From Bacteroidales bacterium (GTDB taxonomy: Bacteria > Bacteroidota > Bacteroidia > Bacteroidales > UBA1402): a stretch of DNA of 64,000 nt. Below the pieces are notes generated by a model. It saw nothing but the letters and a program-made list of their open reading frames with translations. It had not been told where the DNA came from and did not search any database. The DNA lies in NCBI GenBank assembly GCA_045627385.1, contig JAZQNO010000028.1, positions 41,400 to 105,399 on the forward strand, given 5' to 3'. Below are positions 1 to 64,000 of this stretch, piece by piece (positions within the stretch are counted from its first letter, which is position 1; every line of letters starts with the position of its first letter). The position numbers were made by a program, and so were the translations under genes.

Positions 1-1
1 C

Positions 2-757
2 AGCCACGGCGCTCTGGTGGGGCAGATGTGCTTCTCGGAAGGAATGGGCAAGGCCACCTACGGCACCGGCTCGTCCGTCATGGTCAACATAGGTGAAAAG
101 CCGGCCCAAGCTCCCGACGGACTGGTCACTTCGGTGGGCTTTTCCGCCATGGGAAAGACCTGGTATGCCTTCGAGGGCAACATCCATTGCACCGGCGCTA
201 CCGTCAAGTGGATGGTCGACGATCTGGAACTGTTGGACAGTTCGGCCGAAAGCGAAGCTTTGGCCACCTCAGTCGAAGACAACGGAGGCGTGTACTTCGT
301 GCCCGCCTTTGCCGGACTGGGCGCTCCCTGGTGGAACAGCGAGGCACGCGGCCTGATCTGCGGCATGAGCCGAGGCACCAAGAAAGCCCACGTGGTGCGC
401 GCCGCGCTCGAAGCCATCGCCTATCAGGTGAAAGATCTGGTAGACCTGATGACCGGCCAGGCAGGCATCACCCTCAAAGAACTTCGTGCGGACGGAGGAC
501 CTGCCCGCAACCGTTTCCTCATGCAGTTCCAGTCGGATATGCTCGACGCTCCTGTCAATGTGAGTCCGATTGAAGAGGCGTCTGCTTTGGGTGCCGTACT
601 GATGAATTCCTTGGCTTTGAAGCGCCTTTCCGGCTTGGAAGAAATCGTCGCTTTGCGGAAAGGCTCGCAACTGGTCGAACCCCAAATGGACGCTGAAACC
701 CGCGATTCGCTTTCATCGGCATGGAAGAAGGCGGTCGCACGCACCGTTCTTTCTTGA
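2..757 (+). CDS. FGGY-family carbohydrate kinase (glycerol-kinase-like), C-terminal part; the 5' end lies outside the window
   Basis: The frame is open back to base 2. FGGY C-domain motifs are present: KATYGTGSSVM, FVPAFAGLGAPWWNSEARG, LRADGGPARNRFLMQFQSD. Confidence 0.85.
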   Translation, partial: SHGALVGQMCFSEGMGKATYGTGSSVMVNIGEKPAQAPDGLVTSVGFSAMGKTWYAFEGNIHCTGATVKWMVDDLELLDSSAESEALATSVEDNGGVYFVPAFAGLGAPWWNSEARGLICGMSRGTKKAHVVRAALEAIAYQVKDLVDLMTGQAGITLKELRADGGPARNRFLMQFQSDMLDAPVNVSPIEEASALGAVLMNSLALKRLSGLEEIVALRKGSQLVEPQMDAETRDSLSSAWKKAVARTVLS

Positions 758-781
758 CAATTATTTAAAAATCAAATAACT

Positions 782-2194
782 ATGGCTTACAAGAAACAAC
801 TGACTTTCGGTATCATCATCGGTACCCGCAATTATTTCAACTCGGCTTTGGCCATCGATGTGCGCGCTTCTCTGCTGAAAATCCTCAAAGAGGCAGGACA
901 CGACTATGTGATTCTCGACGAGGATCAGACGCCCACCCAGGGCAGCATGGAAACCCGCGAAGACGGTATGAAATGCGCCAAACTCTTCCGTGCCAACCGC
1001 GACCGTATCGACGGCATCATCATCTGTCTGCCCAACTTTGGCTTCGAAATCGGTGTCATCAACGCCATCGACCTGGCTGAACTGCATGTGCCCATCCTGG
1101 TGCAGGCCTGCGACGACCGCAATGACCGCGTCGATCTCGACAGCCGCCGCGACGCTTTCTGCGGCAAGATTTCGGTCTGCAACAACCTCTACCAGTACAA
1201 TATTCCGTTTACGCTGACCACGCTCCACACCTGTGACATCGAGTCTAAGGAATTTTTGGCCGACCTCGACCGTTTCGCTGCCATCTGCCGCATTGTCGGC
1301 GGTCTTAAGCACGCCCGCATCGGTGCCATCGGTGCCCGTCCTTGCGGTTTCCAGACTGTCCGTGCCAGCGAAAAGATTCTGCAGGCCAGCGGTATGACCG
1401 TGGTGCCCGTCGATTTGTCTGAAATCCTGGCTGCCGCCCGCAAGGTGAGCGACGAAGAGGCCAAGGCCAAGATTGAAGCCATCAAAGAGTATGCCTATGT
1501 TCCCGAATGCTACAACGAGAAACTGAAACTGCAGGCCAAGTTCGGTGTGGCTGTGGACCGCTGGGTGGCTGCCAACGAAGTGGATGCCACCGCCATCCAA
1601 TGCTGGGATTCTCTGGAACAGAACTACGGCTGCGCCGCTTGCGTCAGCATGAGCATGATGAGCGAATCGCTGCTGCCGAGCGCCTGCGAGATGGACATCG
1701 CCGGCGCCGTTTCCATGTATGTGCTGAGTCTGGCATCGGGCAACCCGGCCGCTCTGCTCGACTGGAACAACAATTTCGCCAAGGAGCGCAACACCTGCGT
1801 CTGCACCCATTGCGGCAACTTCCCCAAGAGTTTTGTCAACAACAAGCTGGAACTCGGCACGCTGGGAGTCCTGGGCCGTCAGCTGGGCAGCATCAACACT
1901 TTCGGCGCTGTCAAGGGCAAATGCACCGAGGGCGACTTCTCGTTCTTCCGCATTTCCACCGACGACAACTACGGTTGCATCAAGGCTTATCTGGGCGAGG
2001 GTGAAATCACCAACGAGCCTTACGGCATGGACGGCTGCATCGCTGTGACCAAGGTGGACCGCATGCAGGAACTGATGCGCTACATCTGCAAGAACGGTTT
2101 CGAACACCATGTGGCCATGTGCCGCGGTCATGTGGCCGATATCATCGAAGAAGCCATCGACACCTACCTCGACTGGGATCTCTACCGACATTGA
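782..2194 (+). CDS. L-fucose/L-arabinose isomerase superfamily sugar isomerase (FucI-like, 470 aa)
   Basis: ATG at 782, 24 nt after the kinase stop. The N-terminus LTFGIIIGTRNYFNSAL and the overall layout resemble short FucI-family isomerases, and it is paired with a sugar kinase. This is a family-level call only. Confidence 0.7.
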   Translation: MAYKKQLTFGIIIGTRNYFNSALAIDVRASLLKILKEAGHDYVILDEDQTPTQGSMETREDGMKCAKLFRANRDRIDGIIICLPNFGFEIGVINAIDLAELHVPILVQACDDRNDRVDLDSRRDAFCGKISVCNNLYQYNIPFTLTTLHTCDIESKEFLADLDRFAAICRIVGGLKHARIGAIGARPCGFQTVRASEKILQASGMTVVPVDLSEILAAARKVSDEEAKAKIEAIKEYAYVPECYNEKLKLQAKFGVAVDRWVAANEVDATAIQCWDSLEQNYGCAACVSMSMMSESLLPSACEMDIAGAVSMYVLSLASGNPAALLDWNNNFAKERNTCVCTHCGNFPKSFVNNKLELGTLGVLGRQLGSINTFGAVKGKCTEGDFSFFRISTDDNYGCIKAYLGEGEITNEPYGMDGCIAVTKVDRMQELMRYICKNGFEHHVAMCRGHVADIIEEAIDTYLDWDLYRH

Positions 2195-2212
2195 CAGCGC
2201 CCCGTTTGCTTC

Positions 2213-2251
2213 GCCTGCGGCCCGACCGGTTCGGGCCGCAGGCGCCTTTTT
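2213..2251 (+). terminator. Rho-independent terminator of the kinase/isomerase unit
   Basis: Perfect 13-bp stem GCCTGCGGCCCGA / TCGGGCCGCAGGC with loop CCGGT, followed by GCCTTTTT. Confidence 0.8.
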
Positions 2252-2490
2252 CGGGCCTTGGCGGCCGAGGTTAGTGTGGTTTTACGCGGCTGAACGCTTA
2301 TTTTGGCCACCAAGGTCTGGGGAGACCCGCCTTTTTGGGGCCGCGGCAGCCGAGGTTAGTGCGGTTTTGCGCGGCCGAACGCCTGTTTTGGCCACTAAGG
2401 TCTGGGAAAAACCGCCGAAATGGGTGTTTCGCGGCAAGGTTAGTGGCTGGGAGAAGTGTCTGAGCGCCTGAAACCACACTAACCTTCAGT
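2243..2490. repeat. Three tandem ~85-bp repeat units (third one degenerate) plus one inverted 15-mer
   Basis: The core AGGTTAGTG starts at 2268, 2353 and 2437 (periods 85 and 84). Units 1 and 2 differ at about 6 positions over the first ~57 nt. AAACCACACTAACCT (2471-2485) is the exact reverse complement of 2268-2282. Confidence 0.85.
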
Positions 2491-2519
2491 GAGGGGAACG
2501 GCCGCTGGGGCTGAAATGT

Positions 2520-2565
2520 CGAAGGCGGTTGGATGCTGCATCCAACCGCCTTCGGTTTTATTCTT
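2520..2565. terminator. Strong hairpin terminator, possibly bidirectional (downstream of exuT; T-run on the + strand)
   Basis: Perfect 17-nt arms CGAAGGCGGTTGGATGC / GCATCCAACCGCCTTCG centred on 2537. GTTTTATTCTT follows on the + strand. Confidence 0.7.
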
Positions 2566-2613
2566 GCGCCGCATCGGTTCCAAGTAAGAACTGCAGCTTG
2601 GCGCGGGTCCGGA

Positions 2614-4077
2614 TTATTCCACTTCGATGGCTTTGTACTGGGGAACCAGGCTCTTCATGATGCTCCAGGCAATGAGATAGGCGACACCGCAGAAGCAGAA
2701 CATGATGAAATAGCCGGCAGGCTTGCCTTCGAATCCGAGGAAGGTGAAGGCGCTACCCATCTCTTCGGCGTGGGTGAAGAGGTTACCGGCCACTTTCTGA
2801 ATGATCATGGAGCCGACACCGCCAGCCATGGCACCGATACCGGTGATGGTGGCCACGGTGCTCTTCGGGAACATGTCGCCGATGGTGGAGAACAGGTTGG
2901 CGCTCCAAGCCTGATGTCCGGCACCGGCCAGACCGATGAGGATGGCAGGCCACCAGGGACTGTTGAAATGCATGCCGAGGGGCTGAGCCAGGAGGGCGCA
3001 AAGCGGGAAGAAAGCGAAAATGAGCATGGAAAGCATACGTCCGCTATAGGGGTGCATGCCTTTCTTCTCGACCAGAGCCTTAGGCAGATAGCCTCCGAAA
3101 ATGGAAACAACTGTGACGATGGCGTAAAGGGTGAAAATCAGAATCTGTCCAAGACCGGAAGTGGCGGGAGCGTTGAACTGGTTGCTGAAATAGGAAGGAG
3201 CCCAGAACAGGAAGAACCACCAGACACCGTCGGTGAAGAACTTACCGGCGATGAATGACCAGGTTTGCTTGTATGTGAAGCACTTGGCAAAAGGAATGGT
3301 CTTCTGTGCGGCGATGGCGGCCTTTTCGGCTGCCTCGGCTGCGTCATCCTGATGCATATAGGCCAGTTCGGCTTCGTTCACATGCTTGCTGTTTTCGGGT
3401 TTGTCATACATGAATGCCCAGAAGAACATCCAGATGAAACCGAGGGCACCGATGATGATGAAGGCCCATTCCCAACCGAACTTGACTGCGAGCGGCGGAA
3501 TGCACAGAGGAGCGGCAAGAGCGCCCACGCTGGCACCGGCATTGAAGATGGACGTGGCGAAAGCGCGGTCCTTCTTCGGGAAATATTCGGCGGTCACCTT
3601 GATGGCGGCGGGGAAGTTGCCGGCTTCACCGAGGGCCAAAATGCCACGGCAGAGCAAGAACAGATAGACAGATGTGGTTGAAATCGCAAGAGCGGCATTG
3701 GAACCGACTTCTACAGCTCTCATGGCTGCAACGGATTCCATACCGGTGAAAGAAGCGGTAGCCCATCCGCAGGCGGCATGAAGGCATGCACCGGCCGACC
3801 ATACACCGATGGCGATGATGTAGCCTTTCTTGGTTCCCATCCAGTCCACGAACTTGCCGGCGAACAGGCAGGCGATGGCGTAGAAGATGGAGAAGAAACT
3901 GGTGATGGTACCATAATTGGCATCGGTCCAGTGGAACTCGGGTTTGATGAACTCCTCATAAGTGAGGGAAAGCACCTGACGGTCCAGATAGTTGACGGTG
4001 GTCGCTACAAAGAGCAGCGAACACAGCCACCAGCGCCAGTTGGTCATGAGCTTGGCTTGAGTGGATTCTCCTTTCAT
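2614..4077 (-). CDS. exuT: MFS hexuronate transporter (ExuT-like)
   Basis: Start moved to the ATG at 4077 (MKGESTQAKLMTNWRWW...), because the upstream 66 codons are Pro/Ser/Arg-rich junk overlapping eda. The MFS signature NYLDRQVLSL and many TM segments are present, and it is the last gene of the uxaC-kdgK-eda cluster. Confidence 0.85.
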   Translation of the reverse strand: MKGESTQAKLMTNWRWWLCSLLFVATTVNYLDRQVLSLTYEEFIKPEFHWTDANYGTITSFFSIFYAIACLFAGKFVDWMGTKKGYIIAIGVWSAGACLHAACGWATASFTGMESVAAMRAVEVGSNAALAISTTSVYLFLLCRGILALGEAGNFPAAIKVTAEYFPKKDRAFATSIFNAGASVGALAAPLCIPPLAVKFGWEWAFIIIGALGFIWMFFWAFMYDKPENSKHVNEAELAYMHQDDAAEAAEKAAIAAQKTIPFAKCFTYKQTWSFIAGKFFTDGVWWFFLFWAPSYFSNQFNAPATSGLGQILIFTLYAIVTVVSIFGGYLPKALVEKKGMHPYSGRMLSMLIFAFFPLCALLAQPLGMHFNSPWWPAILIGLAGAGHQAWSANLFSTIGDMFPKSTVATITGIGAMAGGVGSMIIQKVAGNLFTHAEEMGSAFTFLGFEGKPAGYFIMFCFCGVAYLIAWSIMKSLVPQYKAIEVE

Positions 4078-4126
4078 AATGAATTGATTGAATAATTGAT
4101 TGATAAATGAATGATCGGATGGAAAA

Positions 4127-4147
4127 GTCGCGGATGTCGACCGCGAC
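4127..4147 (-). terminator. Terminator-like or attenuator hairpin between eda and exuT
   Basis: On the minus strand: GTCGCGG-TCGACAT-CCGCGAC followed by TTTTCC. The stem is only 7 bp. Confidence 0.35.
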
Positions 4148-4153
4148 GGCCGG

Positions 4154-4822
4154 TCAGCGGGCTGCCTCGATGTAGGACAGCGCTTCGCGGCATTTGTCGG
4201 AGATGGCTTTCCAGTTTTTGTCGGCGATGACCTCTTTGGGGAAGAGCTTGCTGCCCATGCCCACAGCGGTGACACCGGCCTTGAACCAGGCCGTCAGGTT
4301 CTCTTCGGTGGGTTCGACCGCTCCGGTCACCATGATCATCGACCAAGGCATAGGCGCTTTGACATTCTTTACGAACGAGGGTCCGCCCACATTTCCGGCG
4401 GGGAATACTTTGCACAGGTCGCATCCGGCTTCCTGAGCATATCCGATTTCGGTGACGCTGCCGCAACCGGGAGAGTAGGGAACGCAACGGCGATTGCAGA
4501 CCTTGGCTACATCGGGGTTGAACAGCGGGCCCACGATGAAATTGGCGCCCAGCTGGATATAGAGCGATGCCGTGCCGGCATCGACGATGGAACCGATGCC
4601 CATGATCATGTCGGGACATTCTTTGGCAGCGAATTTGACCAGTTCGGAAAAGACTTCCTGGGCGAAATCGCCACGGTTGGTGAATTCGAAGGCTCTTACC
4701 CCGCCTTCGTAGCAGGCTTTGACCACCTGTTTGGCGGTCTCTACATCCTTATGATAGAAGACCGGAATCATTCCGGTGGCTGCTATCGTGTTGAGTACTT
4801 GAAGTTTGTTGAATCTTGCCAT
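4154..4822 (-). CDS. eda: 2-dehydro-3-deoxyphosphogluconate (KDPG) / 4-hydroxy-2-oxoglutarate aldolase
   Basis: 222 aa. Motifs [20 protein letters not shown] and KVFPAG fit the family, and it lies between kdgK and exuT. Confidence 0.9.
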
Positions 4823-4836
4823 AGGGTTGGTTTGGT

Positions 4837-4860
4837 GTCCGCCGACCTAGGCCGGCGGAC
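4837..4860 (-). other. Intercistronic near-perfect 24-nt palindrome between kdgK and eda
   Basis: GTCCGCCGACCTAGGCCGGCGGAC has one mismatch. No T-run follows on the coding strand, so it is not called a terminator. Confidence 0.4.
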
Positions 4861-4868
4861 TGTTCTGT

Positions 4869-5909
4869 TTATCTGGATACACGTCCCGAGGCGTCGCCGC
4901 CCATCAGTTTTTCCACCTCGTCCACAGTGACCATGTTGAAGTCGCCGTAGATGGTGTGCTTGAGACAGGAGGCGGCCACGGCAAATTCGAGGGCCTTCTG
5001 GTCGTCACCTTTGTAGGTGAGCAAACCGTAGATAAGGCCACCCATGAACGAATCGCCGCCGCCCACGCGGTCGACGATGTGGGTGATGTCGTAGCGTTTT
5101 GACTGGTAGAGTTTTCCGTCGCTGTAGAGCACGCCGCCCCAGGTGTTGTGGTTGGCGTTGATGCTGCCGCGCAGGGTGATGATGACCTTCTTGGCGCGGG
5201 GGAAACGTTTCATCAGCTGGGTGCAGACCGATTCGAATTCGGCGGCGTTGACCTGACCGTTGGTCTGGGCCACGTCGAAGCCTTCGGGCTTGATGCCGAA
5301 CACCTTTTCGGCGTCTTCTTCGTTGCCCAGGATGATGTCGCATCCTTCGACGAGGGCGGGCATCACTTCAGAGGCTTTCTTGCCGTATTTCCAGAGATTC
5401 TTGCGGTAGTTGAGGTCGCAGGATACGGTGATGCCTTTGCGGTTGCAGGCCTTAACGGCTTCCAAGCAGACATCGGCGGCTCCCTGCGAAATGGCCGGTG
5501 TGATGCCGGTCCAGTGGAACCATTCCACACCCTCCAGCACCTTGTCCCAGTCGATCATGCCAGGCTGGATGGTGGCGATGGAAGAATTGGCGCGGTCGTA
5601 GACCACCTTGCTGGCGCGGGCTACGGCGCCTGTCTCCAGAAAATAGATGCCGAGGCGGTCGCCGCCGTAGACGATCTTGTCCACACCGACACCGTATTTG
5701 CGCAGATTCATCATGCAGGCGCGGCCCAGGTCGTTCTGGGGCAGACGGGTGACGAAATCCACGTCGACGCCGTAGTTGGCCAGTGAAACGGCCACGTTGG
5801 CTTCGCCGCCGCCATAGGTGGCCGTGAAGCTTTCGGCCTGACAGAAACGCTGATAGTCGGGGGTTGCCAGACGCAACATGATTTCCCCGAAAGTGACGAC
5901 TTTTGCCAT
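4869..5909 (-). CDS. kdgK: 2-dehydro-3-deoxygluconokinase (PfkB family)
   Basis: Motifs FGEIMLRL, GGGEANVAVSLA and the C-terminal DRVGGGDSF are present. It lies 3 nt downstream of uxaC. Confidence 0.92.
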   Translation of the reverse strand: MAKVVTFGEIMLRLATPDYQRFCQAESFTATYGGGEANVAVSLANYGVDVDFVTRLPQNDLGRACMMNLRKYGVGVDKIVYGGDRLGIYFLETGAVARASKVVYDRANSSIATIQPGMIDWDKVLEGVEWFHWTGITPAISQGAADVCLEAVKACNRKGITVSCDLNYRKNLWKYGKKASEVMPALVEGCDIILGNEEDAEKVFGIKPEGFDVAQTNGQVNAAEFESVCTQLMKRFPRAKKVIITLRGSINANHNTWGGVLYSDGKLYQSKRYDITHIVDRVGGGDSFMGGLIYGLLTYKGDDQKALEFAVAASCLKHTIYGDFNMVTVDEVEKLMGGDASGRVSR

Positions 5910-5912
5910 GAC

Positions 5913-7319
5913 TCAGAACTTGAAGAAGTTTTTGGCGTTGTAGTAAGAGATGCCTTCGACCATCTTGCCGATGAAATCCATTTCGCTGGCGGGAATTTCA
6001 CCGTTGACCACATCCACACCGATGAGGTTGCACATGATGCGGCGGAAATATTCGTGACGCGGGTAGGAGAGGAAGCTGCGCGAGTCGGTCAGCATGCCGA
6101 CGAAGCGGCTCAGCAGGCCGAGGATGGACAGCGAGTTCATCTGTTCGGTCATGCCGTATTTCTGATCGAGGAACCACCAGCCGCTGCCGAACTGGATCTT
6201 TCCGGCCACGCTGCCGTCCTGGAAATTGCCCAGCATGGTGGCGATGAGGTTGTTGTCGCGGGGGTTGAGGTTGTAGAGGATGGTCTTGGCCAGCAGGTTG
6301 TCGGTGTCGAGCTTGTTGAGGAACTTGCTCATCTTCTTGGCCACGGTGAAGTCGCCGATGGAGTCGAAGCCGGTGTCGGGACCGAGCTGGGCGAACAGGC
6401 GGCTGTTGTTGTCGCGGATGGCTCCGTAGTGGAACTGCTGGGTCCAGCCGCTCTTGCAGTCCATGACGGCGAATTCGTACATCATGGCCGACTTGAATTT
6501 GAGAATCTCTTCGTTGCTGAGTTCCTTGCCGCCGTATACCTTATTGAAGATGGCGTCGATTTCAGCCTGGGTGTAGTCTTCGGCGTAGAATTCTTCGATG
6601 CCGTGGTCGGAAAGGCGGCAGCCGACGCTTTCAAAGAAGTCGTGGCGTTTCTGCAGGGCGGCGATGACGTCGGCAAAGCAGGAAATGCTCACTCCGGACA
6701 CTTCGGAGAGCTTTTCGATGTAGGCGCGGAAATTGGCGGGCTTTTCAACGGCCATGGCCTTGTCGGGACGCCAGGTGGGCAGCACTTTGATTTCGAAGCC
6801 TTCCTTCTTGAGGGCGATGTGGTATTCGAGGCTGTCGACGGGGTCGTCGGTGGTGCAGACGGTCTCGACTTTGTATTTGCGCATGAGGTTGCGGGCGCTG
6901 TATTCGGGGGTGCGCAGCTTGGCGGTGCATTCGTCAAAAATTTCGCGGGCGGTCTCGGGCTTGAGAATCTTTTCTACACCGAAACATGTTTTCAACTCCA
7001 GATGGGTCCAGTGATACAGCGGGTTGCGCATGGTGTAGGGAACGGTCTCGGCCCACTTTTCGAATTTTTCCCAATCGCTGGTGTCTTTGCCGGTGCAGAA
7101 GCGCTCGTCGACGCCGTTGGTGCGCATGGCGCGCCATTTGTAATGGTCACCTTCCAGCCAGATCTGGCCGAGGTTGTCGAATTTGCGGTCCTTTGCGATG
7201 AATTCGGGATTCAGGTGGCAATGGTAGTCGATGATGGGGAGATTTTTGGCATGTTGGTGGAAAAGTTCCTGCGATACTTCATTCTCGAGCATGAAGTTGT
7301 CGTCCATGAAAGCTTTCAT
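5913..7319 (-). CDS. uxaC: Glucuronate isomerase
   Basis: 468 aa with motifs IIDYHCHL and GDHYKWRAMR. Full-length family resemblance. Confidence 0.95.
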   Translation of the reverse strand: MKAFMDDNFMLENEVSQELFHQHAKNLPIIDYHCHLNPEFIAKDRKFDNLGQIWLEGDHYKWRAMRTNGVDERFCTGKDTSDWEKFEKWAETVPYTMRNPLYHWTHLELKTCFGVEKILKPETAREIFDECTAKLRTPEYSARNLMRKYKVETVCTTDDPVDSLEYHIALKKEGFEIKVLPTWRPDKAMAVEKPANFRAYIEKLSEVSGVSISCFADVIAALQKRHDFFESVGCRLSDHGIEEFYAEDYTQAEIDAIFNKVYGGKELSNEEILKFKSAMMYEFAVMDCKSGWTQQFHYGAIRDNNSRLFAQLGPDTGFDSIGDFTVAKKMSKFLNKLDTDNLLAKTILYNLNPRDNNLIATMLGNFQDGSVAGKIQFGSGWWFLDQKYGMTEQMNSLSILGLLSRFVGMLTDSRSFLSYPRHEYFRRIMCNLIGVDVVNGEIPASEMDFIGKMVEGISYYNAKNFFKF

Positions 7320-7402
7320 AATGCTTTGTTTTATAAGGGTTAAACTTGTATTTGCCGTTAAACTGTCCGAAGACGCAATCTCAAAGTGCGCACTTCGGGC
7401 TT

Positions 7403-7410
7403 CAAATGTA
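7403..7410 (-). promoter_or_regulatory. Candidate Bacteroidetes -7 box (TACATTTG) for the uxaC operon
   Basis: Matches TAnnTTTG on the minus strand, 84 nt upstream of the uxaC ATG. The long leader lowers confidence. Confidence 0.35.
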
Positions 7411-7577
7411 GGCCATTTTATTGAATTATCCTACTGTCGCAGCGGTCCAAAAAGCGCATTTTGGGTCAAAAACTTTCGATTCTGTCCGTCTGTCTGAACA
7501 GAAAACTCCGGCAGAGTCTTTCAATATTCTGCAATATGTCGCATCTTTGCAGGTATCGACTGTAAAAACCGAACGCT

Positions 7578-9692
7578 ATGGCTTCCCTTACAAACCGTCC
7601 TTTTCTCCGGGCATCGCTGCTGCTTCTTTTTGCCCTTGTCTTCAATCCGTCGATTCTCAGGGCCGGCGATTTCTTCGAATTCGGCACAGCCGTCAATCCG
7701 GAAGGCCGCACGGTCCGGGTCAATTCCGACGGACTGGTCATCGACGGACAGCCTGTGCTGCCGGTGATGGGCGAAATCCATTTCGCCCGTGTCCCGCAGG
7801 CCGACTGGCAACGTGAAATCCGCAAAATGAAGGCCGGCGGCATCACCGTGGTCTCCACTTATGTCTTTTGGATTCATCACGAAGAGGAGGAGGGCCACTG
7901 GAATTGGAGCGGCAACCGCGACCTGCACCGTTTCCTCGAGGTCTGTCAGGCGGAAGGCATGCCGGTGGTCATCCGTGTCGGACCGTTCTGCCATGGCGAG
8001 GTCTATCAGGGCGGTTTTCCGGTCTGGCTGGTCGAAAAGGCGCTGGCTGATCCCGCCAATTTCAAGATACGTTCGCTGGCGCCCGGTTTCATCGAGGCCA
8101 CACGGCAGCTGTACAGCCAGATTTTCTCTCAGGTGAGCGACATGATGTGGAAAAACGGCGGCCCGATCATCGGTATGCAATTGGAGAATGAATGTCGTGG
8201 ACCTTGGGCTTATTACATGAAACTCAAGGAAATGGCTTTGGAAATCGGATTCGATCTGCCGTTCTACACGCGCACGGGTTGGCCTAAGCTCAACGGCAAG
8301 GAGACTTTCGGCGAGTTTCTGCCGCTCTACGGCGATTATGCCGACGGTTTCTGGGACCGCACGCTGGACGACATGCCCGGGAGCTACGCTCAGGCTTTCG
8401 TGATGAAGAACGAGCGTCTGAGCGCGGTCATCGCCACTGAAACATTCGGCACCGACCAGAACACTGCGCTCGAAAAGAAAGACCTTCAGTATCCCTATTT
8501 CACGTGTGAACTTGGCGGCGGCATGATGACATCGTACCACCGGCGCATCAACATCAGCGGACGCGAAATTCTTCCGCTGGCCATCTGTAAACTGGGCTCG
8601 GGCAGCAATCTGCCGGGCTACTACATGTACCACGGTGGCACCAATCCCTACTGCGATGCCCATACGATGGCCGAGACGCAGGCTTCTCCGGTGACCAACT
8701 ACAACGACATGCCGTATCTCAGCTACGATTTCCAGTCGCCGCTGGGCGAAATGGGCCAGCTCAACGAGACGGCTTTCCACACGAGCCGCTGGCTGCACCA
8801 GTTCCTGGCGGACTGGGGCGGAGAACTGTCGCAGATGCCGGTGGACACGCTGTCGGAACATTATGCCCGACGCGGCTGCTTTGTCTTCCGCAACGACTAC
8901 GTGCGCATTCTCAACGAGTCGGGCACGGCTTCGGTCACGCCCGAAAACATGGAGTGGAAGGGACTGCACATCACTTCTTCGTCGGTGCAGCCTTTTGCCA
9001 AGGCCGACGGCATGCTCTATTTCATCACGGTCCCCGGTCAGAAGCCCAGGCTTCGGATCGACGGCCGGTGTTTCGCTCCCAAGTTGGACAGAACATTGAA
9101 AGTCAAGAATCACAGGCTGATGGTGCTGTCGCCCGAAATGGCGCGGACCGCCTATGTGATCGATGGAAAGATGTGCTTTTCAGGCCATGGTGGGGTGCTT
9201 TACAAAGATGGAGACGGCATTGTGGAGGAGGCGTGGGAAAATCTAGGCCCCGAGCACGTGCAGGTGCGTTCTGTCTGTCAGGCGGTTTCGCTGCGCGAGG
9301 TGCCGATGGGCATTCAGAAGGTGGCGGCCATGCCGGTCGAAGCCGATTTCGACAAGGCGGCTGTCTGGACGCTTTCTTTCGACGACGCCATTTCGGACGG
9401 AGCGGTTTCCTGGGATGACCTTTTCCTGAAGATATCCTATCGGGGCGATGTGGCCCGTGTCTATGCCGACGGCAAGCTGGTGGAGGACAATTTCTGGAAC
9501 GGAAAGGACATGCTGGTGCGCATGAGTGAATTGAAAGGCAAGAAGGTGGAGCTGCGCATCCTGCCGATGGGCAAGGATTATCCGATTTACCTGCAGCGGG
9601 AACAGCGGGCTGTCCTGGAAAGGGATGCGGTCGACGGTGCACTTTGCGCCCTCGATGCTGTCTGTTTGCTGAATAGGAAAGTTTTCCCCTGA
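7578..9692 (+). CDS. GH35 beta-galactosidase, secreted
   Basis: N-terminal signal peptide. Motifs FARVPQADWQREIRKMKAGGI, STYVFWIHHE and the acid/base region GMQLENE are present. Confidence 0.88.
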   Translation: MASLTNRPFLRASLLLLFALVFNPSILRAGDFFEFGTAVNPEGRTVRVNSDGLVIDGQPVLPVMGEIHFARVPQADWQREIRKMKAGGITVVSTYVFWIHHEEEEGHWNWSGNRDLHRFLEVCQAEGMPVVIRVGPFCHGEVYQGGFPVWLVEKALADPANFKIRSLAPGFIEATRQLYSQIFSQVSDMMWKNGGPIIGMQLENECRGPWAYYMKLKEMALEIGFDLPFYTRTGWPKLNGKETFGEFLPLYGDYADGFWDRTLDDMPGSYAQAFVMKNERLSAVIATETFGTDQNTALEKKDLQYPYFTCELGGGMMTSYHRRINISGREILPLAICKLGSGSNLPGYYMYHGGTNPYCDAHTMAETQASPVTNYNDMPYLSYDFQSPLGEMGQLNETAFHTSRWLHQFLADWGGELSQMPVDTLSEHYARRGCFVFRNDYVRILNESGTASVTPENMEWKGLHITSSSVQPFAKADGMLYFITVPGQKPRLRIDGRCFAPKLDRTLKVKNHRLMVLSPEMARTAYVIDGKMCFSGHGGVLYKDGDGIVEEAWENLGPEHVQVRSVCQAVSLREVPMGIQKVAAMPVEADFDKAAVWTLSFDDAISDGAVSWDDLFLKISYRGDVARVYADGKLVEDNFWNGKDMLVRMSELKGKKVELRILPMGKDYPIYLQREQRAVLERDAVDGALCALDAVCLLNRKVFP

Positions 9693-9732
9693 AAAATTGA
9701 TTTATGATGTTGCCAGTGTGGCGGTCAAGCAC

Positions 9733-9740
9733 TAATTTTG
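9733..9740 (+). promoter_or_regulatory. Candidate -7 box (TAATTTTG) for glnS
   Basis: Matches TAnnTTTG 47 nt upstream of the glnS ATG. Confidence 0.45.
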
Positions 9741-9786
9741 TCACACGAAAAGAGCCCCCCGGAAGGGGCTTGAATAATGATTTGTC

Positions 9787-11535
9787 ATGAGTGAAGAAAT
9801 GGTTTCTCAAGAAGAGAAGAAAAGTCTCAATTTCATTGAGCAGATAGTGGAGGACAACCTCAAGAAGGGCCTGAACGACGGCCGCATCCAGACGCGTTTT
9901 CCTCCGGAGCCCAACGGCTACCTGCATATCGGTCATGCCAAGGCCATCTGCATGGATTTCGGTATGGCTCAGAAGTATGGCGGCGTGTGCAACCTGCGCT
10001 TTGATGACACGAATCCGACCAAGGAAGATACAGAATATGTGGATGCCATCAAGGAAGACATCAAATGGCTCGGCTATCAGTGGGGCAATGAATACTATGC
10101 CTCCGACTATTTTCCTCAGCTTTGGGATTTCGCCATTCGTCTGATCAAGGAAGGAAAGGCCTATGTGGACGAGCAGAGCAGCGAAGAGATTGCCGCCCAG
10201 AAGGGCACACCGACTGTTCCGGGCCAGAATAGCCCCTACCGCGACCGTCCTGTCGAGGAGAGTCTCGACCTGTTCCAACGGATGAACAGCGGCGAAATTG
10301 ACGAGGGCCGCATGGTGCTGCGCGCCAAAATCGACATGGCCAATCCGAACATGCATTTCCGCGATCCTATCATATACCGCGTAGTGAAACATCCGCACCA
10401 CCGCACGGGCACCACTTGGAAAGCCTATCCCATGTACGATTTCGCCCACGGACAGAGCGACTATTTCGAAGGCGTGACGCATTCGCTCTGCACGCTTGAG
10501 TTTGTGGTTCACCGTCCGCTTTACGACTTGTTCATCGATTGGCTCAAGGAAGGCAAGGACCTGGAAGACCACCGTCCCCGTCAGCGCGAATTCAACAAGT
10601 TGAATCTCAGCTATACGCTGATGAGCAAGCGCAACCTGCTCATCCTGGTCAAGGAAGGCCTGGTGAACGGTTGGGACGATCCGCGCATGCCGACTCTCTG
10701 CGGCTTCCGACGCCGCGGCTACAGCCCTGAAAGCATCCACAATTTCGTGGACAAGATTGGCTATACCACTTTCGACGCCCTCAACGAGATTTCCCTGCTC
10801 GAAGCGGCTTGCCGCGAAGATCTGAACGGACGCGCCCAGCGTGTCAGCGCTGTGCTGGATCCGGTCAAGCTCATCATCACCAATTATCCGGAAGCTCAGA
10901 CCGAACAGCTGGTCGCCCAGAACAATCCCGAGAACGAGGCCGACGGCACGCACGAAATCACTTTCAGCCGTGAACTCTGGATCGAACGCGACGACTTCAA
11001 CGAAACGGCCGACAAGAAATTCATGCGTCTTGGACCGGGCAAGGAAGTCCGTCTGAAGAACGCCTACATCATCCGCTGCCCCGAAGAGAACTGCTGCCGC
11101 AAGGACGAAAACGGTCGGGTGGTGGAAATCTACGCTGAATACGACCCCGAAACGCGCAGTGGTTTGCCCGGTGCTGACCGCAAGATCAAGGGAAAGACGC
11201 TGCATTGGCTCAGCACGGCCCATTGTCAGGAAGCTGAAGTGCGTCTCTACGACCGTCTTTGGATGGTGGAGAATCCGCGTGACGACATGGCCCGCATCAA
11301 AGAAGAGCAGGGCTGCGAGTCGCTCGAGGCCATGAAGCAGATGATCAACCCCGATTCGCTTCACATTCAGAAGGCTTTTGTGGAGCCATGGGCCGCCCGG
11401 CAGCCGGCGCTGACCTATCTGCAGTTCCAACGTATCGGCTATTTCAATGTGGATCCCGATTCGACTCCGGAACATCCTGTATTCAACCGCACGGTCGGGT
11501 TGAAGGACACTTGGAGCAAACTGATGAATAAATAG
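9787..11535 (+). CDS. glnS: Glutaminyl-tRNA synthetase
   Basis: The HIGH motif (PEPNGYLHIGHAKA) and the KMSKS-type motif (LMSKR) are present. 582 aa. Confidence 0.95.
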   Translation: MSEEMVSQEEKKSLNFIEQIVEDNLKKGLNDGRIQTRFPPEPNGYLHIGHAKAICMDFGMAQKYGGVCNLRFDDTNPTKEDTEYVDAIKEDIKWLGYQWGNEYYASDYFPQLWDFAIRLIKEGKAYVDEQSSEEIAAQKGTPTVPGQNSPYRDRPVEESLDLFQRMNSGEIDEGRMVLRAKIDMANPNMHFRDPIIYRVVKHPHHRTGTTWKAYPMYDFAHGQSDYFEGVTHSLCTLEFVVHRPLYDLFIDWLKEGKDLEDHRPRQREFNKLNLSYTLMSKRNLLILVKEGLVNGWDDPRMPTLCGFRRRGYSPESIHNFVDKIGYTTFDALNEISLLEAACREDLNGRAQRVSAVLDPVKLIITNYPEAQTEQLVAQNNPENEADGTHEITFSRELWIERDDFNETADKKFMRLGPGKEVRLKNAYIIRCPEENCCRKDENGRVVEIYAEYDPETRSGLPGADRKIKGKTLHWLSTAHCQEAEVRLYDRLWMVENPRDDMARIKEEQGCESLEAMKQMINPDSLHIQKAFVEPWAARQPALTYLQFQRIGYFNVDPDSTPEHPVFNRTVGLKDTWSKLMNK

Positions 11536-11539
11536 TCCG

Positions 11540-12919
11540 ATGGCGGCTTCGAATCCTGACAAAGAATATGTCCGAGAACTGAGCCGGCGCTACGAATCGC
11601 AGCGCCGGAGCGGCCGTTCTGTCTATTTCGATGCCGATGACTTCGATTGCCTGATTGAGTATTATTTCGATTTGAACGAGATGGATAAGTCGCACGACCT
11701 CATCGAGTCGGCACTCCGTATCCATCCTTCGTCTGAAAATTTGAAACTGAGGCGCGCCGAATGGTTCCTCAATTCGGACAAACCCAAGAAATGTCTGCGC
11801 CTCTTGGACGAACTCGCTGACAACGAGGATGTCCGTTTGGTGCGTTCATCAGCGCTCATCGCCCTCCAACGTTCCGAAGAGGCTTTGGACATACTCCGCC
11901 GGACGGTGGACGAAACCTCCGATTCTGTGGATCTGCTTTGTCTGGACATATCGGACATTCTCCTATTCTACGGCATGTATGCCGAAGCCTTGTCTTTCAT
12001 CGACAGGGGAATCGAAGCCAATCCGTCCAATACGGAACTGTATGGCGTGGCGGTGGAATGCACGGACAATCTCAACGATTACGAACGCAGCAAGTCTTAC
12101 CTGCGCAGATGGCTCGATTTGGATTCCTTCGATGTGAAAGCCTGGCTGCTCTTGGGCTCCATTTCTTTCGACGCCCGTCAGTATGAAGATACCGTCGAGG
12201 CGTACGAGTATGCGGATGCGCTTCTGTCGAAGCCGCTTCCGACGATGCTGATGCAGTTGGGCGATGCCTATGCCTGGCTCGGCCGTACGCAGGAGGCGCT
12301 GGAAACCTACCGGCGCACGCTGGACCTTCTCGACGATCCTTTGGATCAAAGCACCCTCATGGGCTGCATTGCCCAATGTTACGAAAAACAGAAAGCGTAT
12401 GACGAGGCGCTGCAATGGTATGACAAGGCGCTGGAACTGGACTCGGAAGACGAACAGGTGCTCATCGGAAAGGGTGTCTGCTACATGGATATGACGCTCT
12501 ATGACGAAGCCTTGGAAACATACGAACAGGTGCTGAAAATCAATGAGGAAAATGCAGAAGTCTGGCACTACATAGGCGACTATTTCATCGCGGTCGAACA
12601 GTTCGACAATGCGGTGGCCGCTTACGAAAAAGCTATCGACATGAAGCCCTCCGACCAGTATACGCTGGTGCAGTTGGGTACGCTGTATTTCCAGCGTGGC
12701 GATTTCCAACGTTCGGTCGATTATTTTCTGAAAGCGGCCGATTCCGGCAAACCCATTCCCCGGATTTATGCATTTCTGGCGGCCGACTATACGCTGATGG
12801 GCAAGGACAACGAGGCCGAATACATGCTGAAGAAAGCCTTGGAACTCAGTCCTGATGCGGCGAATCTGTACAATATGCTCATCACCGACGATGAGGAGGA
12901 ATCTCGGCGCAATGGTTGA
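11540..12919 (+). CDS. Tetratricopeptide-repeat protein, function unknown
   Basis: Repeated 34-aa Ala/Tyr/Leu patterns such as AYEKAIDMKPSD and ALQWYDKALELDSED. Starts 4 nt after glnS. Confidence 0.7.
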   Translation: MAASNPDKEYVRELSRRYESQRRSGRSVYFDADDFDCLIEYYFDLNEMDKSHDLIESALRIHPSSENLKLRRAEWFLNSDKPKKCLRLLDELADNEDVRLVRSSALIALQRSEEALDILRRTVDETSDSVDLLCLDISDILLFYGMYAEALSFIDRGIEANPSNTELYGVAVECTDNLNDYERSKSYLRRWLDLDSFDVKAWLLLGSISFDARQYEDTVEAYEYADALLSKPLPTMLMQLGDAYAWLGRTQEALETYRRTLDLLDDPLDQSTLMGCIAQCYEKQKAYDEALQWYDKALELDSEDEQVLIGKGVCYMDMTLYDEALETYEQVLKINEENAEVWHYIGDYFIAVEQFDNAVAAYEKAIDMKPSDQYTLVQLGTLYFQRGDFQRSVDYFLKAADSGKPIPRIYAFLAADYTLMGKDNEAEYMLKKALELSPDAANLYNMLITDDEEESRRNG

Positions 12920-13673
12920 GTTCGGCATCATCGGCAATCCTCTGGGCCATTCCCGTTCGCAGGAATATTTCAACGCCCGTTTTCAGTCGGAACACATTCC
13001 GGCGGTCTATCGCAATTTCCCTTTGGACAAGTTGGACGGCTTCCGCGATTGGGTGGCGTCGCGCCCAGACCTGCAGGGTCTGAACGTGACATTTCCCTAC
13101 AAAGAGCAGGTGATGCCCTTTCTCGACTGGATTTCGCCCGAGGCCGCTGCCATTGGCGCTGTCAATCTCATCCGTATCGAACATGGGGCGGAAGGATTCT
13201 TTCTGAAGGGCTACAATACGGATTGTCTGGGTTTCCGGCAGGATTTCCGCGACTGGATGAGCGCTCTGAAAATCGACATGACGGGCCTGAAGGCCCTGGT
13301 ATTGGGCACGGGCGGCGCATCTAAGGCTGTCCGTACGGCTTTGCAGTCTATGGGCATTCCATTCCGGCTGGTGTCGCGCGACGCCTCCAAAGGCATTCCT
13401 TACGGATTGCTCGACGCGGAACTGATGCGCGAGTGCCGGCTCATTGTCAACGCCACGCCTCTGGGCATGAGCCCGATGGATGACAAGTGCCCGTCCATTC
13501 CGTATGAATTCGTGTCGTCCCGACATCTGCTGTACGATGTGGTCTACCGGCCTTCGGAGACGCTGTTCATGCAAAAGGGACTGGCGGCTGGCGCCAAGGT
13601 GCGCAACGGCATGGGCATGTGGCAGGCACAGGCACTTGAAAACTGGCAATTGTTCTCTATTTCAAATTTATAA
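12912..13673 (+). CDS. aroE: Shikimate dehydrogenase
   Basis: Start set at the ATG at 12912 (MVEFGIIGNPLGHSRSQEYFN), which overlaps the TPR stop as ATGGTTGA. The NAD(P) loop VLGTGGASKAV is present. Confidence 0.88.
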   Translation: MVEFGIIGNPLGHSRSQEYFNARFQSEHIPAVYRNFPLDKLDGFRDWVASRPDLQGLNVTFPYKEQVMPFLDWISPEAAAIGAVNLIRIEHGAEGFFLKGYNTDCLGFRQDFRDWMSALKIDMTGLKALVLGTGGASKAVRTALQSMGIPFRLVSRDASKGIPYGLLDAELMRECRLIVNATPLGMSPMDDKCPSIPYEFVSSRHLLYDVVYRPSETLFMQKGLAAGAKVRNGMGMWQAQALENWQLFSISNL

Positions 13674-13675
13674 AG

Positions 13676-15673
13676 ATGGAAGAAGAAAAACGTCCGGTGG
13701 AACTTCCGGAAAACGCTTATCGCGAACTGAAAGACGGTGAAACCTACGAACCGGTGATGTCACCCCGCAAGGTGTATCCCGAGGCCAATCTTTGGTCGGT
13801 GGGCTGGGGTGTGCTGATGGCTGTCATTTTTTCGGCTGCGGCTGCCTACTTGGGTCTGAAAGTGGGCCAGGTGTTCGAAGCGGCCATTCCCATCGCCATC
13901 ATCGCGGTCGGGCTTTCCAGTGTGACGAAGCGCAAGAACGCGCTGGGCGAGAATGTGATCATCCAGTCTATCGGCGCCTGCTCGGGCGTGATTGTGGCCG
14001 GTGCCATCTTCACTTTGCCGGCGCTTTATATCCTTCAGGCCAAATATCCCGACATGACGGTCAATTTCATCCAGGTCTTTCTGGCCTCGCTGCTGGGCGG
14101 CATTCTGGGCATTCTGTTCCTGATACCGTTCCGCAAGTATTTTGTCAGCGACATGCACGGCAAATATCCTTTCCCCGAAGCGACGGCCACCACTCAGGTG
14201 CTGATTTCGGGCGAAAAGGGTGCCGGACAGGCAAAACCGCTCATATTCGCAGGTCTCATCGGCGGCTTGTACGATTTCATCGTGGCCACCTTCGGCCTGT
14301 GGACGGAAAACTTCACTTCGCGGGTATGCGCTTGGGGCTCGGCTCTGGCCACCAAGGCCAAATTGGTGTTCAGCATCAATACGGGTGCTGCCGTCCTGGG
14401 TCTCGGCTATATTGTGGGCTTGAAATATGCGGCCATCATCACCATCGGCTCTGCCGTGGTCTGGTTTGTCATCGTGCCGCTGCTGCCTCTCTTGGGTGAC
14501 GGCTTTCTTCAGATGCTGAATCCGGCCGTGACGGATGCGGTCGCTTCGATGGAACCGGAACAGATTTTCTCGAGTTATGCCCGCCATATCGGTATCGGCG
14601 GCATCGCCATGGCCGGCATTCTGGGCATTCTCAAGTCTTGGCCTGTCATCAAGAGCGCGGTCAGTCTGGCCGGACGCGAACTCAAAGGCGGCCAGGCCAC
14701 CGGCGAGAGCCGTGCCGAAGTGCTGCGCACCCGTCGTGACTTGTCCATGAAGATTGTCATCATCGGTGTCGTCGTCGCTCTGGCGGCCGTGTTTGCCTTC
14801 TTCTTTTTCGGTGTGATGAATTTCAATCTGCTCCACGCTGTGGTGGGCATTCTGGTGGTAGGTGTCATCGCCTTCCTTTTCACGACGGTCGCTGCCAACG
14901 CCATCGCCATTGTGGGCACCAATCCGGTTTCGGGTATGACGCTGATGACGTTGATTCTGGCATCGGTCATCATGGTGGCTGTGGGCCTGAAGGGCGCCAC
15001 GGGTATCGTGTCGGCGCTGATCATGGGCGGTGTGGTCTGCACGGCGCTTTCCATGGCCGGCGGCTTTGTGACCGACCTCAAAATCGGCTATTGGTTGGGC
15101 TCTACTCCCAAGGTGCAGGAAACCTGGAAATTCCTGGGCACGCTGGTATCGGCCTTTACCGTGGGCGGTGTGCTGATCATTCTCAACAAGACATACGGAT
15201 TTGTCGGTGAAAATGCCTTGGTGGCTCCGCAAGCCAATGCCATGGCGGCTGTCATCGATCCGCTGATGTCGGGCACGGGTGCTCCCTGGTGGCTCTACGC
15301 CTTCGGCGCGCTGCTGGCACTGGTCCTGAATTTCTGCCACATTCCGGCTCTGGCCTTCTCGCTGGGCATGTTCATCCCGTTCCAGCTCAATATTCCTCTT
15401 GTCGTCGGCGGTTTCATCAACTGGTTCGTCGGCAGCCGTTCGAAAGACGCTCGCCTCAATACGGAACGCAAGGAAAAAGGCACGCTGCTTGCCAGCGGAT
15501 TCATCGCCGGCGGTGCACTTATGGGCGTTGTCAGCGCGGCTCTGCGCTTTGGCGGTCTGGATCTGATGATGGGAGAGTGGAGCAGCTCCACAGGTGCCGA
15601 AGTGCTTTCCATAGTGATGTATGCGGTGCTGATCGCCTGGTTCATCCGCAGCGTGCTGAAAAAGGAAAAATAA
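13676..15673 (+). CDS. OPT-family oligopeptide transporter
   Basis: 665 aa and polytopic. The N-terminal pattern YRELKDGETYEP...AAYLGLKVG is typical of bacterial OPT proteins. Starts 2 nt after aroE. Confidence 0.8.
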   Translation: MEEEKRPVELPENAYRELKDGETYEPVMSPRKVYPEANLWSVGWGVLMAVIFSAAAAYLGLKVGQVFEAAIPIAIIAVGLSSVTKRKNALGENVIIQSIGACSGVIVAGAIFTLPALYILQAKYPDMTVNFIQVFLASLLGGILGILFLIPFRKYFVSDMHGKYPFPEATATTQVLISGEKGAGQAKPLIFAGLIGGLYDFIVATFGLWTENFTSRVCAWGSALATKAKLVFSINTGAAVLGLGYIVGLKYAAIITIGSAVVWFVIVPLLPLLGDGFLQMLNPAVTDAVASMEPEQIFSSYARHIGIGGIAMAGILGILKSWPVIKSAVSLAGRELKGGQATGESRAEVLRTRRDLSMKIVIIGVVVALAAVFAFFFFGVMNFNLLHAVVGILVVGVIAFLFTTVAANAIAIVGTNPVSGMTLMTLILASVIMVAVGLKGATGIVSALIMGGVVCTALSMAGGFVTDLKIGYWLGSTPKVQETWKFLGTLVSAFTVGGVLIILNKTYGFVGENALVAPQANAMAAVIDPLMSGTGAPWWLYAFGALLALVLNFCHIPALAFSLGMFIPFQLNIPLVVGGFINWFVGSRSKDARLNTERKEKGTLLASGFIAGGALMGVVSAALRFGGLDLMMGEWSSSTGAEVLSIVMYAVLIAWFIRSVLKKEK

Positions 15674-15770
15674 TTTTTCCGCATCCGGTTGTTTTTGTCA
15701 AAATAAAAGTCTTAATTTGATGTGCATTTTTATGCGCATTGTATTCTGTATCGTTTAATTGTCAGAAACT

Positions 15771-17108
15771 ATGGATATTGAAAAATTTATGGCCGCTTTG
15801 GAAGCAAAGCATCCGGGCGAAAAAGAGTATCTTCAGGCTGTTCGGGAAGTCTTGCTGACTGTGGAACCCGTTTACAACCGTCATCCTGAATTTGAACGAG
15901 CCAAAATTATGGAGCGTCTGGTCGAACCGGACCGGGTGTTTACCTTCAAGGTGCCCTGGTACGACGACAAGGGCGAAATACAGGTCAATACCGGCTATCG
16001 GGTGCAGTTTAACAATGCCATCGGTCCCTACAAGGGCGGGCTGCGTTTCCATGCATCGGTCAATCTGTCGATTCTGAAGTTTCTGGGTTTTGAACAGACG
16101 TTCAAAAACGCGCTGACCACGCTTCCGATGGGTGGCGGCAAAGGCGGCTCCGATTTTTCTCCCAGAGGCAAATCGTCGGCCGAAATCGAACGTTTCTGTC
16201 ACAATTTCATGCTGGAACTTTGGCGCAATATCGGTCCGGACACGGATGTGCCTGCCGGCGACATCGGTGTAGGTGGCCGTGAAATAGGTTATCTGTTCGG
16301 TATGTACAAGAAGTTGGCACGCGAAAATACGGGCGTGCTGACGGGAAAGGGACTGACCTATGGCGGTTCTCTGGTGCGTCCGGAAGCGACCGGTTTCGGC
16401 GCCTTGTACTTTGTAAATCAGATGTTGGAGACGGCCGGCATTGAACTGGCTGGAAAGACGGTGGCTGTCAGTGGATTTGGCAATGTGGCCTGGGGTGCCG
16501 CTACCAAAGCGACCGAACTGGGCGCCAAGGTGGTCACGCTGTCTGGCCCCGACGGCTATGTCTATGTGCCTCAAGGACTGAACAAGGAAATGATTGACTA
16601 TATGCTGGAACTGCGCGCTTCCAATCAAGATGTCATCGAGCCTTTCGCTGGCGAATTCGGTGTCGAGTTTGTGCCCGCTCGCAAGCCTTGGGAACGCAAG
16701 GTGGATATCGCGTTGCCTTGTGCCACTCAGAACGAACTTTCCGGAGATGATGCCCGTATGTTGGTGGACAATGGCGTCCTTTGTGTGGGTGAAGTCTCCA
16801 ACATGGGCTGCACGCCGGAGGCTATCGATACTTTCATCGCCGCCCGTGTCATCTACGGCCCCGGCAAGGCAGTCAATGCCGGAGGCGTCTCGGTTTCGGG
16901 TCTGGAAATGACTCAGAATGCCGAGCATCTGGCTTGGACGGCTGCGGAAGTCGATGCCCGTCTTCATCAGATTATGTCGAGCATCCATTCGCAGTGTGTG
17001 CGCTATGGCAAGGAGGCCGACGGCTACATCAACTATATGAAGGGAGCCAACATCGCCGGCTTCATGAAAGTGGCGCAGGCTATGCTGGACGAGGGTTATC
17101 TGGGATAG
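15771..17108 (+). CDS. gdhA: NAD(P)-specific glutamate dehydrogenase
   Basis: Motifs KGGLRFH and LPMGGGKGGSDF are present. The ATG at 15771 is preferred over the TTG at 15759 used by the ORF track. Confidence 0.95.
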   Translation: MDIEKFMAALEAKHPGEKEYLQAVREVLLTVEPVYNRHPEFERAKIMERLVEPDRVFTFKVPWYDDKGEIQVNTGYRVQFNNAIGPYKGGLRFHASVNLSILKFLGFEQTFKNALTTLPMGGGKGGSDFSPRGKSSAEIERFCHNFMLELWRNIGPDTDVPAGDIGVGGREIGYLFGMYKKLARENTGVLTGKGLTYGGSLVRPEATGFGALYFVNQMLETAGIELAGKTVAVSGFGNVAWGAATKATELGAKVVTLSGPDGYVYVPQGLNKEMIDYMLELRASNQDVIEPFAGEFGVEFVPARKPWERKVDIALPCATQNELSGDDARMLVDNGVLCVGEVSNMGCTPEAIDTFIAARVIYGPGKAVNAGGVSVSGLEMTQNAEHLAWTAAEVDARLHQIMSSIHSQCVRYGKEADGYINYMKGANIAGFMKVAQAMLDEGYLG

Positions 17109-17138
17109 TGCCTCTGAGGGACAGTCAGTGAAAACGAA

Positions 17139-17172
17139 ACAACCCCGAAAACCGACCGGTTTTCGGGGTTGT
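17139..17172. terminator. Bidirectional terminator between convergent gdhA and valS
   Basis: Perfect 16-nt arms ACAACCCCGAAAACCG / CGGTTTTCGGGGTTGT. Confidence 0.8.
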
Positions 17173-17194
17173 CTATTCTGTGACCTGAACGATG

Positions 17195-19864
17195 TCAGGC
17201 GTTCAGGCTTTCTTCGATGGCCTTGATCTTGGATTCGGCATCGGCCAGTTTCTTGCGCTCGAGTTCGACCACCTGAGCGGGAGCACGGCTGACGAAATTC
17301 TCGTTCGAAAGTTTCTTGAGCACGCCTTCGCGGAAACCGCGGAGATGGGCCAGTTCGGCTTCCATCTTCTTTTTCTCTTCGTCGTTGTCGACCAGATCGC
17401 CTACGGGAACGGCAAATTCGGTCTTGTCCACACGGAAGCCGGCGGCTTTGGCGTTCTTGGTTTCGACAAGGCTGATGCCTGACAGGTTGGCCATTTTTTC
17501 CAGCACGCAGTCGTAGGCGGAATCGTAGTCGCCGATGACCTCCAACTGGAGGGCTATCTTGTTGGCGATGTTCTTTTCCAGTCGGATGGTGCGGATGCCG
17601 GCGATGATGTTCTTGACCGTTTCGAACTTGTCGATGACAGTCTGGTCGAAAGCCTGCACTTTGGGCTGCTGTCTGACCATGATGCTTTCGCCTTCGGCTC
17701 TGGTTTCGATGGCTTGCCACAGTTCTTCCGTGATGAAAGGCATGAAAGGATGCAGCAGCAGGCAGAGCTGTTCGAAGAAGGAGAGGGTGGCGTCCATCGT
17801 GGCCTTGTCGACAGGCTGCTGATAGGCGGGTTTGACGAGTTCGAGATACCAGGCGGAGAATTCGTCCCAGAACAGTTTGTAGACGCACATCAGCGCTTCC
17901 GACAGACGGTATTTGCTGAAGAGGTCGTCCATTTCGGCGACGGATTTCTTGAGCTGGGCGTCGAACCATTCCACGGCGATGCGGGAAGATTCGCTCTGGG
18001 CGAGGTTTTCATCGACCGTCCAACCCTTGATGAGTCGGAAGGCGTTCCAGATCTTGTTGTTGAAGTTGCGGCCCTGCTCGCAGAGAGAGTCGTCGAAAAG
18101 GATGTCGTTGCCGGCAGGAGCCGAAAGCATCATGCCCATACGCACGCCGTCGGCGCCGAAGCGGTCGATGAGTTCCAGCGGATCGGGACTGTTGCCGAGC
18201 GACTTGCTCATCTTGCGGCCCAGTTTGTCGCGCACGATACCCGTGAAATAGACATTGCGGAAAGGCATGTCGCCGCGGTACTCGTAACCGGCCATGATCA
18301 TACGGGCTACCCAGAAGAAAATGATGTCCGGGCCGGTGATCAGGTCGCTGGTGGGATAGTAATAGTTGATTTCCTCGTTGTCGGCATCGCTCAGACCGTT
18401 GAACAGGCTGATGGGCCAGAGCCAGCTGCTGAACCAAGTGTCGAGCACGTCTTCATCCTGACGCAGGTCTCCGGCCTTCAGCGCGGGCTTGCCCTGACGC
18501 TGTGCATTGGCCAGTTCGAGCGCTTCTTCGGCCGTTTCCGCCACCACGTATCCGCCTTCGGGCAGATAGTAGGCGGGAATGCGGTGACCCCACCAGAGCT
18601 GGCGGCTGATGCACCAGTCCTTGATGTTTTCGAGCCAGGCGCGGTAGGTGTTCTTGTACTTCGGAGGATAGAATTTCAGTTCGTCGTTCATGACGGGAGG
18701 CAGGGCGATGTCGGCGAAATGCTGCATCTTCAGGAACCACTGCATCGAGAGTTTGGGCTCGATGACGGCATCGGTGCGCTCGCTGTGGCCCACCTTGTTG
18801 ACATAGTCCTCTTCCTTTTCCAGAAGACCGGCCTGCTTGAGGTCGATGTCAATCTGCTTGCGCACGTCGAAGCGGTCCATGCCGACGTAAAGTCCGGCAG
18901 CTTCCGACAGGGTGCCGTTGTCGTTGAAGATGTCGATGGAAGGCAAGTGGTATTTTTCGCCCAGCATATAGTCGTTGACATCGTGCGCGGGAGTCACTTT
19001 CAGACATCCGGTACCGAATTCGATGTCCACATATTCGTCTTCGATGACTGGAATGGCGCGTTCCACCAGCGGTACGACCACCTTATGACCGCTGAGCCAG
19101 CGGTTCTTGGCATCCTTGGGGTTGATACACATGGCCGTGTCGCCCATGATGGTCTCCGGACGGGTGGTGGCGACAACCGCATAGTAGCCTTTCTCGTCGC
19201 GGTGGAGCACTTCGCCTTCCTGTCCGGTCGGTCTGACATTCTCCTGGTCGGCCACGTAATATTTCAGATAATAAAGCTTGTTGTGCTCTTCTTTGTAGAT
19301 GACTTCTTCATCGCTGAGGGCCGTCTGGCGTTCGGGGTCCCAGTTGACCATGCGCACGCCTCGGTAGATTAGTCCTTTGTTGTAGAGGTCCACGAACACT
19401 TTGATGACACTCTTCGAACGCTCTTCGTCCATAGTGAAGGCCGTGCGGTCCCAGTCACAACTGGCACCCAGACGGCGCAACTGCTTGAGAATGATGCCGC
19501 CGTGCTCTTCTTTCCATGCCCAGGCGTGCTCGAGAAACTGTTCTCGGGTGAGGTCGCTCTTGCTGATGCCCTGTTCGGCCAGTTTCTTGACGACCTTGGC
19601 TTCGGTGGCGATGGAGGCGTGGTCGGTGCCGGGCACCCAGAGGGCGTTCTTCCCCTGCATGCGGGCGCGGCGCACGAGAATGTCCTGAATGGTATTGTTG
19701 AGCATGTGGCCCATGTGGAGGACACCGGTCACATTTGGCGGCGGAATGACGATGGTGTAGGCTTCACGGCCGTCGGGTTCGCTGTGAAACAACTTGTGGT
19801 CGGTCCAATACTGGTACCATTTGCCTTCAACTTCGGCTGGATTGTACTTGGTAGGGAGTTCCAT
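17195..19864 (-). CDS. valS: Valyl-tRNA synthetase
   Basis: The HIGH region [13 protein letters not shown] and the KMSKS motif (RKMSKSLGN) are present. Start set at the ATG at 19864 ([13 protein letters not shown]); the track ORF begins at an upstream TTG. Confidence 0.95.
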
Positions 19865-19916
19865 AGGGCGGTATGTCAATGTTGATTGTCTTTGCAGAGG
19901 CTTTTTAATCAAGCCG

Positions 19917-19924
19917 CAAAGGTA
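19917..19924 (-). promoter_or_regulatory. Candidate -7 box (TACCTTTG) for valS
   Basis: Matches TAnnTTTG on the minus strand, 53 nt upstream of the ATG at 19864 and inside the longer track ORF. Confidence 0.45.
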
Positions 19925-19974
19925 ATCTTTTGAATGCTCAAAAGCAACCCTGCCCGTGGCAAATGATCAGAGAC

Positions 19975-20580
19975 TTACTGAATGGCTCCGTGACCCAGCA
20001 CGGCGATGTTGGAGGTGAACATGCCGACGGCGATGGCTAAAAGCATCACGCCGAAGAATTTTCGGATCATGTACATGAACTGGTCGCCCAGCTTTTTCTG
20101 TATCTTGTCGGTCAGAATGAGCACGAGGAACACCCATATCATATTGAGTGTCAGCCCGGTGAGGATGTTGATGTCGGCATAGTCGGCTTTCAGGGCGATG
20201 ATGGACGTCAGTGAGCCTGCGCCGGCCAGCATGGGAAAGACGATGGGAATGAAGGTGGCCTCGGAACTGGGACCGTTGTAGTGGAAGATTTCAATGTCCA
20301 GCAGCATTTCCAGAGACATCAGCATGAGGATGATGGAGCCGGCCACGGCGAACGAGTTGATGTTGATGCTGAAGAAGGTGAGCACGGCATCGCCGCCGAA
20401 GAAGAAGGTCAGCAGCAGCAAAAAGGTGCACAAGGTGGCTTTGAGCGGACTCACGGTTTTGCCTTTTTTTCTGAGATCCAAGATGATAGGTGCGGCACCG
20501 ACGGCATCGATGATGGCCAGAAGAATGAGGAATGCGCTCAGCGATTCTCTGAGGTTGAATTGGGAGAATATCTGTGTCAT
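19975..20580 (-). CDS. MarC/UPF0056-family integral membrane protein
   Basis: 201 aa with six predicted TM segments. The N-terminus FLILLAIIDAVGAAPI is typical of the MarC family. Confidence 0.75.
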   Translation of the reverse strand: MTQIFSQFNLRESLSAFLILLAIIDAVGAAPIILDLRKKGKTVSPLKATLCTFLLLLTFFFGGDAVLTFFSININSFAVAGSIILMLMSLEMLLDIEIFHYNGPSSEATFIPIVFPMLAGAGSLTSIIALKADYADINILTGLTLNMIWVFLVLILTDKIQKKLGDQFMYMIRKFFGVMLLAIAVGMFTSNIAVLGHGAIQ

Positions 20581-20616
20581 ACAGGCGGTTTGTCAAATGG
20601 TTTTCGAAATTCGCCG

Positions 20617-20624
20617 CAAAATTA
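20617..20624 (-). promoter_or_regulatory. Candidate -7 box (TAATTTTG) for the marC-like gene
   Basis: Matches TAnnTTTG on the minus strand, 37 nt upstream of the ATG. Confidence 0.5.
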
Positions 20625-20689
20625 ATGATTGTATAAATATCGGTCAAATATACACGAGAAAAAATGAATCGGAAATGAGGAAAAAATGG

Positions 20690-20697
20690 TAATTTTG
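20690..20697 (+). promoter_or_regulatory. Candidate -7 box (TAATTTTG) for mazG
   Basis: Matches TAnnTTTG 20 nt upstream of the ATG at 20717. Confidence 0.5.
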
Positions 20698-20716
20698 CGG
20701 AAAGCGTTCACACGGA

Positions 20717-21547
20717 ATGAATATGTCACACGATAAGGAATCGAAAATGCAGGCTTTCGGCCGTCTGCTCGACATTATGGACGAGCTGCGTGCCAAATGC
20801 CCTTGGGACGGCAAACAGACGTTCGACAGTCTGCGTCCTCTGTCAATTGAAGAACTGTACGAACTGAGCGACGCGCTCGTCAAGAAGAACTACGACGATG
20901 TCTGCAAGGAACTGGGCGATCTGCTGATGCACATCACTTTCTACGCCAAGATAGGAGAGGAGAAGCAGCTGTTCGACATTCAGGATGTCTGCGAACATAT
21001 CTGCGAAAAGCTCGTCTACCGTCACCCGCATATATACGGCGATACGGTCGCTGAGACGGCCAAGGCGGTGGAACAGAATTGGGAAAAGCTGAAACTCAGG
21101 GAAAAAGGCGGCAACAAGACAGTTCTGGCCGGCGTTCCCGACGGACTGCCTTCGATGGTCAAGGCCTACCGCATGCAGGACAAGGCCCGCGGTGTGGGCT
21201 TTGACTGGAGCGACCCTCAAGGTGCCTGGGACAAGGTGCAGGAAGAAATCTCTGAGGTCCGACAGGAAATGGACGCGCTGAAAAGCGCCGACAAGGCCCA
21301 GTCACTGTCGGAAACCGACCGCAGCCGTCTGGAGTCGGAATTCGGTGACCTGTTTTTCAGTCTCATCAATGTGGCCCGACTTTACAAGGTCAATCCTGAC
21401 AATGCTTTGGAACATACCAATCTGAAGTTTCATCAGCGTTTTGACTATCTGGAGGAGAAGACCCTTCAGGCAGGCCGACAGCTCAAAGATATGACACTGG
21501 AGGAAATGGATGCCCTATGGGAGGAGTCCAAGCAACTTTACCGATAA
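20717..21547 (+). CDS. mazG: Nucleoside triphosphate pyrophosphohydrolase MazG
   Basis: Motifs LRAKCPWD, EELYELSDA and GDLLMHI are present, and the MazG domain is duplicated. Confidence 0.88.
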   Translation: MNMSHDKESKMQAFGRLLDIMDELRAKCPWDGKQTFDSLRPLSIEELYELSDALVKKNYDDVCKELGDLLMHITFYAKIGEEKQLFDIQDVCEHICEKLVYRHPHIYGDTVAETAKAVEQNWEKLKLREKGGNKTVLAGVPDGLPSMVKAYRMQDKARGVGFDWSDPQGAWDKVQEEISEVRQEMDALKSADKAQSLSETDRSRLESEFGDLFFSLINVARLYKVNPDNALEHTNLKFHQRFDYLEEKTLQAGRQLKDMTLEEMDALWEESKQLYR

Positions 21548-21562
21548 CGATCTGATGGCGGA

Positions 21563-23032
21563 ATGACTGTTCCTGAGGCTTTTGAATCACAGATGCGGGC
21601 GCTGCTGCCTGAGGAGTACGAGGCTTTTGTCTCGGCCATGGATCGGCCTGCCGTGGCCAGTCTGCGTCTGAACCGTCGCAAGTCAGAGGGCATTTCTTTG
21701 CCGGCTGCGGAAATCTCCCGCGTGCCCTGGTGCCCGGCGGGTGTCTGTCTGGAAACGCGTCCGTCCTACACGGCAGACCCTCTGTTTCATGCCGGCTGCT
21801 ATTATGTGCAGGAAACTTCGTCTATGTTTCTGTGGACGGCCGTGGCGCAAGCGCTTCGGACGATGGATGTGCAAGGGAAAGCTCTGCGGGTGCTGGATCT
21901 GTGCGCCGCTCCAGGCGGCAAGTCTACTCTGTTGCTCGATGCGCTTCCCGAGGGCAGTCTGCTGGTGGCCAACGAGGTGGTCCCTCAGCGTGCCCATATT
22001 CTGGCTGAAAATCTCATCAAATGGGGAAATGCCCATATCATGGTCACCCAAGCCGATCCTTCGGCATTCGGCCGTCTGTTCCAATCGGGTCGGAAAAATT
22101 GGGAAAAGGCTTTTCCCGACGGCGGTTTCGACCTGATATTGACCGATGTGCCCTGCTCCGGAGAAGGGATGTTCCGTAAAGAACCGGAGGCGGTGCGCCA
22201 GTGGACTCCCGGTCTGGTGGCCGATACGGCCGCTCTCCAACGCGAAATCTTGCGCTCGGTCTGGCCGGCGCTGCGTCCGGGCGGCTGTCTCATCTACAGT
22301 ACCTGCACGTTCAATCTCAGGGAAAATGAGGAAAATGTCCTGTGGATGGTTCGCGAATTGGACGCCAGACCGGTTCCCATCGATACGCAGGACATTCTGG
22401 GGAAGAGCAGGGAAGAGCTCGCGCTGAGCGGCTCGCTCGATTACGCCGAAGGCAAAGATTTGCCAGTCAACCGTTTCCTGTTTCACCGTACCTCCGGGGA
22501 AGGCCTGTTCATGACCTTGCTCCGAAAGGAATCCTCCTCAACCGCCTCGGCTGCCGAAAAGCGTTTGTCAGCGGATGCATCCGCTGACAGACAGAAAGCC
22601 GCCGATCGTGAACTCTTGCTCAAATGCGGATTGAAGCGGCCAGAACAATTTCTCCATACGGAATTCGCCGGCCGGCACTGGGCTTTGCCCCTGATGCTCG
22701 GCCCAGTGTTTGAAGCTTTCGACAAGGCGCATATCCGCTTGCTTCATACCGGTATTTGTCTGGGAGAACTCAAGGGAAAGGATCTGGTTCCCGACGTGTC
22801 TCTGGCGCTGAGCTGCGAACTCGACACCGACCGTGTCGCCACCTGCGCGCTTGACCGTCCGCAAGCCCTCGCATACCTGCGTCGGGAGGCTTTGGTATTG
22901 CCTCCGGAGACGCCTAGAGGCTTTGTTCTGCTCTGTTACGAAGGCTGGCCCTTGGGTTGGGTGAAGAACCTCGGAAACCGCGCGAATAATATGTATCCAA
23001 ACGAATGGCGCATCCGTTCGCAAATAGTGTAA
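21563..23032 (+). CDS. rRNA cytosine-C5 methyltransferase (NOL1/NOP2/Sun, RsmF-like)
   Basis: The SAM motif DLCAAPGGKS and the catalytic motifs TDVPCSGEGMFRK and YSTCT are present. Confidence 0.85.
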   Translation: MTVPEAFESQMRALLPEEYEAFVSAMDRPAVASLRLNRRKSEGISLPAAEISRVPWCPAGVCLETRPSYTADPLFHAGCYYVQETSSMFLWTAVAQALRTMDVQGKALRVLDLCAAPGGKSTLLLDALPEGSLLVANEVVPQRAHILAENLIKWGNAHIMVTQADPSAFGRLFQSGRKNWEKAFPDGGFDLILTDVPCSGEGMFRKEPEAVRQWTPGLVADTAALQREILRSVWPALRPGGCLIYSTCTFNLRENEENVLWMVRELDARPVPIDTQDILGKSREELALSGSLDYAEGKDLPVNRFLFHRTSGEGLFMTLLRKESSSTASAAEKRLSADASADRQKAADRELLLKCGLKRPEQFLHTEFAGRHWALPLMLGPVFEAFDKAHIRLLHTGICLGELKGKDLVPDVSLALSCELDTDRVATCALDRPQALAYLRREALVLPPETPRGFVLLCYEGWPLGWVKNLGNRANNMYPNEWRIRSQIV

Positions 23033-23054
23033 TCAAATCAACAAACAATTGAAT

Positions 23055-23576
23055 ATGAAAAAGATAGGCCTTATATCAGATACCCATTCCTACTGGGATC
23101 CCCGTTTCGCGGACTATTTTGCCTGCTGCGATGAAATCTGGCATGCCGGAGACTTCGGATCGGAGGAAATTGCTGAAAAATTGCTGGAAGTGAAGCCTCT
23201 CCGCGGTGTCGCCGGCAATTGCGACGGATATCCGATCCGATACCAGTTCGGGCCGGCCCTGTATTTCGAAGTGGAGGGGGTGAGTGTGCTGCTGACCCAT
23301 ATCGGAGGATACCCCGGACACTATGCGCCACAGATTGTGCGGGCGCTCGACGAGTATCGGCCGAAACTTTTCGTCTGCGGTCATTCGCACATAGCCAAAG
23401 TCGTGTTCGACAAGTCGCGTCAGATGCTGTGTGTCAATCCTGGGGCTGCAGGACGACAGGGCTTTCATTTGATCAGAACGCTGATGCGTTTCGACTTGAA
23501 TGAAGGCAATATCGAAAATCTGGAAGTGATCGAACTCGGTCCGCGTGTGGAAGCGGCCGATGCACCGGAAGAGTAA
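23055..23576 (+). CDS. YfcE/MJ0936-type metallophosphoesterase
   Basis: Motifs ISDTHS, HAGD and GHSH are present. The ATG at 23055 is preferred over the TTG at 23049. Confidence 0.8.
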   Translation: MKKIGLISDTHSYWDPRFADYFACCDEIWHAGDFGSEEIAEKLLEVKPLRGVAGNCDGYPIRYQFGPALYFEVEGVSVLLTHIGGYPGHYAPQIVRALDEYRPKLFVCGHSHIAKVVFDKSRQMLCVNPGAAGRQGFHLIRTLMRFDLNEGNIENLEVIELGPRVEAADAPEE

Positions 23577-23591
23577 GGGCTTCAAATCGTC

Positions 23592-26500
23592 TTAGAAACC
23601 GCGTCCGCCACCCATTCCGCCGGGGGCGCCGCCGCCGAATCCGCCGCCATTGAAACCTCCTCCGCCCATGTTGCCGCCTCGGGAACCTCCCATTCGGCCG
23701 CCGTTCATATTGCCTGTGGGCATTTCGGCAGGAGCTTGGAACGAATTGCCGTTGTCGCCGTTGGCGGCAGCCGACTCGGAATCGTCACTGCCCATGGTGC
23801 TGTTGGCTTCGGCGATGACATCGCGTCTGGCGCGGCTGCCTTGGTTCATACCCTGTCCACGGCCTCCCGGACGACCGCCGAAACGGCGTACACGGTAGGT
23901 GAGCGAAAGCATGAAATAGGAGGTCAGCATATCGGACTGGGAATAGGAGACTGAGTTGTCGCCGATGTTCTGGTTGATGTTCTGCCGCTGGCGCAGAATG
24001 TCGTTGGCACTCAACTGCAGTGTGAATTTCTTCTTGAAGACCGGCGCGTTGATGCTGGCGTTCCAGAGCAGTTCGTTGCGGTCGAAGCCTGCGTAACCCT
24101 GACGGGCATTGAAACTGAGGTTGTTGTCGATGTTGATGTTGTAGGGAAGATGCAGGGTGACGTTGCCCGAAGTGGACCAGTTGATGGTGCTGCGGTTGCC
24201 GGTGCTGGTGTTGAGGTTGTTGAGTGTGTTGGAATAGCGGAACTGGCCGCGTGCGCCGACTTCGATGATGTCGTGCGTGAGGGTGAGCGACAGGTTTTCG
24301 CTAACGCTGTAGTTGTCGGTGATGCTGCGGTCGCCCAGCACCAGCTTTCCGTCAATGATGTCGTTGGGGTCGATGTTCTCCAGAGCCACGTTGCGGCTCG
24401 AATAACCGATGCGCTGTTGATAGCTGGCGCTGGTGTTGGTGTTGAGATGCAGACGGTTCTGGATGATGGGACGGTTGTACATGACGCTTCCGTTCAGATT
24501 GAACGGATCTCTTTCGGCATTGACCGTCTGGCTGTATTGCTTGCCCGAGGCGTCGTAGATGCTGTTGCTGACGAGGGCGTCCTTGGTCACTGTGGCGTTG
24601 AGGGAGGTGCTGAAGGAGGCGAAGGTCACCTGGTTCGACTTGGAGTACTGCAGACGCATCGTGTGGGCGAAAGAGGGCAGCAGATAGGGGTTGCCCACCG
24701 TTTCGCGCATGGCGTTGGTATTGTTCTTGACGGGCTGCATCTGCTGGATGGACGGCTCGCTGGAGCGGCCGCGGTATTCCACGCGTACATATTCGCGGCG
24801 GTTGCCTCCCAGATTCCAGCGGACATTCAGTGAAGGAGAATAGTTGAAAACGGAATTGGGAATGTCACGCACGGTTCCGTCGCCGTACAGAGTGTAGCTG
24901 TAGCTCTGTGAAGGCTGGGCGGTCATGCCGGCCGTCAGATTCAGGTTGGTGCCGCGGTAATTGTAGTTCAGCGAGAGGTCTTCCGAAAGACTGCGGTTCC
25001 AGGTCTCGTTGCTGTATTCTTCGTTCCAGCTGGTCCATTCTCCGGTGAGTTCGTCGTAGTCGTACTGGTCGCGGACGGAACTGCGGTTGGAGTAGTTGAC
25101 CGATCCGTTGAATTCGATGACGTTGTAGATGTTCCACAAGGGCTCGACAAAAGATCCCCGGAACGAGAGCGAGTAGTTGTCCGACCGGTTCTTGTTCCTC
25201 TGGTTGCGGATATCGGCCGAATCGCCGGGCATGTATTTGTTGGAAATGTTGGTGCCTTCACCCTTGCTGTTGCTGAAATTGCCGCGCAGGTTTCCGGTGA
25301 GGGTGCGGCCCTGTTTCTTTCCCGATTTGTGGCTGAACATGACGGTCAGGCCCGCATTCACGTTTCTCGAACTGTTGTCGTTGGCGGAATTGCCCCAGGA
25401 GGTGGTGTCGCCGTTGGTGTAGTACTCGAAGGTGCGGTCGCTGTGGCTGGAGTTGAAGCCGTAGCTCAGATTGGGCTGGATGACCAGGGTGTTGAGCGTG
25501 TCGAGTTTCCAGTGCAGGTCGTAGTTGAGACTGGCGTTGTTGCTCACCGAGTAGGAACGCGAGAAGGAGGTGTCGGCGCTGGTCACGTCGCGCAGCCAGC
25601 TTTCTGTCTTGGAACTGCTGCGTCCCTGGTTGGTGGAGTGGTTGTAGGTGATGTGGCCGCTCATGTCGACCGAGTCGCCTTTGAACGACATGCTGTTGTT
25701 GACACCGATGTTCTGGGTGGAGGTGATGCCGCTGCCGCCGCTCCATCCGCGGTTGCCGGCACCTCGGCTGCTGCGGGAGCCGTTGGCGTTGTTGGCGCCG
25801 GCTGTGAGACTGGTCCGGATGTCTTTGTTGAACCAGTTGATCATGGTGTTGGCGTTGTAGCGGGCGTCTTCGTCGATAAACTTGTCGATCCAGCGGTCAT
25901 AGGGTTCGCTGCGGTAGTTGCTGTTGCGGTATGTGGGTGAAACGTAATCTTTAAAACCCTTGTCGTAGTCGGCACCCAGACCGCCGCCCAGATTGCCGAA
26001 GGTGCCCTTGTTGCGGTCGGGCTTGATTTTCAGATTGATGATGCGTTTGGTCTCGCCGTCTTCCACGCCGGTCAGCTGGGCCATTTCCGATTTTTCGTCA
26101 ATCACCTGCACCTTGTCGATCATGTCGGCCGTGAGGTTTTTGGTGACCATCTCGATATCGCCGTCGAAGAATTTCTTTCCGTCCACACGGATGCGGCTGA
26201 TGCTTTCTCCGTTGACCGTGATGTTGCCGTCCACATCGACCACAAATCCTGGCAGTCGTTTGAACAGGTCTTCAACAACGGCATCTTCCTGCAGTTTGAA
26301 GGCCCCCGCGTTGTATTCGACGGTGTCGCCCTTGACGATCATCTGCGCGGCCATTCCCGACACTTCGGCCTCCTTCAGCATTTTCACATCCTCTTCCATC
26401 ATGATGTTGTTGAGAATGCGCGACTTTCCCTTGATTTCGACATTGACGAACTGGGTCTTGTAAGTCAGATACTTGACTTCGATGATGTAATTGCCGTTGC

Positions 26501-26708
26501 TGACCTTGTTGAAAGAAAATCGTCCGGCAAAGTCGGTCACGGTACCGTTCACCATCATGGAGTCCTGTGCCCGCAGCATTCTCACGGTCGCCATTTCGAC
26601 CGCGCCTTCATTGACCTTGTCAAGCACCTTTCCTTGAAGGGTGTACTGGGCTGAAACCCTGACAAAGCAGGTCAGACAGCAAATAATGGTGACGAGTTTT
26701 CGCAACAT
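23592..26708 (-). CDS. Outer-membrane beta-barrel protein with N-terminal CarboxypepD_reg-like domain and plug-like segment (OMP_b-brl_3-type), paralog 1
   Basis: Signal peptide, then YTLQGKVLD...GNYIIEVKYLTYK (carboxypeptidase-regulatory fold), then LFKRLPGFVVD...VNGESISRIRVDGKKFF (plug-like). A long Asn/Ser/Tyr/Thr-rich barrel ends in ...LTYRVRRF and is followed by a 95-aa low-complexity tail. Confidence 0.75.
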   Translation of the reverse strand: MLRKLVTIICCLTCFVRVSAQYTLQGKVLDKVNEGAVEMATVRMLRAQDSMMVNGTVTDFAGRFSFNKVSNGNYIIEVKYLTYKTQFVNVEIKGKSRILNNIMMEEDVKMLKEAEVSGMAAQMIVKGDTVEYNAGAFKLQEDAVVEDLFKRLPGFVVDVDGNITVNGESISRIRVDGKKFFDGDIEMVTKNLTADMIDKVQVIDEKSEMAQLTGVEDGETKRIINLKIKPDRNKGTFGNLGGGLGADYDKGFKDYVSPTYRNSNYRSEPYDRWIDKFIDEDARYNANTMINWFNKDIRTSLTAGANNANGSRSSRGAGNRGWSGGSGITSTQNIGVNNSMSFKGDSVDMSGHITYNHSTNQGRSSSKTESWLRDVTSADTSFSRSYSVSNNASLNYDLHWKLDTLNTLVIQPNLSYGFNSSHSDRTFEYYTNGDTTSWGNSANDNSSRNVNAGLTVMFSHKSGKKQGRTLTGNLRGNFSNSKGEGTNISNKYMPGDSADIRNQRNKNRSDNYSLSFRGSFVEPLWNIYNVIEFNGSVNYSNRSSVRDQYDYDELTGEWTSWNEEYSNETWNRSLSEDLSLNYNYRGTNLNLTAGMTAQPSQSYSYTLYGDGTVRDIPNSVFNYSPSLNVRWNLGGNRREYVRVEYRGRSSEPSIQQMQPVKNNTNAMRETVGNPYLLPSFAHTMRLQYSKSNQVTFASFSTSLNATVTKDALVSNSIYDASGKQYSQTVNAERDPFNLNGSVMYNRPIIQNRLHLNTNTSASYQQRIGYSSRNVALENIDPNDIIDGKLVLGDRSITDNYSVSENLSLTLTHDIIEVGARGQFRYSNTLNNLNTSTGNRSTINWSTSGNVTLHLPYNINIDNNLSFNARQGYAGFDRNELLWNASINAPVFKKKFTLQLSANDILRQRQNINQNIGDNSVSYSQSDMLTSYFMLSLTYRVRRFGGRPGGRGQGMNQGSRARRDVIAEANSTMGSDDSESAAANGDNGNSFQAPAEMPTGNMNGGRMGGSRGGNMGGGGFNGGGFGGGAPGGMGGGRGF

Positions 26709-26744
26709 TGGAATAATCTCAATTTTGAATGGTGGGAGCCTTTA

Positions 26745-29675
26745 TCACATACCCATCGGCGGGAAGCCTCCCATGCCGCCGCCCATAGGCATACCTCCTC
26801 CCATCATTCCCTGACCGCGACCTTGACCGCCTTGTCCGCGGCCCTGTCCGCGACCTTGGCCGCGCTGGCCTTCCATACCGGGCATGCCGTAGCCGCCCAT
26901 CATGTTGTCACGGCTGGCACCGCCGGCGAAACGGGCGATCTTCCAGGTGACTGTCAGCAGGAAATAAGAGGGGAGAGTGTTGTATTTGTTGTAGGAGATG
27001 TAGTTGTCGCCGATGTTCTGGCTGATGTTGAGACGCTGGCGCAGAATGTCGGTCATGCTCAGACTGAGCGTGACTTTGTTGCGGATGGTCTTGTCGATGG
27101 AAGCGTTCCACAGCACTTCGCTCTGGTCGAAGTTGGCATAGCCCTGACGGTTGCTGTAGCTGAGGTCGGTGGCGATGTTGATGCTGTAGGGAAGATGCAG
27201 GTTGATGTTGCCGCTGCCCGACCAGTTCATCGTATTCTGGATGTTGTTGCTCAGATGGTTGAAAGTGTGGTTGTAGCTGAACGAACCGCGAGCGCCGATT
27301 TCGATGATGTCCTGAGTGAGGGTCAGCGAAAGGTTTTCGTTGGCTCCGTAGCTCTGTGTAAGGCTCTCGTCGCCTCGTGCCAGATTGTTGATGTCGATGA
27401 TTTCGCCAGCCACCATGCGACGGGTGTAGCCCACGCGCTCCTGGTAGTTGACGGTGGTGCGGGTGTTGAGGTGGAGCAGGTTGGTGATGAGGGGCGTGTT
27501 GTACATCAGGCTGCCGTTCATGTTGAAAGGCATGCGGTCGGCGTTGACCGTCTGGTTGTACTGTTTGCCGGTGGCATCGTAGATACTGTTGGAAACCAGG
27601 GCGTTCTGAGTGAACGAACCGAAGAGAGTCACGTTCCACGAAGCGAAGGTGACTGCGTTGAAGCGGGTCATGATCAGACGCAGGTTCTGGCTGTAGGAGG
27701 GATTCAGTTCGGCGTTTCCGACGGTTTCATGCATCAGGTTTTCGTTGTTCTTGACTGGCTGCATCTGGGTGACGCTGGGCTGCTGGGTGTTGCCGCGGTA
27801 TTCCATGCGCAGGAAATTGCGGCGGTCGCCGAAGTTGTAGCGCACGCTCAGGGTAGGCGAGTAGTTGACAATCTTCTGGTCAACCTCATAAGGGTCTTCT
27901 CCGTTGAGATAGGTGGTGCGGCTGTAGTTCTGGCTGGGCTGCACGCGCATGCCGGCCATCACGTTGACGGTGCCGTCGTTGTAGCGGTAGTTCAGTTCGG
28001 CCACCTCAGACATGCTGCGGTTGAGGTAGTCGTTGCTGTATTCGGTGTCGATGACGGTGTATTCACCGCTGGCATCCTGGTCGTACTGGTTCTTGTCGGA
28101 CGTACGGCTGTTGTAGTTGAACGATGCCGAAACTTCGACGAAGTTCTTCAGGTTCCAGAGGGGCTCGACATAGGAACTTCTCAGACCCAGGCTGTAGTTG
28201 TCGGAACCGTTGTCGGTCATCTGGTCCACGATGGTCTGGTCGTCGGGAGTGTTCTTTTCGGAGTAGTTGAAACTGTTGGTGGTCGTCTGGCCCAGCGAAC
28301 CGTTGGCCTGGGTGGTGAAGGTGCGGCCGGCGCGCTTGGCCGATTTGTGGCTGTAGATGAGGTTCAGTCGGGTGTTGAGGTTGTCCGATACGCTGGAGTT
28401 CTGCGAGCCGCCCCAAGAGGTGGAGTCGCCGTTGGTGTAGTAGTCGTATTCGGACCAACTATTGGAAGTGCTGCGGCTGAAACTGAGGTTGGGCTGGATG
28501 ATGAGAGTGTTGAGGGTGTCGATGTGCCATTCGACTTCGAAGCGGAAATTGCTGTTGTTGATGTCGGAGACAGAACCGTTGCGCGAATTATTGGTCAGCG
28601 TATCGCCGGCCAGCCAGCTGTCGCGGCTGCTTTCGCTGTTGTTGGTGTTGTGTGAGTGGTTGTAGGAAATGTCGCCGCCTGCCAGCAGGTCGTCGCTGAA
28701 AGCCGTGTTGTTGTTGACACCGATGTTCTGGGTGCTGGTGATGCCGCCGCTGGCGCCGCCCCATCCGCCCATGCCGCGTCCGCTGCGGCTGGTGTTGGTG
28801 TTGTTGGCACCGGCCACCAGAGAGGTCTGGGTGTCGCCCAGCATGAAGTTGATGAAGGTGTTGGCATTGTAACGGGCGTCATTCTCCATGAACTGGCTCC
28901 AGTCATAGTCGGGCGAGATGTAGTTCTGGTCCATGTCGGCACCGCCGGCTCCGCTTACATTGCCGAAAATGCCTTTACGGCGGTTCTTTTTGAGGGTGAT
29001 GTTGATAATCCGCTCCGTGTTGTCGTCTTCGAAACCGGTCAGTTTGGCCATATCGGATTTTTCGTCGATGACCTGAATCTTCTCAACCATGTCGGCGGTC
29101 AGGTTCTTGGTGGTCATCTGAATGTCGCCGTCGAAGAATTTCTTTCCGTCCACTTTGATGCGCGAGATGGTCTCGCCGTTGACCGTGATGCTTCCGCCGC
29201 TGACTTCCACACCTGGCAGACGTTTGAGAAGGTCTTCAACCACAGCGTTCTCGGCCGTTTTGAAGGCGGCCGCATTGAATTCCATCGTGTCGACTTTGAC
29301 AATCATCTGGGCGGCCATTCCGGTCACCTGTACGGCACTCAGATTCTGTACGTTTTCTTCGAGCAGGATATTCTTGAGAATCATCGAACGGCCTTTGACT
29401 TCGACTGGTTCATATTTGGTGATGTAACCCAAAAATTTGACTTCGATGAGGTATTTGCCACTCTTGACGCGGTTGAGTGAGAAGCTTCCGAACTGGTCGG
29501 TGGCGGCTCCGGTGACATAGGAAGAGTCTTTCTGATTGAGCAATCTGACGGTGGCCATTTCGATGGCGCCGTCAGTGGCCTTGTCCAGCACTTTGGACTG
29601 GATGGTGTAGTCGGCCGCCATTACAGCGGTGAAAGTCAGCAGAATAAGTAGGCAGGAGAGGAGGATACGTTTCAT
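26745..29675 (-). CDS. Outer-membrane beta-barrel protein, paralog 2 of the gene at 23592-26708
   Basis: Same architecture, and collinear similarity to paralog 1 throughout (for example ...IEMATVRLL..., LLKRLPGVEV...VNGETISRIKVDGKKFFDGDI). The barrel ends in ...TWKIARF and is followed by a 60-aa Gly/Met/Arg/Gln tail. Confidence 0.75.
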   Translation of the reverse strand: MKRILLSCLLILLTFTAVMAADYTIQSKVLDKATDGAIEMATVRLLNQKDSSYVTGAATDQFGSFSLNRVKSGKYLIEVKFLGYITKYEPVEVKGRSMILKNILLEENVQNLSAVQVTGMAAQMIVKVDTMEFNAAAFKTAENAVVEDLLKRLPGVEVSGGSITVNGETISRIKVDGKKFFDGDIQMTTKNLTADMVEKIQVIDEKSDMAKLTGFEDDNTERIINITLKKNRRKGIFGNVSGAGGADMDQNYISPDYDWSQFMENDARYNANTFINFMLGDTQTSLVAGANNTNTSRSGRGMGGWGGASGGITSTQNIGVNNNTAFSDDLLAGGDISYNHSHNTNNSESSRDSWLAGDTLTNNSRNGSVSDINNSNFRFEVEWHIDTLNTLIIQPNLSFSRSTSNSWSEYDYYTNGDSTSWGGSQNSSVSDNLNTRLNLIYSHKSAKRAGRTFTTQANGSLGQTTTNSFNYSEKNTPDDQTIVDQMTDNGSDNYSLGLRSSYVEPLWNLKNFVEVSASFNYNSRTSDKNQYDQDASGEYTVIDTEYSNDYLNRSMSEVAELNYRYNDGTVNVMAGMRVQPSQNYSRTTYLNGEDPYEVDQKIVNYSPTLSVRYNFGDRRNFLRMEYRGNTQQPSVTQMQPVKNNENLMHETVGNAELNPSYSQNLRLIMTRFNAVTFASWNVTLFGSFTQNALVSNSIYDATGKQYNQTVNADRMPFNMNGSLMYNTPLITNLLHLNTRTTVNYQERVGYTRRMVAGEIIDINNLARGDESLTQSYGANENLSLTLTQDIIEIGARGSFSYNHTFNHLSNNIQNTMNWSGSGNINLHLPYSINIATDLSYSNRQGYANFDQSEVLWNASIDKTIRNKVTLSLSMTDILRQRLNISQNIGDNYISYNKYNTLPSYFLLTVTWKIARFAGGASRDNMMGGYGMPGMEGQRGQGRGQGRGQGGQGRGQGMMGGGMPMGGGMGGFPPMGM

Positions 29676-29824
29676 TTGAAATACACTTCTTTTTTTTTGT
29701 TCGAACCTTTGATGGAACGGATTTTGCTTGGTTTAATAAGAGCCCGCGAATTTACATTTTTTATATGAATAATGGATTAGTGAAAAAAAATGTGTCGAAA
29801 GGCGAATTGTTAGGGGAATTGCGT

Positions 29825-29832
29825 TATTTTTG
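29825..29832 (+). promoter_or_regulatory. Candidate -7 box (TATTTTTG) for the kduI-led array
   Basis: Matches TAnnTTTG 35 nt upstream of the ATG at 29867. It lies inside the longer track ORF (29765), which supports the shorter start. Confidence 0.5.
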
Positions 29833-29866
29833 CAAGTTAAGAGAACAATCACTAAAACCATTGGAT

Positions 29867-30709
29867 ATGAAGACAAACTACGAAGTACGTTATGCAGCCC
29901 ATCCTGAGGATGCGAAAAGTTACGACACCACCCGGATCCGTCGCGATTTCCTTATTGAAAAGGTCTTTGCGGCTGACGAAGTCAATATGGTCTATTCCAT
30001 GTACGACCGCATGGTCGTCGGCGGAGCCATGCCTGTGAAGGAATCTCTCAAACTGGAAGCCATCGATCCTCTGAAGGCTCCTTATTTCCTGACCCGTCGC
30101 GAACTGGGCATTTTCAACGTCGGCGGTGCCGGCCGTGTCCGTCACGGAGACGAGGTCTTCGAACTCGATTACAAGGAGGCTCTCTATCTGGGACGCGGCG
30201 ACAAGGACGTCGTTTTCGAGAGCAAGGACGCCGCCCATCCCGCCAAGTTCTATTTCAATTCCACCACGGCTCACGCGCTTTATCCCGACCGCAAGGTGAC
30301 CAAAGCCGATGCCGTCGTGGCGCACATGGGTTCGCTTGAAATGAGCAACGAACGCAACATCAACAAAATGCTGGTCAACCAAGTGCTGCCTACCTGCCAG
30401 CTCCAGATGGGCATGACCGAACTGGCCACCGGTTCTGTCTGGAACACGATGCCGGCCCACACCCACAGCCGCCGTATGGAGGCCTATTTCTATTTCGAGG
30501 TTCCCGAAGACCAGGCTGTCTGCCACTTCATGGGCGAGATCGACGAGACCCGCCACATCTGGATGAAGGGCGACCAGGCCGTTCTCAGCCCCGAATGGAG
30601 CATCCATAGCGCCGCCGCCACCCACAACTATACCTTCATCTGGGGCATGGGCGGTGAGAACCTCGACTACGGTGACCAGGACTTCAGCCTCATCACGGAT
30701 CTCAAATGA
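29867..30709 (+). CDS. kduI: 5-dehydro-4-deoxy-D-glucuronate isomerase
   Basis: Start set at 29867 (MKTNYEVRYAAHPEDAK). 280 aa with a cupin metal site HTHSRRMEAYFYF. Full-length KduI resemblance. Confidence 0.92.
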   Translation: MKTNYEVRYAAHPEDAKSYDTTRIRRDFLIEKVFAADEVNMVYSMYDRMVVGGAMPVKESLKLEAIDPLKAPYFLTRRELGIFNVGGAGRVRHGDEVFELDYKEALYLGRGDKDVVFESKDAAHPAKFYFNSTTAHALYPDRKVTKADAVVAHMGSLEMSNERNINKMLVNQVLPTCQLQMGMTELATGSVWNTMPAHTHSRRMEAYFYFEVPEDQAVCHFMGEIDETRHIWMKGDQAVLSPEWSIHSAAATHNYTFIWGMGGENLDYGDQDFSLITDLK

Positions 30710-30756
30710 CGAATCGACCAATCAACTAATTAATAACAATTCAAACTTTTACAATT

Positions 30757-30915
30757 ATGAAAATTATCGGTTTACTTGTATCTGCCGTCTGCTCGTACCT
30801 CTGCTACAATCTGGCAAAAAAGAGCGGTAAGAATGCCATCCTTGCAGCTGTTCTGGGATTCATCTTCTCCATCATCTCTCTGATTGTCTATTTTCTGCTC
30901 AGCCGCAAGAAATAA
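30757..30915 (+). CDS. Unlisted small ORF: 52-aa predicted two-TM membrane protein
   Basis: My own translation is MKIIGLLVSAVCSYLCYNLAKKSGKNAILAAVLGFIFSIISLIVYFLLSRKK*. It fills the kduI-kduD gap and has two hydrophobic helices joined by KKSGKN. It falls below the 60-aa cutoff of the ORF track. Confidence 0.5.
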   Translation: MKIIGLLVSAVCSYLCYNLAKKSGKNAILAAVLGFIFSIISLIVYFLLSRKK

Positions 30916-30936
30916 GAGCATAATTCGATATCAGGT

Positions 30937-31740
30937 ATGAACAACCCGTTTTCACTTGAAGGGAAGAACGCTTGGATCACAGGCGCTTCCTACGGTATCG
31001 GCTTCAACATCGCCAAGGCTTTTGTCGCTGCCGGTATCAAGAACATCATCTTCAACGACATCAACGAAGCCGCCCTTCAGCGCGGCCTGGACAACTATAA
31101 GGAGGCCGGCATCACCAACGTGAAGGGCTATGTCTGCGACGTCACCGACGAAGTGGCCATCAAGGCTCTGGTGGAGACCATCCACAAGGAAGTCGGTCAG
31201 AACGACATTCTGGTCAACAACGCCGGCATCATCAAACGCATCCCGATGCATGAGATGAAGCGTGCCGAATTCCAGCAGGTCATCGACATCGACCTGGTGG
31301 CTCCGTATATCGTCTCCTCCGCAGTCATTCCCGAAATGATGGAGCGTCGCGAGGGCAAGATCATCAACATCTGTTCGATGATGAGCGAACTGGGACGTGA
31401 AACCGTCAGCGCCTACGCCGCCGCCAAAGGCGGTCTGAAGATGCTCACCCGCAACATCTGTTCGGAATACGGTGAATACAACATCCAGTGCAACGCCATC
31501 GGACCGGGCTACATCGCCACTCCTCAGACGGCTCCTCTGCGCGAGCGTCAGCCGGATGGCAGCCGTCATCCTTTCGACAGCTTCATCTGCGCCAAGACTC
31601 CTGCCGGCCGCTGGCTCGAGCCCGAAGAACTGGGCGGACCCGCCGTCTTCCTGGCTTCGCACGCTTCCGATGCCGTCAATGGCCACGTCCTCTATGTGGA
31701 CGGCGGTATTCTGGCCTATATCGGCAAACAACCCAAATGA
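30937..31740 (+). CDS. kduD: SDR oxidoreductase, KduD / gluconate-5-dehydrogenase type
   Basis: The motifs ITGASYGIG (TGxxxGxG), NNAG and YAAAKGG (YxxxK) are present, and it is adjacent to kduI. Confidence 0.85.
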   Translation: MNNPFSLEGKNAWITGASYGIGFNIAKAFVAAGIKNIIFNDINEAALQRGLDNYKEAGITNVKGYVCDVTDEVAIKALVETIHKEVGQNDILVNNAGIIKRIPMHEMKRAEFQQVIDIDLVAPYIVSSAVIPEMMERREGKIINICSMMSELGRETVSAYAAAKGGLKMLTRNICSEYGEYNIQCNAIGPGYIATPQTAPLRERQPDGSRHPFDSFICAKTPAGRWLEPEELGGPAVFLASHASDAVNGHVLYVDGGILAYIGKQPK

Positions 31741-31749
31741 TCTGCGGAT

Positions 31750-33036
31750 ATGAAGAAGTGTTTTTATCTCCTGGTCGCTGCGGCCTTGCTGCTGAGCTCC
31801 TGCTGCAAGCAGTACGACGCACCGAAGGCCAAGCTCAACAAGGTCGATTTCCAGACGGAAATCGACGGCAAGAAGAATGACCTGTTCATTCTGAAGAACG
31901 CCAATGGCGTGGAAATCACGATGATGAACTTCGGTGCCCGCATCGTTTCCATCTGCACGCCCGACCGCGACGGCAAATTCGGCGATATCGTCCTCGGTTT
32001 CGACAATATCCAGCCTTATCTGGACAATTCCACCGATTTCGGCGCCTTCATCGGCCGCTACGGCAACCGCATCAATCTGGGCAAGTTCAGTTTGGATGGG
32101 GTAGACTACCAGCTGTCGACCAACAACTTCGGCCACAGTCTTCACGGCGGTGTCAAAGGTTTCCAGTACTGCATGTTCGACATCGAACAGACCGATGACC
32201 AGCATCTGGTGGCCAGCTATACGGCTCAGGACGGCGAAATGGGCTTCCCCGGCACTCTTCAGGCCAAAGCCACGTACACGCTGACCGATGCCAATGCTCT
32301 GGTCATCGCTTACGAGGCCGTCACCGACAAGCCGACCATCGTCAATCTGACCAACCACTCTTATTTCAATCTGAGCGGAGATGCCCAGAGCATTCTCAAC
32401 CACAAGCTCATGATCAATGCCGACGGTTTCACTCCGGTCGACACCACCTTCATGACGACCGGTGAGATCGCTTCTGTCGAAGGTACTCCGATGGATTTCC
32501 GTACGCCGACTTTCATCGGCGAGCGCATCGACCAGTATGATTTCGAACAGCTGAAGAACGGCAACGGGTACGACCACAACTGGGTGCTGAACACCACTTG
32601 CCCCAAACAGCTGGCCTGCAAGCTGGCCGATCCGAGCACCGGACGTACGCTGGAGGTCTACACCAGCGAACCCGGCGTTCAGGTCTACACGGGCAATTTC
32701 CTGGATGGAACGCTCACCGGCAAGAAGGGCGTCGTCTACAACCAGCGTGCTGCCATTTGTCTGGAAACCCAGCACTATCCCGACAGCCCCAATAAGCCTC
32801 AGTGGCCTTCTGTCGTGCTCCGTCCCGGCGAGACATACACCAGCCTGTGTGTCTATCAGTTCGGTGTCTGCAACAAATGCGGCGGCAAGGGTGAAGCTCA
32901 CGAGTGCGGTCAGTCCCACGAGTGCGGTGATTCCCATGATTGCGGTCAGGCTCAGGCCTGTGAGCGTCAGGGTGCCGCTCATGAATGTGCCCACGACGGT
33001 GCCGCTCACGAATGTCAGCATCAGTGCGAAAAATAA
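31750..33036 (+). CDS. galM: Aldose 1-epimerase (galactose mutarotase), lipoprotein, with an atypical 55-aa Cys/His-rich C-terminal extension
   Basis: The lipobox LLSSC and the motif IGRYGNRINLGKFSLDGVDYQLSTNNFGHSLHGG are present. The tail is CNKCGGKGEAHECGQSHECGDSHDCGQAQACERQGAAHECAHDGAAHECQHQCEK. Confidence 0.88.
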   Translation: MKKCFYLLVAAALLLSSCCKQYDAPKAKLNKVDFQTEIDGKKNDLFILKNANGVEITMMNFGARIVSICTPDRDGKFGDIVLGFDNIQPYLDNSTDFGAFIGRYGNRINLGKFSLDGVDYQLSTNNFGHSLHGGVKGFQYCMFDIEQTDDQHLVASYTAQDGEMGFPGTLQAKATYTLTDANALVIAYEAVTDKPTIVNLTNHSYFNLSGDAQSILNHKLMINADGFTPVDTTFMTTGEIASVEGTPMDFRTPTFIGERIDQYDFEQLKNGNGYDHNWVLNTTCPKQLACKLADPSTGRTLEVYTSEPGVQVYTGNFLDGTLTGKKGVVYNQRAAICLETQHYPDSPNKPQWPSVVLRPGETYTSLCVYQFGVCNKCGGKGEAHECGQSHECGDSHDCGQAQACERQGAAHECAHDGAAHECQHQCEK

Positions 33037-33057
33037 TCACACCTAATTAATATTAGT

Positions 33058-35034
33058 ATGAATTCCATTATCGAAAGTCTGAAGGCGAACGGATTTGCCA
33101 CCGTCGACTACATCGTATTCGCGGTCTATCTGGTCGTCCTTGTCGCGTTGGGCCTGTTCCTGTCGCGCAACAAAAATGGAAAGGAAAAGAGTTCAAACGA
33201 CTACTTCCTGGCCGGTAATACGTTGACTTGGTGGGCTGTAGGTGCTTCTCTGATCGCCGCTAACATTTCTGCCGAACAGTTCATCGGCATGTCGGGATCG
33301 GCCTATGCTTCGGGTATCGCCGTAGCTGCCTACGAACTGATGGCCGCCGCCACGCTGATTGTGGTGGCCAAGTTCATCCTGCCGGTGATGATCAAGCGCA
33401 AAATATACACCATTCCCCAGTTCCTGAGCGAGCGCTACAACAATGGGGTAGGACTGTCGTTCTCCATTTTCTGGCTGTTCCTCTACGTGTTCATCAACCT
33501 GACGTCCGTGTCGTGGCTGGGCGCTTTGGCCATCAAGCAGATTCTGGGTCTTCCGACCATTCAGGGCGTGTTCCTGGGCATGCAGGTCGACTATGTCACT
33601 CTGTTCATCATCATCGGTCTGTTCCTCATCGCCGGTATCTATTCCATCTACGGAGGTCTGGCGTCTGTCGCCTGGACGGATGTGCTGCAGGTCACTTTCC
33701 TGGTGGGTGGCGGTCTGATCACCGCCTATGCCGCTCTGGCCGTGCTGGCTCCGCATCTCGGTGCCGACAGTGCTCTGGGCGCTTTGGGCGCTGTCTTCCA
33801 GCGTCTGCAGGAAATTCCCGGTGACACCCATTTCCACCTGGTGGTTGAGCGCAATGCCGACTTGTATCCTGTTTTGCAGGGCACTGCCACTCAGGCTGCC
33901 GACCCGTACTTTACCATTCCCGGTATCGTGGTCATCGTCGGTGCGCTCTGGCTGACCAACATCGGCTACTGGGGCTTCAACCAGTACATCATCCAGAAGG
34001 GTCTGGCCGCCAAGAGTCTGGGCGAAGCCAAGAAGGGTCTCATTTTCGCCGCTTTCCTGAAGATTCTCATTCCCTTCATCGTCTGCATTCCCGGTGTCTG
34101 CGCCTTCCTTATCTGGAACGATCCGTCCCTGCACAGCAACATCGATCTGGCCGGTGCCATCACCCGCAGCGACGACGCTTATCCCTTCCTGATCCGCAAC
34201 TTCACGCCGGTATTTGTCAAGGGTCTGTCGTTTGCCGCTCTGACGGCTGCCGTCATTTCGTCTCTGGCTTCGATGTTCAACTCGACCTCGACCATCTTCA
34301 CGATGGACGTCTACAAGAAGTTCATCAAAAAGGACGCTTCCGACAAGAGTCTTGTCACCGTGGGCCGCATCACCTCTCTGGTGGCTCTGCTCATCGCTCT
34401 GGTGGCTGTCTATCCGATCATGGGCGGTGCCGACCAGGCTTTCCAGATCATTCAGGAATACTCCGGATTCGTCTATCCCGGTATCGTGGTCATCTTCGGT
34501 CTGGGTCTGCTGTGGAAGCGCTCTTCCGGTCCGGCTGCCATCGTGGCCGCTCTGGGCACTTTCGTCTTCAGCATCCTCTTCAAGTTCATTATGCCCAACA
34601 CGCCGTTCCTGCTCCGCATGGGATATGTGTTTGTGGTGCTGGTTGCCCTGTTCATCCCCATCTCGCTGCTCAGCAAGAAGGCTGTCAAGGCTGACGAACT
34701 TGATGAACACACCATCAGAACTCAGATGAAGTGGAGCCGCATACTTTCCTTCAGCGGTATCGTCTGCGCGCTGGCCGGTCTTGTCGCCAAGATCGCCTGG
34801 TGGTGCGGCGGCCATCTGGCCACCTTACAGTTCTACGGATTCGAAGCCATCTTCTTCCTGGCTGCCATGCTGATTGTCTTGGGCATCTACTTGAAGTCCA
34901 ATGCAAAGGACAAGGTGCAGGATCCGAAGGCTGTGGAGATTGACCTTTCGCTCTTCCGCACCGACAGAGGTTTCAACATCGGTGCCATCTGCATCATCGT
35001 CATCCTCGCAGTCCTCTACATCGCTCTCTGGTAA
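33058..35034 (+). CDS. Sodium:solute symporter (SGLT-type sugar transporter)
   Basis: The motif [32 protein letters not shown] is present. It is polytopic, and its position matches the transporter of Bacteroides arabinose loci. Confidence 0.88.
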
Positions 35035-35047
35035 CCCTTTGTACAAC

Positions 35048-35080
35048 GAAGGCACGGCGGAAACCGTCCGCCGTGCCTTC
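35048..35080 (+). terminator. Strong hairpin between the symporter and araD (terminator or attenuator)
   Basis: Perfect 14-bp stem GAAGGCACGGCGGA / TCCGCCGTGCCTTC with loop AACCG, followed by TTATATCTTC. The araD ATG is 16 nt downstream. Confidence 0.6.
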
Positions 35081-35095
35081 TTATATCTTCATCGT

Positions 35096-35788
35096 ATGTT
35101 AGAAGCACTCAAAGAACAAGTCTGCAAGGCCAATCTGGATCTGGTCAAGCAGGGACTGGTCATTTTCACATGGGGCAATGTGTCCGGTATCGACCGCGAA
35201 AAAGGCCTGGTCGTCATCAAACCCAGCGGTGTCGGCTATGACAACATGAAACCCAGCGACATGGTTGTCGTCGATCTTGCCACGGGCAAGACTGTCGAAG
35301 GGGAACTGAACCCTTCGAGCGACACGCCGACCCATCTGGAACTCTACAAGGCTTTTCCCAATATCAAAGGCATCGTGCACACTCACTCGACTTATGCCAC
35401 GGCTTTTGCCCAGGCTGGCCGTCCCATTCCGAACATCGGCACCACGCACGCGGATTATTTCTACAAGGACATTCCATGCACCCGCGATATGGTCGAGTCG
35501 GAAATGGCCGAGTATGAAAAGGAAACGGGTACCGTCATCATCGAGGCTTTCCGGAATGTCAATCCAGACCACACGCCTGGCGTGCTGGTGAAGAACCACG
35601 GTCCCTTCAGTTGGGGCACTTCTCCCGACAACGCTGTCTACAATGCCAAAGTGATGGAGCAGTGTGCCAAGATGGCCTTCATCTCGTTCACGCTCAATCC
35701 CAAGACCGACATGAATCCTCTGCTGGTCGAAAAGCATTACATGCGCAAGCACGGTCCGAATGCCTACTACGGTCAGAAAAAACATTAA
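35096..35788 (+). CDS. araD: L-ribulose-5-phosphate 4-epimerase
   Basis: Start set at the ATG at 35096 ([16 protein letters not shown]). Motifs [21 protein letters not shown] and VHTHS are present. 230 aa. Confidence 0.92.
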
Positions 35789-35807
35789 CAATTTAAATTT
35801 CAAGAAT

Positions 35808-37346
35808 ATGAACGCATTTGATCAATTTGAAATCTGGTGGATCACCGGTGCACAGCTGCTGTACGGAGGTGATGCCGTCGTGTCTGTCGACGCCCACTCC
35901 AAAGAAATGGTGGCCGGTCTGAACGATTCGGGCAACATTCCCGTGAAGATTGTCTATAAAGGCACTGCCAACAGCAGCAAGGAAGTGGAAGCCGTGATGA
36001 AGGCTGCCAACAACGACGAAAAGTGTGTCGGCATCATCACCTGGATGCATACTTTCTCGCCCGCCAAGATGTGGATCCACGGTCTGCAGGCTCTCAAGAA
36101 ACCGCTGCTGCATTTCCATACCCAGTACAATGCCGAAATTCCTTGGAATACCATGGACATGGATTTCATGAACCTCAACCAGAGCGCTCACGGCGACCGC
36201 GAATTCGGTCATATCTGTGCCCATATGAGAATCGCCCGCAAGGTGGTTTCCGGCTATTGGAAAGACGAGAAGCCTCAGAAGCAGATAGCTGTCTGGGCCC
36301 GCGTATGTGCCGCATGGGCAGACGCTCAGGACATGCGGATCCTGCGTTTCGGCGACCAGATGAACAATGTGGCCGTTACCGACGGCGACAAGGTCGAGGC
36401 CGAAGTGCGCATGGGTTACCACGTGGACTATTATCCCGTCTCCTCTCTGATGGATTATTACAAGAAGGTCACGGAGTCTGAAACCGATGAACTGGTGGAA
36501 GAATACAAGAGGCTCTACACCATCAAGATAGACGAGTCTGGCGAAGAAGTGTACTGGCGGAAGGTACGCAATGCCGCCAAGGCGGAAATCGCTCTTCGCC
36601 GCGTGCTGAAGGACGAAGGCGCGAAGGGCTTCACGACCAATTTCGATGACTTGGGCGGTGCCGACATCGACGATCCGAATTTCCTCGGTTTCGACCAGAT
36701 TCCCGGCCTGGCCTCGCAGCGCCTGATGGCCGAAGGCTACGGTTTCGGTGCCGAGGGCGACTGGAAATCGGCCGCTCTGTACCGTACGGTCTGGTTCATG
36801 GCTCAGGGTCTGCCCACCGGCTGTTCATTCCTCGAAGACTACACGCTGCATTTCGACGGTGCCAAGAGTGCCATCCTGCAGAGCCATATGCTGGAAGTCT
36901 GCCCGCTGATTGCGGCCGACAAGCCTCGTCTGGAGGTCCATTTCCTCGGTATCGGCATCCGCAAGCAACAGACAGCCCGTCTGGTGTTCGATTCGAAAGT
37001 GGGCGACGGCGTCACCGCTACCGTGATCGATCTTGGAAATCGTTTCCGTCTCATTGTCAATGACGTACATTGCATCAAACCGAAAAAACTGCCGAAACTG
37101 CCCGTGGCCAACGCTCTTTGGATTCCGCAGCCGAATTTCGAAGTCGGCACCGAAGCCTGGATTTTGGCCGGCGGTACGCACCATTCCTGCTTCTCCTACG
37201 ACCTAAGTGCCGAATATTGGGAAGACTATGCCGAAATCGCCGGCATTGAAATGGTTCACATCAACGGCAATACCACCATTGGCGAGTTCAAGAAAGAGCT
37301 CCGCATGAACGAAGTGTATTATCTGTTGAACAAAGCATTGAAATGA
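35808..37346 (+). CDS. araA: L-arabinose isomerase
   Basis: Start set at the ATG at 35808 (MNAFDQFEIWWITGAQ). Motifs WMHTFSPAKMW and NLNQSAHGDRE are present. 512 aa. Confidence 0.93.
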   Translation: MNAFDQFEIWWITGAQLLYGGDAVVSVDAHSKEMVAGLNDSGNIPVKIVYKGTANSSKEVEAVMKAANNDEKCVGIITWMHTFSPAKMWIHGLQALKKPLLHFHTQYNAEIPWNTMDMDFMNLNQSAHGDREFGHICAHMRIARKVVSGYWKDEKPQKQIAVWARVCAAWADAQDMRILRFGDQMNNVAVTDGDKVEAEVRMGYHVDYYPVSSLMDYYKKVTESETDELVEEYKRLYTIKIDESGEEVYWRKVRNAAKAEIALRRVLKDEGAKGFTTNFDDLGGADIDDPNFLGFDQIPGLASQRLMAEGYGFGAEGDWKSAALYRTVWFMAQGLPTGCSFLEDYTLHFDGAKSAILQSHMLEVCPLIAADKPRLEVHFLGIGIRKQQTARLVFDSKVGDGVTATVIDLGNRFRLIVNDVHCIKPKKLPKLPVANALWIPQPNFEVGTEAWILAGGTHHSCFSYDLSAEYWEDYAEIAGIEMVHINGNTTIGEFKKELRMNEVYYLLNKALK

Positions 37347-38944
37347 GTATGGCAGATCCCAAATCTTGTATTCGGGCCGGTAAGGCCGTTCTGGGTATCG
37401 AATTCGGTTCGACCCGCATCAAGGCCATCCTCGTCGACGAGGCTTTCAATCCCATCGCTCAAGGCGAGCACGAGTGGGAGAACCGTCTGGTCGACGGTCT
37501 GTGGACCTACAGCATCGATGATGTCTGGACGGGGTTCCAAGACTGTTATGCCAATTTGCGCAAAGATGTGCAGAATAAGTACGATATTGAAATAGAGAAG
37601 CTTGCATCGATCGGCATCAGTGCTATGATGCACGGTTACATGGCTTTCGACAAGGCTGGAAACATCCTGGTCCCCTTCCGCACCTGGCGCAACACCAATA
37701 CGGCCCAGGCGGCTGCCGAACTCTCCAAACTGTTCAATTTCAACATTCCTCTCCGTTGGAGCATTTCGCATCTGTACCAGTGCATCCTCAACGGTGACGA
37801 GCATGTCGGCAAAATCGATTTCCTGACCACGCTGGCCGGTTATGTCCATTGGCAGCTGACCGGAAAGAAGGTGTTGGGTGTGGGCGACGCTTCGGGCATG
37901 ATTCCGGTCGATCCCGCCACCAAGACCTACAACGCCTCTATGGTAGAGAAGTTTGACAGACTGATCGCTCCCAAGGCTTATCCCTGGAAATTGCTGGATA
38001 TCCTGCCTCAGTCGCTGAATGCCGGTCAGAACGCCGGTTTCCTCACCGAAGAAGGCGCCCGCAAACTGGATCCTTCGGGACATCTCCAGGCTGGAATTCC
38101 GCTCTGTCCTCCCGAAGGCGACGCAGGCACCGGAATGATCGCCACCAACGCGGTCAGACCCCGCACGGGCAACGTGTCGGCCGGCACTTCGTCCTTCTCG
38201 ATGATCGTACTCGAACGCGACCTGTCCAAGCCCCACGAAATCATCGATATCGTCACCACTCCCGACGGAAGTCCGGTGGCTATGGTCCATTGCAACAACT
38301 GCACATCCGATATGAATGCCTGGGTGGGCATTCTGAAAGAATATCTGCAGCTGATTGATGTGAAGATGGATTCCAAGACCATTTTCCGCTATCTTTTCAA
38401 CGAAGCGGCCAAGGGTGATGCCGATTGCGGCGGCATTCTGGTCTACAACTATGTATCGGGCGAACCGGTGACCGGTTTCTCCGAGGGCCGTCCCCTGGTG
38501 CTCCGTTCCGCCAGCGACAAGTTCTCTTTGGCCAACTTCATGCGCAGCATCATTTACGCCACCATCGGCGTGCTGAAAATCGGCAACGACATCCTTTTCA
38601 AAGAGGAGAAGATCAAAGTGGACCGTATCACCGGCCATGGCGGACTCTTCACCGTCAAGGGTGTCGCCCAGGGCTTCCTGGCCGCTGCACTGAATTCGCC
38701 CATTTCCGTCATGGAAACGGCGGGAGAGGGCGGTGCCTGGGGCATTGCTCTGCTGGCTTCCTATCTGGTCTGCAATGCCAAGGGACTTTCCTTGCCCGAT
38801 TGGCTCGACTCGGCTGTGTTTGCCGGCAATACGGGTATGGAAGTGGCTCCCGATCCTGAAGTGGTGAAGGGCTTCAACGCCTATATCGAGGCTTATCAGG
38901 CCTGTCTGCCCGTCGAGGCGGCTGCCGTTGCCTGCAAGAAATGA
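37343..38944 (+). CDS. araB: FGGY-family kinase, probable L-ribulokinase
   Basis: The N-terminal ATPase motif LGIEFGSTRIKA is present. There is a 4-nt ATGA overlap with araA, and the operon position fits. Confidence 0.8.
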   Translation: MSMADPKSCIRAGKAVLGIEFGSTRIKAILVDEAFNPIAQGEHEWENRLVDGLWTYSIDDVWTGFQDCYANLRKDVQNKYDIEIEKLASIGISAMMHGYMAFDKAGNILVPFRTWRNTNTAQAAAELSKLFNFNIPLRWSISHLYQCILNGDEHVGKIDFLTTLAGYVHWQLTGKKVLGVGDASGMIPVDPATKTYNASMVEKFDRLIAPKAYPWKLLDILPQSLNAGQNAGFLTEEGARKLDPSGHLQAGIPLCPPEGDAGTGMIATNAVRPRTGNVSAGTSSFSMIVLERDLSKPHEIIDIVTTPDGSPVAMVHCNNCTSDMNAWVGILKEYLQLIDVKMDSKTIFRYLFNEAAKGDADCGGILVYNYVSGEPVTGFSEGRPLVLRSASDKFSLANFMRSIIYATIGVLKIGNDILFKEEKIKVDRITGHGGLFTVKGVAQGFLAAALNSPISVMETAGEGGAWGIALLASYLVCNAKGLSLPDWLDSAVFAGNTGMEVAPDPEVVKGFNAYIEAYQACLPVEAAAVACKK

Positions 38945-40929
38945 AGAAAATCCTATTCATAAGTCTGATGATGTCGTGTGTCCTGCCCGTAAAGGCAGGA
39001 CACACGGTCGTTTCGCCAGACGGCCTGCTGTCCGTGACCGTTTCCGACGAAGGCGGAAAGGCTTCCTATTCGGTGAGTTACGATGGCCATCCGGTGCTGG
39101 AACCCTCGGCCCTCGGCATTGAGACCGACCTCCATCATTTCTGTCAGGGACTCAAGCTGAGCGATTTCCGCACGGATACCGTCACAGACGACTACACGCT
39201 CGACCGCATCAAAACATCCCGTGTCCATTACGAAGCCCGGCGTTCAATCGCCACCTTTTCGACAGGCGAGGGCAGGAGCGAGGCTTCTTTCGGTGTGGAA
39301 TTCCAAGTGAGCGACCACAATGTCGCTTTCCGATACATTCTTCCCGAAGAGCGCGACCGGCGCTGTTCGGTGGTGCGTTCGGAGGAGACCTCCTTTCATT
39401 TTCCTGTCGCGGCGACGGCCTTTCTGACACCGCAGAGCCATGCCATGATCGGTTGGAAACGTTCCAAACCGTCTTATGAAGAGGAATACACGGTGGACCG
39501 GCCGGTAGGGAGCGCTTCCCAATACGGACACGGATTCACTTTTCCGGGCCTTTTCCGAGTGCCTGTGGACGCTAACAAGGGAAAGACCTCCGACAGCGAC
39601 ATTTGGGTGCTGGTCTCCGAAACCGGTGTGGACGGCCGTTTCTGCGGCAGCCGCCTGGACGAGCCCACGCCCGACGGCATTTATCGCATCGCCTATCCGA
39701 TGATGGAGGAAAACAACGGATTCGGCAGCACGGGCGCTCAGGTCACTCTGCCATGCCTGACTCCATGGCGCACGCTCACGGTCGGCGGTCTCAAGGATGT
39801 GGTGGAAACGACCGTTCCTTTCGATCTGGTCAGACCGCTGTACGAACCATCTGCGGACTATCGTTACGGCCGTTCCACCTGGAGCTGGATGGTCTGGGAC
39901 GATGCCAGCATCAACGAGAAAGACCTGAAAGCCTTCATCGACCTGGCGTCGGAAATGTCTTGGGAATACACCCTGATCGATGCCGGATGGGACCGCAATC
40001 TGGGTCGTGAAAAGATGGCCGAACTGGTCCGCTATGCCCGCGAGCGAAAGGTGGAAGTGTTTCTATGGTACAATTCCAGCGGCGCCTGGAACGACACAAG
40101 CCAGAGCCCCGTGGACCTCATGGGCGATCCGATTTCCCGCAAACGGGAAATGAAATGGATGCAGTCCTTGGGGGTGAAAGGCATCAAAGTGGATTTCTGG
40201 GGCGGCGACAAGCAGGAAACCATGCGCCTGTACGAGCAGGTGCTCAGCGATGCCGATGACCACGGACTTATGGTGATTTTCCACGGTTGCACTTTGCCGA
40301 GAGGCTGGGAGAGGATGTACCCCAATTATGTGGGAAGCGAGGCTGTTCTGGCTTCGGAAAACCTGAAGTTCAGCCAGCATGCCGACGACATGGAGGCCTT
40401 CAATGCCTGTCTGCATCCTTTCATACGCAATTCGGTCGGATGCATGGAATTCGGGGGTAGCGCCCTCAACCGTTTTTACAGCCGCGACAACCGGAGAGGC
40501 AACCGCCGTGTCACAGGTGATGCATTCGAACTGGCATGCGCGGTGCTTTTCCAAAACCCCATCCAAAATTTCGCCCTCACTCCGAACAATCTGCAGGATG
40601 CGCCCTCCGAGGCCATAGATTTCATGAGAAATGTCCCGACAGTCTGGGATGAAATCCGTTTCATCGACGGCTATCCCGGCCGTTATGTCGTGCTGGCCCG
40701 GCGCAGCGGCGACATCTGGTATCTGGCCGCTGTCAACGCCTGCCAGGAAACCTTGAAGCTCGACATTGACCTTTCCTTCATAAAAGATAGCGCTCCGACG
40801 CTTTACCTTGACGGAAATAATCTTAACTTTGCAGTCTCAAAACTGAAGCCCGACCGCAAGAGGCATGTGCGCCTCGAAATTCCCGGCAAGGGGGGAGCGG
40901 TCATCGTAGGCGAAAATAATGATAAATAA
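38941..40929 (+). CDS. Secreted glycoside hydrolase, GH97-like
   Basis: Signal peptide. The N-terminus VVSPDGLLSVTVSDEGGKASYSVSYDGHPVL and the core EYTLIDAGW...GVKGIKVDFWGGDKQ...VIFHGCTLPRGWERMYPN resemble GH97 (SusB-type) enzymes. Substrate unknown. Confidence 0.6.
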   Translation: MKKILFISLMMSCVLPVKAGHTVVSPDGLLSVTVSDEGGKASYSVSYDGHPVLEPSALGIETDLHHFCQGLKLSDFRTDTVTDDYTLDRIKTSRVHYEARRSIATFSTGEGRSEASFGVEFQVSDHNVAFRYILPEERDRRCSVVRSEETSFHFPVAATAFLTPQSHAMIGWKRSKPSYEEEYTVDRPVGSASQYGHGFTFPGLFRVPVDANKGKTSDSDIWVLVSETGVDGRFCGSRLDEPTPDGIYRIAYPMMEENNGFGSTGAQVTLPCLTPWRTLTVGGLKDVVETTVPFDLVRPLYEPSADYRYGRSTWSWMVWDDASINEKDLKAFIDLASEMSWEYTLIDAGWDRNLGREKMAELVRYARERKVEVFLWYNSSGAWNDTSQSPVDLMGDPISRKREMKWMQSLGVKGIKVDFWGGDKQETMRLYEQVLSDADDHGLMVIFHGCTLPRGWERMYPNYVGSEAVLASENLKFSQHADDMEAFNACLHPFIRNSVGCMEFGGSALNRFYSRDNRRGNRRVTGDAFELACAVLFQNPIQNFALTPNNLQDAPSEAIDFMRNVPTVWDEIRFIDGYPGRYVVLARRSGDIWYLAAVNACQETLKLDIDLSFIKDSAPTLYLDGNNLNFAVSKLKPDRKRHVRLEIPGKGGAVIVGENNDK

Positions 40930-40956
40930 CATCAATAATCTAACAATCAGGTTTTT

Positions 40957-42978
40957 ATGAACGACGTAAAAGTAATGAACCGCGCAGCCGACAACATCCG
41001 TATCCTGGCTGCCTCTATGGTTGAAAAAGCCAAGTCCGGTCACCCCGGCGGTGCCATGGGTGGTGCCGATTTCATCAATGTCCTCTATTCTGAGTATCTG
41101 AAGTACGATCCCGAAAATCCGGCTTGGATGGGTCGCGACCGCTTTTTCCTGGATCCCGGTCATATGGCTCCCATGCTCTATGCACAGCTGACTCTCATCG
41201 ATAAGTTCACGACTGACGAACTGCAGGTTCTCCGCCAGTGGGGCGCTCCCACCGCCGGCCATCCCGAGCGCAATATCGCCCGCGGTATCGAAAACACCTC
41301 AGGTCCTCTGGGTCAGGGTCACTGCTACGCTGTCGGTGCCGCCATCGCCGCCAAGTTCCTGGCTGCCCGTACCGGCAATCCCACTTTTGCCAAGGAAACC
41401 GTCTACGCCTACATCTCCGACGGTGGCGTGGAAGAGGAAATCTCGCAGGGCGCCGGTCGTCTGGCCGGTCACCTCGGATTGGACAACCTCATCATGTTCT
41501 ACGACTCCAACGACATCCAGCTTTCGACCGAATGTGCCGAAGTCACCAGCGAAAACACCGCTATGAAGTACAAGGCATGGGGTTGGAACGTCATTGAAAT
41601 CAACGGCAACGACTGCAAGCAGATCCGCAAGGCTCTCGACGCCGCCAAGAAGGAAAGCAAACGCCCGACCCTCATCATCGGCAAGTGCATCATGGGTAAG
41701 GGTGCCCGCAAGGAAGACAACAGCTCCTACGAGCGCAACTGCAAGACCCACGGCGCTCCTCTCGGTGGCGACGCCTATCGCAATACCGTCGTCAATCTGG
41801 GTGGCGATCCCGACAACGCATTCGTCGTATTCGACGATGTCAAGGCTCTGTATGCCGCCCGCAAGGCCGAACTCGAGAACATCTGCGCCGAGCGTTATGC
41901 CGAAGAGCAGGCTTGGGCAAAGGCCAATGCCGAACAGGCTGCACAGCTGGCAGACTGGTTCGAAGGCAAGGCTCCGAAGGTGGATTGGACGGCTGTCCAG
42001 CAGAAGGCCAACGATTCGACCCGTGGCGCTTCCGCCACCGTTCTGAGCGTTCTGGCTCAGCAGGTTCCCAACATGATCTGCGCCAGCGCCGACCTTTCCA
42101 ACTCGGACAAGACCGATGGTTTCCTCAAAAAGACCCACGCTTTCGTCAAGGGCGATTTCAGCGGTGCCTTCTTCCAGGCCGGTGTGGCCGAACTGACGAT
42201 GGCCTGCTGCTGCATCGGTATGGCTCTGCACGGCGGTGTCATTCCCGCTTGCGGTACCTTCTTCGTATTCAGCGATTATATGAAGCCTGCCGTCCGTATG
42301 GCCGCTCTGATGGAACTCCCCGTCAAGTTCATCTGGACTCACGATGCCTTCCGTGTCGGTGAAGACGGTCCTACCCACGAGCCCGTGGAGCAGGAAGCTC
42401 AGATCCGTCTGATGGAAAAACTCAAAAACCACAGCGGAAAGAACTCCATGCTGGTTCTCCGTCCCGCCGACGCCGAAGAAACGACCGTCTGCTGGAAACT
42501 GGCCATGGAAAACGTCAGCACTCCGACCGCTCTGCTCTTCTCCCGTCAGAACATCACTCTCTTGCCCGCCGGCACGGATTACGAGCAGGCAGCCAAGGGT
42601 GGTTACATCGTAGCCGGCGCTGACGAGAATCCCGATGTCATCCTGGTGGCTACCGGTTCCGAAGTATCCACACTTGTGGCTGGTACCGAACTGCTTCGTG
42701 CCGACGGCATCAAGGTTCGCGTGGTCAATGTTCCTTCCGAAGGTCTGTTCCGCAGCCAAAGCGAAGACTACCAGCAGGCTGTCCTGCCTTGTGGCGTGAA
42801 GAAATTCGGCATGACCGCCGGTCTGCCTGTCAATCTGCTCGGCCTGGTCGGCAGCGAAGGCAAGATCTGGGGCCTGGAAAGCTTCGGCTTCTCCGCTCCT
42901 TACAAGGTGCTCGACGAAAAGCTCGGTTTCAACGGACAGAACGTTTACGAGCAGGTCAAGGCCTTCCTGGGCAAATAA
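40957..42978 (+). CDS. tkt: Transketolase
   Basis: Motifs [11 protein letters not shown] and [20 protein letters not shown] are present. 673 aa. Confidence 0.95.
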
Positions 42979-43003
42979 TCAATCCATTGATTCGAACAAC
43001 CGG

Positions 43004-43034
43004 CAGCCCCTGTCCTGAAATAGGGCAGGGGCTG
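43004..43034 (+). terminator. Terminator hairpin after tkt
   Basis: 13-bp stem CAGCCCCTGTCCT / AGGGCAGGGGCTG with one G-T pair and loop GAAAT, followed by a weak T-run (TCTT). Confidence 0.6.
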
Positions 43035-43053
43035 TCTTGACAGATATCCAGAA

Positions 43054-43965
43054 ATGATCAAATATGCCATCGTCGGTACCGGCGGATTGGGCGGCTATTA
43101 TGGCGGTCGTCTGGCCGACAGCGGTCAGGAAGTGTATTTCCTGCTGCACAAGGATTATCAGGAAGTCTCGCGGCGACAGACGCTCATCGTGGACTCCGTC
43201 AAAGGGGATTTTGTCCTGCAGTCTCCCCACATTTACCGCGACAGCAAGGAAATGCCCGTGTGCGATGTGGTGCTGGTGTGCATGAAGACCTGCAACAATC
43301 ATCTCCTTCCCGAAATCCTGTCGCCCATCGTTCATCCCGGATCGGTGGTGGTGTTGGTGCAGAACGGCCTGCGTCTGGAGGAAGAACTGGCCGAAAAGAT
43401 GCCGCATCAGGCGCTGGCGGGAGCGACAGCTTTCATCTGTTCCTACAGGGTGGGAGCGGGCCATATCCGTCACGATGCCTATGGCGAACTGAATCTAGCG
43501 CCTTTCCGCGATTGTCCGCAAGACGTGCTGCATCAGGTATGCGCCGATTTGGAAGCGGCCGGCGTGCCGACCCATTTCGAACCCGACCTGCACGCACTGC
43601 GTTGGAAAAAACTGGTTTGGAACATTCCCTACAACGGGCTTACGGTCATTCTCAATGCCAAAACCGACCGTCTGACTTTCGAACCTGCCGCCCGCGACCT
43701 GGTGTGCCGGCTGATGCGGGAAGTGGTGGAAGCGGCTGCTGCCTCGGGTGTGCAGATTCCCTCCGACTATATCGGAAAGATGTTGGATCTCACCGAAAAG
43801 ATGACTCCCTATTGGCCCAGCATGCGGCTCGATTATGACGCCCGGCGGCCGATGGAGGTGCGCACGATGTACAGCAATCCCATTCAGGAAGCCCGGGAAA
43901 ACGGTTATGAGATGAAAATGACCGAAGTAATGGAAAAGCAATTGCTGTTTTTGGGAAATTATTGA
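43054..43965 (+). CDS. panE: 2-dehydropantoate 2-reductase (ApbA/PanE family)
   Basis: The Rossmann N-terminus IVGTGGLGGYYGGRL and the motif RWKKLVWN are present. Confidence 0.8.
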   Translation: MIKYAIVGTGGLGGYYGGRLADSGQEVYFLLHKDYQEVSRRQTLIVDSVKGDFVLQSPHIYRDSKEMPVCDVVLVCMKTCNNHLLPEILSPIVHPGSVVVLVQNGLRLEEELAEKMPHQALAGATAFICSYRVGAGHIRHDAYGELNLAPFRDCPQDVLHQVCADLEAAGVPTHFEPDLHALRWKKLVWNIPYNGLTVILNAKTDRLTFEPAARDLVCRLMREVVEAAAASGVQIPSDYIGKMLDLTEKMTPYWPSMRLDYDARRPMEVRTMYSNPIQEARENGYEMKMTEVMEKQLLFLGNY

Positions 43966-43995
43966 TATCTTGCAAGCGTTTTCAAACGCCAAAAA

Positions 43996-44196
43996 ATGAC
44001 CGATATGTTTCTGCTATTAGGATTAGGTACTCAAGAACTGATTCTCATCGCGTTGGTTTTCGTGCTTCTCTTCGGTGCGGCCAAACTGCCCGATCTGATG
44101 AAGAATCTGGGAAAAGGGATCAAGAGTTTCAAGAACGAGCTCAACTCTACGGAGGACAAGAAAAAAGACGACGAGCCGCAGCAGCCGGCCGAGTGA
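43996..44196 (+). CDS. tatA: Twin-arginine translocase subunit TatA/E
   Basis: 66 aa with one TM helix, then FGAAKLPDLMKNLGKGIKSFK and an acidic tail. Confidence 0.9.
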   Translation: MTDMFLLLGLGTQELILIALVFVLLFGAAKLPDLMKNLGKGIKSFKNELNSTEDKKKDDEPQQPAE

Positions 44197-44214
44197 GGAC
44201 GCTAGCCACTGAGA

Positions 44215-45012
44215 ATGTCTCCTCAGAACATGACTTTTTGGGAGCACCTTGACGAACTCAGGCGAGTGGTGGTGCGTGTGCTTGTCGCTCTGCTGGCAGC
44301 GACGGTGGTCGCTTTCTGTTTCAAGGATTTCCTTTTTCAGATCATTCTGGGCCCGCAAAAGCCCGATTTCCTGCTTTACCGCTGCCTGAATGCGCTGGCC
44401 GGGCGTCTCGACCGTCCGGGACTTCAGATCGAGCCGCTCAGCGTGCAGCTCATCAGCACTCAGTTGAGTTCGCAGTTCGTTATCCATATGAAGACGGCTT
44501 TCGGTGCCGCAGCGGTGGTGCTGTCTCCCTACATCGTTTTCGAACTGTTCCGATTCGTTTCGCCGGCTCTTTATGCCGACGAAAAACGGTATGCCGTAAA
44601 GACCGTCCTTTGGTCGGGCCTGCTGTTCTGGATGGGCGTCCTGCTCGACTATTTCCTCATTTTCCCGGTCTCTTTCCGATTTCTGGCCGCTTATCAGGTG
44701 AGTGCCGACGTGGTCAATACCTTCACCCTGTCTTCCTATATGCAGACCTTTCTGGTGATGTCTTTTCTGATGGGTCTGCTGTTCGAACTGCCGGTGCTTG
44801 GCTGGCTGTTCGCCCGTTTGGGACTGATCGACGCCGCCTGGATGCGCCGTTACCGGCGTCACGCCATCATGGTAATCCTTATCGTGTCGGCCGTCATCAC
44901 GCCGACGGGAGACGTGTTCACGCTGAGCATCGTGTCGCTGCCCATCATCCTGCTGTACGAACTGACCATAGGGGTGGTCGGAAAATCTTATCGGCCCAGA
45001 AATGTCGCATAG
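44215..45012 (+). CDS. tatC: Twin-arginine translocase subunit TatC
   Basis: The N-terminal motif FWEHLDELR is present, with six TM segments. Confidence 0.9.
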   Translation: MSPQNMTFWEHLDELRRVVVRVLVALLAATVVAFCFKDFLFQIILGPQKPDFLLYRCLNALAGRLDRPGLQIEPLSVQLISTQLSSQFVIHMKTAFGAAAVVLSPYIVFELFRFVSPALYADEKRYAVKTVLWSGLLFWMGVLLDYFLIFPVSFRFLAAYQVSADVVNTFTLSSYMQTFLVMSFLMGLLFELPVLGWLFARLGLIDAAWMRRYRRHAIMVILIVSAVITPTGDVFTLSIVSLPIILLYELTIGVVGKSYRPRNVA

Positions 45013-45036
45013 CCTTGGCGGATGTCAAATTCTTTG

Positions 45037-45044
45037 TATCTTTG
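45037..45044 (+). promoter_or_regulatory. Candidate -7 box (TATCTTTG) for rpiB
   Basis: Matches TAnnTTTG 26 nt upstream of the ATG at 45070. Confidence 0.5.
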
Positions 45045-45069
45045 CCGTCGAAAACCTATATAGATTTTT

Positions 45070-45522
45070 ATGAATTCAGATGACAGTTCCCCGGTCGCGA
45101 TATGCAGTGACCATGCGGGCTTTGAATTGAAGGAAGCCGTCTGTGACTGGCTGACCGAGCAGAACATTCCATTTGTCAATTTCGGCACCTATTCGCCTGA
45201 CAGCTGTGACTATGCCGACTTCGCCCATCCGCTTGCCGAAGCGATTGAGAATGAAGAGTGCCGTTGCGGCATTGCCATTTGCGGCAGTGGAGAAGGGGTC
45301 AGCATGACCGTCAACAAACACCAGGACATCCGTGGCGCTCTCTGCTGGTGCGCAGACATCGCCCGTCTGTCACGCCAGCACAACGATGCCAACGTCTGCT
45401 GTCTGCCGGCCCGTTTTGTGAGCCGCGACCAGGCGATCGACATTATCCGGATATTTTTCGACACCGCTTTCGAAGGCGGTCGTCATCAGAAGAGAATCGA
45501 GAAGATTCCCGTCAGCGACTGA
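45070..45522 (+). CDS. rpiB: Ribose-5-phosphate isomerase B
   Basis: Motifs DHAGFELK and CGSGEGVSMTVNK are present. The 3' end overlaps convergent yggS by 11 nt. Confidence 0.92.
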   Translation: MNSDDSSPVAICSDHAGFELKEAVCDWLTEQNIPFVNFGTYSPDSCDYADFAHPLAEAIENEECRCGIAICGSGEGVSMTVNKHQDIRGALCWCADIARLSRQHNDANVCCLPARFVSRDQAIDIIRIFFDTAFEGGRHQKRIEKIPVSD

Positions 45523-46189
45523 TTTGGGGTCTCGGCCCGAAAATGGCTGTTCCGACACGCACCAGGGTGCTGCCTTGGGCTACGGCGATCGGATAATCTT
45601 CCGACATTCCCATAGACAACTCTGAAAAAGCTGCATCTTCGGCGAAGTATGCGGCTTTTGCCGTATCGAAGCATTTCCTGAGGGTCTTGAATTCCTGCTC
45701 GACTTGAGCGGAATCGTCGGTGAAGGTGGCCATTCCCATCAGCCCATGCAGATGCACGTGCGACAACTGTCGCCAGTGCCCGCCGGCCAGGTAGTCCAGG
45801 CATCCTTGCGGATCGAAGCCGAATTTGCTGGTCTCGCTGGCGATGTGCACTTCCAGCAGGCAGGGAACGGTCCGTCCGCAGCGGGCGGCTTCCGTATCTA
45901 TGGCTTCGAGCAGTTCGGGACTGTCGACCGAGTGGATGAGACTGACGAAGGGAACGATGTATTTGATTTTGTTTTTCTGAAGATGTCCGATGAAATGCCA
46001 TTCGATGTCGGCGGGAAGCGCTTCGTGTTTCATCTTCATCTCCTGGGCGCGGTTTTCGCCGAAAAGCCGTTGGCCGCAGTCGTAGGCTTCCTGCAGTTTT
46101 TCAACGGGTTGGAATTTGGAGACGGCTATGAGCCTGACCTGGGATGGAAGGCTCTGACGGATCTGCTGTATGCTGGAGGAGACGGACAT
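45512..46189 (-). CDS. yggS: YggS-family pyridoxal-phosphate homeostasis protein
   Basis: Start set at the ATG at 46189 (MSVSSSIQQIRQ). Motifs LIAVSKFQP, FGENRAQE, WHFIGHLQKNK and LSMGMSEDY are present. Confidence 0.88.
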   Translation of the reverse strand: MSVSSSIQQIRQSLPSQVRLIAVSKFQPVEKLQEAYDCGQRLFGENRAQEMKMKHEALPADIEWHFIGHLQKNKIKYIVPFVSLIHSVDSPELLEAIDTEAARCGRTVPCLLEVHIASETSKFGFDPQGCLDYLAGGHWRQLSHVHLHGLMGMATFTDDSAQVEQEFKTLRKCFDTAKAAYFAEDAAFSELSMGMSEDYPIAVAQGSTLVRVGTAIFGPRPQISR

Positions 46190-46214
46190 TTGGTTAAAAC
46201 CTTTGTAACAGGCG

Positions 46215-46222
46215 CAAATGTA
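46215..46222 (-). promoter_or_regulatory. Candidate -7 box (TACATTTG) for yggS
   Basis: Matches TAnnTTTG on the minus strand, 25 nt upstream of the ATG at 46189 and inside the longer track ORF. Confidence 0.5.
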
Positions 46223-46349
46223 AGAATTATTCCGTAATATTGCATCGGAGAAAGCCGGTATGACCGGCTTTGGCAGATAGTTAAATGTACTTAACGGATG
46301 AAACGAATCAGCCTGTTTCCGGTCTAAAAGAGTAGACAAACCCATTTAA

Positions 46350-47852
46350 ATGACAAGCCTTATGAAAACCCGTATCATTCTGTCAGCAGTTCTTGCGGGA
46401 CTTCTGCTTCCCGTATGCGCGTGGGCTCAAAATGCCGTTGACGACGACATCTATTACCACCCCAAGTATGCCAAGAAGGCGGCCAAAGCCGCTGAAACGG
46501 CCGTTGTGCTCAGATCCGATCACCATCAGGCTACCCCGATTTCTGAAGAATCCCTGAACTCGGCTGAGGATGTGCTTGCCTACAACACCTCCTCCAGAGA
46601 TGTGGACGAATACAACCGCCGCAGTGTCACCTACGCCGAGCCGGAGACCGTCGACACCACGCTGAGCGATGCCGCCGATTATCAGTCGTACGAGTATTGC
46701 GAGCGCATCCGTCGTTTCCACGACGAGGATTTCACCACCCATATCACCACCGACGGCTACCTCAATCTGATTGTCGAAGACGGGGCCAACGTGACCATCG
46801 TCTACGATGACGACCCCTACGACTATTATGGCTACGGCTATTACGGATTCGGCTATGTCGGCCGTTACGGCTGGTATGGCGTGAGCCCCTGGTATTATGA
46901 CGCCTACTATTCTCCCTATTGGGGCTGGTACAATTATCCTTACGGGTACAACTACTACTGGTATGCCCGCGATTACTACTACTGGGGATGCGATCCCTGG
47001 TATTACGGTTGGGGAAGTGCCTGGTATTACGACCACTACGCTTTCGGCTACCATCGCGGCCATCACCACGGTCCTTACGATGTCTGGGGCCATCCTTCGT
47101 ATTACACGCACCGTCACGAAACCCGGGAGAACCATCTGGCTGACGGACGGACCGTGCTTCCCGCCTCACAGCGTACGGCATCGTCCTCCACACGTTCTTC
47201 GGCCAACCGTTCCAATTCGGCGGTTTACAACACGCGCACCTTGGCCGCCACTTCCACCGGCAGCCGCTCTGCCGGCACGGCAGGCAGCGTGCGCAGCACG
47301 TCCTTGGCTTCCTCCTCGCGTTCGACCGGCAATGCCGCGGCATCCCGTTCTGCCGGAACGGTGGCCTCCAATCAATTGAGAAGCAGTTCCGGCAGCCGCC
47401 CGGCAACGACCTCCGGCACCGGAAGCCGTGCAGTCTCCTCTTCGTCGTCCGTCCGCTCCGGATCGTCCGCCGGAACCGTCCGTTCCAGCGCCAGTTCGAG
47501 TTCCGGCTCTCGTGTGAATCCCGGCTCAAGCTCAAGCTCCAGTTCCAGCAGCCGTTCCAGCTCGGTTTCAAGTTCTTCCAGCCGCTCGAGTTCATCAGGT
47601 TCCAGCAGCCGTTCGAGTTCTTCCAGCCCCAGCTACCGCTCCAGTTCTTCCAGTTCAAGCTCATCTTCGAGCACCCGTTCTTCGAGCAGTTCCTATTCCA
47701 GCGGTTCTTCGAGCAGTTCCTATTCCAGCGGTTCTTCGAGTCGTTCCTCTTCCAGCAGCTACTCGGGGGGCTCGTCCAGTTCACGCTCGTCGTCCAGTTC
47801 CTATTCCGGCGGTTCATCCAGCCTTTCCAGCAGTTCCGGCACGCGCCGCTAA
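46350..47852 (+). CDS. Secreted low-complexity protein: N-terminal DDIYY region, Tyr/Trp/Gly-rich (YXWGXW-like) core, His cluster, long Ser/Arg-rich tail; function unknown
   Basis: Signal peptide ...LLLPVCAWA-QN (alternative start MKTRIIL at 46362). It is the only long ORF here, and the codon-level tandem repeats stay in frame. The composition is described in the findings. Confidence 0.65.
   Translation: MTSLMKTRIILSAVLAGLLLPVCAWAQNAVDDDIYYHPKYAKKAAKAAETAVVLRSDHHQATPISEESLNSAEDVLAYNTSSRDVDEYNRRSVTYAEPETVDTTLSDAADYQSYEYCERIRRFHDEDFTTHITTDGYLNLIVEDGANVTIVYDDDPYDYYGYGYYGFGYVGRYGWYGVSPWYYDAYYSPYWGWYNYPYGYNYYWYARDYYYWGCDPWYYGWGSAWYYDHYAFGYHRGHHHGPYDVWGHPSYYTHRHETRENHLADGRTVLPASQRTASSSTRSSANRSNSAVYNTRTLAATSTGSRSAGTAGSVRSTSLASSSRSTGNAAASRSAGTVASNQLRSSSGSRPATTSGTGSRAVSSSSSVRSGSSAGTVRSSASSSSGSRVNPGSSSSSSSSSRSSSVSSSSSRSSSSGSSSRSSSSSPSYRSSSSSSSSSSSTRSSSSSYSSGSSSSSYSSGSSSRSSSSSYSGGSSSSRSSSSSYSGGSSSLSSSSGTRR
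47677..47757 (+). repeat. 27-bp coding tandem repeat (two perfect copies plus one diverged) inside the Ser-rich tail
   Basis: GTTCTTCGAGCAGTTCCTATTCCAGCG occupies 47677-47703 and again 47704-47730. A diverged copy occupies 47731-47757. Confidence 0.9.
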
Positions 47853-47873
47853 CTCAATCAACCACCAGTCATT

Positions 47874-49364
47874 ATGAAAAGATCGTTCATCATATCGGTC
47901 CTCTTGATCGCCGGCGGATTCATCCAGGCTTCCGCAGTCGATTACGAAACCAGTTCGCACGCTTTCGACCTGTATCAGTACGGGCTGTACAAACCATTCG
48001 GTACCGCACGCTCCATGGCTATGGCCAACGCTTTCGGCGCCTTGGGCGGCGACTTGACATCGCTCAGCATCAATCCGGCGGGAATCGGTGTCTATCGGAC
48101 GTCCGAAATGGTTTATTCTCAGGATTTCAGCACCGTCAACACCCAATCGAATATGCTGGGAACCGTCACCAAGGAGCAGGCGCTCCGTCTGATGCCCTCC
48201 AACGGCGGTATGGTGGCCTGTTTCAACAACAGCCGCGAAAAGGGTCTGGTCAGTTTCAATCTGGCATTCGCCTACAACAAACTGAACAATTTCAAACGCC
48301 GTCTCGACGTGAACGGCCGCAGCCTGCCCAGTTCGATGCTGGATCACCTCAACGTCCATCCCGATCTGCGCGAAGATGCCTGGGACACCTACCTGTTGGA
48401 TGAAAGTTACAATCCCATTCTGGAAGAAGGGGAGACCGTCGGCAGCCGTCAGTATATGACGGAAACGGGCAAGGTCGACTGCTGGGACTTCGCCTTGGGT
48501 TTCAACTACAGCTATTGGCTCTATATGGGCTTCTCCATAGGCATCCAGAGCGTATTCCACACGACGGACACCTGGTATGTGGAGGATTTCCAGAAGGGTG
48601 GCTCGCTCGAGTTGGACAACCAGATGACGACTACCGGATCGGGTGTCAACGCCAAAATGGGCGTCATTGTGCGTCCGTTGCCGGAACTCCGTCTGGGTGT
48701 TGCCTACCACACGCCGACCTATTACACGATGTATGAGGATTCCTACACGCAGCTGGCGGCCGACGGAGTGGCTTTTGACGCCAGCGGCAAAGACCTGAAG
48801 CCGTATGTCAACTACACGACAGATGACATGTGCTACGGTCTGGAGACGCCTGGCAGATGGGTCTTCAGTGCAGCTGTACAACTGGGTACCAAAGGATTGG
48901 TCAGTATGGATTGGGAAACGGTCGATTACCGCGGATTCACCAAACGGGATCCCTCGGGTTTCCCATATGACAACACCAACCGTGAAATCGACGAATCCTT
49001 CCGTCGCTCTTCTGTGTTGCGTGCCGGTCTGGAATGGCGTTTCAGCAACATGTTCAGCGGACGTCTGGGCTATGGAAACGTCGCTTCTCCCGTCAGAAAC
49101 GGTTTTGAAAATTCATCGACACTTGTCTATACGATTGACCGTACGCCGCAGTATTTCGTGGACAAAGGCACTCAGGTGCTGGCTTGCGGTGTCGGCTTCA
49201 AGTTCAGCAGCTCGCTGAATCTGGATGTGGCATTCCAAGATCAGATCAACCGCTCCGGTTTCCACAGCTACTACGAGTCTAATACGGCCTACAAGTATGG
49301 AAATCAGGCTGATGTGACAACTCAGACCTTGAGTTTGGTCGCCAGCTTGGGCATCAAGTTCTAA
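47874..49364 (+). CDS. FadL/PorV-like outer-membrane beta-barrel protein
   Basis: Signal peptide. The N-terminal motif GTARSMAMANAFGALGGDLTSLSINPAGIG is typical of FadL/Toluene_X/PorV-type barrels, and the protein ends in ...LGIKF. It starts 21 nt after the previous gene. Confidence 0.65.
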   Translation: MKRSFIISVLLIAGGFIQASAVDYETSSHAFDLYQYGLYKPFGTARSMAMANAFGALGGDLTSLSINPAGIGVYRTSEMVYSQDFSTVNTQSNMLGTVTKEQALRLMPSNGGMVACFNNSREKGLVSFNLAFAYNKLNNFKRRLDVNGRSLPSSMLDHLNVHPDLREDAWDTYLLDESYNPILEEGETVGSRQYMTETGKVDCWDFALGFNYSYWLYMGFSIGIQSVFHTTDTWYVEDFQKGGSLELDNQMTTTGSGVNAKMGVIVRPLPELRLGVAYHTPTYYTMYEDSYTQLAADGVAFDASGKDLKPYVNYTTDDMCYGLETPGRWVFSAAVQLGTKGLVSMDWETVDYRGFTKRDPSGFPYDNTNREIDESFRRSSVLRAGLEWRFSNMFSGRLGYGNVASPVRNGFENSSTLVYTIDRTPQYFVDKGTQVLACGVGFKFSSSLNLDVAFQDQINRSGFHSYYESNTAYKYGNQADVTTQTLSLVASLGIKF

Positions 49365-51406
49365 GACAATTCTTTCAGACGGTCTTCCAGTCGGAAGAGC
49401 TCGTCGCGATACTGTGCGGCCTCCAGAAAGTCCATCTTTTTGGAGGCTTCGTACATCAGTTTTTTGGTGCGCGCAATCATTTTCTCCAATTGGGGACGGT
49501 CCATGTAGGCCATCACCGGATCGGCGACCAGGCTGATGCTTTCCGGCTCGATGTAGGCTTTCCCCGGCGCTTCCATGCCCAACTGTGGCTTCAGTCCCTT
49601 CATTTCGCCTTCCGAAGGATTGCGGAGTGTGTTGTTGAGCTGTTTGCTGATGGCCTTGGGCGTGATGTGGTGTTCGCGGTTGTAGTCTTCCTGAATCTTG
49701 CGACGGCGACGGGTTTCGTCTATGGTCAGCTGCATGCTCTGCGTGATGGTGTCGGCATAGAAGATGACTTTTCCGTCCAGATGTCTGGCGGCTCGTCCGG
49801 CCGTCTGCGTGAGCGAACGGTGGTTGCGCAGGAAACCTTCCTTGTCGGCATCCAATATGGCGACAAGCGACACTTCCGGCAAATCCAGGCCTTCACGCAA
49901 GAGGTTGACGCCGACCAGCACGTCGAACAGACCTTTCCGCAGGTTTTCCATGATTTCCACGCGCTCGATGGTGTCCACATCCGAATGGATGTACTCGCAG
50001 CGCACCCCGTGACGGTGGAAATAGTCTGAAAGCTCCTCGGCCATGCGTTTGGTGAGCGTGGTCACCAAGACCCGTTCGTCCTTTTCGGTGCGGATGCGTA
50101 TCTCTTCCATCAGGTCGTCCACCTGGTGTTCGCTGGGGCGCACTTCGATGTCGGGGTCCAGCAGGCCGGTGGGCCGGATGAGCTGCTCCACGATGACGCC
50201 TTCTGACTTGTTGAGTTCGTAATCGGCCGGAGTGGCGCTGACAAAAATGGTCTGATGGGTGAGCGATTCGAATTCCTCAAAGGTGAGGGGGCGGTTGTCC
50301 ATGGCGGCCGGCAGACGGAAACCGTATTCGACCAGCGTCACCTTGCGGGCGTGGTCGCCGCCCCACATGGCGTGAATCTGGGGCACGGTCACGTGACTTT
50401 CGTCGATGACCAACAGAAAATCCTTCGGGAAGAAATCCATCAGACAGTAGGGACGTGTGCCTTCGGCGCGCCCGTCGAAATAGCGGGAATAGTTTTCGAT
50501 GCCCGAACAATGGCCCAGTTCGCGGATCATTTCCAAATCGTAGGTGACTCGGTCTTGCAAACGCTTCGCTTCCAATGACTTGCCTTGAGATTGGAAAAAA
50601 GCGACCTGCTTGAACATGTCGTCTTCAATCTGACGGATGGCCCCTTGGAGCCGCTCTTTGTCGGTGACGAACAGATTGGCCGGATAAATGTCGTAGGAGT
50701 CGAATTTTGCCAGTCTGAGGCCGCTGACAGGGTCGATTTCTTCGATTCCGTCAATTTCGTCGTCCCAGAAACTGACCCGCAGCGCATAATCGGCGTAAGC
50801 CAGAAAAATGTCCACCGTATCGCCTTTCACGCGGAACTGTCCGCGGTCGAAACCGACTTCGTTGCGCGAATAAAGGATGTCGACCAGCTGGCGCAGGAAC
50901 ACGTCGCGTCCGACGAGCTGTCCGGTGCGGATATGGATGGTGTTGTTGCCGAAGTCCACCGGACTGCCCATGCCGAACATGCAGGACACGGAAGAAACCA
51001 CCAGCACGTCTTTTCTTCCCGACAGGAGGGCTGAGGTGGCCGACAGGCGCAACTTTTCGATTTCCTCGTTGATGGAAAGGTCTTTTTCGATGTAGGTGTT
51101 GGTGGTGGGAATGTAGGCTTCCGGCTGATAATAGTCGTAATAGGAGACGAAATACTCGACGGCGTTGTCCGGAAAAAACTGCTTGAACTCGTTGTAGAGC
51201 TGCGCCGCCAGTGTCTTGTTGTGGCTCAGGACCAGGGTGGGGCGTTGGATCTGCTCGATGACGTTGGCGATGGTGAAAGTCTTGCCCGAACCGGTCACGC
51301 CCAGCAGGGTCTGGCATTCCTGACCTTGCCTGATGCCTTCGACCAGTGCCTGTATGGCTTGAGGCTGGTCGCCGGTCGGTCTGTAGGGTGACTGCAGTTT
51401 GAACAT
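49361..51406 (-). CDS. uvrB: Excinuclease ABC subunit B
   Basis: Start set at the ATG at 51406 (MFKLQSPYRPTGDQPQAI). Walker A GVTGSGKTF, helicase motifs and the C-terminal UVR domain are present. Confidence 0.95.
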   Translation of the reverse strand: MFKLQSPYRPTGDQPQAIQALVEGIRQGQECQTLLGVTGSGKTFTIANVIEQIQRPTLVLSHNKTLAAQLYNEFKQFFPDNAVEYFVSYYDYYQPEAYIPTTNTYIEKDLSINEEIEKLRLSATSALLSGRKDVLVVSSVSCMFGMGSPVDFGNNTIHIRTGQLVGRDVFLRQLVDILYSRNEVGFDRGQFRVKGDTVDIFLAYADYALRVSFWDDEIDGIEEIDPVSGLRLAKFDSYDIYPANLFVTDKERLQGAIRQIEDDMFKQVAFFQSQGKSLEAKRLQDRVTYDLEMIRELGHCSGIENYSRYFDGRAEGTRPYCLMDFFPKDFLLVIDESHVTVPQIHAMWGGDHARKVTLVEYGFRLPAAMDNRPLTFEEFESLTHQTIFVSATPADYELNKSEGVIVEQLIRPTGLLDPDIEVRPSEHQVDDLMEEIRIRTEKDERVLVTTLTKRMAEELSDYFHRHGVRCEYIHSDVDTIERVEIMENLRKGLFDVLVGVNLLREGLDLPEVSLVAILDADKEGFLRNHRSLTQTAGRAARHLDGKVIFYADTITQSMQLTIDETRRRRKIQEDYNREHHITPKAISKQLNNTLRNPSEGEMKGLKPQLGMEAPGKAYIEPESISLVADPVMAYMDRPQLEKMIARTKKLMYEASKKMDFLEAAQYRDELFRLEDRLKELS

Positions 51407-51423
51407 ACCTTCCTTTTCATCGG

Positions 51424-51431
51424 CAAAAATA
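51424..51431 (-). promoter_or_regulatory. Candidate -7 box (TATTTTTG) for uvrB
   Basis: Matches TAnnTTTG on the minus strand, 18 nt upstream of the ATG at 51406 and inside the longer track ORF. Confidence 0.45.
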
Positions 51432-51486
51432 CAAAATCTGATTATTTTTTCGTTACTTTGCGGTCCGATTGATGTTTTTGAAAAAG

Positions 51487-52794
51487 ATGATTTGGAACGA
51501 AACATACGAATGCATGCGGCGTGAAGACATGCGCGAGCTCCAAAGCCAGCGCCTTCGCGAAACGGTCGAGCGCGTCTATGCCAACTCGCCCTTCTACCGC
51601 CATAAAATGCAGGAAATGGGCCTGGTGCCCGACGATATACGCTCTGTGGACGATTTGTGCAAACTGCCGTTCACGGTAAAGACGGATCTGCGCGACCAGT
51701 ATCCGTTCGGCCTGTTTTCGGCTCCGATGTCTGAAATCGTCCGCCTGCACGCCTCCTCGGGCACGACGGGCAAACCGATTGTCGCCGGATACACCCGCAA
51801 AGACTTGAACGTCTGGTCGGAAGTGCTGGCCCGCACTTTTTCGGCCGGCGGTTGCGGCAGAAGCGACATTTTCCATATTTCTTTCGGATACGGTCTGTTC
51901 ACCGGCGGTCTGGGCGCCCATTACGGGGCCGAACGCATCGGTGCATCGGTCATACCCATGTCCACAGGCAATACCGAAAAGCAGATTCAGCTGATGACCG
52001 ATTTCGGTTCCACAGTGCTCTGTTGCACACCGTCCTACGCGCTTTATCTGGCGGAAACCGTCCGCAAGATGGGTGTCGGAGACCGTCTGAAACTCCGTAT
52101 CGGTTTCTTCGGCGCAGAACCTTGGACAGAGGCTATGCGGATGGAAATTCAGGAAAAGCTCCACATCAAGGCATATGACATTTACGGGCTGACCGAAGTG
52201 ATGGGGCCGGGCGTCTCATACAACTGCAGCGAGCAGAACGGCATGCACATCAGCGAAGACCATTTCATTCCGGAAATCATCGATCCGGTCACGCTCAAAC
52301 CGCTGCCTCCGGGCGAAGTGGGAGAGTTGGTGTTCACCACCATCACCAAAGAGGGAATGCCCGTGCTGCGCTATCGCACCAAAGACCTGACGCGGCTCAT
52401 CTACGAGCCTTGCCCGTGCGGCCGCACCAGTGTGAGAATGGAAAAAATCAAAGGCCGCAGCGACGATATGCTCATCATCAGAGGCGTCAACGTGTTTCCC
52501 TCTCAGGTGGAGAGCGTCTTGTTGGAATTTGCCGAAATGGCGCCTCATTATCACATATTTGTGGATCGCGTCAACAATTCGGACACTTTCGAAATCCAGG
52601 TCGAGATGCGTCCGGAGTTCTTCAGCGACAACCTCAGCCGCATGCTCGAACTCAAAAAGCGCATTTCGCAGCGCATGCAGAGCGTCTTGGGTATCGGCGC
52701 TGAAATCAAACTGGTCGAACCGGGTTCCATCGAACGTTTTGAAGGAAAGGCTCGACGCGTGACTGACCGCCGTCAGATTTATCAGACCAAATAA
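51487..52794 (+). CDS. paaK: Phenylacetate-CoA ligase family (PaaK-like) adenylating enzyme
   Basis: The N-terminus MIWNETYECM... and the AMP-binding motif SSGTTGKP are present. Alternative starts are the ATG at 51472 and the TTG at 51469. Confidence 0.85.
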   Translation: MIWNETYECMRREDMRELQSQRLRETVERVYANSPFYRHKMQEMGLVPDDIRSVDDLCKLPFTVKTDLRDQYPFGLFSAPMSEIVRLHASSGTTGKPIVAGYTRKDLNVWSEVLARTFSAGGCGRSDIFHISFGYGLFTGGLGAHYGAERIGASVIPMSTGNTEKQIQLMTDFGSTVLCCTPSYALYLAETVRKMGVGDRLKLRIGFFGAEPWTEAMRMEIQEKLHIKAYDIYGLTEVMGPGVSYNCSEQNGMHISEDHFIPEIIDPVTLKPLPPGEVGELVFTTITKEGMPVLRYRTKDLTRLIYEPCPCGRTSVRMEKIKGRSDDMLIIRGVNVFPSQVESVLLEFAEMAPHYHIFVDRVNNSDTFEIQVEMRPEFFSDNLSRMLELKKRISQRMQSVLGIGAEIKLVEPGSIERFEGKARRVTDRRQIYQTK

Positions 52795-52812
52795 TCTAAA
52801 AACAAGACAGTT

Positions 52813-53241
52813 ATGAATATCATTCAACAGTTGTCTGTCTTCCTGGAAAACAAGACCGGAAGAGTGACCCAACTGACCGGTCTGCTTGGCAAGGCCGGCA
52901 TCAATCTCTCTGCCTTTACGATTGCCGAAAGTTCCGATTTCGGCATTATGCGTGTAATCGTGTCTGATCCTGAGAAAGCCTGTCGTCTACTGTCCGACAA
53001 CGGATTCGCCGTTTCGCTGACGGACGTGCTCTGCCTGCAGATTCCCAACAGCCCCGGCGCGATGGCCAAAATCATGCAGATCGTGTCGGAAAACGGCGTT
53101 TCCATCGAATATATGTACGCCTTTTCAGACGGCGACCATGCCCGCGTAGTGGTCTGTCCGGACCGTTTGGAAGATTGCCTTCAGATCCTTCAGAGAAACA
53201 GTCAGCGTCTGTTGGAAGCGGACGAAATGTACTCGTTTTAA
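52813..53241 (+). CDS. ACT-domain protein (usual partner of Bacteroidales PaaK-like ligases)
   Basis: 142 aa with two ACT-like halves (LSVFLENKTGRV..., LQIPNSPGAMAKI...). Confidence 0.75.
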   Translation: MNIIQQLSVFLENKTGRVTQLTGLLGKAGINLSAFTIAESSDFGIMRVIVSDPEKACRLLSDNGFAVSLTDVLCLQIPNSPGAMAKIMQIVSENGVSIEYMYAFSDGDHARVVVCPDRLEDCLQILQRNSQRLLEADEMYSF

Positions 53242-53316
53242 GTTTTTTATCTCCAATCGTTTGTTTTGTTGCGTGTCTTTGGCTAAATTCGCGCACTTTT
53301 TGTGCATTAGAACCGG

Positions 53317-54117
53317 ATGAAAAGAAACTGTTTGTTTATCTTGTTGACAGCCTGCTTGTTGACGTCTTGTGGGGAGTATTACAAACTCCTCAAAAGCGAC
53401 GACTATGAAGCCAAGTGGAGCAAAGCCAACGAATATTACGAGCAGGGCAAGTACAGCCGCGTCATCGAACTCTGCGAAGAGCTGAAGTCGATTTACAAAG
53501 GTACGGAGCGGGCCGAACAGTGCATCTACATGTTGGCCAATTCGTATTACCGCAGCAAGGACTACTATTCGGCCACCAGTCAGTACCAGCTTTATTACCA
53601 GACTTTTCCGAAGGGGATATTCGCCGAGGAGTGCCGCTTCATGTCGGGCCGTTCGGCCTACGAGAGTTCTCCCGATCCGCGTCTCTCGCAAGAGGGCACC
53701 ATCACGGCAATGGACGAACTGACCGTCTTCTTGGAATATTATCCGCGCAGCGAACATCGCGAAGAGGTCGAGCGGATGCTCAACGAACTCATGGAAAAGC
53801 TGGCCTACAAGGCCTTGCTCAACTGTCAGCTGTATTTCAATCTGGGCAACTACATGGGCAACAACTACCAGTCGTGCATCGTGACGGCCACCAACGCGCT
53901 GCTGGATTTTCCCGAATCAAAATATCGTGTCGACATGGCGTTCCTCATTGTGAAAGCTAAGTACCAGTATGCACAGGAAAGCGTCGATGCCATGAAGCCA
54001 GAACGTCTGCGCGCCTTTGTGGACGAGTATTACAGTTTTACCAACGACTACCCCGACAGCAAGTATGCCAAAGAGGCACGCCATATGTTTGAACAGGCAG
54101 AAAAAACTCTTAAATAA
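53317..54117 (+). CDS. bamD: Outer-membrane protein assembly factor BamD (TPR lipoprotein)
   Basis: The lipobox LLTSCG and TPR-like repeats are present. It sits in the conserved position upstream of rpoZ. Confidence 0.85.
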   Translation: MKRNCLFILLTACLLTSCGEYYKLLKSDDYEAKWSKANEYYEQGKYSRVIELCEELKSIYKGTERAEQCIYMLANSYYRSKDYYSATSQYQLYYQTFPKGIFAEECRFMSGRSAYESSPDPRLSQEGTITAMDELTVFLEYYPRSEHREEVERMLNELMEKLAYKALLNCQLYFNLGNYMGNNYQSCIVTATNALLDFPESKYRVDMAFLIVKAKYQYAQESVDAMKPERLRAFVDEYYSFTNDYPDSKYAKEARHMFEQAEKTLK

Positions 54118-54123
54118 ACAGTT

Positions 54124-54456
54124 ATGATAGATTACAAGAAAGTGACCGCTCCGAGCAACACTCAGACTCGTGACATCAAAACTTTGGTTGGCGACGAAAA
54201 CGTTTACGAAGCCGTCACCGTCATTTCCAAACGAGCCAATCAGATCAGTGTTGAAATCAAATCGGAACTTGACAAGAAATTGCAGGAATTCGCTCCTTTC
54301 ACCGACAATCTCGAAGAAGTCTTCGAAAACCGCGAACAGATAGAAATCTCCAAATTCTACGAGAAACTGCCGAAGCCCACGCTGATCGCCACCCAGGAAT
54401 ACGAAGACGACAAGATCTATTATCGCAATCCGCTGACCGACAAAGTGGCCAAATAA
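54124..54456 (+). CDS. rpoZ: DNA-directed RNA polymerase subunit omega
   Basis: 110 aa. The motif NVYEAVTVISKRANQI is typical of Bacteroidetes RpoZ. Confidence 0.8.
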   Translation: MIDYKKVTAPSNTQTRDIKTLVGDENVYEAVTVISKRANQISVEIKSELDKKLQEFAPFTDNLEEVFENREQIEISKFYEKLPKPTLIATQEYEDDKIYYRNPLTDKVAK

Positions 54457-54918
54457 ATGATACAGCGCATTCAGACCTTGTTCCTGCTTTTGGCTGTGGC
54501 GGCCCTCGTCGGAGCCTTGTTCTGCCCTTGGGGCACCTTCTTCGGTTCCGACGGCAGCGCCTACTGTTTCGGCGCGTTTGCCGTATCGCAGCAGGTCGGC
54601 TCTGGCATGAACCCCATTTCCTTCTGGGCATTGGGCGCTCTGCTGTGCATTTCGGCCCTGGTGACGCTGGTCTGCATTTTCCTGTTCCGCAACCGGCTGC
54701 TGCAAATCCGTCTGTCGGTGTTCAACATGCTGCTTCTGACGGGTTTCTACCTTGTATATATCATCTTCCTTTTCGTTGTCAAAAGCCGTTTGGAAGCCGA
54801 TTTTGGATTCAATACCGGTATGGCGCTGCCTTTTGTCGCTTTGGTATTTGATTTCTTGGCAATTCGCGCTATCTTTAAGGACGAAAAGAAAGTGAGAGCT
54901 TACCAGCGTATCCGCTGA
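54457..54918 (+). CDS. DUF4293-type membrane protein
   Basis: The N-terminus MIQRIQTLFLLLA and four TM segments are present. It abuts the rpoZ stop (TAAATG). Confidence 0.7.
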   Translation: MIQRIQTLFLLLAVAALVGALFCPWGTFFGSDGSAYCFGAFAVSQQVGSGMNPISFWALGALLCISALVTLVCIFLFRNRLLQIRLSVFNMLLLTGFYLVYIIFLFVVKSRLEADFGFNTGMALPFVALVFDFLAIRAIFKDEKKVRAYQRIR

Positions 54919-54956
54919 GCGTACATCGCACGGAAACAGAGGACAAATTCAAACGG

Positions 54957-54993
54957 GATGCTGGCAGATTCACCTGTCAGCATCTTTTGTTTC
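54957..54993 (+). terminator. Terminator of the bamD-rpoZ-DUF4293 unit
   Basis: The stem GATGCTGGCA / TGTCAGCATC has one mismatch, followed by TTTTGTTTC. It overlaps the upstream ATG (54958) of the track ORF, which argues for the 55015 start of the next gene. Confidence 0.65.
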
Positions 54994-55014
54994 AATGATT
55001 TACGTATAATTGAC

Positions 55015-57102
55015 ATGTTTAGGAAAATTCTATTTCTGATGGCCGCAACCGCACTTGTATCCTGCAGTCAGGGCAACAGACCGGCCGCTGACGCTTACAT
55101 TGGAAAGACTCGTCCGAGTCTTGAATCCGATCTGATGACACCTGAAGTGATGTGGCAGATGGGTCGCGTGGGCGATCTGCAGGTTTCGCCCGACGGCAGA
55201 CAGCTGCTGTATGGTGTTTCGTATTACAGCGTGCCGCAAAACGCAGGCAACCGCGAACTCTTCGTAGCCGAAATCGACGGCAGCGGCGTCCGCCAGCTGA
55301 CCCATACGCCCGAAGGGGAGCAGTCGGCCACCTGGTCTGCAGACGGCAAATACATTTTCTTTCTGGCTCAGCATGAAGGCCACAGCCAGCTCTGGAGAAT
55401 GAAGGCCGACGGCAGCCGTCGCCAGTGTCTGACATCGTTTGACGGCGATATCGAAGCCTACAGCTTTTCTCCCGATTTTTCGAAGATTCTGTTCGTTTCT
55501 CAAGTCAAATGCGGTCAGACGGCTCAGGACCTCTATCCGGACCTGCCCAAAACGACCGGGCGCGTCATCAATGATTTGATGTACAAACACTGGGACGAAT
55601 GGGTGGAAACCGTTCCGCATCCTTTTGTGGCCGATTTCAGCCTGTCGAAAGGCCTGCAGAACGTGCGGGACCTGCTGGAAGGCGAAGCTTTCGAATCTCC
55701 GATGAAGCCTTGGGGCGGCATCGAACAGCTGGCCTGGTCGCCCGACGGCAAGACGGTGGCCTACACCTGCCGCAAGAAGACGGGCAAGGAGTATGCGCTT
55801 TCGACCAATTCCGACATCTATATCTGCCATCTCGACCGTGATTTCCAGACGGAAAACCTCACCGAAGGGATGATGGGCTATGACACGAATCCGGTCTGGT
55901 CGCCTTCGGGCCGCTATCTGGCTTTCCTGAGTATGGAACGCGAAGGCTACGAGGCCGACAAGAACCGCCTGATGCTCTACGATTTCGAACGGAACACCAT
56001 GACCGACCTCACGGCTTCCATCGATCAGGAAGCTGCCAATCAGGTTTTTTCGGCCGATGAGAAGGAAATCTATTTCACCAGTGTCTGGCACGCCCGCACC
56101 CATGTGTATGCGGTCAGTCTGGCCGATGCCGAGGTGCGTCAGATTACCAAAGGCGATTTCGATTATGTTTCGGTGGCTCCGGCAGATGGCTGTCTGGTCG
56201 GCCTGCGCCAGTCGATTTCGCGCCCCGACGAGGCTGTCCGCATCTCTTTGGAAGACGGTGCGACGAGTCCCATCACCCACGAAAACGATGAATTCTTCTC
56301 CCAACTGACGATGGGTCGGGTGGAAGAGCGCTGGATCGGGACCACAGACGGCAAGCAGATGCTGACTTGGGTCATCTATCCGCCTCATTTCGACCCCTCC
56401 AAGAAATATCCCGCCGTGCTTTTCTGTGAGGGCGGCCCTCAAAGTCCGGTCAGCCAGTTCTGGTCCTTCCGCTGGAATTTCCAGCTGATGGCGGCTCAGG
56501 GATACATTGTGGTGGCTCCCAACCGTCGCGGCCTGCCGGGTTTCGGTATGGAGTGGCTTGAACAGATCAGCAAAGACTATGGCGGGCAGAATATGAAGGA
56601 TTATCTCTCGGCCATCGACAACTTGGCTGCCGAGCCCTATGTCGACGAAGACAGGCTCGGTTGCGTGGGCGCGTCCTACGGCGGCTTTTCGGTCTATTGG
56701 CTGGCCGGCCATCACGAGAAGCGTTTCAAGGCTTTCATTTCGCACAGCGGCATCTTCAATCTCGAACAGAACTATCTGGAGACCGAGGAACTTTGGTTTG
56801 TCAACTGGGATTTGGGCGGTCCTTATTGGGACAAGGACAATGCCGCCGCCCAACGCTCCTTCTCGTTCTCTCCGCATTTGGCTGTGGACCAGTGGGATAC
56901 TCCTATTCTCTGCATTCACGGCGAAAAGGATTTCCGCATTCTGGCCTCGCAGGGAATGGCTGCCTTCAATGCGGCCAAACTGCGCGGACTGGATGCCCAA
57001 CTGCTGGTGTATCCCGATGAGAACCACTGGATTCTGAAGCCTCAGAACGCCATTCTGTGGCAACGCACTTTCTTTGCATGGTTAGACAAATATTTAAAAT
57101 GA
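55015..57102 (+). CDS. S9-family serine peptidase (prolyl oligopeptidase / acylaminoacyl-peptidase type), lipoprotein
   Basis: The lipobox ALVSCS, beta-propeller repeats (VSPDGRQL, WSADGKYI, WSPDGKTV, WSPSGRYL) and the nucleophile elbow GASYGG are present, followed by HGEKDFRI...DENHW. Confidence 0.85.
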   Translation: MFRKILFLMAATALVSCSQGNRPAADAYIGKTRPSLESDLMTPEVMWQMGRVGDLQVSPDGRQLLYGVSYYSVPQNAGNRELFVAEIDGSGVRQLTHTPEGEQSATWSADGKYIFFLAQHEGHSQLWRMKADGSRRQCLTSFDGDIEAYSFSPDFSKILFVSQVKCGQTAQDLYPDLPKTTGRVINDLMYKHWDEWVETVPHPFVADFSLSKGLQNVRDLLEGEAFESPMKPWGGIEQLAWSPDGKTVAYTCRKKTGKEYALSTNSDIYICHLDRDFQTENLTEGMMGYDTNPVWSPSGRYLAFLSMEREGYEADKNRLMLYDFERNTMTDLTASIDQEAANQVFSADEKEIYFTSVWHARTHVYAVSLADAEVRQITKGDFDYVSVAPADGCLVGLRQSISRPDEAVRISLEDGATSPITHENDEFFSQLTMGRVEERWIGTTDGKQMLTWVIYPPHFDPSKKYPAVLFCEGGPQSPVSQFWSFRWNFQLMAAQGYIVVAPNRRGLPGFGMEWLEQISKDYGGQNMKDYLSAIDNLAAEPYVDEDRLGCVGASYGGFSVYWLAGHHEKRFKAFISHSGIFNLEQNYLETEELWFVNWDLGGPYWDKDNAAAQRSFSFSPHLAVDQWDTPILCIHGEKDFRILASQGMAAFNAAKLRGLDAQLLVYPDENHWILKPQNAILWQRTFFAWLDKYLK

Positions 57103-57109
57103 CATTCCG

Positions 57110-57424
57110 ATGAAAAGACTGGCTTTCAAAATGAAAATGAAACCCGGCATGAAGGAGGAATACAAGCGCCGTCATGCCGCCATCTGGCCCGAAATCGCCG
57201 ACCTGATCCGCCGTTCGGGGGTAAGTGAGTATTCGATTTTCCTCGACGAGGAGACAAACACGCTTTTCGCGCTTCAGTACGTGTCTGGCGAACAGGGCTC
57301 TCAGGACCTCGGAGCCTTTGACATCCAGCAGAAATGGTGGGATTACATGGCCGATCTGATGGAAGTCAATCCCGACAATTCTCCCGTGTCGATTCCCTTG
57401 GAAGAAATGTTTTATCTTCCCTAA
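57110..57424 (+). CDS. rhaM: L-rhamnose mutarotase
   Basis: 104 aa. Motifs YKRRHAAIWPE, YSIFLDEETNTLF and WWDYMADLM are present. Confidence 0.85.
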   Translation: MKRLAFKMKMKPGMKEEYKRRHAAIWPEIADLIRRSGVSEYSIFLDEETNTLFALQYVSGEQGSQDLGAFDIQQKWWDYMADLMEVNPDNSPVSIPLEEMFYLP

Positions 57425-57494
57425 GAAATCCGCGATTTATTTGTAACTTCGCGCTGTTTAAATCGATTTTGAAACTCTATTAAATACATTTGAC

Positions 57495-58751
57495 ATGCAA
57501 ACAATCGACAATTTCAATTTTGCTGGCAAGAAGGCATTTGTCCGCGTGGACTTCAATGTGCCTCTTGATGAAAATCAGAACATTACCGACGACACCCGTA
57601 TCCGTGCCGCCATGCCGACCCTCAAGAAGATCATCGCCGACGGCGGTATGCTGATCATGGCTTCCCACATGGGCCGTCCCAAGAAAAATCCCGATCCCAA
57701 ATATTCTCTGAAGGCCATTCAGGCCCACGTGGCCGAATGTCTGGGCGCACCCGTCGCTTTCGCCGACGACTGCCAGAAAGCCGAAGAGGCTGTGGCCGCT
57801 TTGAAACCCGGTCAGGCTCTGCTGCTCGAAAATCTCCGTTTCTATGCAGAAGAGGAAGGCAAGCCGCGCGGACTGGCCGATGATGCCACCGACGAGGAAA
57901 AGTCTGCTGCCAAGAAAGCGGTCAAAGCCAGTCAGAAGGAATTCACCAAGAAACTGGCCTCCTATGCCGACTGCTATGTGAACGACGCTTTCGGTACGGC
58001 TCACCGCGCACACGCTTCGACGGCTCTCATCGCCGACTACTTCGATGCCGACAACAAAATGTTCGGTTACCTGATGAACAAGGAAGTGAAGGCTGTGGAG
58101 AAGGTGATGGAAAACACCGTACGTCCTTTCGTTGCCATTATGGGCGGCTCGAAGGTCTCCACTAAGATCGACATCATTGAAAATCTGCTCGGCAAGGTCG
58201 ATACGCTCATCCTCACCGGCGGTATGACCTATACTTTCTGCAAGGCTCAGGGCGGTACGGTCGGCAATTCGATCTGCGAAGAAGACAAATTGGATTTGGC
58301 GCTCGACATTATCGAAAAAGCCAAGGCCAACAACGTGAAGCTCGTGTTTGCCGTTGACTCTGTCGCTGCCGATTCATTCTCGAACGATGCCAATCAGAAG
58401 ATTGTCCCCAGCAAGAACATTCCCGACGGTTGGGAAGGTCTGGACATCGGTCCTGAGACCCGCAAGATTTTCGCCGATGAGATCATGAACGCCAAGACCA
58501 TCCTGTGGAACGGTCCTGCCGGCGTGTTTGAATTCGACAATTTCGCTCTCGGTTCAAAGGCTGTTGCAGAAGCTATCGTCAAGGCTACGGCTGCCGGTGC
58601 CTATTCGCTGGTCGGCGGTGGTGACTCTGTCGCCTGTGTCAACAAGTTCGGCATGGCCGACAAGGTGAGCTATGTTTCCACCGGTGGCGGTGCCCTGCTG
58701 GAGGCCATCGAAGGCAAGGTGCTTCCCGGCATCAAGGCTATTCAAGGCTAA
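57495..58751 (+). CDS. pgk: Phosphoglycerate kinase
   Basis: Motifs [27 protein letters not shown] and STGGGA are present. Confidence 0.95.
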
Positions 58752-58764
58752 CTGAATCATAATC

Positions 58765-58810
58765 AGAACCGTCCGTCCCTCAATTGCCGACGGACGGTTC
58801 TTTTGTTTTT
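58765..58810 (+). terminator. Rho-independent terminator of pgk
   Basis: Perfect 13-bp stem AGAACCGTCCGTC / GACGGACGGTTCT with an 11-nt loop, followed by TTTTGTTTTT. Confidence 0.85.
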
Positions 58811-58816
58811 ATCCGA

Positions 58817-59896
58817 ATGCAGGACTTGGTCAGAAAACTCGAAAATCTGCTTCTCCGACACGATTGTGTGATGGTGCCGGGCTTGGGCGGTTTTCTCTGC
58901 AATCAGGAACCTGCATCCGCCGATTCGGAAGGATGGAGCTTTTCGCCCTCTTTCCGGAAAATCGGTTTCAATGCCCAGCTCCGTTACAATGACGGACTTC
59001 TGGCTCAAGCTTATCAGGAAGACGGGTCGCTCAGTTTTGAAGAAGCCAATGGCCTGATTCGCGAAAAGGTGTCGGCTTTCCGACAGGAATTGGCCACGGG
59101 CAAGCATATCACGCTCGGCCGAGTCGGCACCTTATACGAAGACGAACAGGGCGGTCTGGCTTTCGTTTCCATCGATTCGACCTGGTTCGATGCGGATTCC
59201 TTCGGTCTGAAACCTTTCTCCTGCCTTCCCGTTTCCAACTCGTCGGAGGCTGTTCCGGCTGTCGAAAAGAGGGTAGAGGCCGTTCCGCTCAGTTTGGAGG
59301 AACGTCTGGAACATCGGATGGAGAACCGTTTGGAAAACAGCGACCGTCGGGTCGGCAATCGGATGCGTTTTGTGGCCGCGGCCTGCGTGCTGTTGCTGCT
59401 GGCGGTCGTTTCCAGACCTTTGCTTCACGAAAATCCGCTCTGGCAGGATGCGTCGGTCATTCCGTCCTGCGCGCTTGAAACCATTTCTGTCGTTCCGGCA
59501 ACTCCTGTTGAGTCCGCTCCTGTTGAAGCGGCTCCCGTCGTGTCCGTTTCCGATGCGGAAACGGCTTTCGAACCTTTGACGGAAACGGCTTCCGAATCTG
59601 TTGGGGTTTCGCAACCGGCCCCGGTATCGGAAAACGCAGCTCCAGTCATGGCGCAGACAAATGTCCGCCAATATCACATCATCATCGCCAGTTTCGAGAC
59701 TCGGGCCGACGCCGAACGCTACATCGCTTCACGTCATCTGTCGGACGCTTATCCTCAGGTGGGCGTTTTGAGCGGAAACGGGCATCATCGCGTCTATGCC
59801 GAAAAGGTGACGCAACGAGAAGCCGCCGTCAGTCGTCTGGAATCTTTCCGTTCGGAAAATCCACGCTATGCCAAAGCCTGGCTCCTTCTGCATTAA
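58817..59896 (+). CDS. HU-CCDC81-like N-terminal domain plus C-terminal SPOR (peptidoglycan-binding) domain protein
   Basis: Start set at the ATG at 58817 (MQDLVRKLENLL...VMVPGLGGF), because the track ORF starts at a TTG inside the pgk terminator. There is a central TM segment, and the C-terminus YHIIIASFETRADAERYI... is SPOR-like. Confidence 0.65.
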   Translation: MQDLVRKLENLLLRHDCVMVPGLGGFLCNQEPASADSEGWSFSPSFRKIGFNAQLRYNDGLLAQAYQEDGSLSFEEANGLIREKVSAFRQELATGKHITLGRVGTLYEDEQGGLAFVSIDSTWFDADSFGLKPFSCLPVSNSSEAVPAVEKRVEAVPLSLEERLEHRMENRLENSDRRVGNRMRFVAAACVLLLLAVVSRPLLHENPLWQDASVIPSCALETISVVPATPVESAPVEAAPVVSVSDAETAFEPLTETASESVGVSQPAPVSENAAPVMAQTNVRQYHIIIASFETRADAERYIASRHLSDAYPQVGVLSGNGHHRVYAEKVTQREAAVSRLESFRSENPRYAKAWLLLH

Positions 59897-59922
59897 ATCT
59901 CGGTTTCTAAGTATTGCTGTGC

Positions 59923-60060
59923 CTCTTGGCATACACCATCCTCAGGACTCGCCCGCTGCGCGGGCTCGGCCCCTCCCAAGCTCGCTTTCCGCTCGCTTGG
60001 TCCCCTCCCCCTATACGGATCCGGGGGTGGATACGCCTTCGGATGGTGGTATGCCAAGAG
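59923..60060. repeat. 138-nt GC-rich element closed by 19/20-nt inverted repeats (structured RNA or MITE-like)
   Basis: CTCTTGGCATACACCATCC (59923-59941) pairs with GGATGGTGGTATGCCAAGAG (60041-60060) with a single 1-nt bulge. Internal hairpins lie at 59951-59965 and 59976-60000. Confidence 0.6.
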
Positions 60061-60100
60061 TTACGGCCCAAACGAATATGAAAAACCGTCAGAAGCAAAT

Positions 60101-60144
60101 AGAAAACAAAAGAGTGGCAGAAACCGATTCAGTTCCTGCCACTC
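60101..60144 (-). terminator. Rho-independent terminator of glyA
   Basis: On the minus strand: GAGTGGCAG, a 15-nt loop, CTGCCACTC, then TTTTGTTTTCT. Confidence 0.75.
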
Positions 60145-60161
60145 CTTTATGAAATGGAAAA

Positions 60162-61442
60162 TCAATAGGCAAACATGGGATAGTCGGTCATGGTGGCATT
60201 GACTTTCTGACGGACGGCGGCGATGACAGCGGCATCTTCGGGATGAGACATCACTTCGTCCATCCAGTCGACAATCTGCAGCATCAGTTCTTCCTTGGCG
60301 CCGCGGGTCGTCATGGCAGGCGTACCTACACGGATACCCGAAGTTTGGAACGGTGAACGGCTGTCGAACGGAACCATATTCTTGTTGATAGTGATATCGG
60401 CCTGAATAAGAGCGTTTTCGGCCATCTTTCCAGTCAGTTCGGGGAATTTGGGACGAAGGTCGATCAGCATCGAGTGGTTGTCGGTACCGTTGGAAATGAC
60501 TTTGTAACCTTTGTCCATGAAGGCTTGAGCCATTGCGGCGGCATTTTTCTTGACCTGAGTCTGGTATTCCTTGAATTCGGGCTGCAGAGCCTCGCCGAAA
60601 GCGACGGCCTTGGCGGCGATGACATGCTCGAGCGGACCGCCCTGAATGCCGGGGAAGACGGCAGAGTCGATCAACTGTGACATTTTCTTGATGACACCCT
60701 TGGGTGTGGTCTTGCCCCAAGGATTGTCGAAATCCTTACCCAGCAGGATGATGCCGCCACGCGGTCCACGCAAGGTTTTGTGGGTGGTGGAAGTGACGAT
60801 GTGGGCATATTTCAGCGGGTTGTCAAGCAATCCGGCGGCAATCAGACCGGCAGGATGAGCCATGTCGATCATCAGAATGGCGCCGATTTCATCGGCGATT
60901 TTGCGCATGCGGGCGTAGTCCCATTCGCGGCTGTAGGCGGATGCGCCGCCGATGATGAGCTTCGGACGTTCCTTGAGGGCGACTTCCTCCATCTGGTCAT
61001 AGTCGACGCGACCGGTATCCTCACGGACATTGTATTCAAGAGCCTGGAAGAACAGACCGGAGAAATTGACTGGCGAACCGTGTGACAGGTGACCGCCGTG
61101 CGAGAGGTTCAGACCCAGGAATTTGTCGCCGGGGTTCATGACAGCCAGGAAAGCGGCGGCATTGGCCTGTGCGCCCGAGTGAGGCTGAACGTTGGCGTAT
61201 TCGGCTCCGAACAGCTGTTTGATGCGTTCGATGGCCAGCGTTTCGCTTTCATCGACCACTTCGCAGCCTCCGTAGTAGCGGTGTCCGCAGTAGCCTTCGG
61301 CATACTTGTTGGTAAGGCACGAACCCATGGCCTGCATGACCTGGTCGCTGACAAAGTTCTCGGAAGCGATCAGCTCGATGCCTTTTTTCTGGCGCTGATG
61401 CTCTTTTTCGATGATGTCGAAAATTGCTTGATCTCTTTTCAT
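60162..61442 (-). CDS. glyA: Serine hydroxymethyltransferase
   Basis: Start set at the ATG at 61442 ([14 protein letters not shown]). Motifs ELIASENF and [12 protein letters not shown] are present. Confidence 0.95.
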
Positions 61443-61461
61443 AATGAATAATGTATTTAGG

Positions 61462-62031
61462 TTATTTGTCTTTCTTTTCCACTGACCAGCCGAACTTGCC
61501 GATTTTCGGTCCCATCGAGTGATACTGCCCGTGGGCATATACCAGAAGACGGGCGCGGTCGAGGTCGAACTTGCCGGTATCCGGGTCAATCAGGCTTTCC
61601 TCGGCCTGAATGTTGACCACCTCGGCCAGAAACATGTCGTGCGAACCGAGCGAAACGACTTCTCTGACCCGGCATTCGATGTTGAGCGGCGATTCGGCGA
61701 TGACGGGAGCTTCGACTGCTTGTGCAGGCTGAGGCGTGAGCCCCATTTCCTTGAACTTGTTGTAATCTCTTCCGCTGCGGACGCCGCACCAGTCGGTGGC
61801 GCGTGCCAGTTCTTCAGTGGTGAGGTTGAGCACGAAGCACATGCTGCGGCGGATGATGTCGTAGGAATGCCGTTCGTGACGCAGAGATATGTAACACATG
61901 GGAGGTTCGCTGCAGACCGTACCCGTCCAAGCCACCGTGACGATGTTGTACTCCGATTCCTCTGCGCCGCAGCTGACCATCAGTGCGGGAAGAGGGTAGA
62001 TGAGCGTTCCGGGTTTCCAGGACTGTTTCAT
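61462..62031 (-). CDS. Flavin reductase-like FMN-binding domain protein
   Basis: 189 aa. The patterns [13 protein letters not shown]...NIVTVAWTG and PLNIECRV are typical of the flavin reductase/DIM6 family. Confidence 0.7.
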
Positions 62032-62035
62032 CGCA

Positions 62036-62491
62036 TCAGATGAGTTTGAGCTCGCTGGCCAGCATTTCGCGCTCGCAATAGCGGCACTTGAGCGTGAGCG
62101 GCTCGCGGTTGGTGACGACGTATTTGGGCGTCATCGGCTCGTTGTTGCTGATACATTTGGGATTGGCGCAATGGACCAGACCGCAGATTTCATCGGGCAG
62201 TTCGATGACTTTCTTTTCGACCACCTGATAGTCGCGGATGATGTTGATTTTGGCCTTGGGCGTCAGCAGTGCGATCTGGTTGATTTCGGAATCCTTGAAA
62301 TAATGGTTGGAAATCTTGATGATGCCTTTTTTGCCCAAAATCTTGCTGTCCAGATTGTTGCCTACGGTCACTTCGTCGGTGATGCTGTCCAGCTGGAGCA
62401 TGCCGACCACCTGAAACAGTTTGTCTGAAGGAATGTGGTCGATGACGGTGCCATCCTTGATGGCCTTCACCTGCATTTCACTTGATGCCAT
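62036..62491 (-). CDS. pyrI: Aspartate carbamoyltransferase regulatory subunit
   Basis: The motif IKDGTVIDHIP and the C-terminal zinc site CANPKC...CRYC are present. Confidence 0.92.
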   Translation of the reverse strand: MASSEMQVKAIKDGTVIDHIPSDKLFQVVGMLQLDSITDEVTVGNNLDSKILGKKGIIKISNHYFKDSEINQIALLTPKAKINIIRDYQVVEKKVIELPDEICGLVHCANPKCISNNEPMTPKYVVTNREPLTLKCRYCEREMLASELKLI

Positions 62492-62509
62492 AATGGAATG
62501 AATGAATCG

Positions 62510-63421
62510 TTAGACAAGACCCAGCACCGAACTGATGATGGCTTCACGCACGTAAAGTCCGTTCTGCGCCTGCTGGAAATAATAGGCTTTCGGATTGTCA
62601 TCGACATCCTGGGAAATCTCGTTGACGCGGGGCAGGGGATGGAGGATTTTCAGATTGTCCTTCGAACCGGCCAGCATATCGTTGTGGAGGATGTAGAGGT
62701 TTTTGACGCGTTCGTACGACAGCAGGTCGGTGAACCGTTCCTTCTGTACTCGGGTCATATAGAGAATGTCTGCGACATTGATGATTTCCTCGTTGAAATC
62801 GGAAGTTTCGTGGTAGACGATGCCGTGCTGGCGGCAGAACAGCTTGTATTCGGCAGGCATGGCCAGCTCTTCGGGAGCGACGAAATAGAATTCGGGCTCG
62901 AAGTCTTTGAGCGCCATCAGCAGCGAGTGCACCGTGCGGCCGTATTTCAAGTCGCCGACCATCACGATTTTCAGCTTGTCCAGACGGCCTTGCGTCTTGC
63001 GGATGGAATAGAGGTCCAGCAAGGTCTGGGAAGGATGCTGGTTGGCGCCGTCTCCGGCATTGACGATGGGAACATCCGTCACTTCAGAAGCGTAGCGGGC
63101 GGCACCCTCCAGAAAGTGCCTCATAATGATGATGTCCGCGTAGTTCGACACCATTTTGATGGTGTCCTTCAAGGTCTCGCCCTTGGTGGAACTGGATGTC
63201 GCGGCATCGCTGAAACCGATGACTTTTCCCCCGAGTCGGTTGACGGCGGTCTCGAAGCTGAGACGGGTGCGGGTGGAAGGTTCGAAAAACAGAGTGGCGG
63301 CCACTTTGCCCTGAAGGATGGAACGGTTGGGCTGAACTTCAAAATCCGCAGCCAGATCGAGGATGTGGAGAATCTGTTCCTTGGAGTAGTCGCTGATGGA
63401 AACAAGACTGTTCGAAAACAT
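62510..63421 (-). CDS. pyrB: Aspartate carbamoyltransferase catalytic subunit
   Basis: Start set at the ATG at 63421 ([17 protein letters not shown]). Motifs FFEPSTRTR and HPLPRV are present. Confidence 0.95.
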
Positions 63422-63446
63422 GGATTCCTGATGTGAAAAAGTTTTA

Positions 63447-63454
63447 CAAATGTA
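63447..63454 (-). promoter_or_regulatory. Candidate -7 box (TACATTTG) for the pyrB operon
   Basis: Matches TAnnTTTG on the minus strand, 26 nt upstream of the ATG at 63421. A second match (TACCTTTG) lies further upstream. Confidence 0.5.
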
Positions 63455-63513
63455 CGCCGATTGCACAAAAAATCCAAAGGTAAAAAGGGCTATTTTAACT
63501 GATGATTTTTTAC

Positions 63514-63521
63514 TATCTTTG
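63514..63521 (+). promoter_or_regulatory. Candidate -7 box (TATCTTTG) for the PBP1A gene
   Basis: Matches TAnnTTTG 23 nt upstream of the ATG at 63544. Confidence 0.5.
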
Positions 63522-63543
63522 TCAATTCCAACGCAATCTTTAT

Positions 63544-64000
63544 ATGACTAAGGAAAAAGTGAAGAATAATCAGGATAAGTCAAAGGCAGTCAAAGTGATA
63601 ATCATCGTTTTGTGGAGCCTTTTCGCGCTCGGGTGCGTCAGCGTTTTCGTTGTCTTCTCCCAGATTTCCAAAGGAAAAATCGGCTATATGCCGCCGATTG
63701 AGGAACTGGAAAACCCGAAAAACCGTTTCGCCACGGAAGTCTATTCGGCCGACGGCGAACTGCTGACCACATTTTTCATGGACAGCGACAACCGTGTCTA
63801 TGTCAGTTACGACCAGCTTTCCCCCAATCTTGTGAGGGCTCTGATCGCCACGGAAGACTTGCGCTTCACCCAACATTCGGGCATCGATTTCCGTTCGCTT
63901 TTCCGTGCCGTCGTCAAACGCGGCATTCTGCGCCGCAAGAGCGCCGGCGGCGGCAGCACCATCACCCAGCAGCTGGCCAAGCAGCTCTACACGCCCACAG
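63544..64000 (+). CDS. mrcA: Penicillin-binding protein 1A (GT51 transglycosylase domain), 5' part; runs off the window
   Basis: Not in the ORF track because there is no stop in the window. My own translation is [30 protein letters not shown]... (TM anchor), then [17 protein letters not shown] and [14 protein letters not shown] (GT51 motifs). Confidence 0.85.

Follow-up and report, generated by a model that had tools for sequence, protein, structure and literature searches.

The mutarotase gene and its operon

The ORF at 31750–33036 on the forward strand encodes a 428-residue lipoprotein of the aldose 1-epimerase (GalM) family that carries a C-terminal tail; its stop codon occupies positions 33034–33036. 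The gene lies in the window, the whole 64,000-nucleotide stretch of Bacteroidales DNA analyzed here, within a conserved operon context that spans positions 29765–42978 of the forward strand and was assigned with Pfam. KduI (29765–30709) and an SDR/KduD-like protein (30937–31740) are encoded upstream of GalM, and a Na+/solute symporter (33058–35034), AraD (about 35096–35788, with an inferred start), AraA (35760–37346), an AraB-like FGGY kinase (37343–38944), GH97 (38941–40929) and a transketolase (40957–42978) are encoded downstream. The same gene order surrounds the tailed orthologues in loci L001, L081–L086 and L207–L209. This context, in particular AraD, AraA, AraB and the symporter, suggests that the substrate of the mutarotase is L-arabinose. 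No metal-homeostasis gene was found in the window around the tailed GalM, no hyp or ure genes in its neighborhood, and no rRNA or tRNA family match in the window. A search of the window and of 1.5 Mb of further loci revealed no Cys-tailed protein other than GalM. Other exported proteins of the window carry Gly/Met-rich and Ser-rich low-complexity C-terminal tails.

The lipoprotein signal peptide (31750–31803, forward strand; MKKCFYLLVAAALLLSS) ends with the lipobox Cys18, and Cys19 follows directly. By motif reading, residues 1–18 (MKKCFYLLVAAALLL-SSC) conform to the pattern [LVI][ASTG][GAS]C, and the lipobox reported in the initial annotation (LLSSC) is present as LLLSSC(C); a similar N-terminal signal and lipobox occur in all 120 listed homologues, and residues 1–31 weakly resemble the lipoprotein-signal model NF047408. 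A periplasmic location of the enzyme is inferred from the lipobox. The signal for lipoprotein export to the surface in Bacteroidota is an acidic run after the Cys. The sequence CKQYDAPKAK that follows the lipobox Cys has no such run, which suggests that the protein faces the periplasm rather than the surface.

The GalM β-sandwich domain (31882–32868, forward strand) was delineated with Pfam, NCBIfam, alignment to human GALM (PDB accession number 1snz) and AlphaFold2. The Pfam family PF01263 (Aldose_epim) matches residues 45–369 with an E value of 4.7e-89, scores 299 bits (cut-off 27) and spans positions 2–298 of the 299 in the profile, and NCBIfam NF008277 matches with 321.5 bits (cut-off 240). 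The score against the strict equivalog TIGR02636, 329.6, lies below its cut-off of 397.65, and the protein is not assigned to the Leloir-pathway GalM equivalog. The 1snz sequence aligns with residues 54–373 (E value 2e-83). His132, His203, Asp275 and Glu339 lie opposite identical 1snz residues, the 1snz chain index being the native number plus 2, and are invariant across the homologue alignment. We take the catalytic set of human GALM to be His107, His176, Asp243 and Glu307, as described by Thoden et al.; judged by alignment, the window GalM is catalytically intact. AlphaFold2 predicts the GalM core with confidence and places the final β-strand at residues 363–373. Solved GalM structures align through residue 373, which is at most one residue away from their own C-terminus; therefore, the known fold does not include the last 55 residues and is complete upstream of the tail, as had been proposed.

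Composition and repeat structure of the tail

The Cys/His-rich, low-complexity tail comprises 55 residues (32869–33033, forward strand; translation CNKCGGKGEAHECGQSHECGDSHDCGQAQACERQGAAHECAHDGAAHECQHQCEK). It contains 9 Cys (16%), 7 His, 7 Glu, 8 Gly, 8 Ala and 3 Asp, and neither aromatic nor aliphatic residues. Translation reproduces the counts given in the initial annotation, including four HEC triplets, one HDC triplet and one CxxC; HECG occurs twice. Given the composition of the neighboring genes (1.1% Cys, 1.6% His), a 55-residue stretch would have 9 or more Cys with a probability of 9e-9 and 7 or more His with a probability of 3e-5. The CxxC motif (C374-N-K-C377; 32869–32880, forward strand) directly follows the last β-strand.

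The remainder of the tail is built from short repeats. The previously noted DNA repeats, each present twice, were located at 32899 and 32917 (CACGAGTGCGGT) and at 32974 and 33001 (GCCGCTCAYGAATGT). Tandem Repeats Finder identified an 18-nt array of 2.8 copies at 32899–32949 with 81% matches and a 27-nt array of 2.4 copies at 32959–33024, and a second repeat search found three copies at 18-nt spacing. Both periods are divisible by 3. Combined with the codon layout, these arrays resolve into four degenerate 18-nt (6-residue) units, GEAHEC, GQSHEC, GDSHDC and GQAQAC (32890–32961, forward strand), followed by the 27-nt (9-residue) units ERQGAAHEC and AHDGAAHEC and a partial QHQC (32962–33027, forward strand). 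By eye, the unit pattern reads (GxxH[ED]C)x4 and then (xxxGAAHEC)x2. Two shadow ORFs that overlap the region, 32705–33046 on the forward and 32714–33040 on the reverse strand, were set aside as out-of-frame by-products of the repeat, frame 0 having the best codon score.

The tail is predicted to be intrinsically disordered and of low complexity. AlphaFold2 assigns residues 382–428 a pLDDT of ~30 and no secondary structure. The model of P0006, a relative with a long repeat tail, is too poor to interpret (mean pLDDT of 43, from a 10-sequence alignment).

Distribution and evolution of the tails

Of the 78 proteins in the closest clade of Bacteroidales arabinose-locus GalM, which come from NCBI, ENA, JGI and Logan assemblies, 67 have tails of 14–176 residues with at least three Cys. 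Alignment shows them in most close orthologues, highly variable in both length and sequence, and the tailed proteins are confined to one sister clade of the ordinary arabinose-locus GalM. Among the matches listed for GTDB species representatives, one (L001) of the best 80 loci has a tail, a figure that is no measure of rarity. The tails of P0002, P0003, P0005, P0011 and the P0012 cluster all begin with C-x2-C, and the GxC-x2-C junction is the only tail element positionally common to the window protein and its closest relatives.

Cysteine is the feature that the tails share. Its content has a median of 17.5% over the 67 tails and is kept at ~17–20% across lineages, with a 12-fold spread in length and net charges from −7 to +21. 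The average composition of 43 tails is 21.5% Lys, 18% Cys, 13.6% Ala, 8% Asp, 7% Glu, 6% Gly and 1.1% His, with aromatic residues essentially absent. The HECG motif and its histidine, by which the initial annotation named the tail, therefore do not define the family; histidine is peculiar to the tails of the window's sub-lineage.

The tails turn over rapidly. Tail identity is 11–38% where core identity is 77–84%, so that tails are nearly unalignable between lineages, and a 13-residue unit, CEHQHQDCDKAQx, differs in copy number (2 to 5) between strains that share more than 90% identity. The tails lengthen and shorten through in-frame tandem repeats. In the long repeat tails the dominant Cys spacing is every six residues. 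About ten independent losses occurred inside the clade, and the tail is therefore dispensable for the enzyme. For four orthologues with available DNA, which belong to one subclade other than the window's, dN/dS is 0.14–0.16 in the tail versus 0.03–0.055 in the core, which indicates purifying selection on the tail in that subclade. Tail columns are conserved at 86% for Cys versus 73% for other residues.

Homology searches and tails on other exported proteins

A word-indexed search of 5.8e9 proteins with the tail only returned no candidate, and a phmmer search of 1.84e9 representative proteins returned just P0128 and P0129, both translated junk repeats. A profile built from 28 tails was compared with 603 word-sharing candidates, with no match at E ≤ 10. 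The module is therefore untraceable by sequence homology and can be followed by composition and pattern only. At E ≤ 10, Pfam gave no match to the window tail or nine others, other than two chance-level, non-metallothionein matches for one tail; NCBIfam and the PDB sequences gave none to the window tail. Literature on Cys-rich tails, mutarotases, Bacteroidetes and periplasmic metallothioneins yielded nothing relevant beyond CorE. The earlier impression that a mutarotase with such a tail is undescribed agrees with these searches of curated families, solved structures and papers.

Several known modules were considered and rejected. An HMA domain (PF00403, GMxCxxC, ferredoxin-like fold) has no Pfam match in the tail, and secondary structure is not predicted; a Csp-type copper storage protein is a Cys-lined four-helix bundle, and the AlphaFold2 model of the window tail has no helices; the type IX secretion C-terminal domain is a folded β-sandwich of 70–100 residues, for which there is neither a Pfam or NCBIfam match nor a predicted strand; and the heme-binding motif CxxCH is absent.

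A metagenome pattern scan found similar Cys-rich tails on NqrC, a TIM-barrel lipoprotein, HMA proteins and an M13 peptidase. Their presence on such unrelated hosts leaves unsupported the suggestion that metal buffering is linked to sugar uptake. Three Bacteroidota loci (L119, L124 and L172) encode exported HMA (MerP/CopZ-like) proteins that end in Cys-rich tails of the CCK type, in gene clusters that also encode a second HMA protein, HYC_CC_PP proteins and a ResA-like thioredoxin; in L124 the ResA-like thiol-disulfide oxidoreductase adjoins the tailed HMA genes. A large ORF in these clusters resembles a TonB-type receptor on visual inspection, and NCBIfam gave no match to it.

Proposed function and alternative explanations

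The reading that we favor, at somewhat less than an even chance, is that the tail is a real, translated, selectively maintained, disordered extension of a periplasmic arabinose-operon mutarotase that most likely binds metal through thiolate and imidazole groups. Selection would keep a high density of Cys, together with His in the window's sub-lineage, rather than a given sequence. The tail would bind soft or borderline metals (Zn, Cu(I), Ni, Co, Cd or Fe) through multidentate thiolate and imidazole ligation, much as metallothioneins or the SlyD and Hpn tails do, and would provide a small store or buffer of metal on the side of the membrane that faces the periplasm, its host being the membrane-tethered mutarotase of the L-arabinose operon in an uncultured Bacteroidales lineage. 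The Cys-dominated, metallothionein-like composition supports this model, as do the similar tails of HMA metal proteins. Against the model, mutarotases themselves are metal-independent, an arabinose-induced enzyme has no obvious reason to store metal, the Cys spacing of the long repeat tails is non-classical, no curated metal-binding family was matched, no metal-homeostasis gene was found around GalM in the window, the tail is dispensable for the enzyme, the selection estimate is from another subclade, and the HMA proteins are other proteins of other Bacteroidota. Of the initial proposal of a periplasmic metal-binding or redox-active appendage, the genuine, exported tail stands; its metal binding, with free thiols and a physiological role, we still infer, from composition, conservation pattern and association, and a redox function is the main rival.

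In that rival, which we consider rather unlikely, the tail would act as a periplasmic thiol buffer, sacrificial or reversible, that counters transient oxidants; alternatively, its intermolecular disulfides would tether or oligomerize the enzyme close to the membrane or to a partner. Tail Cys counts are even in 27 and odd in 40 of the 67 tails; this lack of an even-number bias does not favor obligatory structural disulfides, and the tail has no predicted fold for disulfides to stabilize. A conserved CxxC does follow the fold directly in the window's sub-lineage, and Cys is the sole conserved feature of the tails; however, the sub-lineage enrichment in His and the association with HMA proteins fit metal ligation better. 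Likewise, the ResA-like oxidoreductase gene beside the tailed HMA genes of L124 favors a redox role, whereas no oxidoreductase gene was found in the conserved GalM neighborhood. A redox-switched periplasmic or intracellular glycoside hydrolase, recently described from gut Bacteroidota, offers a precedent (PMC12770490).

Near-neutral, low-complexity expansion, in which slippage-prone repeats drift at a tolerant C-terminus and form at most a spacer, would account for the extreme sequence turnover, the differing repeat copy numbers between strains and the recurrent losses, and the Gly/Met-rich and Ser-rich tails of other exported proteins in the window are in keeping with it. We nonetheless judge it a poor explanation, to be given little weight: the tail dN/dS is far below 1, the Cys content of ~17–20% holds across unrelated tail sequences versus ~1% in neighboring proteins, and stretches of similar Cys-rich character reappear on exported proteins of unrelated kinds.

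Other thiol chemistry, namely ligation of an Fe-S cluster, heme or polysulfide, or service as a substrate for modification (RiPP-like crosslinks, lipidation or glycosylation), is improbable. The high Cys density would suit it, but the window tail has no CxxCH, no ferredoxin-type Cys spacing and no O-glycosylation sequon, and the conserved neighborhood has no radical-SAM or other maturase gene. The pattern D[ST][AILVMT], which we take to be the Bacteroidota O-glycosylation sequon, is found 29 times in some relatives' tails, where 7 occurrences would be expected; this excess comes mostly from one related subclade, and its counts are not independent.

An assembly or annotation artefact, in which a frameshift or lost stop codon creates spurious read-through past the GalM fold, is scarcely credible and is effectively refuted: the exact window protein (P0001) is recorded from one NCBI contig only and the +1 frame is likewise open across the region, but in-frame Cys-rich tails are present on orthologues from many independent assemblies (P0006 on 16 contigs and P0028 on 14), the tail opens with the junction common to its nearest relatives, the repeat periods are 18 and 27 nt, the codon log-odds are highest in frame 0 (0.14 versus −0.51 and −1.75), and the Cys content is far from chance expectation. 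Because such orthologous tails recur in independent assemblies and share the junction, the frameshift that had been raised as a concern does not explain the tail, which by these sequence comparisons is a genuine appendage. Annotators are advised that such tails are not read-through errors and should not be trimmed.

Returning to metal binding, a broader proposal, which we consider possible though doubtful, is that low-complexity, Cys-rich segments with Lys, Asp, Glu, Gly and Ala, locally rich in His, are metallothionein-like modules that anaerobic Bacteroidales and other bacteria export and tether to a membrane, and that they constitute an unrecognized class that evolves convergently. Some of these modules would be tiny free-standing Cys-rich lipoproteins, and others, including the GalM tail, would be attached to abundant periplasmic proteins (GalM, NqrC, TIM-barrel isomerases and HMA proteins); jointly they would make up a periplasmic thiolate pool by which thiophilic metals are captured or buffered where the habitat is anoxic and rich in sulfide. 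If the tails bind metal, ordinary periplasmic enzymes of gut and rumen Bacteroidales would carry appendages of a metallothionein-like kind, a periplasmic metal-buffering or scavenging strategy so far undescribed in the phylum. It would bear on the acquisition and detoxification of Zn, Cu, Ni and Co by anaerobes in habitats where sulfide makes metals scarce, and would draw attention to unannotated Cys-rich, low-complexity stretches and mini-lipoproteins whose sequence turnover is too fast for domain databases to capture them. If the role is instead a redox one, it bears on how obligate anaerobes protect the periplasm during exposure to oxygen.

Comparison with known systems

The ordinary GalM of Bacteroides and Prevotella, a 376-residue lipoprotein, has the same fold, signal and catalytic residues as the tailed GalM, but stops 2–5 residues past the last strand (F[SG]V[DE]K) and has no tail. 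The operon context was checked around the tailed orthologues and is assumed to be shared by the ordinary enzymes.

Metallothioneins, including bacterial SmtA/BmtA and MymT, are short, Cys-rich, free cytoplasmic proteins that contain no aromatic residues and are unfolded without metal. The GalM tails resemble them in a Cys content of 16–24%, in Lys, Ala, Gly, Ser and Asp as filler residues and in the absence of aromatics, and many contain metallothionein-like CC, CxC and CxxC motifs. At the level of class (Cys ~15–30%, no aromatics, low complexity) the window tail qualifies as metallothionein-like, whereas by Pfam and NCBIfam the tails belong to no curated metallothionein family. They differ in that they are part of an enzyme and that a lipoprotein signal directs their export, and their long repeats space Cys every six residues in contrast to the classical CxC and CxxC.

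The exported HMA proteins with CCK-type tails belong to the same phylum and share with GalM a low-complexity C-terminal tail of Lys, Asp, Glu, Gly and Cys. Unlike GalM, their host domain itself binds metal and is encoded in metal-handling clusters. We know of no experimental characterization of these tails. In CorE-type ECF sigma factors, too, an otherwise ordinary protein ends in a Cys-rich extension, and this C-terminal extension binds Cu(I)/Cu(II) (PMC10141476). As a cytoplasmic regulator, CorE has its activity controlled by the extension, whereas no regulatory coupling is evident for GalM.

The metal-binding tail of SlyD is unstructured, variable and rich in His, Cys, Asp and Glu; E. coli SlyD binds up to seven Ni, and the His/Cys tail of H. 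pylori SlyD binds Ni or Zn (PMC7055735). The analogy with SlyD, HypB and UreE drawn in the initial annotation is apt for the tail itself and fails for cellular location. No sequence relationship to SlyD, Hpn, HypB or UreE is detectable, and these are cytoplasmic factors of Ni-enzyme maturation or storage, whereas GalM is an exported lipoprotein without hyp or ure context whose neighborhood serves arabinose and uronate catabolism rather than hydrogenase or urease maturation. SlyD-type tails are also His-rich, whereas Lys and Cys dominate the GalM tail family. Nonetheless, both kinds of tail are unstructured and variable extensions, are dispensable to the host, and abound in His, Cys, Asp, Glu and Gly. 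The window tail, with its His, Glu, Cys, Gly, Gln and Ala, is compositionally closest to these multidentate tails.

Host protein and locus

The GalM reading frame occupies window positions 31750–33036 (+) and encodes 428 amino acids. The Pfam Aldose_epim domain spans residues 45–369 (E 4.7e-89), and the protein passes the NCBIfam galactose-1-epimerase subfamily model and not the strict Leloir equivalog. His132, His203, Asp275 and Glu339 are identical to the aligned residues of the human GALM catalytic set. As an aldose 1-epimerase, GalM is an ordinary representative of its family. Alignments with solved mutarotases reach residue 373, at most one residue from their own C-termini; the 55-residue tail is thus appended to a fold that is already complete, as the initial annotation had suggested. 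The lipobox reported there is also present, in an N-terminal lipoprotein signal with the motif LSSC, from which we infer that mature GalM is lipid-anchored outside the cytoplasm, probably toward the periplasm. At least one extra Cys directly follows the lipobox Cys in the window's sub-lineage (window 31801–31806; N-termini of the homologues P0002, P0003 and P0005), in the forms CCKQ, CCNG, CCKC and CCCK, and the membrane-anchored N-terminus there would thus carry putative free thiols too. In tailed relatives that are more distant, this Cys stands alone.

GalM belongs to an arabinose/uronate catabolic locus with the gene order KduI, SDR, GalM, Na+/solute symporter, AraD, AraA, FGGY kinase, GH97 and transketolase. 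The same order flanks the tailed GalM orthologues in all related loci fetched. GalM diverges faster than most operon partners when window 29765–42978 is compared with L001, the closest relative in the named collections: identity is 72% overall and 78% in the core, AraB likewise being 72% identical, against 91% for SDR, 86% for Tkt, 83% for KduI, 81% for SSF and 80% for AraA. A strong terminator-like hairpin (35048–35080, +; 14 pairs, 10 G-C) follows the symporter stop (35034) and precedes the probable AraD start (35096), and suggests a candidate transcriptional break or attenuation point within the ara cluster.

Sequence and predicted structure of the tail

The Cys/His-rich tail (32869–33033, +; residues 374–428) reads CNKCGGKGEAHECGQSHECGDSHDCGQAQACERQGAAHECAHDGAAHECQHQCEK. 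Its translation contains 9 Cys and 7 His, with four HEC triplets, one HDC triplet and one CxxC; the coordinates and counts first put forward are accurate to the base. The two short DNA repeats quoted with them are found in the tail DNA, as members of degenerate tandem arrays with periods of 18 nt (2.8 copies, 32899–32949) and 27 nt (2.4 copies, 32959–33024). The protein-level repeats are four copies of GxxH[E/D]C followed by two of xxxGAAHEC. The genes beside GalM contain 1.1% Cys and 1.6% His, and at that Cys frequency at least 9 Cys in 55 residues have a chance probability of ~9e-9.

AlphaFold2, with a 29-sequence alignment, yielded a confident GalM core, and a pLDDT of ~30 with no secondary structure for residues 382–428. 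The tail had no relative in a word-indexed protein search and no match in Pfam, NCBIfam or among PDB sequences. A phmmer search over 1.84 billion representatives returned two junk repeats and nothing else, and a profile from 28 tails detected no related sequence. The tail is best described as a fast-evolving low-complexity appendage, rich in Cys(/His) and predicted to be intrinsically disordered.

Occurrence and evolution

The closest 78 among the best 120 GalM homologues form one clade, whose sister group is the usual 376-aa lipoprotein GalM of the Bacteroides type, ending 2–5 residues past the last strand. The comparison with related orthologues suggested in the initial annotation revealed a C-terminal tail with at least three Cys, 14–176 residues long, in 67 of these 78 members. 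The tailed proteins derive from NCBI, ENA, JGI and Logan assemblies and several occur on many contigs (P0006 on 16, P0028 on 14); the exact window sequence is on record from a single assembly. The junction motif G-x-C-x2-C is common to the window GalM and its nearest relatives, and the codon-usage score across the tail is best in frame 0 of the three frames. The prevalence of tails, the varied assemblies, the common junction and the frame-0 score effectively exclude frameshift read-through, and an assembly or annotation artefact is extremely improbable.

Parsimony on the core-domain tree yields one gain and ~10 losses of the tail. Between sub-lineages the tails are nearly unalignable, with 11–38% identity where the cores are 77–84% identical. 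Their Cys density is steady (median 17.5%) despite a 12-fold range in length and net charges between -7 and +21. The pooled composition is 21.5% K, 18% C, 13.6% A, 8% D, 7% E and 6% G, with 1.1% His and aromatic residues essentially absent. His occurs only in tails of the window's sub-lineage (the window protein P0001, P0002–P0005, P0011 and the P0012 cluster). The HECG motif emphasized at the outset is indeed present in the window tail; it is not a general hallmark but the local form of a feature based on Cys.

Close relatives in the P0012 cluster (P0012, P0121–P0126; L001:9992–11302), >90% identical, carry 2, 3, 4 or 5 copies of a 13-aa (39-nt) unit, CEHQHQDCDKAQx, which points to recent repeat expansion/contraction between strains. 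In other tailed relatives 6-aa units such as CDKKAN reach ~30 copies. Among four orthologues of one subclade sister to the window's, dN/dS is 0.14–0.16 in the tail versus 0.03–0.055 in the core, and within tails Cys columns are 86% conserved versus 73% for other positions. Thus, the tails appear to be translated and under a constraint that is ~3–4 times looser than in the enzyme and acts mainly on cysteine. The motif D-[ST]-[AILVMT], the sequon of general O-glycosylation in Bacteroidota, is present in tails of P0026–P0049 and other relatives, with 29 occurrences in the 67 tails versus 7 expected from shuffles. A single related subclade (MDTTQC…, KDSA/KDST) accounts for most of this excess, such that the counts are not independent. 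It is absent from window 32869–33033.

Low-complexity segments on other proteins

The Cys-rich tail is not specific to GalM. None was found on another protein in the window or in 1.5 Mb of fetched loci. A metagenome scan with a DNA pattern encoding CCK[D/E]…CCK…CC returned at least 120 loci (L087–L206); among the listed matches, 95 motif occurrences lie in Cys-dense reading frames, none on GalM. By profile search, the proteins that bear Cys-rich C-terminal tails include NqrC (FMN_bind; L100:2466–2519, also L165), which is the FMN-binding periplasmic subunit of Na+-NQR, a TIM-barrel protein resembling xylose isomerase and bearing a lipoprotein signal (L155:1163–1303), a MIP channel (L097:1623–1688) and exported HMA (MerP/CopZ-like) proteins (L119:169–804(-), L124:2611–3144(-)), while a peptidase M13 has a Cys-rich internal insert (L154:1260–1334). 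Further tailed, exported HMA proteins were recognized by eye (L172:468–956(+), L182, L195). Many tiny proteins are made up of a Cys-rich segment behind a signal peptide or lipoprotein signal (L149, L141, L151/L163, L092, L126, L103 and others).

The HMA-protein tails of L124, L119 and L172 start after a conserved ...Y(D/N)KLH(A/G)CCKY(D/E)R motif. HYC_CC_PP proteins, a second HMA protein and a ResA-like thioredoxin are encoded in the clusters around the tailed HMA genes, together with a large adjoining ORF that resembles a TonB-type receptor by eye and has no NCBIfam match. These clusters are the sole direct link of such tails to metal handling, on other proteins of other Bacteroidota. A recurrent small secreted family, MTKFKLIGAA…AAGSCCAxMxCCKxGADCCKDxx…GHDMSG…KK (L090, L121, L122, L156, L158, L160, L183, L203), combines a proteobacterial-looking signal peptide with CC pairs and a terminus rich in His/Met, and matches neither an NCBIfam nor a Pfam model.

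The coexistence of Gly/Met-rich, Ser-rich and Cys-rich tails suggests that low-complexity C-terminal tails are common on exported proteins of the source genome. Two tandem CarboxypepD_reg + OMP_b-brl_3 outer-membrane proteins (23592–26708 (-) and 26745–29675 (-)) have Gly/Met-rich C-terminal tails (…GGNMGGGGFNGGGFGGGAPGGMGGGRGF and …GQGMMGGGMPMGGGMGGFPPMGM) that recall the GGM tails of GroEL or Met-rich motifs for Cu(I). Loci related to this one (L001, L081–L083 and L209) have homologues of these genes upstream of KduI. A signal-peptide-bearing protein of 500 residues (46350–47852, +) has a Ser-rich end of ~90 residues (…SSSRSSSSSYSGGSSS…).

Proposed function

The likeliest function is that the tail binds soft or borderline metals through multidentate thiolate ligation, a reading put forward tentatively at somewhat less than an even chance. 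The tail thiolates would ligate such metals under the redox state assumed for the periplasm, the ligands in the window's lineage would be thiolate, imidazole and carboxylate, and the tail would serve as a small metal reservoir/buffer on the periplasmic side of the membrane. This function is favoured by the metallothionein-like composition, by conservation limited to Cys, and by disorder and orthologue variability that match the description of the SlyD tail, which is disordered, varies among orthologues and binds several Ni or Zn ions (PMC7055735). CorE, whose Cys-rich C-terminal extension binds Cu (PMC10141476), offers a precedent, similar tails occur on HMA proteins, and the tail Cys counts lack an even-number bias (27 even, 40 odd). 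Against metal binding, the GalM neighbourhood contains no metal gene, tying metal storage to a mutarotase induced by arabinose lacks a rationale, Cys residues in the long tail repeats are spaced non-classically, and the tail has been lost repeatedly within the clade.

The main rival, a thiol/disulfide role as redox buffer or disulfide tether, draws on the conserved CxxC at the tail junction and is unlikely, if worth weighing. Near-neutral repeat expansion is distinctly doubtful, being disfavoured by the tail dN/dS values and the steady Cys density. Other cofactor or modification chemistry is a minor and quite improbable option.

Comparison with known systems

An HMA domain was rejected for want of a Pfam match and predicted secondary structure, a Csp-type bundle by the AlphaFold2 model, which has no helices in the tail, and a type IX secretion C-terminal domain by the lack of Pfam/NCBIfam matches and predicted strands. 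A full-text literature search, where absence is not proof, returned no description of exported Cys-rich low-complexity tails in Bacteroidales and, in agreement with the initial annotation, no mutarotase with such a tail. In its working the tail would be nearest to SlyD/Hpn-type tails and metallothioneins, and it belongs to neither. Its composition is that of a metallothionein but its sequence falls outside those families; it likewise has the composition of SlyD-type tails but not their cytoplasmic Ni-maturation context. Metal-binding-type low-complexity tails are a known kind, to which the GalM tail would add an exported enzyme as host and a Cys rather than His basis.
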